A DNA stretch of 48,915 bases, the filler included, from Dimargaris cristalligena (lineage: Eukaryota), in NCBI GenBank assembly GCA_003614675.1. It is 2 parts of 2 records of this genome, joined end to end, with 100 filler letters (N's around TTAATTAATTAA, not from the genome) between each part and the next. Parts side by side here need not be neighbours in the genome. Positions count along the whole stretch, not along the records: positions 1 to 24,444 come from ML002588.1; 1 more part is not named here. One strand, given 5' to 3'. Shown here in pieces: positions 1-48,915 of this stretch (within the stretch, counting starts at the first letter, position 1; the number at the start of each line of letters is the position of its first letter). The notes under the pieces were generated by a model. The model did not search any database and was not told where the DNA came from. It saw nothing but the letters and a program-made list of their open reading frames with translations. The position numbers were made by a program, and so were the translations under genes.

Positions 1-57
1 ATCTATCTTTTCAAATAAAGTTCAGTTTTCAAGGATTTGATTTCAGTTCTTTACAAC
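1..57 (+). repeat. Probable 3' end of an LTR (family 1), abutting the DIRS gag region
   Basis: Positions 1-57 match 24606-24662 at 53/57 nt. The segment contains AATAAA (14-19) and ends ...gttctttaCA(ac), like an LTR U5 end. Decayed gag-like codons start immediately after. Confidence 0.6.
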
Positions 58-465
58 TACTGAAGACCAACAGAAGCATGAGCTGCAGCAGACCCACATC
101 CCTGATGATCTACACCACTAGGCTATGTCCATCACTGGCCAGCAGTCCAACTTCCTCTTTGGGGACTGAGCCCTTGAGTTTATCCATTGAGAAGAAAGCT
201 AAGATAGCCAGCACTAGGTTAATGAAAGCCTGCTCAAGCAGCACACTGACCAGACTAGAAATAGTTAAAACTTTAGTAGTTGAGGGGCATTTCCCAGTTC
301 AAAAAACTACCAAGGGAGAAAGCCTAACCATCCCCTGAATAATCAACCAGGATCAGCACCGACCAGCTAATCACAGCTGACCAATACCAATCCATAATAG
401 GCCTGGGGTAGGTGGCCCCACCACAGATAACTGAACACTATGGGAAACTGGATGATGGGATTGCT

Positions 466-2417
466 CCCAGGGACCACTTATCCCACTTTCACTCCCAGTG
501 GCTCTGATTAACCAAGGACCCCTGGGTGTACTGGGTTATCCAATTTGGGTATCAGGTGACATGGAAATCCACCCCCACATGGGAGATACCCTGGCCCTTT
601 CATACCACAGCCATCAACCAGGTTGAGATCACCAAAGTGGTCAACAAATTATGCCAGTACCAGGCCCTGGAACTAGGTAAGACTGACCAGCAAGGATACT
701 GCTTGAACCTATTTATGAAACAGGAAGTAGATAAATGACAACCACTAGTGGATTTATACTAAATCAACTAATTCATTTGTATTCCCCAGTTCAAAATGGA
801 GGGTCTAACTGTATTCAACTCCATGGTTACCCCTGGGGCTTAATTGACTAAGGTAGATATTAAGGATGCCTACTTAACAGTCCCTATCCACCAGGATTCC
901 TGGCTATTCCTTTCCATACAATGCCAGGGCTGGGTATACCAGTACCAGTCCCTGCCTTTTGGCCTAGCTACAGCCCCAGTGGTTTTTCCTGGGTCATGAA
1001 GGTAGCCATTGAACTAATTCGGGCCCAGGGAATTATATTGTCCTATTACCTGGATGATATAGCCATTGTATCCCCATCATTTACCCAGGTGCAGAAGGGT
1101 TTAGCTATAGTTTTGGGTCATCTACAAACCCTGGGGTTGCCTATCAACTGGAAGAAGTCAATTCTGACCCCCACCCAGCAGATGGACTCCCTGGGGATGA
1201 CCATTAATACTCAGCAGATGCAGACATTCCTACCCAATAAGAAATGTTAATTGATCCTGTGGGGCTGCTGGTTACTGTAAGCCCAAATAGTCCCTGCCCA
1301 CAAGATGGCCTCCATCTTGGGTACCCTAACTTCAGCTCTACCAGCAGTACCTAATGGACTAATCCACCTACACTTACTCCAGTGCTGCTTGATCCAGCAG
1401 AACCAGACATGGACTGAGCCCATTCAAATTGAACCCCAGGCCCAACTGGAGTTAGAATGGTGGGTCCAACAAGTGCAGACCAATTCGGGGAAACCCCTGC
1501 ACAAGGACCCACTGCCTACTATAACCATCTTCACAGATGCATCCAAAACAGGCTATGGGATTGTGAGCCTGGTCCTCCATCAGGCTGGACTCTAGTCCCC
1601 TACCAACCAGTTACAAACCATCAACTGGAAGGAACTCAAGGTGGTTGAACTGGTTATCAATCAACTACCAGCTCAGATTCGGGACCAGTCCCTACTACTT
1701 TGGACAGACAATACCACTGTCCTAAAGTATATCAATCGGTAGGGGGGCACTCAAGTACCAGCCCTGCAATCACTAGCCCTTGTGATTTCCAATAAATTAA
1801 CCTACCAAAATTTAACTCCGAGGGCGGTGCATATCCTAGGCAACTGTAATACCAAAGCCAATCAGTTGAGCAGGATAACCCCAGCCTATTGGGAATTAGT
1901 ACTCCCAGCCCCATTATCCTGGCACCTGAATTTGAAATGGGGGCCACTGAGGATTGACCTCTTTACCAGTCCCCTCAATCATCAACTTCCCCAGTATTAT
2001 TACCTTTATCCCCACCAGCAGAAACCTTTGAAGGATATGTTTCAATTCCCTTGGCCTCAGGAAAACGCCTATGCCTTTCCACCATGGAACCAGATCCACC
2101 ATGTGGTCAATCGGGTTCTGCAATGCAAATTGACCCTGATCCTAGTAACCCCATATTGGCGGACCCAATCCTGGTTTCCTCACCTACTCCCAATAGTTGT
2201 AGATTATCCACTATTACTACCAACCCCACAGCTCATATTAATCGCCTGGAAGATATCAGGGCAATCCTCAAATTGCAGGGTATTTTGCCAGCAATTGCCA
2301 CCAGTGTCTGCCAAGGACTGTGTAACAATACTAATAAGGCCTACCAGTATGCCTGGCAAAAGTTTGCCCATTGGTGCCTATCTCAGTAAAAGAATCATTG
2401 CCAACCGGATGCCTTAA
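466..2417 (+). pseudogene. DIRS pol: reverse transcriptase - RNase H - adenine methyltransferase-like domain, disrupted
   Basis: ORF fragments 526-738, 921-1250, 1305-1595 and 1782-2417 join into one pol frame, with stops (e.g. 736, 841, 1248, 1593, 1740) and one frameshift near 985. Motifs: FKMEGL, KVDIKDAY, QSLPFGLATAP, YYLDDI, TIFTDASKTGYG, WTDN, IDLFTS, AYAFPPW. Confidence 0.9.
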
Positions 2418-3241
2418 ACCTGTTAAATTATCTGTCTGAACTTTCCAAAATGGCCAGTATCCATACCATCAAACTCCACAAGGCAGCCATTATTTCTACC
2501 TGGGACATTGGGTACCCAGGTAATCCAGTATCAAAACACCACTATCTCAATATATTTGTGCAAAGCTTGGGCTGTTTAGTGTGGCCTACTGAGAAACCCC
2601 CCATCTGGTGGGTGGAACAGCTTATTGACCATTTGGCCAACCTTCCAGATAATGATGCATTGCTGTGGCACTAACTCTGCCAGAAAGTCTTGGCCATACT
2701 GTGTCTAACAACCATGTGGCGACCTCGTAGTGATTTTTCCTAAGTAACCCTGGATTCTGTAACTTTTCACCAGGAGAGTGACCAGCCTGAGGTCATGACG
2801 ATTACGGCGTACCATGTCAAAGAGGGTAAACGAAAATCGATCAACATCCAGGCCTTGGAAGATAATTCCCGACTATGCCTGGTCCGTAATACCCGGTTTT
2901 ACATTGACAAGTCCTATACCTTCCGTCAACCTAAAGAACAGGCCCTATTCATTACCAAGCGGGGCCATATGGCGTCGGAGGATACTCTGGGTAACTGGAT
3001 CAAATCCCTGTTACAGGAGGCCCAGATCGATACCAACGTCTTTTCGGCCCATTCCATTCGGGCTGCCACATCTACAGCGGCCTACCAACTCGGGTTTAGC
3101 CAGGAAGATATTATGAAAGCGGCCAATTGGCGCGTCTGGACTACGTTTATGGACTATTACAACCGGCCAACTCCGCATAAGAATGTGGCCCGATCGGTCC
3201 TGACGAATTATTCCCATGATAGAAGGGGTAATAACGATTAA
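2250..3241 (+). pseudogene. DIRS tyrosine recombinase (YR), N-terminal half interrupted by stops
   Basis: One frame carries the integrase N-terminal-like segment (TNKAYQYAWQKFAHWC), the catalytic R (WRPRSD, ~2717), H-x-x-R (AHSIRAA), ANW and the Tyr region (FMDYY). There are stops at 2672 and 2741; 2795-3241 is open. The start coordinate is approximate. Confidence 0.88.
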
Positions 3242-3284
3242 ACAAGCCTGTGACGTTTAATAGGGTGATTACCCCTTCTATCAT
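3210..3284. repeat. DIRS internal complementary region (ICR)
   Basis: 3210-3232 (attcccatgatagaaggggtaat) is repeated exactly at 3555-3577. 3257-3284 is the reverse complement of 3561-3588 at 27/28 nt. Confidence 0.88.
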
Positions 3285-3554
3285 TGAATCTCACCCTAAT
3301 TGTTAGCAAACTAACCATTTATCGAACTAGTATTATTCTATCATCGAAATTCATTATTTTATTATTATAATTAGCGAATTACTTCATCAAGCCCGTCCCC
3401 ATCTTATTAATTGTTTTTCTGGACTTAAGTCCCGGCCTTGAAAAGGGTCTATAGTACTACCAGGGCGGGTGAGGCCTGCCATATATACCCAAGGGCATAT
3501 AGGGGCCTTGGAAAAATTACTAAATAAAGCAAGTCGCGGCTTTAGGAGCCGTCG

Positions 3555-3588
3555 ATTCCCATGATAGAAGGGGTAATCGCCCTATTAA
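3555..3588. repeat. Outer end of the DIRS right terminal repeat
   Basis: Complementary to the ICR as described above. It ends in ...cgccctattaa, after which similarity to the ICR stops. Confidence 0.8.
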
Positions 3589-4418
3589 TAAATAAGAATC
3601 AGTAACTAGAGAATAAGGGGAATATAATGATAGTAAATAAACACAGTAAGATAATGGGGATATATTTCTATGATATTAGATGCTAATTTACCCATCTGTT
3701 GGTATGGGTTTTTTACTTGTATGGCTGGTTATTCCTGTAGTTTAAATTAACCAGTCATGACACTATTATCTCTATTACCTATTAAAGACCTAATCATTGT
3801 AAAAATATTAACAGAAGTGACTAGCTGTTTAGAATAACTAGCCTGGCAACCCATAACTTAGTTACACCCTTCATTTAAGTATAACCACATGGTTATTAAA
3901 TTTCAACTACTGATGTTTATTAATGCCAATAATCTATACATTTAAATTTACTGGGTTTATATTCAATCAGTATTCATTTGGGAATACTGGTGGTCTTTAT
4001 ATATAACTTATCGGAAAAGCCTAGTCCAACTGACCTATTTTTAGTTTGATATCGGGGCTAAATTTCCTATGCCTTAAACTTAAAGTACATAAACCACTGG
4101 AATTCCTACATAAAATACCATGCTGGGTGAATTTTTCGCTCCAGAAATCCTAGCAACACTGGATGTTTACAATTAGAGATTCCCAAAAAACTGAAATACC
4201 ACACCTCTCCAGCCTGCCAATAAACAAAAAGAGAATTGGGCAGAAGGCTGAAAAGCTCATGGTTTTACGGTTATTCTGAGTGAAGGGAATACAAATACTC
4301 AACCTGATTTCATTTACTCTAACCATCTCCTATCCTTCACTACCTTTTTGTTTTTTCTCTTACACTTGACAGTACTTATCTAGTTCATTGTCCAAATTAG
4401 CCGTACCTCCCTACTACA

Positions 4419-7400
4419 ATGGTCAAATTACGCGAACCAACCCCGACGGTTGACGATGCTGCTAACAAATCCGGCGTGTTTTTCGATCCTCGTAGGTACC
4501 CCATCCCTAGTCTTCGCAGGTGTTTACTTATTTAGGTATCGATTTTGCGTATGTTGCCCCTAATGAAGACCTAGCATTAGCCAGGAAAAATAAAACCCTT
4601 GGCCTAATGTACTAATGCCTACTGGATTAAAATGCATGTGTCTTTTATGTTTACCCCCAAACCCAGCTACGCTTAAGGCCCGGCCCATGCGCCGTGAGTG
4701 GTACCACGGGGCCCCCAAGAATGACACCGACCACCACCATGCCACGTTCCGACACGCTCCTTCGGCCACGGCCTTTGTGACAGGCCAGCTACGGGTAAGT
4801 CGGCGAGAATTGGCCCGTTGCTATGCCAAAGGGAACGGGCATATATTTGATGAGTTCATGACTACTGTTCACCCATATACGGAATGACCGGAATCGATTC
4901 CAAAGCGGGACTTGGGAACTCCCTTCCCGCCTCTTGTTAAACTATTGGAGGTATGTCACCAATACCATTTGCCTTTGTTTTCTCCGGGCCCGTATATACT
5001 GGACGCTGCATCTTTCTATACCAGGATATTTTACGCGCGAATATGATGATGAAACCCAAATATGACGAAGAGTCGGAGGATCGTCTAGAGGCAAAGGATC
5101 GGGAATCATTGGTTCCCAATATCGCCGAGGAAAGGTAACCTCTTCCACCCTGACCCTTTAGTACCATTATTAGTGGCGGATTTTCTGCCATTATAACCAC
5201 CGGTATAGGACAACGCTCTGTTGAGTTTTCTGATATTCTCCCAGCCAACTTCTGTACACATTTTGCATTACTTTATTCGATATCCCCATTCTAGCAACCA
5301 AATCGGGACAGTCCGTAAAGAGCGAGTATTTGAGAGTGAGGTGACGGAGTCCGATATGGATATTATCACCAAGCGAATGGCCCTCCAGCAGCGCCAGGTA
5401 AGTTATTACACCCATCGAATTAACTATTAAGGCCAGCGATGATATTTGTATTTGGTATATATTTATAGCTGGCGCCAACCACTTACGTATGTACTTATAT
5501 GTACATACATATATATATTGATTTCGACATCTGCCCCCGACGTGCCACTAGTTTGCCGAGTTTGAGCGCCGTGAGTTTAATCGCAAGGCTCGTAAAATTC
5601 GTAATATGTACGACCATTTGTCCGATGAGGAAATCAAGTTCGCACTTGAACAATTTCGCAACAATGAGGTAAGTCCGTGAACTACCGGTACCCATACATT
5701 ACACTATACGATCGCTCAGCCAACCGTACTTAACCAGAAGCCCCCGTTCTAATCTGATCATTCCATACCATACCTGTTCTAATTCTATTTTTTTTTTTGG
5801 TTTTTTGGTTTTTTGGTTTTTTTACCTACCGCCTGCTCGGCATTGAAAAAACGTTCGCTTGAATAGGAAGAGGTGATTGGCCAATTTTCCTGCCCAGGCT
5901 ACCTTTTCTCGGTTCGTAAGGAACTGGCCCGCGTCAGCGTCCAGCCCATGCAAGCCACGCTGATGAGCGACGAACAGCGGGCGGCCTACGAACAACTGCT
6001 CCGCAAACGTACATCGACCCTTAAAAAATCCACCACGGACGATGCGCGGCGCAAATACCGCACGTGCAAGCGCCTCACTCTAGATGACGCGCTCAAACAG
6101 CTGCAGCAGAACAAAATCGACCCGGCCAAGGCCATGGAAGGCTGGTCGGCGGCGCGCATCAAGGCATATCAGGCCATTGATACTAAACCCAACACGTATT
6201 ATTATCGGTTCAACGCGCCCGGCGAGGAACAGCGCACGGGGGCCTGGACGGACGAAGAAAAACGGCTGTTCCATAAACGTTTAGCTGAACTCGGGGCCGA
6301 CGGACAATGGGGGATCTTTTCCATGGCCGTCCCCGGTCGGGTGGGCTACCAGTGCTCTAATTATTACCGCCATTTGATTGAAACGCGCCAGTTGCACGAT
6401 CCTAATTATGTGCTGGATGACCGGGGTAAAGCCCATTATTTGTTTACGACGAAACAGGTCAATAAGGATGGGTCGGCCGTCAAAACGTTCCGAACCCATA
6501 AGAAAAAGCACACGTACGGTGGGAGTGGGGGCGGGGCGGGCGATTCGGGTGATGAGGAAAGTGACCAGCGGGGGTCAGCGACGGAGGCGGGGTCCGGGAA
6601 CTTAAGCGCTAATGAAGGCGGCGGTGATCCGACGAAACGCCGGGCCGGTCGAACGGGACGGACCCGGGCTACTCGAGTGGGTGGGATTCTCCTGAACAAT
6701 GCCTCCACAACAGGGGGGGGACCGGGAACCCCGGGTGGTGATGGTAGTGGTAGTGGCCCGCTCGGCGGAGCGGCTTCGGCCTTGGCCTCGGCTTCGACTA
6801 CGGCGGCCGTCGGATCGGCTGCCAAACGGAAGCGGCGGGCCTACGGCAAGTATGACTCGGACGAGGATGACGAAGACCAATTGGCGCACCAGGACGACTC
6901 CTCCGATGAAGATTTTATGGCGTCGGCGAAGTCGGCGAACCAGTGGAACACCACCAAACGGACGCGGATGCTGCCCAACGGGGGTAGTGGGGTCCCGGGC
7001 CCAGCCCAGGGTCAGGGTGGGGCGGGTAGTTCGTCGGATGTCGATCGGGCGGGTTCGGTGCACACCCGGACTGCTGCCCATTCGACCACAACCTCCGCCG
7101 AAACCACCGGCCTTAGTTTCATGGCCCTCATGACCCGGGGTATCCAAGGCCTGAATTCTATGGAACTGGCGGAACTGATGGAAGATGACGACGATCAGTT
7201 AGACGATCCGGAAAATCCCCTCCCGGGCTTTACGGACCCGATTACCCTTGAACCGGTCGTCAAACCCGCTATTTCCCCCTACGGACATGTCATGGGGTAC
7301 GAAAACTGGGTCCGTTGCTTAACTTCGGAAGGCGGTCGCAATATTTGTCCGCTGACGAAAAAGCCCTGTTCCAAGCGGGATTTGGTCGTTTTGACCCACG

Positions 7401-7441
7401 ATAATATCGAAGAGTACCGCGATAAGATCGTCAACCTGTAA
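4419..7441 (+). CDS. SANT/Myb-like and U-box domain protein (probable E3 ligase / chromatin factor), about 6 exons, ~700 aa
   Basis: A phase-consistent GT-AG model gives exons ~4419-4491, 4666-4793, 5025-5134, 5295-5397, 5552-5668 and 5867-7441. SANT: GAWTDEEKRLF...GQWGIFSMAVPGRVGYQCSNYY. U-box: FTDPITLEPVVKPAISPYGHVMGYENWVRCL...ICPLTKKP. A possible CUE/UBA-like segment reads LSDEEIKFALEQFRNNE. Confidence 0.8.
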
Positions 7442-8228
7442 CCGGCGTGAGAGGTTGGCACGGCGGATGCCAACTTGGTCGGCTGATTATTATTTTTTAT
7501 ATTCCCTATTTACTACTCGACAATGATTGGCACAGCACGGGCACGACTATTTTATGGTATACCTACCCTTCATGATTTATGGCTAATTTAACCCCCCTTC
7601 CTCTCCTTCACACACCCACAGACTCCCTCTCTCTCTCTATTTCAATTATAAATTATCCCTGTGCACCACTATAACTCCGCCAGACTAACCTGAGAAGGAT
7701 GGGTTGCAATAATTCATATAATTAAAGCAATCCCTGAACAACAATAAGGTGGACATTTGTCCCTTTACGGCTGAACTACATAATTGCTTCCCACGGAAAA
7801 GTTCAGGCGGACATTCTTATGAAAAGTCGTGGGAGATGTTTATTTGTGCGATATGCACAAGTGAGGGGTAGTGTATTATAGATGTGCTGCAAACGGAGAA
7901 AAATACATAAAAAAAGAGATAACGAAAGCGATTGATCCTAAAAGAACGAACTTCAGTAAGTATACTAGACATGCCGGGGATAAGGGCAGACATAAGGTGT
8001 GTGATTAAGCAGAGGGGGGGCAAGTGATAGTAAAACCGGTGCGTTATTGCCCAATAAAAACATTGTGGTGGATAGGAATCAACCACCCAGCGGTGAGACT
8101 ACAACAAGTAAGGCCACCCGAGGAGGTGCCTCACAAAATCGACGATGGAAAGACCACTGGTAGTCCCCCCTTGGGACCGGGTTAATCCGGGGCCATGAGA
8201 ATGTATGAGGAGGGAGGGTCACCACCCT

Positions 8229-8795
8229 TTACTTCTTCTTGGGCAGAACCACGGTAAGAATACCGTTGGCGAAGCTGGCCTTGGAGTCCTTCGCGTTGGC
8301 CAACACGGGTTCGGGCAGGGGAATACGGCGGCAGAAGCTACCCACATCGCGCTCACCGTGGGTTAAAGCCTTCTGCAGGGTCGAGTCGCGCTGGGTCTCA
8401 CCCACGATCATGAGAGAACCCTTGTACACGTCACAGATCACCTTGCTACCGTCGACGCCGGGCAATTCGACCTGAATGGTGATTTCCTTGTCGGTCTCAT
8501 ACACGTCGATGGAAGGGTGCCAGCAACCGTGGGTGCTGCAGATCTCGGTAGCGTGGAAGGCGGTGTGGCAGCCGCATAGGAAATGGTTGTGGAGGTACGC
8601 GTGGACGTGTTCGCAGGTATGCTTGGTCAGGTTAAAGGCAGAGTAGTAGCCGGGCATGAGGGTGTGGTGGTGCAGCGAGCACTTGACGCACACGGGCAAG
8701 TGCTTCTCATTGCTGATGGGCTCCTTGGTCAGGTCCTTGCCATTTTGGAAGGAGGTGAAGAAGGCGTCCTTGAACCAGTACTTCTTGATGGACAT
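8229..8795 (-). CDS. Small heat-shock protein (Hsp20/alpha-crystallin) with His/Cys-rich N-terminal extension
   Basis: Alpha-crystallin domain: WHPSIDVYETDKEITIQVELPGV...GERDVGSFCRRIPLP...ASFANGILTVVLPK. Single exon with high GC3. Confidence 0.9.
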   Translation of the reverse strand: MSIKKYWFKDAFFTSFQNGKDLTKEPISNEKHLPVCVKCSLHHHTLMPGYYSAFNLTKHTCEHVHAYLHNHFLCGCHTAFHATEICSTHGCWHPSIDVYETDKEITIQVELPGVDGSKVICDVYKGSLMIVGETQRDSTLQKALTHGERDVGSFCRRIPLPEPVLANAKDSKASFANGILTVVLPKKK

Positions 8796-11700
8796 GGCGG
8801 ATATGTAGAGGGGAGGGGAAGGAAGGGGTGGGAAAGTATTGGGGGAGTCGGGTAGTTGACCGAGTCGAATGCTAATGTCGAGCGAGAATTGGAGAAGGAC
8901 GGTGGGTAGTCGTCAGCAAGGAGGTCAAAGAAAGAGAAAAAAAATGGCGCCCAACAAGACCAGGACAGAGTTGGGGTTAATAAAGCAAGCACGAAGAGAT
9001 GCACGGGCTAAATTGGAGGAAGGACAGCGGTCGAGTAATATGTACCTGAACAGACAATGTCGAGGAAATAACCACCCAAACGGTGCACGCGTCCGCGTCT
9101 CGGGGTCAGTGTAAGCGGACTTCGAATTATACAGTAAAGGGGACGCGTACCTTATGTAGGGGAATGCGGGGCACCAATCGGGACTGATGCAGCGGGAAAT
9201 GAGCGAATGAGCAAGCGGATGGGAGTACAGTCAAGCAGGGTGATGGCGAAAATAGAGAGAGAGAGAGAGAGACAGAAATATAGGGTTAATAAAAAGATAC
9301 AGATGGAAGGGCCGGACGGCGGGCCACCAGCTGGTTTATAAACCACCGTCAGATGCACGGTCGATATGGACCCGATCAGTGTATGCGGGGGGCATATACT
9401 GTGACCACAACACCAATGGACCTGCTGGCCCCAATTTCCCTTCGTATTTTAAAACGGACTGGGGAGGGCGAGTTATACGAGACAGGCATACATACAGTCG
9501 GAATCAGAGTTAAACAATAGCCGGCCCAAATACAGGGGGGGGACGAGGGAATAGTATTAGTGAAGGGTTTGGGGTGTACGTGCGGGAGGATCGTACCCTC
9601 TCTCTTCCGAATGCGACTGTGGCAGGAATGGTTGGCGACGTGTCCCTCCCTGTCCAATCAAGAATATTACAATATCTGCAAAACATTTCTAGCGAAAAAT
9701 CTCCCTATCCTTCTCTCCGCGCCGACGGTGGCAAATAGCCATGGATGGGCCTGCCGACTGCAAAATACCATTGGCAGTAGCCATAAAGCCGGGCTTAAAG
9801 CCCAGGTGGGTATCGATCAAATACCCCTACTATTACAAAGGGCCAAGGCGGACGGCTGTTTTGCCCTAAAATGCTAAATTAGAAAGGGCACGGCTTGCAA
9901 ACTGAGTTGTTGCCCCCAGTTTGGAAGAGGCCGGTCGGGTGACTGGGAAGAATCTCACAAATCCCACACCATAACGACCGCGTTCTCATGCTGATGCCTT
10001 TAAATGGAGGACATAAAGCTTTAACCTGACCCTATACATCACTACAGGTTGAGGGCAATACTAAATAATAGATGTAACGTTTTTATTTGGTCGACAGCCG
10101 ACGTGGCCGAATAAACCTGGAGGGTTTCTCGACACCCCGACCTAATTTGATCCACATATATATTTAATATTGTTCGGGATCGGCCGAAACCCGCTGTTTA
10201 AGTTCCATGGTTAATTTTTGAAAAGGCCCCTAAAATGACACACCCACCTCAATCGACCACAGCCTCCACTCCCTCTTACCTTTTTACCCTCTGAGCCATC
10301 TAGTTTTCCTATAATCCGCCTACCCCCAAACCATAGCTGTTCCCGCTACTGTACTTTGTCATTGGGGGGTTTTCTTTTGCACCGACTGTTTCTCATACAT
10401 ACCTAGTGTAACCTTAAGGTACGTTTGTCCAACCAGTAATATCTACCCGTAGGCCATGAAGACTTTGATGGGACGGGCCGTATAGTAGTCCCGTTTGGGG
10501 ACTAAGGGCAGTAGCATGGCTGCATTATTATTATTATTATTCTGGGAAAATGGCAGGTCTAATACCATGTGGCGGTTGGGGGTACCAGTTGGCCTCGTTA
10601 TAAATATATATATATATATTACGGTACACTCTTTATAGACCCATGGGTACTAAACAAAATCAATCATATTGAACGACCCAGTAAAAACACAGACTGATTG
10701 AAGCATCGTTAGATGCAAATATCATGGACTATAATACGAAACATCTCATTAACAGCGTAGGTTACGGATGTGCTACAACAGGCACTCCGTCTTTTGATAA
10801 AAATGGTTTAGTCTCACCCCGATCCACCCCTGGATTGCTGTGCAATAAACCCACCAATGCACGTACCACCCAGAGCCTACTTTGGGTTTGCACTTAATGA
10901 TAGGTCAAATCATCTCCTGCCTCTTTGCACCTAATCCCGAAATCACCCATCCATGGTTCCTTCCAATTCCCGAGGAGTGTGACGACGCCCAATTCGGGAG
11001 GTTGTAAAAACAGAGCAAAAAAACAAACACACACGCAATAGTAGTAATAGTGAGGGGAGGTGATATATCCTTCAGGGATTCAGGGGTCGCCAAATCGTGG
11101 TCACCGGATACATTGGCCGGGCCCTGGATGATTTTCCGGATTGATATGTGGGGGGCTCTATTATGAACTAAAAGAATGGGTCAGGGGAGTGGGGACACAG
11201 ATCCATTCCGGTCGTCCCCAAACTCATCCAGCGGAAATTATTAATTATATGGTGTATTATTCGGTTATTAGGGTAGGGTGAAATGACCATTGGCTGTGGT
11301 AAACGCCAATCGAATTAAGGCCCAAATCGTAGACTATTGTAACACCTATGTATAACCTGTTGTTACCTTGAAGCCCTGAAGCCTGTAGGTGTATTGGCGA
11401 TATTTGTGTACATGATAGGTATTAACGTAAAGCCAGGTACGCTCTTAAGCGAGTAAATTGGGCACTGCTTAAAATGAGAAAGTGGATTATTGAGAAATCG
11501 TTCATGAATATTAATACTTAAAATACAATATTTACATTTGAATAGGGAGTTATTGACAATCCATTTTTTTGTATTTTAAGTTTATTAAGCCAAAGGGGTC
11601 AGTTCCGTATATTACTATGTGTCGTCAATGACGCAACCTTATCGACAAACAGTCTGCGATGGTATTACAGTTTCCACCGGAGCGCTTTGCATGGCGCCGA

Positions 11701-12822
11701 TTGGGCTGACCAGGTATGGTGAATGATAGTAGGGAGTGGGCCCTGAGGGGGTCACACGCCTTTCCCTTAATTTAGGTTGTATACATTGCTTCCAGGTAGT
11801 CAGTAGTGCCACTGGTGTATTACAACGGTGTATGCCAAGACTTGGGATAATAATAGTTCAGCGATCCGGCCTTGTAAGTGGACTGCGACCAAAGTGGAAT
11901 ATCTCTCTACCAGCAGCTCGGATCCATTTCTATATACTATTAGTACCTATGTAATCCACAGAGAGGTTTGAACTGAAGTACAGGAGGGTGAGGAGCCCTT
12001 TCAGACAGACGGTTATGGGTTGGGGATAACATTGGTCCAGGGATCTATGAGTTTGGCCGCCCCTGTACAAAGGGTGTGTGGATGCGGTGATTGGGGAACC
12101 CCGCGATTGGTTGACCCTAACAAAGCCAACCTACAAGGGTGGTTTTGCCCAATCGGGTGGCCCCCAGGTCTAGTCGGTGGTGGCCTCGATAAGCATCTCT
12201 ACTATTCGTGATTAATCTATTGCTCGATAAATTAAGGTTGTTTGAGGAACATTGCCATGTCCATTCAGCTATCCGCCCCGATTCCTTGGCCCATAGAGTG
12301 CCAGTTAAACCCGGGTGGTACTCTAGATGTGGTCAATAATAGTGACCAGGCCTTTAAACTCCACAAAACTCGCAACTCGGAGTCTTTAAAAATACCGCAG
12401 TCCCCTGGATCCATTATTAGGGTGACTCCCGTATGACCCAGACTGCTGACAAGTGGAGTTGGTGTAACCCAACTGGAAATATTCACGGGGCTTGGCTAGT
12501 CGCCGCCACAAGGTATAGTATACCTACACATGAGACACCAATGCATCATCTGTCCAACCGTCTGCCCGCCATCACACGTAACGAAATACCAAAAAGGAAA
12601 ACATATTGGTATTAGTATTATTGGTATCGACCAAAAGCCGGCTTGTTTATCACCCGCTAGGCCCAAAGTGCCTGAAGGCTCCTCCTCCTCCTTTCATGCC
12701 CAGGGCCTAAAATAGGGACCCTCCCATATTATCTGCATTCTGTTACCCGGCTCACTTAGTGCCGCCCCTTTTCGCTAGCTCCGCACGGTATCGCAATGAC
12801 TATTTTTAGCTTGGTTACCGAG

Positions 12823-12858
12823 TCACACACACACATTCTCTCTCTCTCTCTCTCTCTC
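12823..12858. repeat. Compound (CA)n(CT)n microsatellite
   Basis: cacacacacaca..ctctctctctctctctctctct is directly visible. Confidence 0.85.
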
Positions 12859-15800
12859 TTCGCTGGGTTCTCCCCTTTAAATATCACTCGCCAGCCCGTC
12901 CCTCTTCGGGGGCTTTCGTAATGCTTTATCTTACATTTATTTCGAAATTTTGGAATTCCCCTTCCAAACTTTATGGTTTGCGTATTCCCTTTAATGGGCA
13001 ACATCCCCAAGACTTTACCTTGTTTACCCACTTAGTTTTATTTGACCAGACCTTTATCCATTGCTACCTCCATCGTCATTTCTTGGGTGGTCGTTTAGTA
13101 CGTTACCATCCGCCAGTTCTCCAACCTTATTGGCGGTATACTGTATATACTAAGGTAATATCAATTTCTCCATCCCCCCCTCCTTCTTAACCAGCAGCGC
13201 CTTTTAACTGCGGTCGGCACGTTGGCCGTGGCCTGCTATTGGGTCCTTCCCCTACGGCTTTAACTATTGGTGCCGCTTATTGCCTCTCGGGTGTCTTGTC
13301 CCTTAGCCCAGCAAACTCGTTGATTGGAACACACGGCATTGGTTTGCAGTAACCCTCCCACTCGCTTTATTCGCTCACCATTGGTTTATACAGCGTCAAG
13401 TCGCCAAGGTTGAAGTATATCATCCTTGGCTGGTTTAAGCGGCTGTTTCAAGCGAGCTTGTTGTGTATTCGTACTATTTATTCATTTCAACCTTATCCAA
13501 TCCATCCGTTACAAAATTACTCCGTTTTGTAAGTAAGTTTCATGGTGTATATCTTGGAAGTCCTATTGTAAGAGTCACCGAGGCCCGCGACAACTCCCAC
13601 CCTCCTATTTCACTTTCCATTTCCCCGCCCTCGGTTTGGAGTTATGTTACCGATTGTTCGCAGGCTGGCTTGGTGCTGATGGCCTGCCAGGTTGGAAATC
13701 CCCTTTATTACCTATGGGATGGCAATGGACCGCAGGGGTCTCTACGGAATTCCGTAATCCCCGCCCCGTCGCCACCTTCCCATGCGTACATATATATATA
13801 TATATATATGTGTGTGTGTATTTACATGTAATTAGGGGCATTGTTTGAGTTGGATCTGACGTGTGGTATTGGGCTGGAATTCATATGGTACACCACCTCA
13901 GTATCTTTCCATACTTCGGGTTATTCTTTTTTTCCCTAGTACTAGGAAAACGACCCCCCTTTACTATTCTTATTTTATTTTGCACCATGATTTTAGTTTG
14001 ACTGGGAGGGACCTGCCACTATTACTACTATAGGTTCATTCCAGTGACATTTTATTACCCCTTGCCACAGTGTTTCAGGCTTTTTTATATATACTATTTA
14101 CCACTATTGGTCTACTCCTTTCTGGGGGATGTTTGTCAAGCACACTCATGTCATGCCAGTTTTCCTAAACGGAGCTGGCGAGGAACAGAAAAGGTTAATT
14201 AGAGCGGAATGCTGATTCACTTCACCGACTGGACACTAACTTACTTTACAAATTATTATTATTATATTATTATTTGCTTCAAAACTACTCCCTGGCGTTG
14301 TTACTCACAAATCGGGTGATTGATTGGCTGAATACTACCGATCCCTTTGGCAGCTATAAATATCACACACCCGTTTGGCCGGCTTAGACAGACTGTGGCT
14401 ATATATTGGCATCACCCCCTCCCAAGTCGAATAATATAGGCTGTTAAGCACTCATTATTGATCACTTATTCGCCTTTTCCGGCTATCGGTCTGACCTTCC
14501 CGATTCGCTTGCCGGTTTCATTCCGCGGATTTTTCGCCATTTCGGGGCTACTGGATTACCCAAGTAAGTAAGTTGCCGTTTAAAGGCTATTGGATTGTTA
14601 ATTAGGAGGGGTTTGGTTAAGTAAAGTGGTGGTGGTGGTGTTCTCAAAAGGAGGGGGAGGGAGCAGCACAACCTCTGGATAGGACGAGTGGGATGGGATC
14701 GCCGTCAGCCCCAGTGTGCAGCCACACCTAGTTTCTACCCATCTCTGCACCAGGTAAAATCCTGGTTTCCATTTGCCTCTCTCCCTACTCACCGCCCGGG
14801 GTATTTTACAGTGTGCGGGCCAGGGCGCCGTTGCTGGGATATTATACTCTATGGTAGGGCCCCACCACCGGTCGGTGTATAGAATCCCCACCGGGAATAA
14901 TATCTGTAGACCGCGCTAAAGCGCTGGTCAGCTATTCTAATATATACGGTGTGTGTGGTTCAGGGACCACCCAACCAGGGCATACTCTACATTCTAGCCC
15001 CGGTCGCTGTGGGCCAGAGGCCAACAACCCCTCCTCTCCCGTGGTCTCCTTGAGTGTCCCGCACTGTCCCCTGGCGCAACCCTGATGGTGCGTCTCTTAT
15101 CTTAGTAGTGGTGGTGGCCCGACCCGTGGACCTGGCGCGCACATTGGTGTGAGAGAAGGCCCCATTCGAATTATTTTGGTGGTATTGCAAGAAGGAAGGA
15201 AGGGTTCCTAGTTAATGCCATTATGGTTTATATATATAGAGAGAGAGAGAAAGAATTGGCAGTTTATATGGGAAGGAGGTGGTGGTTAGGCTTAGGTTAG
15301 GCTCGGATGGTTGAATAGCCCTCTCCTCATATATACTCTCTCTCCTTTGGTTTGGTTTGGCAGAATAGCCCTGTAGAGGAGAAGAAGAGTAAATAGGGCG
15401 GGGGGAAGGCGCTATTTTTATATACTAACCCTCTCTCTCTGTCCTTCGCTTTTAAGCCGCCGCCGCCGCCACTACTACTATTGTTTGGGCGTTCTTTACT
15501 AAAAGCACTCGATACTAACCTATTCTTTCTATTACTATATCCCTTGCTCGCTCATCTCTTTCTTTTCTTCCGCCATCCCTTCCTTTACTTGATGTACTTT
15601 GGCCGCTGTGGATTCTCTCCTTCACTCCCCCCGCTGCAACCCACTTTCTTCTCCTGCCCTCTCTAACCCACTGCTTCCTCACTCTTCCTCTACCCTACCC
15701 TACTCTACTCTACTCTACTCTACTCTCACCTCTCTCTCTTCTTCTCTCTCTTTCCTTCTCTTCTCTTTTTCTATTTTCTATTAACCCAATTCTTTTTTCC

Positions 15801-15874
15801 ACTTTACTTCCCGCATCTCAACAGGCCTAGCCCTCCTCTACCAGCGCCTGGTTGCTTATCTACCGGCCGTTCGC

Positions 15875-18568
15875 ATGAATAACCCGGCCCCCGCTGATAA
15901 TCGGCCAGAGCCGGTCGCCGACGAGGGTCCATCTCCCCCTCCCACTTCGGCCGCCCCGCCCGTGCCCCATATTCGTTTCGCCCCCCACATCCCCGATGTC
16001 CGCCACTGTCTCTATTTCGAGGCCATGGACCGTGAGGTCCCGGAGGGCACCGTCCTCAAAGTCGGCCGCTTTACCGACCGGGTGAGCCAGCAGCCCAACC
16101 GCATCGCCTTCAAGAGCAAAGTGGTCAGTCGTAGTCACGCCGAAATATGGTCCGAAAACGGCCATTTCTACATCCGCGACACCAAGAGCTCCTCCGGTAC
16201 CTTCCTTAACCACATCCGGCTGAGCGTGGCCAGCGCCGAGTCGCTGCCTAAACGTCTGCACGACGGCGACATTCTCCAGCTGGGCGTGGATTACCAGGGC
16301 GGTATTCAGGACATTTACAAGTGCGTTAAGATCCGCCTCGAAATCAACCGGGCGTGGCAGCGTCAGGCCGAAAACCCCTACCGCATGCGGGTGATGAAGA
16401 ACCTGCAGAATATGTTCAATAGTTTCAACACCGGGGCAGAGGAGCGCCACGAGTGCTGTATCTGTCTGTATGCCATGGGTCCGTTCCAGGCCCTGTTCGT
16501 GGCCCCCTGCTCGCACTGCTTCCACTTCAAGTGTATCAAACCCATCATCTTCACCAACACCGGCTTTAGCTGTCCCCTCTGTCGCACTTTTGCCGACCTG
16601 GAGGCCCCGGTTGAGGAATACGAGAATGACGCCAACGCCCGGGCCCAGGAGCGGCTGACCGCCGACCCCGTGGAAACGACTGACTTGCCACCACCAACAT
16701 CAGACCACCTCGTCTCGCCGGTGCACCGGACCGGTTCCCGTGTCCTTTTGAATCCCCTCCCCGATATTGACCAGAGTCACATGATGGACGTGGACTCCGT
16801 GGCCGCCCAGGTCACCAGCATTAGCAACAACAGCACGCCGCACCGTCCCGACGGATCCGCCCCCCATTCCCATACTAACGCTATGCTGGGCGGGTCGAAC
16901 GGCGACGCCAATCAGGCGACCCCCGTACCCGTCTCCGCCGGCACCGCTCGGACCTCGGCTCCGGGCTCGGCCACGAGCATGGCCGGTACCACCAGCGACG
17001 AGGAATCTACCCCGGGGCACTCTCTGAGTCGCGCCCAGTCGGCCCACCGTACCGTCGTGGCACCCGCTACCCTCAATCCCCACCACCATACGTCTCCCAC
17101 CGCCCAGGTGGCTGGCCACTTTTCCAACATGACCGTCACTTTGCCTCCCGTACCCAATCTGGACGACTCCAGCTCGGACGCGGCTTTTTTATCTGAAGAC
17201 TCGGTCACCGATCCGCTGCCGTCGGGAAACGGGCAGTCGCCCCCCGCGAATCGTAACGGTCCATTTGGCGTGGTGGTGCCCCTGCCCCGGATTCTACAGT
17301 CCGGGTCCAGTGGTATCCCACAGCTGGCCGCGCGGGCGGGCGTTTCCCCCACTCCTTCCACCCCCACCAACACGGCGTCGGTATCCACCTCCCCGGTGAA
17401 CCTACCTCCCCCGTCGAGCCCGGCTCCCCACCACCACGGTCGCCTAGCTTTCCGTATCCCTCCCCTGACGGAGGCCCCCCCTAGTCCTGGCGGGGGTTCC
17501 AATCGACGTCGGGCCCAGTCCTGTTTTACGGAGCCCACCCTCCTTGAGAGCGTGCCGGACTCCCCCATGACCCGGACCTTTGCGGAGGGCCCTCCTGATA
17601 TGGACCGGGTCCCCCCCGGTGTCACCCCACCCCTACCTATACGCGAGTCGAGTCGCTCCCACCAGTCGGGGGCCCAGATGATGACCCCCACCCTCTCCTC
17701 CCCCCTCGCCAACTACCGGCTGGGCCAGGCCCCCACGTCGGCCCTGTCGCCCGGCGTGGCCACCGCTAATGTCATGGCGCGCGCCACTACTAATTTATCC
17801 CCCGCCTCCACTTCCAATCACTCCCATAACCCGGGGGTGGTTCAGCGGTCCGCGCTCTCGCCCTTTCCCCCCACCTCCCCCGGGGCGCCCAATTCCGGTG
17901 GGGTACTCCGCAAATTCCGCCGCCGGTTGTCCGACCACTCGGAATACTTCCAAAATAACCGGGTCGTCAATACCGCCCCACCCGTCTCCACCACCTCCAC
18001 GGCCTCCCCATTGGCCATTGTCCTGAATCATTTGCGCATGGTGGGTCAGCCCAGCTCGAACGGCTCGGCGCGGGCTAATCTGCCGCCCGCCCTGCCCCTA
18101 ACGGGGTTGGAGATGGTGAGTGATTCGGCCATATCTACGCCCATTTCGGATACCTCCTCGGTACCCAACCTGGAGGAACCGCATCCAGCCCAACCCCCCG
18201 GGGCTATTCCCATTCCGACCTCGCCGCTGGCCCGATTGGAAGATGATAGTGGTGAGAGGGGGCATTCCTCCCGTCGTTCCCCCCTGGCGGCCTCCCCCGG
18301 CTCGAGTAATCACGCTTTCCCGACCGATTCCATGTCCCCCGCCTCGTCCGTGGGTGACATTTCTGATCGTAGTGGACCCTCTTCCGGTATCTACTACGGA
18401 GGTGGAGTGGGCAGTGGTGGTAATGCAATAGTAGAGCCTATGCCTCGGTCGGTCAAGAATCTGGCTGCCGATCAGACCTCTGAGCCCGTTGTGCGCCCGT
18501 CCGACAACCACTCCGGTGAACCATCGGTCATGGATACGGATTCCATGCAACCGCCCCGCGGAGACTAG
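15875..18568 (+). CDS. DMA1: FHA-RING E3 ubiquitin ligase (Dma1/Dma2/CHFR-like) with long Ser/Pro-rich C-terminal tail
   Basis: FHA: LKVGRFTD...FKSKVVSRSHAEIW...IRDTKSSSGTFLN...LHDGDILQLG. RING-H2: CCICL...VAPCSHCFHFKC...FSCPLCR. Intronless 897-aa ORF preceded by a CT-rich tract. Confidence 0.9.
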   Translation: MNNPAPADNRPEPVADEGPSPPPTSAAPPVPHIRFAPHIPDVRHCLYFEAMDREVPEGTVLKVGRFTDRVSQQPNRIAFKSKVVSRSHAEIWSENGHFYIRDTKSSSGTFLNHIRLSVASAESLPKRLHDGDILQLGVDYQGGIQDIYKCVKIRLEINRAWQRQAENPYRMRVMKNLQNMFNSFNTGAEERHECCICLYAMGPFQALFVAPCSHCFHFKCIKPIIFTNTGFSCPLCRTFADLEAPVEEYENDANARAQERLTADPVETTDLPPPTSDHLVSPVHRTGSRVLLNPLPDIDQSHMMDVDSVAAQVTSISNNSTPHRPDGSAPHSHTNAMLGGSNGDANQATPVPVSAGTARTSAPGSATSMAGTTSDEESTPGHSLSRAQSAHRTVVAPATLNPHHHTSPTAQVAGHFSNMTVTLPPVPNLDDSSSDAAFLSEDSVTDPLPSGNGQSPPANRNGPFGVVVPLPRILQSGSSGIPQLAARAGVSPTPSTPTNTASVSTSPVNLPPPSSPAPHHHGRLAFRIPPLTEAPPSPGGGSNRRRAQSCFTEPTLLESVPDSPMTRTFAEGPPDMDRVPPGVTPPLPIRESSRSHQSGAQMMTPTLSSPLANYRLGQAPTSALSPGVATANVMARATTNLSPASTSNHSHNPGVVQRSALSPFPPTSPGAPNSGGVLRKFRRRLSDHSEYFQNNRVVNTAPPVSTTSTASPLAIVLNHLRMVGQPSSNGSARANLPPALPLTGLEMVSDSAISTPISDTSSVPNLEEPHPAQPPGAIPIPTSPLARLEDDSGERGHSSRRSPLAASPGSSNHAFPTDSMSPASSVGDISDRSGPSSGIYYGGGVGSGGNAIVEPMPRSVKNLAADQTSEPVVRPSDNHSGEPSVMDTDSMQPPRGD

Positions 18569-20719
18569 TCAATGGGATTTAGAGAAATCATCTGGTCTGC
18601 TGAACCGTATTATCCCTTGTTGACCCTTACAGTCTCTCTCTGATTGTGTTTTCGTTGATATATTATCCTATACGCGGAATATTCCCTTTTTCTTTCAATC
18701 TCCGGTCCATCACATTATCTCGCTACTCTCTGCCCCACATGTATACCGAACGACTACTTCGCTTGCCTTCACTCACTCACTCACTTGTACTCCCTCGTTT
18801 CGATTTATTAGTTCCCTTTTCCTTATATGTTTCTTCAATCTCTTTCTATATAAATCATAATGGTGATTGACATACGAGGTAGCTGGTATTCCCTCCTCCT
18901 CCTTTCATTATTTTTTCTATTCTAAGGTCTATGCTTTTTACACTTGCCGTTTTCTTTATTCTTATTTGATACCAGCCGTGCCTTTCACCGCGTCTTTTTT
19001 TTAAATATGTTTTTGGTCTATTCAGTTGATTTATGGTCAAAATGATCTATATACCATTTAGTCTTGATCAACAATTCCTTCTGAGATGGTGGGTGACTAC
19101 TGCCCCTCCTCATTTTTTTAGGTATATGATGGATGATGGCCTCTCGTTATAAGGTCCCACAGGGTTACTTAATTTTTCATGTTTTATTATTTCCCTTTTT
19201 ATAAATTCGCCTAGTTGCTCCCTCCGGTCCTTCTAAAGCTTTATTATTATTACTATTATTATTTTATTTCGACACTTCGCCCTCTTCATGCTACGTTACC
19301 ATTCCGACTAACTAGCCCCATTCTCGCATTCCACCGCCACCACCGCCCTCGCCACCATAATGTCTCTGTTACATTATAAAGGTCATTTGTTCCCCACTCT
19401 TTATTATTTTTTATATCCATTTCTTTTAACTCCTCCCAGCCCCCGTACTCACCACTTCCACTATGAATTCATCGCTTGATTTTCTCTCGGTATACTGGCC
19501 ATTCGATATCAACGATATCCCCCGTTTTTCCACCTCGGGGTTTACGTATTATTTGACTGTGTCATTGTATCACTTTACAATAAACCACTCGCCCAAGTTT
19601 TACCCCTTTATTATATTCTCTATTATCAAAAAAATGGGAGGTATTGTTCGGCGGGGAGATAGCGTTCATGGTCGGCGTATTATTAGGCTGGAGAAGAGAA
19701 TGCATTCGTTACATGTGAATGGAAGGGACAGGGCGGCTAAGTTTAGCACTATTCTTATTCCGCTTCGATATTTCCCAACCTTTTGGAATTTCTTTACACT
19801 AAGCCAATTCGACCCGTGATCGTAGCGGGTGCCTGTGTCACTCGGCTTACTGTATACTCTGGTCACTCGATCTTCCAAGATGATTGAGTAGTTCATTGAA
19901 CCCATTAATCATTCGTGATTTGCATTGACTCTCCCTTAAAGACCATTGTCTACCGCGTATTGATGACATGTGATTGTCCACCAGGGATTCTCTAGGGTTG
20001 GTGTAGATTTTAGTATGGTTTGAATCGTCTATTCCATCAAGAGTTCCGCTATTTTACTCGTGTATAGATTCCCGGACGGTGAAGGAAGGGTTCGTTTAAG
20101 TCGCACAACCGTCAGGTGTCTATATTCTTATAACCACTCCCCCAAAACCTTGTATTTCCAGATAGGTGGGGGAAGAGGATTGGCAAGGAGGTGGGGGGAT
20201 ATAAGGGTTAGAGGGTAATATAAAGGGGAAGAGGGCGATCATTAATAGTCGGGGTTCAATTATTAGTGTCACATGATCTTCTTCCTATTTAGATGCTAGA
20301 TGCTCTAAGGCTACCTGACTATGAGGTTGAGGTAACACATTTTGAACACAGCGTCACTGATATTATCTGGGCCGGGGTTATCAAAGTTGACTCGGGTCAG
20401 CAATGCTCTGTAATTATTCTGCTCATTGATGTTAGGATAAACCGGATATATTAAATGGGTGCCATCTATATGGTAAAAACTATTGGGATTATTGTATGCC
20501 AGTATATAATAAGGATAAGTGCACACGTATTATATTTTACCTCTTCCTACCGGAAAGTAAAGATTTTCTCTCCTCGATTCTATTTGTTTACCATACCATC
20601 GTTTGTTTCATACCACCACCGCTAGTTACTACCCATTTCCATTATTCTGTCGGGATAGCCGTTTCTATAGCCCCGGCGCAATTGTCTTGTTTCTCACCCC
20701 ATTATTTCATTGAATTACC

Positions 20720-22093
20720 ATGCGATTAACTTGGCCAGCGGTTGTTGCGCTTATCCTCGCCACCGGGTTTGAACACTCGATGATCGGCGATGCTTCACCT
20801 ACTCCAGCGAAGGGTAAATATATGGGCTCTACCGGTAAATTCCGTTCTTCCAACGCGGGGATTATGGAAATATTAAATGCGATCCCAGCCCACTTGGACA
20901 ACAGCTTAAAATGTCAAGTATTAATCTCTGGCAACGATTACAAATCGACTCACGCGCATAGTAAGCCGAGCTCTAGCGAATCGCCAACAACGCGATTAGT
21001 GAACTCGGCTGACGGCCAACTGGATAGACCCGGAAGACTAACGAGTGCCAACGATAACTCGGACTCGTTTCAGGCAGGGTCCGAATGGACCATCGGGAGT
21101 TGCCCAATGAATGGATTTACTTCTTCAGTCGGAATCCACTGGGAAGGCAATGAACCTCCATCGGCTGACTATAACGACGACGTAAGAAACTCGGCCCAAG
21201 ATAATACCGATACCAATGATAGCTTCGACTTGTTTCAGGAATGGTTAGGCGAGACAATCTGGGGAGGCCCAAGTGCTGATCTACCTTCTTCGGTCGACAA
21301 TAACGACGCAGGAAACTTGGCCCAAGACGATACCGATGCTGATATCGTTATCGATGATAATAATGGCTCGTTTCAAATATGGATAAATGAGACCATCTCG
21401 GGAGACTTTAGTATTGGACTCTCTTCTTCGGTGGACAGCGATGGTGAAAGCTATTCGGCTCAAGTTAGTACCGATGTAATTAAAACAGATAAGCCACCCC
21501 AACCAATGATTAGTTCCGAAGGTTCGGCAGCCCCGTCGGGCGGCGAAGAGGTGCGCAGAAAAGACTCCCAAGCTCGCTATATGTTAAACCGTAACCTCTC
21601 ATCCGGCCAATACACCAGATGGGACCCCACAGCTATGCTTGTGGATGGCTATACTTCAATAGGTATCTGTGAGGCTTGTTCCCGATGTATCCCCGGAAAA
21701 CAACGCGATATACATCGGGAATTCCACCAATCCAGTTGGGGTGTAATCTGCCCAAAATGTAAGGGACTGTTTCATAATGAACATGTACTAAATCAACATA
21801 CACCAAGTTGTCACCCGGAATTAAGCCGCAAATACAGTGTGCCATTCAATCAACGTATTCTTTCCCCGAGTGATTCTGAATGCCAATCCGCTGTAAAGTT
21901 TGGGTGCTGCCGCCACTGTCAGTGCAGTTTTGAAAATCAACAGGGTTTGCGTAGGCATCTTTCGGCAGAGTGTAGAACTCTTAAGCTGCAGTGTCCAGAG
22001 TGTCATGGAAAATATTCTTCGAAATCTCTTTTAAAAGCACACATTGAGTATGGGAAAACTCAATCGCTTTTGAACTGTGCCGATAATAAATAA
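20720..22093 (+). CDS. Putative secreted protein: signal peptide, acidic internal repeats and four C2H2/C2HC-type zinc fingers
   Basis: N-terminus MRLTWPAVVALILATGF...DASP is signal-peptide-like. There are three imperfect D/N/W-rich repeats. Fingers: CEAC..H..H, CPKC..F..L..H..C, CRHC..F..L..H..C and CPEC..Y..L..H. Intact 457-aa single-exon ORF. Confidence 0.72.
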   Translation: MRLTWPAVVALILATGFEHSMIGDASPTPAKGKYMGSTGKFRSSNAGIMEILNAIPAHLDNSLKCQVLISGNDYKSTHAHSKPSSSESPTTRLVNSADGQLDRPGRLTSANDNSDSFQAGSEWTIGSCPMNGFTSSVGIHWEGNEPPSADYNDDVRNSAQDNTDTNDSFDLFQEWLGETIWGGPSADLPSSVDNNDAGNLAQDDTDADIVIDDNNGSFQIWINETISGDFSIGLSSSVDSDGESYSAQVSTDVIKTDKPPQPMISSEGSAAPSGGEEVRRKDSQARYMLNRNLSSGQYTRWDPTAMLVDGYTSIGICEACSRCIPGKQRDIHREFHQSSWGVICPKCKGLFHNEHVLNQHTPSCHPELSRKYSVPFNQRILSPSDSECQSAVKFGCCRHCQCSFENQQGLRRHLSAECRTLKLQCPECHGKYSSKSLLKAHIEYGKTQSLLNCADNK

Positions 22094-23893
22094 GCGTGGG
22101 ATACCTTTCCGGGAAACCCATAGCTCGAGAACAAAAGGTAATAGAAACCGAGCCCAGCATAAATTAAATCTACTATTTTCACTATAAAAAAAAAAGAAAT
22201 ACCCGTACGCTTTATTATAATGGGTTACTGCCAGAAGAATATGGAGGGTTTGGTATTGAGGTCAATTGAGGTTGATAGTACTTATCTGCTATGCGTGGAA
22301 TAAGACCCTGCTGTATCAGGTTGCCGATGGTGTGTATGAGAAGATAGGCGATATATATTCTTTAAGCAGTAATTTGAACCTCACCCAATTGATTTTTTGA
22401 TATATGCCCCAGTTGAATCTCCCCCATACGTTGGAATATAAAACTTTACGGTCTTTGTTGCAGTGATTAGCCCCACATAACCCACCAGGGGTCCACGCAG
22501 ACAGGCTTATATTGGATATATTGCCGGGTGGCATCCTGGCTAACATTTACTCACTGGGAACATGTGGTAGAAATAGCACATTACAAAAAATTATGCCAAA
22601 GCACGCTTACTAATTATAGGACATGCGGCATTGGGCGTATTAGACTGAACTAGGGAGGGCATACGCTGGAGATAATGGGCTGTAAATTGGAGGATAGGCA
22701 TACGCAATGATTGTGCTAGAAGGTCATCCTTGAACGAATGACAGGGATACTGGCCACCAGCCGCTGATTGTTCATTAGCCCATCACCTCTCACGTTTTTC
22801 TAATGGTATACTCTAAGGTTTCATAAATAAAATATTTTACCAAGGTCGCACAAATAATTCCGTCTAATCAGATGGCACCTTTGGTTAAAGTCCATGAGGA
22901 CTGGCTTGTTCATTTTTTTTAAAAAATAAGCCTTAATTTGAAAAGTAAATCTACCATGTTGTCGGACCATTTAAGCTGAGGCCTCTTCAATGTCGACTCA
23001 TTCATTTACTATTGTTACACTCTCCTTGGTTTTCTAGATTGTTGTACTTATAATGAGTCTGTACTAGTACCTGGCACAAGAGAATAAGACAAACAATAAT
23101 TTAAACACGCCCCCACCGGTAGGTGAAAGTGGTATTGCCTGGTGGGCAACTTTATTGGTTTTTGTTTTTCACAAAAGGACAAATCCATACATGTCATATC
23201 TACGTCTATTTAGAGTCGGACAAGCGGAAACGGCCAAAGTAGCATGTGGTGTGGGGCTTTTATACTAGGGATAGGTAAAAACATATCGCCGTTAGGCTAC
23301 ACAAGGCATACACAAGTATGAACTGCCAGTTAACTGGAATGTTCCATTGGAAAAAAATGGATATTGAAGCTAAACTGAAAATGTGCCGTATGTAAGGGTA
23401 GAAAAAAGATAAATAGTCCAAGGTTACCTGATCATGCGGTTTAAGTAACACACTTCGAATACAGTATCACTTTTTGTGGCTGGGCTGTTTGCATCACACG
23501 GGAGCTGTTGAAGTAGTGCCTCGTGATTCTTCCATTCAATTTTGCACGAATAAGACGTTAATATCAAACGGGAGTTAAATTTATGGCCATATACATCTAC
23601 CGAGGAAATTATTCAAGTATATAGCAAGGCTAGCCGCACTCCGGCCTTACTAACCAAATACAACTCTCCTGCCCAGAACTTTGTATATTTTGTCTTACTG
23701 ATTCTATTAGTTCCCTACACACTCCTACAGTCCATACCTTCACTGTTAATTACATGTTTTTATTATTTGGCTTTGCTAAAAGTTCTTAACTGAAATGTGG
23801 GCTCTATAAACCATTCCTGTTTTGTTACATTACCTTGCTTATATTTCCGGCATGATTTTTATAATTTTTTACCCATTTCGGCATAGTATTGCC

Positions 23894-24160
23894 ATGTGAT
23901 TAACTTGGACAACGGTTACTGCGCTTTTCCTTGTCCCGGAGTTGAGCCACCCAGTTTTTAGTGGTGCTTTGCCTGCTCCGGTGGAGGGGAAACTGCCAAG
24001 TTCTACCGATACATTACATTCCTCCATCACGTGGGTGATGGGAATGATGAATGAGGACCCCGCCAACTTGGACAGCATGTGTTGGGCCGGTGGTTTGAGG
24101 AACCTCTCTCCCGGGACTAGGGCTGGGGCTGAGCCCCGTGCTATGCTCGGGAGTGGATAG
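23894..24160 (+). pseudogene. Nonsense-mutated paralog of the N-terminus of the 20720-22093 protein
   Basis: ATG TGA TTA ACT TGG here versus ATG CGA TTA ACT TGG at 20720. Translation M*LTWTTVTALFLVPELSHPVFSGALPAPVEGKLPSSTDTLHSS..MMNEDPANLDS aligns without gaps to MRLTWPAVVALILATGFEHSMIGDASPTPAKGKYMGSTGKFRSS..ILNAIPAHLDN. Confidence 0.8.
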
Positions 24161-24444
24161 GTCACCGGACGTCGGGTTTGGAGGGCTCAAGGGACCTAGG
24201 TGGAACATACCGAATTCGGGCAGCGGTCCTTCGGCGATACGGATGGGATCGGAACTGTGCTCGGAGGCGGTACTGGGGTACGGTGGAATCAACTCCAGGT
24301 TGATGGATCCTATGCTCCCATCGCCAGAGTTTGGACGATCCACGATGGCAGAGTTTTAACAGAACGGTCGAAGGTAAAACGATATGAGGTAACTAGTAAA
24401 AGGTGAAATCTTGACCTCCGGTTGAGGTCTTCGATTACTGCTGG

Positions 24445-24544
24445 NNNNNNNNNNNNNNNNNNNNNNNNNNNNNNNNNNNNNNNNNNNNTTAATTAATTAA
24501 NNNNNNNNNNNNNNNNNNNNNNNNNNNNNNNNNNNNNNNNNNNN
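24445..24544. other. Artificial assembly spacer: 44 N + TTAATTAATTAA + 44 N
   Basis: Exactly 100 bp and symmetric. The central 12-mer (24489-24500) places stop codons in all six frames, typical of a contig-joining linker. Confidence 0.95.
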
Positions 24545-24662
24545 TACTCCCCCTTACTGCCACCTCTTGGAACAGCAAGTCTATCATCACCTTTCCCTTT
24601 TAATCACCTATCTTTTCGAATAATGTTCAGTTTTCAAGGATTTGAGTTCAGTTCTTTACAAC
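24545..24662 (+). repeat. Probable 3' end of an LTR (family 1), second copy, truncated by the gap
   Basis: 24606-24662 matches window positions 1-57 (53/57) and ends in ...ttaCA. It lies directly at a contig break, as expected for a collapsed repeat. Confidence 0.6.
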
Positions 24663-24688
24663 ATTTCTCAAACTTTACTTTCTATTAG

Positions 24689-26193
24689 AATATAGTTTGG
24701 CTGTAACACTGGTGTTGACTGGCACATTGTGGTCAAAAATTAACTTATGCGAGCTGATGTTTAGTTCAGAAGTGCTGAAGGTTAAGCAGCTTTTGGACTA
24801 TAAGAAGTCTATCAAGCAAGAATGGGCATATGCTAATTATAATGCACTGGACTCTGAACAGCAGCTGGCCACATTCCCACTTCTCTTTATTTCCACTCAC
24901 AAAGTAATGCTCCCCAATTTTGCAAAGTGGCACAATACTATAATGGCAGTGTATCCCTGAACCATGGATACCACCAATTTAGACCCCGGCCATATATAGA
25001 TTGAAGATCTAGTTACTAACCATGGCATTACTTGGCCCAAAAAGAGAGTCATTTGTATTGAGGTTTTTGTTTCCCAATTTCTACCCTTCCTGATTATACT
25101 ATTGGTCTAATATGGCAACTTGGAGGGTTTGCAAGCCATTATTGAACAAGGCAAGAAAAATACAACCAATCTACTTGTTGCCCAAGTTAACTATTCTTAG
25201 TCTATCAAGAGTCTTGGGGATAGGCTTCTAACAGTAGGTGGGGCTTAGACTCAGCCAAGTGGGCTACTAGTATCAGGGCAGGATTGGTACTAACCAATAA
25301 AGGGAGGTGTAAGCTAATGCAAGGATTAAGTAGTGGGCATATTTACTGGCTAATACAATGGATGAGCATATAAGGAGTTTATTGGGTAAACTAAGGGGGT
25401 AAGAATAAGCTGAAGAATCTAACGAGTCCAAACAGGCCAGGTTATATATATACAGGGGACTACTCCAAAGGGAGGTCCCAAAGGGAAGAACTACATAACT
25501 AAATCATTGATGAATAAGCGGGCTGGGGGATCCTTGTATCAGGCAGACTCTTATGGGAACCAAAAGGCCTTAGATTGCTGGTGGAGTAATTAGTGTGAAC
25601 TCCGGAGGGCATGACTGGCAGAATTATATGACAATAGGTATCCCCATAGTACCGGGGGTGACCATGGGGGGTTCAATATGGTGGTATAAGGCCTGATATG
25701 GCAGATGATCATCCAGCCAGATTAGGTCAGATTAGGAGGGCTGACACTACTTTCAGGTAAAGTGATCCCACAATTTTTTGTACTCATGATCCTAGGTTTC
25801 AGAATATTGGTCTTGTGTGAATGGGCATTTCAGCAATTTGAAATCAGGAACAACATACCGACCAACTGTGCTGAGATGCTTGGCTATACCCATGCTGTGC
25901 ACAAAATATTGGCTAGAAATTGGGACATTTCTCCATCAGAATATGGCTTGAGGAAATGTATCAATACCCTTGGGCTAGGAAGTAAAGCCATTGTAAACAG
26001 GCTCAAAGACAGGGATCTAGTGTTAGTGGCTATTCATGTCCGCAAGCTTGCATTTCTGAACCCGGTCCCCAATGGTGAAGGCGCCATCTTGTCCCCTGGG
26101 AAAATTGAACAGCTTATAGCTGATCAAAGTGAAACTTCTGTCCCGGGGGGTCTGGCCATGTCTTTTAATTTTGAAAACAGATGCTTTCTTTAG
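24689..26193 (+). pseudogene. Decayed paralog of the 33776-34789 coding exon, interrupted by a solo LTR
   Basis: EWAYANYNALDSEQQLATFPLL matches DWEYVNYDALNSKQQKAAFPLL; HGITWP matches YGKSWP; NCAEMLG matches RCAKELG; LVLVAIHVRK matches LLSVSLRVRK. There are in-frame stops at ~24958, 24997 and 25108. Removing the LTR plus one TSD restores the frame (..TNLLSGKVIPQFF..). Confidence 0.82.
25176..25746 (-). mobile_element. Solo LTR (571 bp, family 2) with 5-bp target-site duplication CTACT
   Basis: It starts TGTTGCCC (25176) and ends GGGCTGACA (25746): TG...CA with an imperfect inverted repeat. CTACT lies at 25171-25175 and 25747-25751. On the minus strand a TATA tract (~25452-25442) precedes AATAAA (25383-25378). 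Confidence 0.88.
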
Positions 26194-27088
26194 TTATCTT
26201 GTGGTTGCTCATCTTAATAACTTAAAATGCCCTCGGCCGACTATATTTTTCAATAAAACTGACTATTGAAAGGCACCCGCTGCCCTCTAGCAGTTTTTCC
26301 CCATACAGATAGACTTATTGATATTCCTTTACTACCTTCAACACCAACAATGCTTTACTGCCAATGGGGGACATTGTGCAACGATTGACCGATTGCTTGT
26401 TATTCTTATCTGATTGGATGAGGTGGTGGTGGGGATGAATTAGGGAGAAGTTCATCCAAGTTGTATTACGAAAAATCCATTAGATTCGGCCAATATTACT
26501 AGTTAAAAACGCATTTCCCATATAGTTTCCCATACACGTATCATTGATAGTCTTATATCGCTGGGTTGAAATTCACCCATTAGGATGATTATACTGGCAC
26601 CCCTCAACCAATATCCAGCCTGGCTATAGTACTGTATATTGAGGGTTTTCATTCCAGTGCTGTGTTTTGGTAAATCTAGTTGGTTGACAGAATTGGCTGG
26701 GCCATGTTCAAGTATCCCATTACTTGCTCTTTTTACTCATAGTATTCAAAACAAGACGCATTAAGTTTGAGTGCCTCCTAAATAAATCGTTTATACTGTG
26801 TATCTACCATATTTCTAAAATCATTAGTGTTATGTAGAGCGCTCCAAGGAGTTTACTATCCCAATGATCATTGAAAAATTAATGTATTAAAACAATTTAT
26901 CGCACTTTTAATCGGATTTTAAAATGTCGGATGAATAGGTAAAATAGTCATGAAGTATAGGTACAATAATCATTACCATCCCAATCTACGGATTCTACCG
27001 TTAAAAACCATAAACGTCATAGACAAGAGGGTATCAACTGCCCAGTCGGTAATAACAGGAATTCCATGTTATATGGAGAACCTGGGGT

Positions 27089-29971
27089 CTATCCGTAGGT
27101 TGACGAACCTCGGCATTCCCAGATGACATCGCCTCCGCCCAGCGTAATATCGCCATCCTGGCCGTAGTGATTGAACGATGTAGTAAATGCGCTGGAATCG
27201 GAAAATGGGGCTGCCCAAGGAGGTCGTGCACCGGATAGACCGGGTCTAGGATTATCTCGCGATGCGATGGCGCGGGTCTGGATAGCGGATCCCATATTTC
27301 GCCGATTGCCTAGAGGGGTGGTGGGTGTTGGTAAATGAGCCGATGGGGTGGTGGAAGTAGAGGTGGAGGCGGTGGTGGCAGTAGCGGTGGTGGAACCGGA
27401 GCCCCAGGCATTCCCGCCCGCATTTGGACCATTCCGCTTATTCCGGCCTGGGGTTTTCCATTTGCCACGTCTTTCGGGGTTTGCCCGTACTTTGGTGGAA
27501 CGGCGATGGCTAGCGGGTCCACTGGCTCTTCTGTCCCTTCCCCGCCCCGTCGCTGGGGTTGAAGTGTGTTCATGGCAAGGTACACCAGCGCTCACAGTCA
27601 GAAATCCCGGTGGGGGGGCTGAGTTGCCTTGTAAGACCGTGTCCGAAAAAAAGGTGCTACCTAAATCGCCCCGGATTTTACGCTTGGCTCCCATACATAG
27701 GATAGCGTCGTTGGGGGTGGGGAGCTGCAACGGTGGGCCTGTGGGGTTGGTTGGGCGGTCCCTTGCCGAAGATGGGGCGGCTATCGAATCGGACGGGCCC
27801 CGGCTAGGGGCGGGCCTTCTAGTGACCGAGCGCCCACGGCCGGTTCGACGTGACCCTCGACCGGTTGACCGAGTGGCTTTTTTGGGCTGGCAATCGAACT
27901 GGCGGAGGTAGTTCAGTAACCCGGGGTCGGACTGCCCGTTGGATTGGAAATCCATAATACCCTCGACCGGGGAGGTGTAGCCAGCTTCATCGTCGGAGGG
28001 TGAAGCCGAGTCAGTTTGGCTGCCTTCATCTTCGGTGGCACTGCCGCCGAGATGATTGCATATCCGGTGCATATCCTCCAAGGCAGCAGAATCGGAATCC
28101 GATTGGTCTAAATCAATGACCTCGGTAGCGGGTGAACGGGCGGTTGGAGGGCCCGGAGAGACGGGGAAATTACGCGTATAGTAGCCCGCTTGAAGCCAAG
28201 GGGGCACTAATGGGCCGTCGCTGGGGGACGATGTGATGTCAGGCAGTACGTCCGGGTCTTGCCTACGTAGCGCCAAGGCCGCGGCGGCCGAATCATAGGT
28301 AAACTGGGTGTAAGCAATGTCTTCCTCGATATCTTCGCAGTGGCTTTCCGCCTGGTTATCGCGCGAGGAAGGTTTGTCTAACGGTGTGGATGGTTGCCGG
28401 CGACTCGTAGGGCCAGCGACGGTCCCACCTTTGTTCGACAATGCTGAGATCGAACTAGGTGTAGCGGCGGGTGCACATTGAGTCAGCCCTAAACTGGACT
28501 GGTCAAAGTCGAATTCGAATTCCACCAAATCGTCAGCAGAACTGTTATCCGGGGGGTCAGCGGCTAATTCACCCTCGTCGGGCCCACTAGAGGGATCGGT
28601 GGGGTTTGAAGGTGGTTCAGTATCTGGGTAAGAAAATCGGAAATTGTGCGGAGCCAAAAGTGAGTGAGGAGTAGCGGGAGGTTGCAGTGGTCGCGGTGGT
28701 TCGGTTAGACAGGGTTGTGGCGTTTGGCCGGGGATCTTGAAGGCGGGGGAACTGAAGTTCACCACATGTTTGTGAACTTGACGGATCCTACCGGTCATCA
28801 AATGGTGGGCCGGCGTAGACGGTGCTGACACGCCCGGCCGAAGAGAATTGCAGGCGGGAAGAGATTGCGTATTCAGCAGTTTCGCCAGTAGCCGAGACGA
28901 CGCCCGCGGCAACCCAGATTCTCCGGGAGACTTAGGTGCTACGTGTCTACTGGATCCGTTGAATGGAGTCTGTCCTCGGTTTGACGGGTATTTCGGGGCA
29001 ACGTCGGACTGGAAGGGATTGACCAATTTCGGGAGTGCTGGCTGGTTGGTCAATAACTCCCGAAGGCGTTGTGCCTCGCTAATAGACCCATGGTTCCGGG
29101 GCCCTGGGCTAGGTCGGGTATGTGGCGGAGAGTCTGTAACATCGGGTCCTTGACAGTCCGATGCGTGTGACTCAATAATTGACCGCTCAAATAATCGATT
29201 ACAAAGAAGACATGTGATGCTGCTCAATTGGGCTGGGGCAGATTGGGGGGTCTTTCGGGGCTCTGGGAGTATATCGTGGCCCACGTGCGTAGAAAAAAGG
29301 GATGTTGATACGGGTGACGGTACGGGTAGGATACGGGCCGATCGGAATGATTGGGGAGTACTGCAAGCTGACGAATTGGCGGTTGATAAGATCGGCGATG
29401 AGTCAAGTAGTGGGGTGATGCTGTCACTCAGAAAACGGGGAGAAGAGTACAAACCAGGGTCAGACGGCGGTTCGGGCGTCGCTCGTAGGAGCACTTGGCT
29501 TGTTGTGGTACCGTTGGCCATATCAGTGCGCACCGGGGAATTTCGGTCAGCTTGATAGCCGTTCACATCGGTCAGTTGACTATTTCCAGGGGAGCAGTCA
29601 TCATCGTCTTCAATAACGAAGTTATCCAATGACGCTTGGGGCGCCGAAACGGTTGAAGAGGGCCCGGTGTTTGACGCTAACCAGCTCGTATTGGAAAGGG
29701 GTAGCTGTGGGAGGGCCGACGTAGGGGAAGGTAGGCCTGTGTTAGCTGTGGCTGAGGTGGGCGTGCTCAGAGGTGGGGAACGGGGTCGAATCGGACCGCC
29801 AGGTGATCGTCGGTACCGGCAACCTGGGGACCCAATCGTCGCCGAGGTGGCTGAGGTTGTTGGAGAGTGTTTCGCTGGAGACGATCGAAGAGAATGGGGC
29901 CGGCTGCTAAGACGGGGTCGCTTGGACACGAAAGAAACGGGCTTAAAGTCGGACTCTTCACTATCACTCAT
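27089..29971 (-). CDS. Large intrinsically disordered protein with a UBZ4/Rad18-type zinc finger
   Basis: 960-aa single-exon ORF, S/P-rich. It contains CLLCNRLFERSIIESHASDC (C-x2-C...H-x3-C), an acidic tract and Arg/Lys-rich NLS-like stretches. Confidence 0.7.
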   Translation of the reverse strand: MSDSEESDFKPVSFVSKRPRLSSRPHSLRSSPAKHSPTTSATSATIGSPGCRYRRSPGGPIRPRSPPLSTPTSATANTGLPSPTSALPQLPLSNTSWLASNTGPSSTVSAPQASLDNFVIEDDDDCSPGNSQLTDVNGYQADRNSPVRTDMANGTTTSQVLLRATPEPPSDPGLYSSPRFLSDSITPLLDSSPILSTANSSACSTPQSFRSARILPVPSPVSTSLFSTHVGHDILPEPRKTPQSAPAQLSSITCLLCNRLFERSIIESHASDCQGPDVTDSPPHTRPSPGPRNHGSISEAQRLRELLTNQPALPKLVNPFQSDVAPKYPSNRGQTPFNGSSRHVAPKSPGESGLPRASSRLLAKLLNTQSLPACNSLRPGVSAPSTPAHHLMTGRIRQVHKHVVNFSSPAFKIPGQTPQPCLTEPPRPLQPPATPHSLLAPHNFRFSYPDTEPPSNPTDPSSGPDEGELAADPPDNSSADDLVEFEFDFDQSSLGLTQCAPAATPSSISALSNKGGTVAGPTSRRQPSTPLDKPSSRDNQAESHCEDIEEDIAYTQFTYDSAAAALALRRQDPDVLPDITSSPSDGPLVPPWLQAGYYTRNFPVSPGPPTARSPATEVIDLDQSDSDSAALEDMHRICNHLGGSATEDEGSQTDSASPSDDEAGYTSPVEGIMDFQSNGQSDPGLLNYLRQFDCQPKKATRSTGRGSRRTGRGRSVTRRPAPSRGPSDSIAAPSSARDRPTNPTGPPLQLPTPNDAILCMGAKRKIRGDLGSTFFSDTVLQGNSAPPPGFLTVSAGVPCHEHTSTPATGRGRDRRASGPASHRRSTKVRANPERRGKWKTPGRNKRNGPNAGGNAWGSGSTTATATTASTSTSTTPSAHLPTPTTPLGNRRNMGSAIQTRAIASRDNPRPGLSGARPPWAAPFSDSSAFTTSFNHYGQDGDITLGGGDVIWECRGSSTYG

Positions 29972-32900
29972 ATCGTGACAGAAGGCTAAAAACTATAGCC
30001 GCCGATACGGTAACCGAAGTAGAATGGAGCGAAAGGAACGTGTTATGTTTGTATATAAGAACGATATTGTTATTGAGGGCAAGGGCAAAATAGGAATGAA
30101 ATAGAATGGGAGGCGGAGAAGGGAATCTCAGACAGTTTATTCTTCCTTTTGAGAGGTTACTCGCAGTCTCAGTTAATGGCGACTGATTGGCTGTTTTTTT
30201 TAAACAGCGACTGGTTAATTATTGTTTGGATCCACACAAATGGTCAATAACTAAATCATTATAGAGATGAGCACAGTTCGGAATGGTAAATTGGGCTGTG
30301 GGACATTAATATGAGGCGCAGGGCAGCCCAGAATCAGCGCTGCCCGCATAGATAAGCAATACCAGCTAATCTAAAACCAGTTTGGGGGCACTTGGTAGTG
30401 TAAAGGCTCTACCAAGAGATTGAACGAGTATACTATGTATCTATACAGCGTCGGGGTTGGTAATTTAAATCAATAAAAGGGCACTGGCAAACCTTACATT
30501 CACGAGAAAAAGTGCATTGCTGTAATAAGTCTCGGGATAAAAATGCTCAGCGTCAGTGGATGGTTGATACAGATACGGAGTAGCTAAAATTGGCATGATT
30601 TACCACATTCCAGACCCACCTCTTTATCCAAAGATTAAGTGAAATGGGCCTGCCTTAGTTAGCCAACTCAGGCAGTCCATTTTAAGAAAAGGCAGCCGGG
30701 GAAAAGGAAGTGGGCATATCCCTAATCCAGTCCAGCCCCCCTCCTCCCAAAAACATGACGGTCGGTAGCGCGCGACAAGAAATATATACGTTAAAGTGGT
30801 GCATGTAAGAAACGAAAAATAGTTATTTAACATGCCGGCAGTTAATATAAAAGAGAAACTACGTGTCCAGGTGCTTTAAAAGCTAGGAGAACTTAGACTG
30901 GAATTAACTACATATAATTAGGGATGGATGTAGATATGGGTCAGGGATGAGTGATTAAAAAGGTGTAGGTATGTGGTATACCTGAAGGGGCTAGACCAAT
31001 ACAAGCACTTTGGGTGTAGGAATACCACCTGTTAAATAGAGGACTAATTGAATAAGGCTCCATCTATCAGGTGTAAAATGTGGTACCCAAGCCTTTGAAA
31101 ATCGGGCATTATTAATGCCATGCAGGGGAGTCTGCCCCATTAGAACCAGGCACCTCGTTGCCGTTCCCTTTTTAGACTTGCATATGCCATATCTCGGTTC
31201 TCCTAATAACACCCCAGCCCATGGAGATGGGTATAAGGCTTCCGGGCTGATAATTGGAAGCCCATTCCTGCCTACCCTTACCACTGATTCATATATGCTT
31301 CAGTTGTCAATGGTGTCTCCCGGTTATCGCTTGGCGACCTTCAGCACCTGCCAATCTTATTATTATATACTGCTCCAAATGGTGGTTGTCGTAATGGTAT
31401 CTATCACTTGGATTCGGAGACATTTATCTCAGTTTATGCCTAATATGGCCAATCCTTTTATGTGACTACCCCCTGTTTAGTGCCTTCATGTAGACACGCC
31501 TGTTCCTAAATCTGGAATTTATCTTCACTACTAACAAATACCAGTAGATAGTTATCCCTAGACTAGGCGGTTCTCCTATCCAATGGTCCCAAGCGCAACA
31601 TTAGAGTGGTGAACCATTCGAGAATGCATTGGTCCGCCAGCCTGGCACTGGCGAGTTGAACATTGGAGGTTGGTAAAGGTGAATATATTAGCAAGGGTTT
31701 AACGGGCTACCTGACTAATACAGTGACTAGTGGAACAAACTGCTGAACGGGGCGACTCTTGTCCATCACTTGCTATTATAGCCAATCGCTCCCATGTTTC
31801 CTTAATACGTCCATAATAGTTTGTGATTTCTTAGAGAAGGGCAGTTAATTATATACTATACCCCCATTAACTACGATAAGCAGCTCAACGGGGTTTGGAA
31901 CATCCACTTGGAGCGACACAGCCAATGCCACAGTTAGACTAGAGGGCTGGTCGCTAACCCTTGTATTTTGTGCAATTCCCCCACCAAAGGGCAGTGAGAT
32001 TGGGCGACACTTGGTCCTCAGCAGGAGAAAAACGAAGCGAGAGGTAGGAGAAGGAAGCCTCCATAGGGGACTTCAGCTGTACATGCTTTGAACTGGTGGG
32101 TCGCACTGCCCCGCCGCTATCTCGTAAAAGAGCATGAATTCATACCGCATGGCCGGTATTTGGGCCGTGTAGGTCCAAAGACGGTACCACGTTCTACACG
32201 TGAACACAAGCGAGGTTTGCCTTGTTCGGCGGGAAAGGGAGGATTATACTCGGAATGCGCACTTTGTTACGGTTGGTCAGCTATCATACGAAAGCATTGG
32301 CCGCTGTATGATTAGGGAAAGGGGGGTTGATAACCGAGTTCTCGATCCCATTTTTCCCTGCACCCTGCCATTCGACGAGCTCAAGTCGGGTGTGGGATCC
32401 GCCTTTGAGGCCTCCAAAGGCTGCTTTAGCAAACCTTGTAAAAATATAATCCTCAACGATAGCCAATTCTTTGCACGTCCTTTGTATCACCAGCGAAGGG
32501 GGCCATGGTAGGTCTTGGCGATGAACATGGCCTCCTAGGGCAGGGTGTACAGTCCCCAGCCCCATCGATACTCCTTGAAAAAGATACCAAAGGTAAAAAT
32601 ACAACAGGGTGACTGGTGGACTAAAATGTGAATATCCTCGACGACACAGTCCGCTGGTCTGGGGATACAATAATATTCGACTATGAGGAGGTTGGTGTCG
32701 AGTGGCCGCACCATAACCAACCTCTGTAAGGCGAGGACCCCCGTTTACCGTTTTCCGTCTGCGGGAAATAGAAAGTAGGTTTTGAATACCTGGCTAATCG
32801 ACTGCTGTCTCTTTTGAATATAAAAAGACCCTTATCCCCCCCTTTCATTAATCAACAACTCTGTCAACACACTGTTCTATTATCCGTTCATTATCCTATT

Positions 32901-33015
32901 CTATCTATTATAGAGTGCCTTAACCAGCTATAGTTGTAAAATTACTAGGTCCTATCTCCAGTGCCCTTTTCCCGTTCACCCAACACCCATCCCCTTCGAT
33001 CCCATCCCGCCCACC

Positions 33016-34789
33016 ATGAGACCTTCGGTTGCCTCAGTCTCGGTTCTTGGCCTGATCATGGCCCTTTACGTTGCAAGTCGCCCCCAACCAGCTGGTCCAG
33101 GATATGGCCCATTCGACGCGAATGATTTGAGCAAAATAGACCTTAAGGAATGCGTCGGAGGAGTTGCTCTCGGTGCCGGAACTAATGTTATGGCAGACTC
33201 CCTTACGGTGGCAGTAGTGGAAGGTTCTGATGCTTCGCGTTTTGGTGATTGAGGAAAAGAACAATCTAGTGGTGTCCGTGCGAATGACGATGTCCAAGAA
33301 TCCAACTACGAAAAGGCATACATAGGAGGCAGCTACGATAAAGACACCTACAAAGTAGACGGCGACGATGATAATGACAGCGATAACGAAGGAGAATACG
33401 AGGAAGTCGATGGCGATGACGAGATCGGCGTCCCCATTATTATAAAGACTAAGGACAATGGGTCATTTGCAAAGGTAGGTTCCCGCTTTTTGATATTTAT
33501 GTTTGTTTATTTCATCTCACCAATATTCTTCGCTATATGACATCCAACCGACTCTTTGTTGACAACGGGCACTGAGCCAATTTCCTAAAAATCAGGTTAG
33601 CCCCCATTCACCATTCCTTAACCGTTCATAACACATTAATGTGCTTTCTAGACCTTTAGTTGCCCAACTAACCCATCCTTATAATATACTACCATACTAA
33701 CCGCACCATTCACATCAATATTACAACCATTCCTGATATATTAACCATTATGGTAACATAGATCCAACAATACATGTGAAAGAAGAACTCTACGGTTTGG
33801 TTCCTTTGGAATACGATTCGATGGTAATCCAACTAGTTTACGACTCTATCAAGGCCCAAAAAATCTCTTGGGTGATTTGGCATAAGAAACTTGATTATCT
33901 CCCTGTAGATTGGGAATATGTCAATTATGACGCGTTGAACTCCAAACAGCAAAAGGCTGCCTTTCCTTTACTCGTGGATACCCCTAGTAAGAGGGTATAT
34001 CCCGATGTTTCTAACTGGCTTTCAGGGGATTTTGGCGAAAATGTGCTTGAGAACAGAAGACACGGGTTTGCCTCCGAAATTAAGGAAATCGAACGACGCG
34101 CCAAGTTATACGGAAAATCCTGGCCCTCGCTATCCAATACTTGCGAACCCACCTTTATCAGATTCTTTATTCCAGCCCTGGTAGCCCTCTTCACCAGCCG
34201 AAGCGACGCGGAATATTTACAAGTCATGCTAACCGAGGTGTTAAAAACAGATGACGTCTATACCAGAAACAACCTTCTGACCTTCATTATCATCATGGCG
34301 TTGGAATTCAATATCAAAATACATATTCGTGGCGCCCTTACTAGTTTCAGAAATGGTACACCAAATCCGGCCCGTTGTGCCAAAGAACTGGGGTCTAACT
34401 GGGCCACAGTCCAAATCGAGAAGCAAAACATTCCGTTTAGTAACGTATCAACGAACTGTTACAGAGAGCTTGGATTCCTCAACGCTTTCGTCATTAGAAG
34501 ATGCAGAGACACCAAGTTGCTATCGGTGTCTCTCCGTGTACGAAAACATTCCATTCAGCAACTAGTCACCGGCGGTGAAAAGGCTTTCTTGGACTCCAAC
34601 ATTACCAACCAACTGTTAACAAGTGCGGAAAAAGGATATAAATTGTTTCCAAACTTACTCGAAGAATATGAAACCGAGGCGCAAATAAATGCAATCGGGC
34701 TAGTGTCCAGTCGACAATTCCGTTTACCTCGATTTTTTTTTGTTTGTTTTAAAATAAATATATCCCGTATTTTCTTTTTCAGGTTCTAA
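33016..34789 (+). pseudogene. Putative secreted protein gene (family B) with one in-frame TGA in exon 1; possibly a recent pseudogene
   Basis: Signal-like N-terminus MRPSVASVSVLGLIMALYVASRP. The frame continues past the TGA at 33250 through an acidic tract to a donor (AAG|GTAGGT, 33475). A large open exon spans ~33762-34789 (337 aa) and has a paralog at 24689-26193. The exact splice phase could not be resolved. Confidence 0.6.
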
Positions 34790-35398
34790 TAGGAAACCTA
34801 ATCGGGTCTTTTGACTTCGCTTATATATTCTACCAATTCGGCACTCCATATTGATGTATGCCCTCCTTTATATTTGAATATTGTGTGGTCGCTGCGATAG
34901 TCTATTGGGATTAAATCAGTAGAACATCCGTAACTCCCATTTAGTTGCCAACTGGCGGCTGTTCATAAGGACTGTTCCTGTTTTTCTCTGCCAAAATATA
35001 ACATCCATCATTGCCAAGCGCCGGTATATTAAAGACCACCTATCATATATAGTAATTATCAAATAAACGGTGTGCCCATTATTTATTCGTTTTCTTTGAA
35101 TCAGATCATGTTTACGTTCTGAATAGAGGTAGTACCCCTCGTCAAGAATTTTATTACATCTTACTATCATTAATACAGCACAACGTCTAAAGTGTCCTAT
35201 ACTGGTGTGTCTTTGGTCATGGTTTAAGAAGGTGCACCTTGCGGGCACTGATTTATGCTTGGGATACAAGGCAATGTCAGTCCTAATTGCTACGCCTGGG
35301 ATATGGCTTCTAGTTCAATTCCCGAGTGTTGTCTATTGGGGAAAGAATGCGCCAGCATAAACACATAAAAATTCAAAATTAATTAATTAATTAAAAGG

Positions 35399-38300
35399 CT
35401 ATATGAATTTTAAATCCTTGATTTGCCTAACGTTGATGTAAACCATCCTTCTGCGATATTTTATACAGGAAAGTACTGGCCAGTGTGCCCCGATTCTTTT
35501 TAGAAACCACAGGATGGAAAACCACGTAACAACCCTAAACCCGGAGTGACAATTAGCTAACACCATTTCCCTAGGTAAACCCCGCCCATTAGAATAGCCC
35601 GCTGGAATATATATATTTTTACTTACTTCTCATTTTTGAATACCCGCCAGTAATGGTCCGTGTAGTCCGACCGGCCCAACAGTTCCACAAACGATTCATC
35701 GTGGGTAATCACAATGAGCTGGAAATTATGCTGCTGCCGGCGCGCCCGAATAATATGCGACAGGCCGTCGGCCAGACTCTCAATGTTGGCCTGGTCCAGA
35801 TTCGTGGTGGGTTCATCGAGGGCTAATATGCCGCAGTTAGTCCCGAAGGATTCGGCGAGGCCGAGGCGGATGATTAGGCAGGCCAATACGCGCTGGCCGG
35901 CACTGCTACGGCCGCGCATGTCCAGTTCGATACCCTGTTTGATCATGACCACCTTAGGTATATTAACATCGAGGTGTCCCATACGGGCAATGTATAGTGG
36001 GTGTTACTACAATGCAATGGCGGAGACCGGGTATCCAAACACAAAAATCAAGTTGATCTCGGTTTCAAGGTAAACCAATGTTGCCACTAGCATTTAGCCT
36101 CCTCCAGTATACCATACCGAAAGGCATACAGTCCAGTTGACACACCAAAGTCCAGAAAACGAGAGGTTATGATACAAAACCAGGCATCTAATGAATCGTC
36201 TCCCATAAGTACATCTCACTTACCCGATAATTATACGACCGATTACCCCGCGCATTTTCGCAATCCGACCGAATCTCAATCGTATCAATATCGTTTCCCT
36301 GGTACGTGTGCATCCACAAATCACGGATGATCTTATTAATTTCCGCCATTTTCAGGGAATGGAATTTCATAATGGCGGTATCGAGGGCCTTGGCGTATTT
36401 GTCCAAATCCTGGTTGGCCAACTCGGTGGTTTTGAATTTGATCAACTGGTCGCGGAATTGGGTGTCCACGTTGGGGAAATCGGTGTCGAGTTCCATCCGG
36501 TACTGGCGGCGCTGGGCCTGGAGTTGTTTCATCTCCCCCTGGATTCCTGCCCCTTTTGCCGTGAGGGCCGCGTGTTCCTCCTGGAGGGCCGCCAGCTCGG
36601 GTTCCCAGTCCGTCGTGGGATTGTCACCCGGGCGGTGGGCGTGGTTTCGGGAGTGTCCACTGATGTGGGCCTGCGCCGTTTCACGATGCTGGGCTAGAGT
36701 GGCTTCCGTTTCCTGGATTTTCGTTTCCAAATGGGTTATCCGATCGAGATACTCGTGGTATTCAATATTATCCCGGAGTTGCTTCGTAAAGGCGTCTAAA
36801 TCCAGGGCCCGGCGGTCCAAGTCGGCCAAGCGGTCCGTATTGGCTGCCATGTCTTCCTCACACTCGGCAATGTGAGTCTCGATTTGCCCAATTTCGGCCA
36901 AGCAGTCCCGAAGGTGGTCCGCTACCCCATCCTGGATGAATCGACTTAATCGATCCCGGATAGACCGGATCGTAAGTAGATGTTCCGACAATTGACGAAG
37001 GTCTTCTTCGGCCGCTTCCTCCGCCGTGCGAGAACTCTCACGATGCTGGTTTAATGTTTCCCGCTCAACCAGTAGTTGCTGGTTACGTTCAGTTTGCTGG
37101 AGTTGTAGATTCTATTTCAGAAAAAGACCAGTGTTGATCGTATATGTAAAGACAGATACCAATCGCCATTTGTAACATAGTCCTTAATATTAAAACTACT
37201 AGAAACCTGTATAGTGATGATGGACTATATTTCAGCATGGTATACTAGTTACTTTAGCGATTAAAATCGCATAGTGCCTACCTTCAGCTCGCCGCATAAT
37301 CCCTCGAGATCCCGCTGAGCCAATGCTGATTCGGCTTCGAGCTTTTGGCGTTCAACCAGCTGAAACTGGAGGGTCTGGAGATTTTGTTCGACTTGTAGTA
37401 TCAGAATCTTTAGACTTTGGTCTTTCTCCTGCTGGCTAACTTGGTCGCGGTTTAATTGTGCTAGTTTATGTTCCAATGATTTTCTGTAATTTAAAAAGGT
37501 TGGTGGATAGACAAAGGTGTAGTGGATAATTGTAGTTATGAAGTAGATGGAAGTCGAGGTTAGTTGAAAGTGTTGTTAAAGTGGATAAATAAATATATAT
37601 ATATATACAGGGTCTTGGATCTGGATAGAGCTTTACAAGGTAAATTATGGGTACTTACTTTTCAGCACTGGCAAGCTCAGCTTGCGACTGACACTCGTCG
37701 AAGGTGAGGGTGCTTCCCGATGATGCCAGCTGGGCCTTCAATTTATCGACCTCAACCTGGGTGTTATTTACGGCCCGTTCCGCCGTTGCCAGCCGGTCAC
37801 CAAGGCTGACGAGTCCTTCCAGTGCCGAAATACGTGTTTTGGCACTTCCGATTTTGTCATCCAACTAAGCAATATGTATCAAGGAGATGACCAAACGATG
37901 GTCAGGGCATAGATATTCAGGGTCATATATATTAAACAAGGGAAAGTGCCAAGCCGATTCGCACGATTAGTGTAAGGTAGGCTAACCATTCAGGAGAATT
38001 CGATCATGTCGACCTTGGCATAAATTGAACTGAACCCAGAGAACTGGACTGTATATTTATAAATCACGAGTAAAAATTGGAATATCAGGTTTCCAAATCT
38101 TACCTCGGTGGTTTGCTGGACAATCTCTTCTAAAGACAGTTTGGCCCGTTCCGCATACGACTGGAGTACCAGTAGTGTCCCCTTATTCTTTGCAAACTCT
38201 TCGGCCGCTGCCTTCCCGGCCTTCATACGTCGAAGGATACCTTGGATTTGGTCCAGTTCCGTTTCTAATTTGACTGTCTGCTGAGGGGAACCAATCAATA

Positions 38301-41300
38301 GACGGTTGAGCTGGTTCGAGTAAAAAAACATCGGTAAACGGGAGAGCACGGTTGGCACAAGAAAATGTACCGATTAGTGAATAAGTAGGGTGGGGTGAAA
38401 GGGTAAAAGGGTGTATGGCGAGTTGGCTAACCATCCAAAGGTTCTTCAGCTAGTAGGGGGCCTGTGGCATACCAAATGATACACATTTATATATATATAT
38501 ATATATATATTGAAATGACAGTTGGTCAATTACATTTAGGTCGAACTCTTCGTCCTCTTCCGGCGTCTTAATTGATTTTCGGCACAAGGGACAGCAAACC
38601 GTTCGGCTCTTTTCGTGGCTGAGTAATTTTAATACGGACTCAGAACCTCCGCTCCGATTCAAGAGAACCGTAATATCATCCACTCGTCGTTGGATGCTGA
38701 AAAGACTGCCGTGCTCCTTGGTCAGTTGGTCCGCCTCTTCCATGGGAACCTTCAGCTCGGCTTGGGTTTTCCGAAGAGTGGTTTCCTGGGAATCCTTTTC
38801 GGCCATTTGTGCCTGTATCATGGCTGTACTTTGGTCATTGGTCCGAATGTCGGATTCCATCTGGCGAATAGATACGTGAGCTTGGCTGCATTAATGGTGG
38901 GCCATAATAGGATGATAGCATCAGTGTAAGGATAGGGGATGAATAAGAGTGATAGTTTAGCAATCAGTTCTGCTAATTGCAGAAAAATGTAATAAAGGTG
39001 AGATTCTTCTCTTAACTAATAGAATATAGCTTAATGTAAAAGGGACACCTAATGTGGGGTAGATATCGTGGTACATTGCTCAACTTACCCAATCAACGAC
39101 GAGGCAGCCTTCGGATCTGAGGATGGTAGGTCAGGGATATCCCGGCCGGCCTTGGCCAACTGTTCTAATAGAGCAGTACTATCCAACTGCTGGGATTCCA
39201 ACTGAGTCATCAACAGGGCCAGTTTAGCACGCCTGTCGGCCATCCCACTCAGCGACCGCATCTCCCGGTTAAGATGGTCGAGGCGAGTCTCACAGGCTTG
39301 CAATGCGGCATGGGTCTCGCTGATGTTCGTAGCTAGGCTTCCCGCCGCCACTTCGGCCCGGAAAGCGGCCAAGTCGGCTTGGTGGGTTTGCAGAGTTTCC
39401 CTTAACGCCTGCACTTTGGAGCCATCTACCACGAGATTAAGAATGGTCTGAGTGTTTCGTTTAACCTGGGAGGCAAGAGTCGCCTGTTGATCGAAAGCGG
39501 TAGTCAGGAAACGTAATTAATATCATTTTTAGAGTAAATAAAAAAAAGGAACATGGTTTAGTGAAGGATGGGGGTAGTGATTGTAAAAATAGAAGGCGGA
39601 AAAGAGTACGAAAAGAGAGGCAATGTAATGGCAAGTGGCGGAGTTTTTAATTATGACTGCAATAATTTAAATCACCGGGCTTACCTTCTGTTTCTCAATA
39701 AATGCCATTTTCTGGACAGTTTCGTTTAGCATGGATTCATGGTGGGCCAATTGAGCTTGAATTTCGACCTCGAGCTCCCGGTTCTTTTTCTAAGGGGTTC
39801 GGGGAATAACCATACAAAAAAAACCGTAAATATATAACGGTCGAGTGCATGCGATTGTAACGGTTCGTTGAGTGACCAATACCTGATTAGATTATTGCAG
39901 CCTAGTTTGTTGGCCGAATTATCGACCTCGTCGGGTTTCCGCGGTATATTTACCTTAAGCTGGGCTCTTTTCAGGGATTTGACCTGTCTTAATTGGGTCA
40001 GTTGATCCGATGGTCCGACTAGGGCCTCGGCGGATGCTTCGGCAGGATCGATAAAAGAAAGCTCCAATTCGTAGATGTCGCGCAGGCGATGGAGCAGTTC
40101 CGCCAATTGACCGATTTGCCGAGTGTGTTCCTGGTGGGTGTAATAGAGGTCCGAAGATTGGTAGATGATTCGTAGGTTATTTAATAGAACGAGTTTGCCT
40201 GACCAAATGATAATTACATTTCGATATATACATATAATCACCTGAGACATAAATTCATATAATCGGTGTAACAATTGGATTAAGGCCTAGTAGGTGCTAT
40301 TATTTTACCTGAATTTCAGCCTCGACCCGACCCTTTTTCGAAAAAAGCTGGGTCAGGGACGTTCGGTACTCGGCTATCTTGGCCTCATTATCAGCCACCT
40401 TGCGGTCAAGCAGTTTGGTTTCGCGTTGAATTTCACGGTGGACATCCTCCTGGCTCTCGCTAAGTCGCTTGATTTCCTCAATCGGCTCTGCCAGATTGGA
40501 CAAGAGACATGTAATATATATATTGAAAAAAAAAGGGGGGTTAGTAAGGAACCAGCGAGAAGGGGTTATTAGTCCACTGACAAACCCTGTGGCCCTCGGC
40601 CTTAAAGGCTATGGATACCTACCGCCCATTATGGTCATATTTTGTTTAAGGTGTCGTAGGTTGCCCGTGTAAATCAAGACCTCGTTCTGCAGCTGGGCTA
40701 AGATCCCCTTGTGAAAGGTTACTTGCTCCTGGATCTGTTTCAAGGCGGTGATGCGTTCCAGGATTTCCCGGAGGGCCTTGTCCTGTGCCCGGGTCTGTTC
40801 TTCAAAGAGCGCCAGCTTTTCCTCGGTGTGCATGAGATTGAGGCGGACCCGCTCGGCTTTGGAGCGGTTTTCCTGGATGTGGGAAAGGTGTTGCTGATCG
40901 AGCTTAATTTCCACCGTCTGGTCTTTCCGGATGGCCTTGATGGAATCGAGAGCTTTGGTGTAGCTAAACAGTGGGGGGGTAGTTAAAGGGGTTTTAGGCG
41001 AAGGATGGGGAGGGGAGAAGGAGTCAGGACTGGGGGATGATACCATGGGAGTATGCCCCACAGGCGGATTACAATTACAGAATGACTTGCTGTCGATGGA
41101 GGGATTCACGAATAGCTCCTTCAGTGAATAGGTGGGTAGAAGGGGGTTGACTTACCGACTGGACGCAAAAATTTCATCGAATTTCTTTTTGACAACGGCG
41201 GGTTCGGCCAGGGGCCAGTTGGATTCCTCCTGGTGACAAAAGATGACGTTCTGCAGAATCGCCTTGGACACGCCGAGCTGAATCGGGATTTCCAGGTCCA

Positions 41301-41712
41301 AATCGGCGCAGCGGGTGCTAAGACTTACGTTCTTGGTGGGGTCATTAGGGTTAATTTTGACCAATAAATTCTCCAAAGTTTTCTGGCTCATGGATTTCGT
41401 TTTGGTGATGGTCAGCTGCATGGACCGCGTACAAATCAGGGGCTGGCGGTTGACGTTATTGAACTTGAGTTTGATTTGGGCCTTCGTGTCGGGGGCCCGG
41501 AAGAGCTTGGGGTCGTGGATAAAAGCACCGCCTTTACTGTTAGGGGGCAGTTCGCCGGTGGTGGCGTATTTGAGACACTCGATGATGGTGGTCTTGCCGG
41601 AGCCGTTGTGGCCGACGATAATGGTGAGCGGGGTAAAAAAATCAATGACGCTGGGGGTGTCCGGGTCGAAGGAGCGGATCCCGCGGATCATAAGCTTCTC
41701 GATGGAGCTCAT
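35399..41712 (-). CDS. RAD50: DNA repair protein RAD50 (MRX/MRN SMC-like ATPase), about 13 exons
   Basis: Walker A ([16 protein letters not shown]), Q-loop ([11 protein letters not shown]), zinc hook (CPLC, ~38590), signature ([13 protein letters not shown]), Walker B/D-loop ([11 protein letters not shown]) and H-loop (LIVITHD). Coiled-coil exons have GT-AG sites and sum to roughly 1300 aa. The last exon (~35399-35450) is tentative. Confidence 0.96.
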
Positions 41713-42796
41713 AGCGGCGGGGAAGGGAAGGGAAGGGAAGGGAATGCGAGGAGAGAAGGCGGGGTTATTCGAAGCGGTTCAGGGAATGCGCCTGGGGTGG
41801 GTTGGGAATGAGGCCGTAGTAGGTCGTCGAATGCAACGGGGGGTTTTGATATTTGGTATTTTCGGAATAAAGGGAAGCTTCGCTGGAGTGGGAATGTAAT
41901 AGAACGGCGTCAGGCGAATGGGAGAAGTAAGTTGGTTGAATTCGTAGACAGTTTAACAAGGCCTGAAGCAGTCTAAACCGTAAAACCCAAGTGACTACTC
42001 TTGGTAATGGAACTAACTCCCAATAAGACCCGTATATATGCATCAGCAATTGCTGCGGAGCTGACTATTGGTTTACTGTGAAAGCCTAACATCAATGAGC
42101 CGCCAACTCTGGAGCTATGACTTGGATTCCCAACGAATTGCTTCTACCAGCGGGTTAAAATGGATTGGCTATTTATACAAGGAGTAGACAGGGGGGGTTT
42201 ATTCTATTGAATTGACCAGCCGGGCCCGGTTAAAGAGAATAGATTACTATCAATAATAATCAATATGAAAATGCGGGTAAATACAGAATGAATGGGTACG
42301 CCTCTCTTTCAATGATGGCACTTTGGCTGCTAAGGGGGGGGGGGCTGAATTAGGCGAAGCTAATATCCTCTCGCCCCACCTTTTACTTCCGCTTGCTGCG
42401 CACTCTAGTGATCAAAGTGGGACAATTGCCATCTTCAAAGGGAGGGGGATCCAGGAGTCACGGCGACAGGCAAGTAGGATTCGGCAACTCAGGTGTATCG
42501 GTCAAATAAGACTGACCGGGTCAAAAGGAGGTGAGGAAAAGCCAGAGTCGGCACCCCAAGCTCGCCGTACGGGGAACCCCAGGGAGCGAAGCAGGCGTAC
42601 ACTATATATATTATGTGAATAGATAGATAGATATAGATATGGGTAGGGGGGAAATAAATGGGGATAATCAACAATAGGAAAAGTACAGCCGGGAAGGCGG
42701 TCCAGCCAGGATGAAATGTGGCTGATTCGACCTGGAGTCCGGAAAGGGCAATGATACATAAAAAACCGACTAGGCGGGAGGGGTCGATGGGCTTTT

Positions 42797-43197
42797 TCAC
42801 TTGGCATCCAGGGCTGCGGCGGTATTGTTAGTAGGAGTGGAGACGACGACGGCCTTGGGCTTTTGGGCGGCCTGCACCAGCATATTGGTTAGCGACTTGG
42901 GCTGGAGGATACCTGGCTTGGCGTAGTGGCGGGCCTCCAGCTTCTTGGTGCAGGGGGAGACCATTTTATCAGTCGGACTGCTAAGACTGGGGAAGATGAG
43001 TGGAATCCATGTCGTAAGTGGTGTGTGTGTTTTGATTAGCACGGTGGATATCGGAACCTGGACTGAAAGTGCACCTAACAGCCAGAGAGCAGTGTTGATG
43101 ATGTATTTGTGAATGGAAATATGACTAGTATCATTCATTCCAGCAAAGTAGAGAGAGAAAGATGCAGCAGCAAGAGCCGAGATGTGATTATAATTAT

Positions 43198-43238
<41 letters not shown>

Positions 43239-43340
43239 CACTTACTTGGACCGGTTCTTCAGAAAGGCGTAGTTGTGGTTCTTGGCGGCCAGAGCCTTGC
43301 GGGGAGTGGGATTCATGGTGGAGACAGGCGCGGACGACAT
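42797..43340 (-). CDS. SPO12: Spo12-family mitotic exit (FEAR) regulator, 2 exons, 94 aa
   Basis: Exon 1 spans 43340-43246 (MSSAPVSTMNPTPRKALAAKN...) with a GTAAGT donor; exon 2 spans 42986-42797 in matching phase. Spo12 motif: SPTDKMVSPCTKKL...PKSL. Confidence 0.82.
43201..43232. repeat. (TA)n microsatellite in the SPO12 intron
   Basis: About 16 consecutive TA units are directly visible. Confidence 0.9.
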
Positions 43341-43497
43341 GGTGGCCAAGGAGAAGGGTGCTATAGTTGGAGGGTAAAGTAGAGTGTGGTTGGTAAGGAA
43401 GCAGGACACTAGGGAGTATAGAGGAATCGTAACAGGGGAGAGTAAATAGATGCCGAAAGAGGAACCGGCTGGGCAGGGTGGCCGGGAGGTCCCGGTC

Positions 43498-43584
43498 TTA
43501 TATAGGGGAGTGGCCGACCAGTGTGAGTGAGTGGATTGGCGTGATGGGCTGATAAACATGAGCCGTGGATATCTTTTTGTTTAC
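43498..43584 (-). promoter_or_regulatory. Candidate SPO12 promoter: TATA, CCAAT and forkhead site
   Basis: On the minus strand: GTAAACAAA (43584-43576), CCAAT (43539-43535) and CTATATAA (43505-43498), in promoter order ~160-245 bp upstream of the ATG. Confidence 0.45.
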
Positions 43585-45135
43585 AAGTTGCTCTTGGAGT
43601 AGGAAGGCATTAAGACCAGGGTATTATCGCCTACTATAATAGGACCAGGCTCTATGGGGGCCGTTACACCAGCCGGCCAGGCAGCAGTGCAGTGCAGTGT
43701 ATTGTATTGTATTGTGGCAGTGCCTCGGCAGGGGAGTTTTAGCTAAAGAGAGAGAGAGGGAGACGCGCGCAATCAGCTCCCCAGCGGTGAGAGCTATAAT
43801 CAGTCCACCGGTTTCTCCCTGAGCCTGCGCCATTAATCCTCTTCCCCTGGCTCCATGGCCCAGTTAATGTGTATCTTTGCTGTCGTATATAATTCCACTC
43901 GGTCTCTTCGGGCTATTGTATACGTATATATCCCTTCGTCTGGCGCTGCTCCCCTTGCGCCATTCATTGCGCCGACGTGTGCTGCTCTCCTCTTCCGTAG
44001 CCGCCCTGAACGAAACCACCCAGTCAGCGCTCTAGGCATCGCAATAAGCGGGGTTTAAACTAATTGGATAAGCCCAGGCCACACCCCTCCATTACCTTGT
44101 GTTACAACTAATATAGCTAATCACCCCTGCCCAAGCCCTGTTTAGGTGGGAGGCTCGTGTTGTACAGAGAGCCCCCCCTCCACCTGCTTAACCATAATAG
44201 GCCCGCTCTCCATGAAAATATATAATGATGATAGCGATATGCCTTGCCCACCAGTACCAGTAGTAATAGTTAATCACACCAGGTCTTGCCCAAAAAGTGG
44301 GGCGGAATTCCACCCCATCAATTCATCCAGGCCATTCCAGTCGAAGTCGGCAGCCTAGATATGTCCCATTCGGGCGTCTACCGTAGCCGACCGAGCCCCA
44401 CACACGTGCTAGGCTAATGTCGGCCCATGGTTGGTATACAAATGGCGACACTGGAATGCGACTCGGTGAAACCAATCCCCTGAAATCCACCTAGACCAGG
44501 CCAAATCAATGGCCAACGTACGTAACCAAAAAAATACATACATTATAATGACACCGTCCGATAGCGACCAACAACCCACTGATTAGATGGGAGGGGAAGA
44601 GTATCCGCACAGGATTTCCTTCCCATTGCACAAGAATAAGCGCATCACCTATTCATTATCCGCGGCTATAAGGCAATTCCAAATAGCCCCGACTAACTAA
44701 AATGTAAACAAACCCCTTCCATTCGGGGTAATCCCAGTAGATAATGCAAGGTTCCATAAAGCATTCAAACATACTCGACTTCACTACATATTCACTAAGT
44801 GTAGTCATCGTGTTCCCCTTTAACCTCTTTAGTAGCTGCGCAGCACTACCATAACCATCTATAGCACCCCCCCCTCTCTCTCCTTTATAACACTTTCAAC
44901 TATATTTTTATTGAATCGAATAATAAGCAGTCCCCGCAAGTAGAGCCAATCAGGCCACTGGACAGTTCCCATGTGCATTATACTGCGAAGCAGCAATAAA
45001 AATCGGAGCTTCACAAGGGTAGGTGGTCCCTTTAAGATGAGTCTCGTCTAGTTGGTAGTTCATAATGGGTGTAGCTCAGTTCCGACCAGTAAGTCGGCCA
45101 TAAAACCACCACCCCCCTCTCTAGGTCGATTCTAT

Positions 45136-47507
45136 TTACATGAGGTGTTTACGGATCATTTGGCTAACTTGGTCAAACACTACGAGCAAGATACCACCAC
45201 CCGGTCCCAGACGCAGTACCTTGGGGGTAAAGCCCTTGTAGAGGGCAGCGAAGCTATTCACGCGGATAAAATGATACATTATTATTATTATTATTATTAT
45301 TCAAACAAATACAGAATAGATTGGTTAGTGACCTGCGTTGCAGCTCATAAGATTTTAGTACATCCCTGGAGAATATCAGTTATGGATAGATTAAAAAGCC
45401 CACCCGGAGAGGGTGATGATCGCTTTTAGAGAACATCCCCCTCCATCGTCTATGGAAATACAAAGGTTACATTCATCTACGCTGGCATGAACAACGACCC
45501 TGATCTTCACCCTTTTGGATTTGCCACGGTAATCCAGATATCTCAAAACAATCTCAGCTGGAGGCTAGGGTTGCTCCACCACATATAATATATAAATATC
45601 ACACTTACCCTTCTTCCCGGTAAATAGTCGCAATCGATGGAATGGCCCAGTTGTACTTCTTCGCCACACCAGCACTCTGGTTCTGAATGCGAGTCTTGAC
45701 TACATCCATCGGGGTGTTGAGCATAGTACCGAAAGTACCACCAATGGTACCCGCGATGAAATTGGTTCCCAGCTCCCCTTGCTTAGTCTATTCAGTGACA
45801 ATCATAAGGTGATAATAGCCATTCACACTGAGATTAAAATCATAGAACACCCCCTCTCGGTATAAGTCTAGACGGACGTAAGTATAATATGACTGAGAAT
45901 CTGGAGGGACCGAGGTGGTATATCTGGCCATTGATTGAAAATAGCCTACGGCTACTTACCTCTGCCTTGGGCAGCATCCCGCGCACATAATGGATACAGC
46001 CGAAATAGCCGCCGTTCCACAGCGCATGGCGCCAGATGGTCGATTCCAGCCCGTTGAAGAAGGCCATTGGTCCTGAGTTTAGACAAGGTTCACGAGCATA
46101 CATGAGTATAATGAATGTTAGAGTGGTGGTTAGTCACAGAATCCAGCCGGTCACGGGAAAGGGTGGGGGGTGAGTAGGACTGGCTCCACCCCACATGCCA
46201 AATTCTGGTGATAGGGTTGTATACTCACCTTCATGCTGGTAGATCTTTTTGATGCAGTCCATGGTACCATTGTATTTGCCGGCCTACAGAATCGGCATAT
46301 TAATGGTAATAATACATATATATATATATATAAATATTTGAAGGAACCGATGTATATTAGAACATATCAGTGTGGGTTGGCTCGGGCAAGCCTGTTACAA
46401 TCTTTCAGGGGTACCATTCTATAATGACCCAATCTCCATTGGTTCCATGCCTACTGACTATATATGTGATCACCATACTGCAGTTATTACTACCACTATT
46501 GCTTATAAACAAATAAAATAAACTTACACTATTTTTATCTTGGAGACGAATCTTGACCAGTTCGAACGACACGACGAGGAAGGCCTCGGTCACACCCGCA
46601 CTCACACCGGTCAGCACCGACAGAGGCTGAGTCACCTTGTCCATTCCGAACAGGTCCATATAGAGGGCCTTATATTGTTCATTGGCGGCGAATTTAGTCG
46701 CACGCTTAGGGGCCTCCACCATAATGGGGGGAATGATGCCACGGTAGAGACGGCCGAACCTGTGGGACCACACCGGGGTAAACATACGAAATCAAGGTAA
46801 GGAAGTATACCCAAAATGAACCATCCATATTCTCCACTCCGCGGTAAATCAGAATCCGTCTAATGAAGCTACACAGGGCCATTGGGGGTAGTTAATGTAG
46901 TAATATTTTGGCCAAGGTATCTCAGCCAGTTCAGCTAATACGCAGACTCCAAAAAAAAATAAAAAGAGTGGTAGTGGATGAAGAAACTTGCGAACTTACC
47001 CTTCGTTCTTGATGATTTTACGGAAGCAGTCGGAGATGGACGAGTAGCCATCGGCCCCGCCCTTGCCGACTTGCAGCTGGAAGCGGGTTTTCACCACATC
47101 CAATGGGTACATGGTGCAAATTTCGGACACCCCAGCAATTGCCCCTGCAACGAACTGGTAGTGGAAGGGGAGGGCTATCCGATGGGATCAGGGATATCAT
47201 ACACCAAGTAGTAGATAAAAGGGGAGATACACTAGCATAGAGTGGTTAATCCCCAATGGTCAGGAATGAGGGATAATAATCATTCCTGGGTATGAGTACC
47301 CGGGGACCCCGCCGGCTCTTCTTACTCCGTGGACATGGAAAAACCTGGGCAGGTAAGTTCGCCATTTCAACCCCTGGGCAACAAACTGTTTATATTTACT
47401 CAAGCCTTCGAAGTCCCGAACAAGGAAGCACAGTGACTGGGCTCCAGGGCCAAGTCAAATTAGAGTGGGGTGCACTTACGAGCGGGCTGCTTTGCTTTAT
47501 CGGCCAT
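45136..47507 (-). CDS. ODC1: Mitochondrial 2-oxodicarboxylate carrier (ODC1/ODC2, SLC25A21-like), 7 exons
   Basis: Three carrier repeats: LPFHYQFVAGAIAGVSEICTMYPLDVVKTRFQ, LYRGIIPPIMVEAPKRATKFAANE, FELVKIRLQD, TIWRHALWNGGYFG, NTPMDVVKTRIQ, LYKGFTPKVLRLGPGGGILLVVFD. Splice sites are GT-AG. Confidence 0.92.
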
Positions 47508-48459
47508 GGCGTATGCGAGTGGGAGATGAGAAACAAAAAGAGGGGGGAATGGGGTGACGAAGAAGAGGAAGAAGGAAAAGGGTAAGGCAAATTCCGACAA
47601 TGGATAAGAAAGCGAGGTATATACTAGAGAAAAGAGTCCGAAGTAATAAAGAGAGGGCCCCTACGTTCTAAGCTGCCCCTCAGGCCATATTGACCCGCCC
47701 GACGGTTGGGTTGGGGCGAAGAACAGCCACGCTATTCCCACCGCCACCAGTCTCTCTAGGGTACCCCCGGGTCACTCTACTACTCAACTGGGGCAGTCCC
47801 TTTTCCCCCGCAGCCCGCCCAGTTGCTTCGGACTCTAATTCTTCTGGAGACGATAGTCCAGTTTACCAACTCCCTCTCCTCCTCGCTCATCCAACCTACA
47901 GGTGCTACTACTACCCCGGCTTCTCGTTCCGGCCAAGCAGTAGTGCTCGCCACGCGAGTACAACGGGCCAGCCCCATCCAGTGCCTTACCCATTCACCCC
48001 CTCCCACTTCTCCGAGGTTACATGCGAGTTTAACATGGATGTTTTTACTAACACTGCGACTACTGCTATAGGAGTCATGTCTAGGGGAATCGTTCAAAAA
48101 GGAGTGCCACTTAGACTGCCCCTTTTATTAGGTACTTTAAAAAATAGAGGCACGCCCTTATCGATTCAATCGGTCGGGGCGAGTCCAATGCAAGCACCCC
48201 GCTAATAAGACGCATATATATTAAGGGGGTTCTAATACATGTAAATGATGGTGACTCACATTAGTGACAAGATATCCTAATTGAATATATATATATATGT
48301 CAGCAATCCGCACCTGTTCTACCAATGGCCACGACCAATAAGAAGGGACCTTCTGAAATCTTTGCAAATATGATTGGTGATGTCACCTTAGAGCTGATGA
48401 TGCGCAGGGCCTGGGATTGACTATCGAATAGCACAACGGACACCCTTCCTCCATCGAAC

Positions 48460-48915
48460 TTACTCGGGGGGTGGTGATGCCCATGAATAGTTCTGGAATG
48501 GCCGGAAAAGTTCGAGGAGATGCTGAGTGGCTTCGTTTAGAGCAGCCACCTTCATCATTGTATCCTCTTTCCGGTCCGCTGGCAACGCTGCTGGTGATAC
48601 TGCTAATGACGGCGATGTCGAAAGTGCTTCGTGTAGCCACTTGACGGCCTGCTCGATTTCGGCGGCACTGGATATCCCCAGAATAGTACAATCAAACACC
48701 GACTGGTTCAGACTAAACTTCGTCGCTATTTCCGCCATATCCAACTGGTGAGTCTGACAGTAGGCATCTGCCAACCGGGCCGTATTCCGAAGAGCCTCAT
48801 TCGCCGGATGCCAATCAGGAGGACCCCGATGGGGACGTAGCAGACCCATACTGAGGGGGGAGGCATTGATCAAGTAACGAACACCGACTTGCCGGAACCG
48901 GGGGGCCCAGTCCCG
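48460..48915 (-). CDS. Aldo-keto reductase (L-galactose dehydrogenase / Ara2-like), 3' part only
   Basis: INASPLSMGLL...PPDWHPA...LAEIATKFSL-type helix...TILGISSAAEIEQAV...NYSWASP. The frame runs off the end of the window. Confidence 0.82.
   Translation of the reverse strand, partial: RDWAPRFRQVGVRYLINASPLSMGLLRPHRGPPDWHPANEALRNTARLADAYCQTHQLDMAEIATKFSLNQSVFDCTILGISSAAEIEQAVKWLHEALSTSPSLAVSPAALPADRKEDTMMKVAALNEATQHLLELFRPFQNYSWASPPPE

Follow-up and report, generated by a model that had tools for sequence, protein, structure and literature searches.

An open reading frame of Dimargaris cristalligena combining a signal-peptide-like leader, acidic repeats and an apparently eroded C2H2-type array: a candidate effector gene

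Does a mycoparasitic fungus encode a protein that is secreted and yet built like a transcription factor? The question is raised by a locus of Dimargaris cristalligena, for which a preliminary description proposed that a protein with a leader, acidic repeats and zinc fingers may be exported to act inside a host nucleus, as would fit a parasitic early-diverging fungus. The lifestyle agrees with this proposal: D. cristalligena is a haustorial mycoparasite, and its order parasitises other fungi via an appressorium and a biotrophic haustorium (PMC9866270). The window, that is, the whole stretch of DNA analysed (48,915 nucleotides, filler included), provides the coordinates used throughout. Three proteins are distinguished: P0001, the 457-aa product of the open reading frame (ORF); P0002, the deposited 319-aa model of the same gene; and P0003, the 256-aa model of a paralog.

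Anatomy of the open reading frame

The ORF at 20720–22093 is real, far beyond chance. At the local base composition (p_stop 0.057) the probability of 459 open codons is about 2e-12, and the runner-up open frame in 19000–24079 has 129 codons; the frame is as intact as originally described. The deposited model P0002 is identical to P0001 over residues 1–314. Splicing of its predicted intron (Table 1) shifts the frame, leads to VVTRN-stop after five codons, and removes every finger. An origin of the ORF from a transposable element (TE) is ruled out, given that Pfam finds no TE domain in it and that it is single-copy in reads. Tandem Repeats Finder reports no tandem repeats at the DNA level (0 rows, 20500–22300).

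Table 1. Features of the ORF and its surroundings (window coordinates)
Feature	Coordinates	Strand	Basis or detail
Upstream block, 55 nt, 78% conserved with 23417–23471	20304..20358	+	sequence comparison
Uninterrupted 457-aa ORF	20720..22093, stop codon included	+	ATG 20720; stop 22091–22093
Signal-peptide-like leader, residues 1–25, likely cleaved after Ala25 (GDA/SP)	20720..20794	+	hydrophobicity, copy comparison, by inspection
Ser/Thr/Lys-rich N-terminal segment, residues 26–110, common to P0003	20795..21049	+	sequence comparison
Three diverged acidic/aromatic repeats, residues 111–255	21050..21484	+	composition, shuffle tests
Repeat R1	21050–21214	+	
Repeat R2	21215–21358	+	
Repeat R3	21359–21484	+	
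Linker, residues 256–316	21485..21667	+	paralog comparison
Intron of deposited 319-aa model, 145 nt, GT..AG	21663..21807	+	predicted in deposited annotation
Finger pair F1 + F2	21668..21814	+	ligand motifs, alignment, AF2 model
Putative dead finger remnant, ~residues 368–392	21821..21895	+	alignment, AF2 model
Finger pair F3 + F4	21908..22057	+	ligand motifs, alignment, AF2 model
Tandem pseudo-paralog of leader + first 61 codons	23882..24077	+	70% nucleotide, 39% amino-acid identity
High-copy repeat ending paralog and contig	24080..24444	.	read depth in run X5

The leader reads MR, LTWPAVVALILATGF, EHSMIGDA, followed by SP, and by inspection has the classical signal-peptide layout: a positive n-region (Arg2), a hydrophobic h-region, a polar c-region, and small residues at −1 and −3. 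Its Kyte-Doolittle maximum is 2.51 (11-residue window). Ala25 at −1 is present in all three copies of the leader and −3 is always small (G, S, and S); the hydrophobic leader ending in DASP stands as first noted. By this inspection the 457-aa protein is a candidate for secretion.

The Ser/Thr/Lys-rich segment contains, among others, the codon of Gln66 (20915–20917). The region that follows it had been called acidic and aromatic, and this is confirmed by 29 Asp and Glu against two Lys and Arg, together with 13 Trp, Phe, and Tyr, in residues 111–255; by composition only, these residues resemble an acidic activation domain (net acidic, with interspersed bulky hydrophobic and aromatic residues). 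The three repeat units are 42–55 aa long; similarity as high as that of R2 and R3 is seen in none of 2000 shuffles, and as high as that of R1 and R2 in one of 2000, while the R1/R3 similarity is marginal (83/2000). The linker carries a PMISSEGSAAPS motif, the last part in common with P0003.

The C-terminal tail contains four CX2C-X3-hydrophobic-X5-[LIVMD]-X1-2-H cores, at least four being obtained in none of 20000 shuffles of the tail; thus, the four fingers of C2H2/C2HC type reported earlier are retained, and a dead remnant is added to them. F1 (residues 317–336) is CX2CX11HX3H, its X11 spacing being off the canonical X12; F2 (344–365) is a canonical CX2CX12HX4H, in agreement with the CX2-4CX12HX3-5H pattern; F3 (397–418) is C2HC, with Cys as the final ligand; F4 (425–446) is CX2CX12H, with Lys at the position of the last His and no fourth ligand. 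The remnant has lost its Cys pair and His, faces a whole finger of other proteins in the alignment, and is disordered in the AF2 model (pLDDT below 50 at residues 375–392).

Automatic recognition of the fingers, which had been anticipated from both Pfam and structure prediction, is divided. Pfam PF00096 (zf-C2H2) stays below the cut-off, with 16.1 bits against a gathering threshold of 25.2 (E 0.016) on one stretch, 424–442, as does zf-C2H2_4 (15.8 against 27). The C2H2 hydrophobic core and similarity to known arrays are both present: ligand columns are invariant in the alignment with C2H2 proteins, and 16 generic C2H2 arrays match residues 315–455 in HMMER (best E 3.2e-8). Given an alignment of C2H2 proteins, AF2 predicts four beta-beta-alpha units (block pLDDT 74–89, mean pLDDT 71.3); with the paralog alone aligned, the full-length model is unusable (mean pLDDT 28.6), hence the confident finger fold leans on the chosen C2H2 alignment. 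In Foldseek against PDB, all among the matches listed are multi-finger C2H2 proteins, 23 of them with E ≤ 1e-3. As judged from sequence and model, the array appears to be a partly eroded C2H2 array, with four units of beta-beta-alpha signature and one dead unit.

Family, genomic setting and variation

An exhaustive HMMER search of 1.84e9 representative proteins yields 18 matches at E ≤ 1e-3, of which two cover the N-terminal part: the gene's own model P0002 and P0003, also of D. cristalligena (54% identity, residues 1–193, E 8.9e-59). For the N-terminal 270 aa, the same-species paralog is thus the sole relative among 1.84 billion representatives. P0003 is one repeat unit short, and its model has no fingers, stopping soon after the shared AAPS motif; its unrelated 19-aa tail gives local scores of 27, 37, and 27, without a significance control, in the three frames of 21501–22100, with no clear match. 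Among 4381 candidates of near length, the own model is the single homologue of the 457-aa protein, and the ESM Atlas gives no usable match for residues 1–300. A search with residues 1–110 of P0003 recovers P0003 alone among 17 candidates and is uninformative, the positive control P0002 being missed.

A nearby paralog sharing the leader had been reported; it exists (23894–24076, 39% identity over 61 aa, E 4.7e-7), although not as an intact gene. It begins with ATG TGA (23894–23899), so that codon 2 is a stop, seen also in X5, an independent DNA run from another study. A high-copy repeat truncates the copy near position 24080. The conserved 55-nt upstream block may be a promoter element that both copies of the duplicated unit have in common. 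By sequence comparison, the gene appears to belong to a small Dimargaris-only family, in which two or more members are open and one tandem copy is a pseudogene.

The surroundings were initially seen as a TE-rich island, and this finds weak support. At 24080–24444 the read depth in X5 reaches 5253, against 192, and many differing loose ends occur at 24079/24080; the gene and its flanks (20000–24079) are single-copy in reads. TE domains are found by Pfam in two of 71 scanned ORFs, about 18–20 kb from the gene. Of the 82 open frames with at least 100 codons, this context scan took in 71; among the 11 omitted, the 457-aa ORF and an FHA-RING ORF were scanned separately, and nine overlap the latter. 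In the whole window, repeats at least 60 long form 0 families and 0 inverted pairs, and Rfam gives 0 matches at gathering thresholds.

A 192x contig of X5 spans 20000–24108 and differs from the window there by 18 substitutions. Six fall inside the ORF, with no ORF indel: Q66*, A97A, R106G, C128Y, M130I, and T134P. The first turns Gln66 into a stop, i.e., X5 carries a null allele, which may come from another isolate or another haplotype. The reference D. cristalligena genome was suggested to be non-haploid (PMC9866270), so that the null copy may be accompanied by a functional one.

The substitutions that separate the window from X5 look neutral. Five of the six in the ORF are nonsynonymous, and the probability of at least five falls from 0.61 under neutrality to 0.006 with omega at 0.1, although with n = 6 omega of 0.3–0.5 is still compatible (P 0.13–0.31). 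Between the leader and the pseudo-copy, dN/dS is 0.92. GC3 of the ORF is 0.446 (0.359 in the finger tail), against a GC of 0.39–0.41 in the flanks and a GC3 of 0.66–0.78 in three conserved genes of the same contig. The finger part, 143 codons, is still open (chance P ~2e-4) and has no differences from X5. It lies in a 1426-nt stretch without differences (21120–22545), and a gap that long occurs in 152 of 20000 permutations; such uniformity is more suggestive of recent constraint, or of a haplotype block common to both sequences, than of free decay.

Competing readings of the gene

The reading we prefer, tentatively and at slightly less than an even chance, is that of a young, species-restricted, chimeric, dispensable secretory-pathway gene of D. 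cristalligena. Here, some 270 N-terminal residues from a Dimargaris-only family would be fused with an eroded C2H2 array of about 140 residues. The leader would direct the protein into the ER, with cleavage after Ala25 and then release at the parasite surface or the haustorial interface; the acidic repeats would be the common working part of the family, and the fingers could bind zinc or nucleic acid only on reaching the reducing cytosol or nucleus. The gene would be young and fast-evolving, with a null allele in existence. Nothing found here shows selection maintaining it. The null allele, the neutral-looking differences, and the flank-like GC3 fit a birth-and-death family of effector candidates and drift to loss equally. 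The 457-aa protein may fairly be regarded as an effector candidate, though an unproven one. Its present value is that of a concrete testable candidate, and of a young chimeric gene for which a null allele is on record.

A non-functional ORF, either recently inactivated or a never-functional chimera at the AT-rich, gene-poor contig end, open through lack of time, is unlikely, if far from negligible. The Q66* allele, the mostly nonsynonymous differences with dN/dS of 0.92 against the pseudo-copy, a GC3 close to the GC of the flanks, the eroded fingers, the adjoining pseudogene copy and repeat insertion, and the confinement of N-terminal homologs to the same species (HMMER) all point this way. 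It is opposed by the 457 codons kept open at the local stop frequency, by the absence of an ORF indel in X5, by the four intact finger cores, and by P0003, which has stayed open and, with few gaps, 54% identical for some 190 aa, a state that argues for past selection on the protein.

The host-nucleus effector of the original proposal would be secreted from the haustorium, taken up by the fungal host, and moved to the nucleus, where the fingers would bind DNA and the acidic Trp/Phe repeats activate host genes; we consider this improbable. Export and action in a host nucleus are at present no more than a hypothetical lead. The proposal draws on a signal-peptide-like leader kept in three copies, a C2H2-type array in the same ORF, and the acidic/aromatic composition of residues 111–255, as well as on the biotrophic haustorial lifestyle and the precedent of secreted C2H2 nuclear effectors, MoHTR1–3 (PMC9866270, PMC10189765, PMC9645283). 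Effector genes caught up in an arms race also typically form such families: lineage-specific, with pseudogenes and a null allele, and changing mostly at nonsynonymous sites.

Against it, no classical basic nuclear localisation signal (NLS) is found by regex in the 457-aa protein, the longest basic run being RRK (279–281). Ligands are eroded in two of four fingers, the spacing is odd in a third, one unit is dead, the Pfam finger score is under threshold, and fingers are absent from both the 319-aa model and that of P0003. The null allele means that the gene is not required; the N-terminal 270 aa are matched by a single same-species paralog, the tandem copy being a pseudogene; five of six in-ORF differences are nonsynonymous; and GC3 is near the GC of the flanks, far below that of conserved genes. 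In addition, MoHTR3 is reported to be highly conserved among strains (PMC10189765), unlike the present gene.

It is quite improbable that the mycoparasite exports a transcription-factor-like protein whose fingers address host promoters while the repeats recruit the host transcription machinery. If this were true, the stop allele at Gln66, the pseudogene in tandem, and the predominance of nonsynonymous changes would be marks of a host arms race; the protein would do between fungi what MoHTR or TAL effectors do in plants; and the nuclear-effector idea would extend from plant pathogens to fungus–fungus parasitism. No effector of an early-diverging biotrophic mycoparasite was found in the literature on Dimargaris or on mycoparasite nuclear and zinc-finger effectors; to our knowledge, effectors of these fungi are essentially uncharted.

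The deposited model may be right, the intron being spliced and the product a 319-aa secreted acidic-repeat protein, with the finger sequence an untranslated relic, but we find this quite doubtful. Canonical GT..AG ends, a fingerless architecture that matches the 256-aa model of P0003, and the lowest GC3 in the finger part (0.359) are in its favor. However, the intron interrupts sequence that codes for fingers in frame, the four cores continue in the unspliced frame, and splicing produces a frameshift and an early stop. Fungal splice donors usually carry G at +5, which the donor GTATCT lacks. The annotation comes from a pipeline, and the main text of the genome paper makes no mention of a transcriptome. 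Cutting off an in-frame finger array is a probable annotation problem; if the intron is real, the product is fingerless, and "chimeric" is true of the DNA alone.

Finally, it is very improbable that the fungus uses the protein as an ordinary C2H2 transcription factor of its own, intracellular or tethered to a membrane, with an uncleaved hydrophobic N-terminus. Such factors do commonly combine an acidic activation-type region with a C2H2 array, but the hydrophobic stretch is extremely N-terminal, spans about 15 residues, and precedes a conserved small-x-Ala site, and so is more like a signal peptide than an anchor of 20 residues; the leader and repeats, not the fingers, are the conserved family part; and HMMER finds no orthologous transcription factor among the 1.84e9 representatives.

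Comparison with known systems

A close parallel, by description only, is found in Magnaporthe oryzae, whose MoHTR1, MoHTR2, and MoHTR3 are described as secreted C2H2 nuclear effectors (PMC10189765, PMC9645283). Secreted C2H2 nuclear effectors are thus already known, and the initial premise that C2H2 fingers are not expected on secreted proteins needs qualifying. The MoHTR type is there a small protein with a signal peptide, an NLS, and a C2H2 domain (PMC10189765). The Dimargaris protein is similar in its N-terminal signal-peptide-like leader, its C-terminal C2H2-type fingers, its origin from a biotrophy-capable fungus, and its lineage restriction. It differs from the small MoHTR3 in its 457 aa, three acidic repeats, and array of four to five units, from the MoHTR type in having no classical NLS by regex, and from MoHTR3, reported as conserved among strains, in its null allele. 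The MoHTR host is a plant, the Dimargaris host would be a fungus, and the Dimargaris protein is known from sequence alone. None of the 18 HMMER matches bears a MoHTR name, though most matches are unnamed.

With classical C2H2 proteins (CTCF, PRDM9, ZBTB24, Aart) the array shares CX2C-X3-F/Y-X5-L-X2-H cores, linkers of 6–7 residues within pairs, and the predicted beta-beta-alpha fold. It departs from PF00096 in its sub-threshold score, the X11 of F1, the Cys of F3, the absent ligand of F4, and the dead unit, and from classical C2H2 proteins in the signal-peptide-like leader to which it is joined.

TAL effectors of Xanthomonas carry a type III secretion signal and tandem 33–35-aa RVD repeats as the DNA-binding domain. 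The likeness here is one of concept only: a protein that is exported, binds DNA through an array of repeats, and activates through an acidic domain. The Dimargaris repeats are acidic, three in number, and 42–55 aa long, and the putative DNA-binding part consists of zinc fingers. Membership among TAL effectors is ruled out by these repeats, together with the lack of a TAL-like match among the 1.84e9 representatives (HMMER).

Compared with typical small secreted proteins, the Dimargaris protein is larger, carries a module of nucleic-acid-binding type, and is only putatively secreted. Like birth-and-death families of effector candidates in filamentous parasites, it is confined to its species, has a tandem pseudogene, an adjoining repeat, and a null allele, lies in an AT-rich, gene-poor setting, and shows mostly nonsynonymous change.

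The reading frame and its deposited model

The ORF (20720–22093, + strand) is uninterrupted over 457 aa, as the preliminary description had it, with its ATG at 20720 and its stop at 22091–22093; the stop-to-stop frame opens at 20714, just two codons 5' of the ATG. At a stop probability of 0.057 per codon (base composition of 19000–24079), the chance of 459 open codons is ~2e-12, and the runner-up open frame within these 5 kb has only 129 codons; hence, the ORF is coding, or was so until very recently. The deposited model of the same gene, BJ085DRAFT_32216 (P0002, 319 aa, Dimargaris cristalligena), is identical to residues 1–314 and then ends in VVTRN-stop, since a predicted 145-nt intron shifts the frame (Table). 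According to the main text of the genome paper (PMC6784888), the JGI pipeline was used to annotate co-assemblies; the string "transcriptom" has 0 occurrences in that main text.

Table. Features of the ORF protein (residues) and of the window (nucleotide positions)
Feature	Position	Strand	Remarks
RVT_1 (reverse-transcriptase fragment)	864–1247	+	Pfam E 1.2e-10
Tyrosine recombinase (Phage_integrase)	2744–3238	+	Pfam E 1.7e-8
FHA-RING ORF	15785–18568	+	927 codons; FHA E 1.3e-13, RING E 1.2e-11
Leader	residues 1–25	+	Met-Arg, 15-residue hydrophobic stretch LTWPAVVALILATGF, EHSMIGDA, then SP
Ser/Thr/Lys-rich segment	residues 26–110	+	
Acidic, aromatic segment	residues 111–255	+	strongly acidic; D+E 29, K+R 2, W+F+Y 13
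Finger unit F1	residues 317–336		spacing X11
Finger unit F2	residues 344–365		canonical C2H2
Dead fifth unit	residues ~368–392		opposite a whole finger of other proteins in alignment A1
Finger unit F3	residues 397–418		Cys as final ligand
Finger unit F4	residues 425–446		Lys in place of last His
Predicted intron of P0002	21663–21807	+	145 nt; GT..AG ends; frame shifted, all fingers lost
Pseudo-copy of leader and first 61 codons	23882–24077	+	70% nucleotide identity, E 2e-17
High-copy repeat	~24080–24444		begins exactly at the end of the pseudo-copy; occupies contig end
Run of open frames	35626–41778	−	AAA_23/SMC_N at one end (E 3.6e-33), SbcC Walker B/SMC_N at the other

Architecture and family of the protein

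The N-terminal leader, described previously as hydrophobic, is indeed so (11-residue Kyte–Doolittle maximum of 2.51), and, judged by inspection, appears to resemble a cleavable signal peptide in its n/h/c layout and in obeying the (-3,-1) rule. Ala25 is invariant in all three copies, while position -3 is Gly in the ORF and Ser in both the same-species paralog P0003 and the pseudo-copy. The leader would direct ER entry, with putative cleavage after Ala25 and, possibly, release at the parasite–host interface. The central acidic and aromatic repeats of the preliminary description are likewise borne out: residues 111–255 are made up of three diverged units of 42–55 aa (R1–R3), whose similarity is reached by 1/2000 shuffles for R1/R2, 0/2000 for R2/R3, and, marginally, 83/2000 for R1/R3. 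No tandem repeat was found at the DNA level in this region.

In an exhaustive HMMER search of 1.84 billion representatives, the N-terminal part is common to just one other protein, P0003 (BJ085DRAFT_32130, 256 aa, Dimargaris cristalligena; 54% identity, E 8.9e-59, best stretch 1–193). The alignment between the two extends as far as the AAPS motif (~residue 273); P0003 is one repeat unit shorter, its 19-aa tail is unrelated, and its deposited model lacks fingers. The nearby paralog sharing the leader exists in sequence (39% amino-acid identity with the ORF protein, E 4.7e-7; located 3.2 kb past the start of the ORF), but is a pseudogene fragment that opens ATG TGA. A 55-nt block (20304–20358 and 23417–23471, 78% identical) lies ~420–480 nt upstream of the gene and of the pseudo-copy, and may be a common promoter element.

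The tail (residues 316–457) contains most of the cysteines (15 of 17) and histidines (10 of 15), together with four CX2C-X3-hydrophobic-X5-[LIVMD]-X1-2-H cores, a number reached by 0/20000 tail shuffles. In A1, a ten-row alignment of the tail with classical C2H2 finger proteins, all four units are in register with classical fingers. The HMMER search returned 18 proteins at E<=1e-3, 16 of them generic multi-finger C2H2 proteins matching over residues 315–455 (best E 3.2e-8). Pfam detects F4 only, and below threshold (zf-C2H2, 16.1 vs 25.2 bits). AlphaFold2, given residues 300–457 and A1, predicts a beta-beta-alpha fold for four units, with residues 375–392 as a disordered remnant (mean pLDDT 71.3). 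Foldseek comparison of this model with the PDB yields 423 matches at E<=10 and 23 at E<=1e-3, led by Aart, PRDM9, ZBTB24, and CTCF, with C2H2 arrays throughout among the matches listed; the global TM is low (~0.2), as expected with flexible arrays. The full-length protein folded with the paralog alone has a mean pLDDT of 28.6, hence, the confident finger fold hinges on an alignment built from C2H2 proteins. The four C2H2/C2HC-type fingers reported earlier stand as cores, but with ligands eroded in several; the C2H2 ancestry of the tail is clear, and the array shows erosion, any present-day binding of zinc and DNA being putative.

Variation and genomic setting

In X5, a DNA run belonging to another study and carrying the same organism label, one 8391-nt contig at depth 192 covers 20000–24108; it differs from the window there by 18 substitutions and a 20-nt deletion at 20210. 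Six differences and zero indels fall within the ORF, all in codons 66–134. One of the six, Gln66->stop (20915 C>T), makes a null allele; of the others, one is synonymous and four are missense (R106G, C128Y, M130I, T134P). With nonsynonymous sites constituting 78% of the ORF, at least five nonsynonymous changes out of six have a probability of 0.61 under neutrality, 0.05 at omega 0.2, and 0.006 at omega 0.1. Substitution density is similar in the ORF (6 in 1374 nt) and the flanks, and the leader, set against the pseudo-copy, has a dN/dS of 0.92; the change looks neutral. GC3 of the ORF is 0.446 (finger part, 0.359), compared to 0.73, 0.78, and 0.66 in the FHA-RING, HSP20, and Myb-like genes of the same contig; GC of the ORF flanks is 0.39–0.41.

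The substitutions are unevenly distributed, with 11 in 20365–21119 and then zero over 21120–22545 (1426 nt, of which 452 nt lie beyond the stop), a gap matched in length in 152/20000 random placements. This may reflect either recent constraint or a haplotype block common to both sequences; as the gap runs past the ORF, we lean towards the latter. It has been proposed that the reference genome is not haploid (PMC9866270), and so the stop allele may belong to another isolate or another haplotype.

The repeat at the contig end has a summed contig depth in X5 of up to 5253, compared to 192, and no Pfam or Rfam match; at ~24080, in all three runs, the contigs terminate in differing loose ends, and many different left flanks are seen. 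Positions 24445–24544 (N44-TTAATTAATTAA-N44) resemble an artificial all-frame-stop linker. As the deposited contig that carries the gene measures exactly 24,444 nt, the window is most likely two contigs joined via such a linker, hence, genes past 24544 are not demonstrable neighbours of the ORF. There, the run of open frames at 35626–41778 looks like a Rad50/SMC-type ATPase gene interrupted by short introns, and a GC-rich stretch (0.55–0.58) holds a 967-codon open frame (27089–29992, − strand) with no Pfam match at E<=1.

The setting had been called a TE-rich island, which is only weakly true: of the 71 frames scanned with Pfam, two contain TE-type domains, and the remaining matches on the ORF's contig are ordinary genes (Myb-like, HSP20, FHA+RING). 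The RVT_1 and recombinase matches, on the same strand, look like a degraded retroelement encoding a tyrosine recombinase, presumably DIRS-like; the FHA-RING ORF has the ubiquitin-ligase domain arrangement of checkpoint proteins. An AT-rich, gene-poor contig end adjoining a repeat describes the setting better.

Nature of the gene and known effectors

The gene is most likely young, chimeric, and restricted to one species, its first 270 residues coming from a small family of acidic-repeat proteins that bear a signal peptide and are confined to Dimargaris, and the remainder being an eroding C2H2 array. We tentatively regard it, at somewhat short of even chances, as a dispensable secretory-pathway gene, an effector candidate with putative function. 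That the ORF is non-functional is rather unlikely: the Gln66 stop and the neutral look of the changes speak for it, the long open frame against it. The full host-nucleus effector, which would have to be taken up by the host, enter its nucleus, bind DNA, and activate transcription, is a fair hypothesis rendered less likely by the new evidence, and we consider it improbable. A spliced fingerless product, as in the deposited model, is slightly more improbable still: we think the intron a mis-prediction, because the unspliced frame carries on through four finger cores, and because its donor, GTATCT, departs from the G usual at +5 of splice donors. An intracellular TF is very improbable.

MoHTR1-3 of Magnaporthe oryzae are secreted proteins in which a signal peptide is combined with an NLS and a C2H2 domain; once inside the nuclei of rice, they reprogram immunity genes (PMC10189765, PMC9645283). 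Judged by described architecture, they are the nearest functional precedent; hence, C2H2 fingers on secreted proteins, previously held to be unexpected, are rare, yet have a precedent. Literature on mycoparasite, nuclear, and zinc-finger effectors yielded, among the matches listed, no description of such a protein in a mycoparasite. The likeness to TAL effectors, drawn earlier, is an analogy only. Unlike the NLS-bearing MoHTR1-3, the ORF protein has no classical NLS found by regex; it is 457 aa long and combines acidic repeats with an array of several fingers, one allele of its gene is null, and the host would be fungal. The gene would be a lineage-specific effector candidate whose C2H2 module is of the DNA-binding type.
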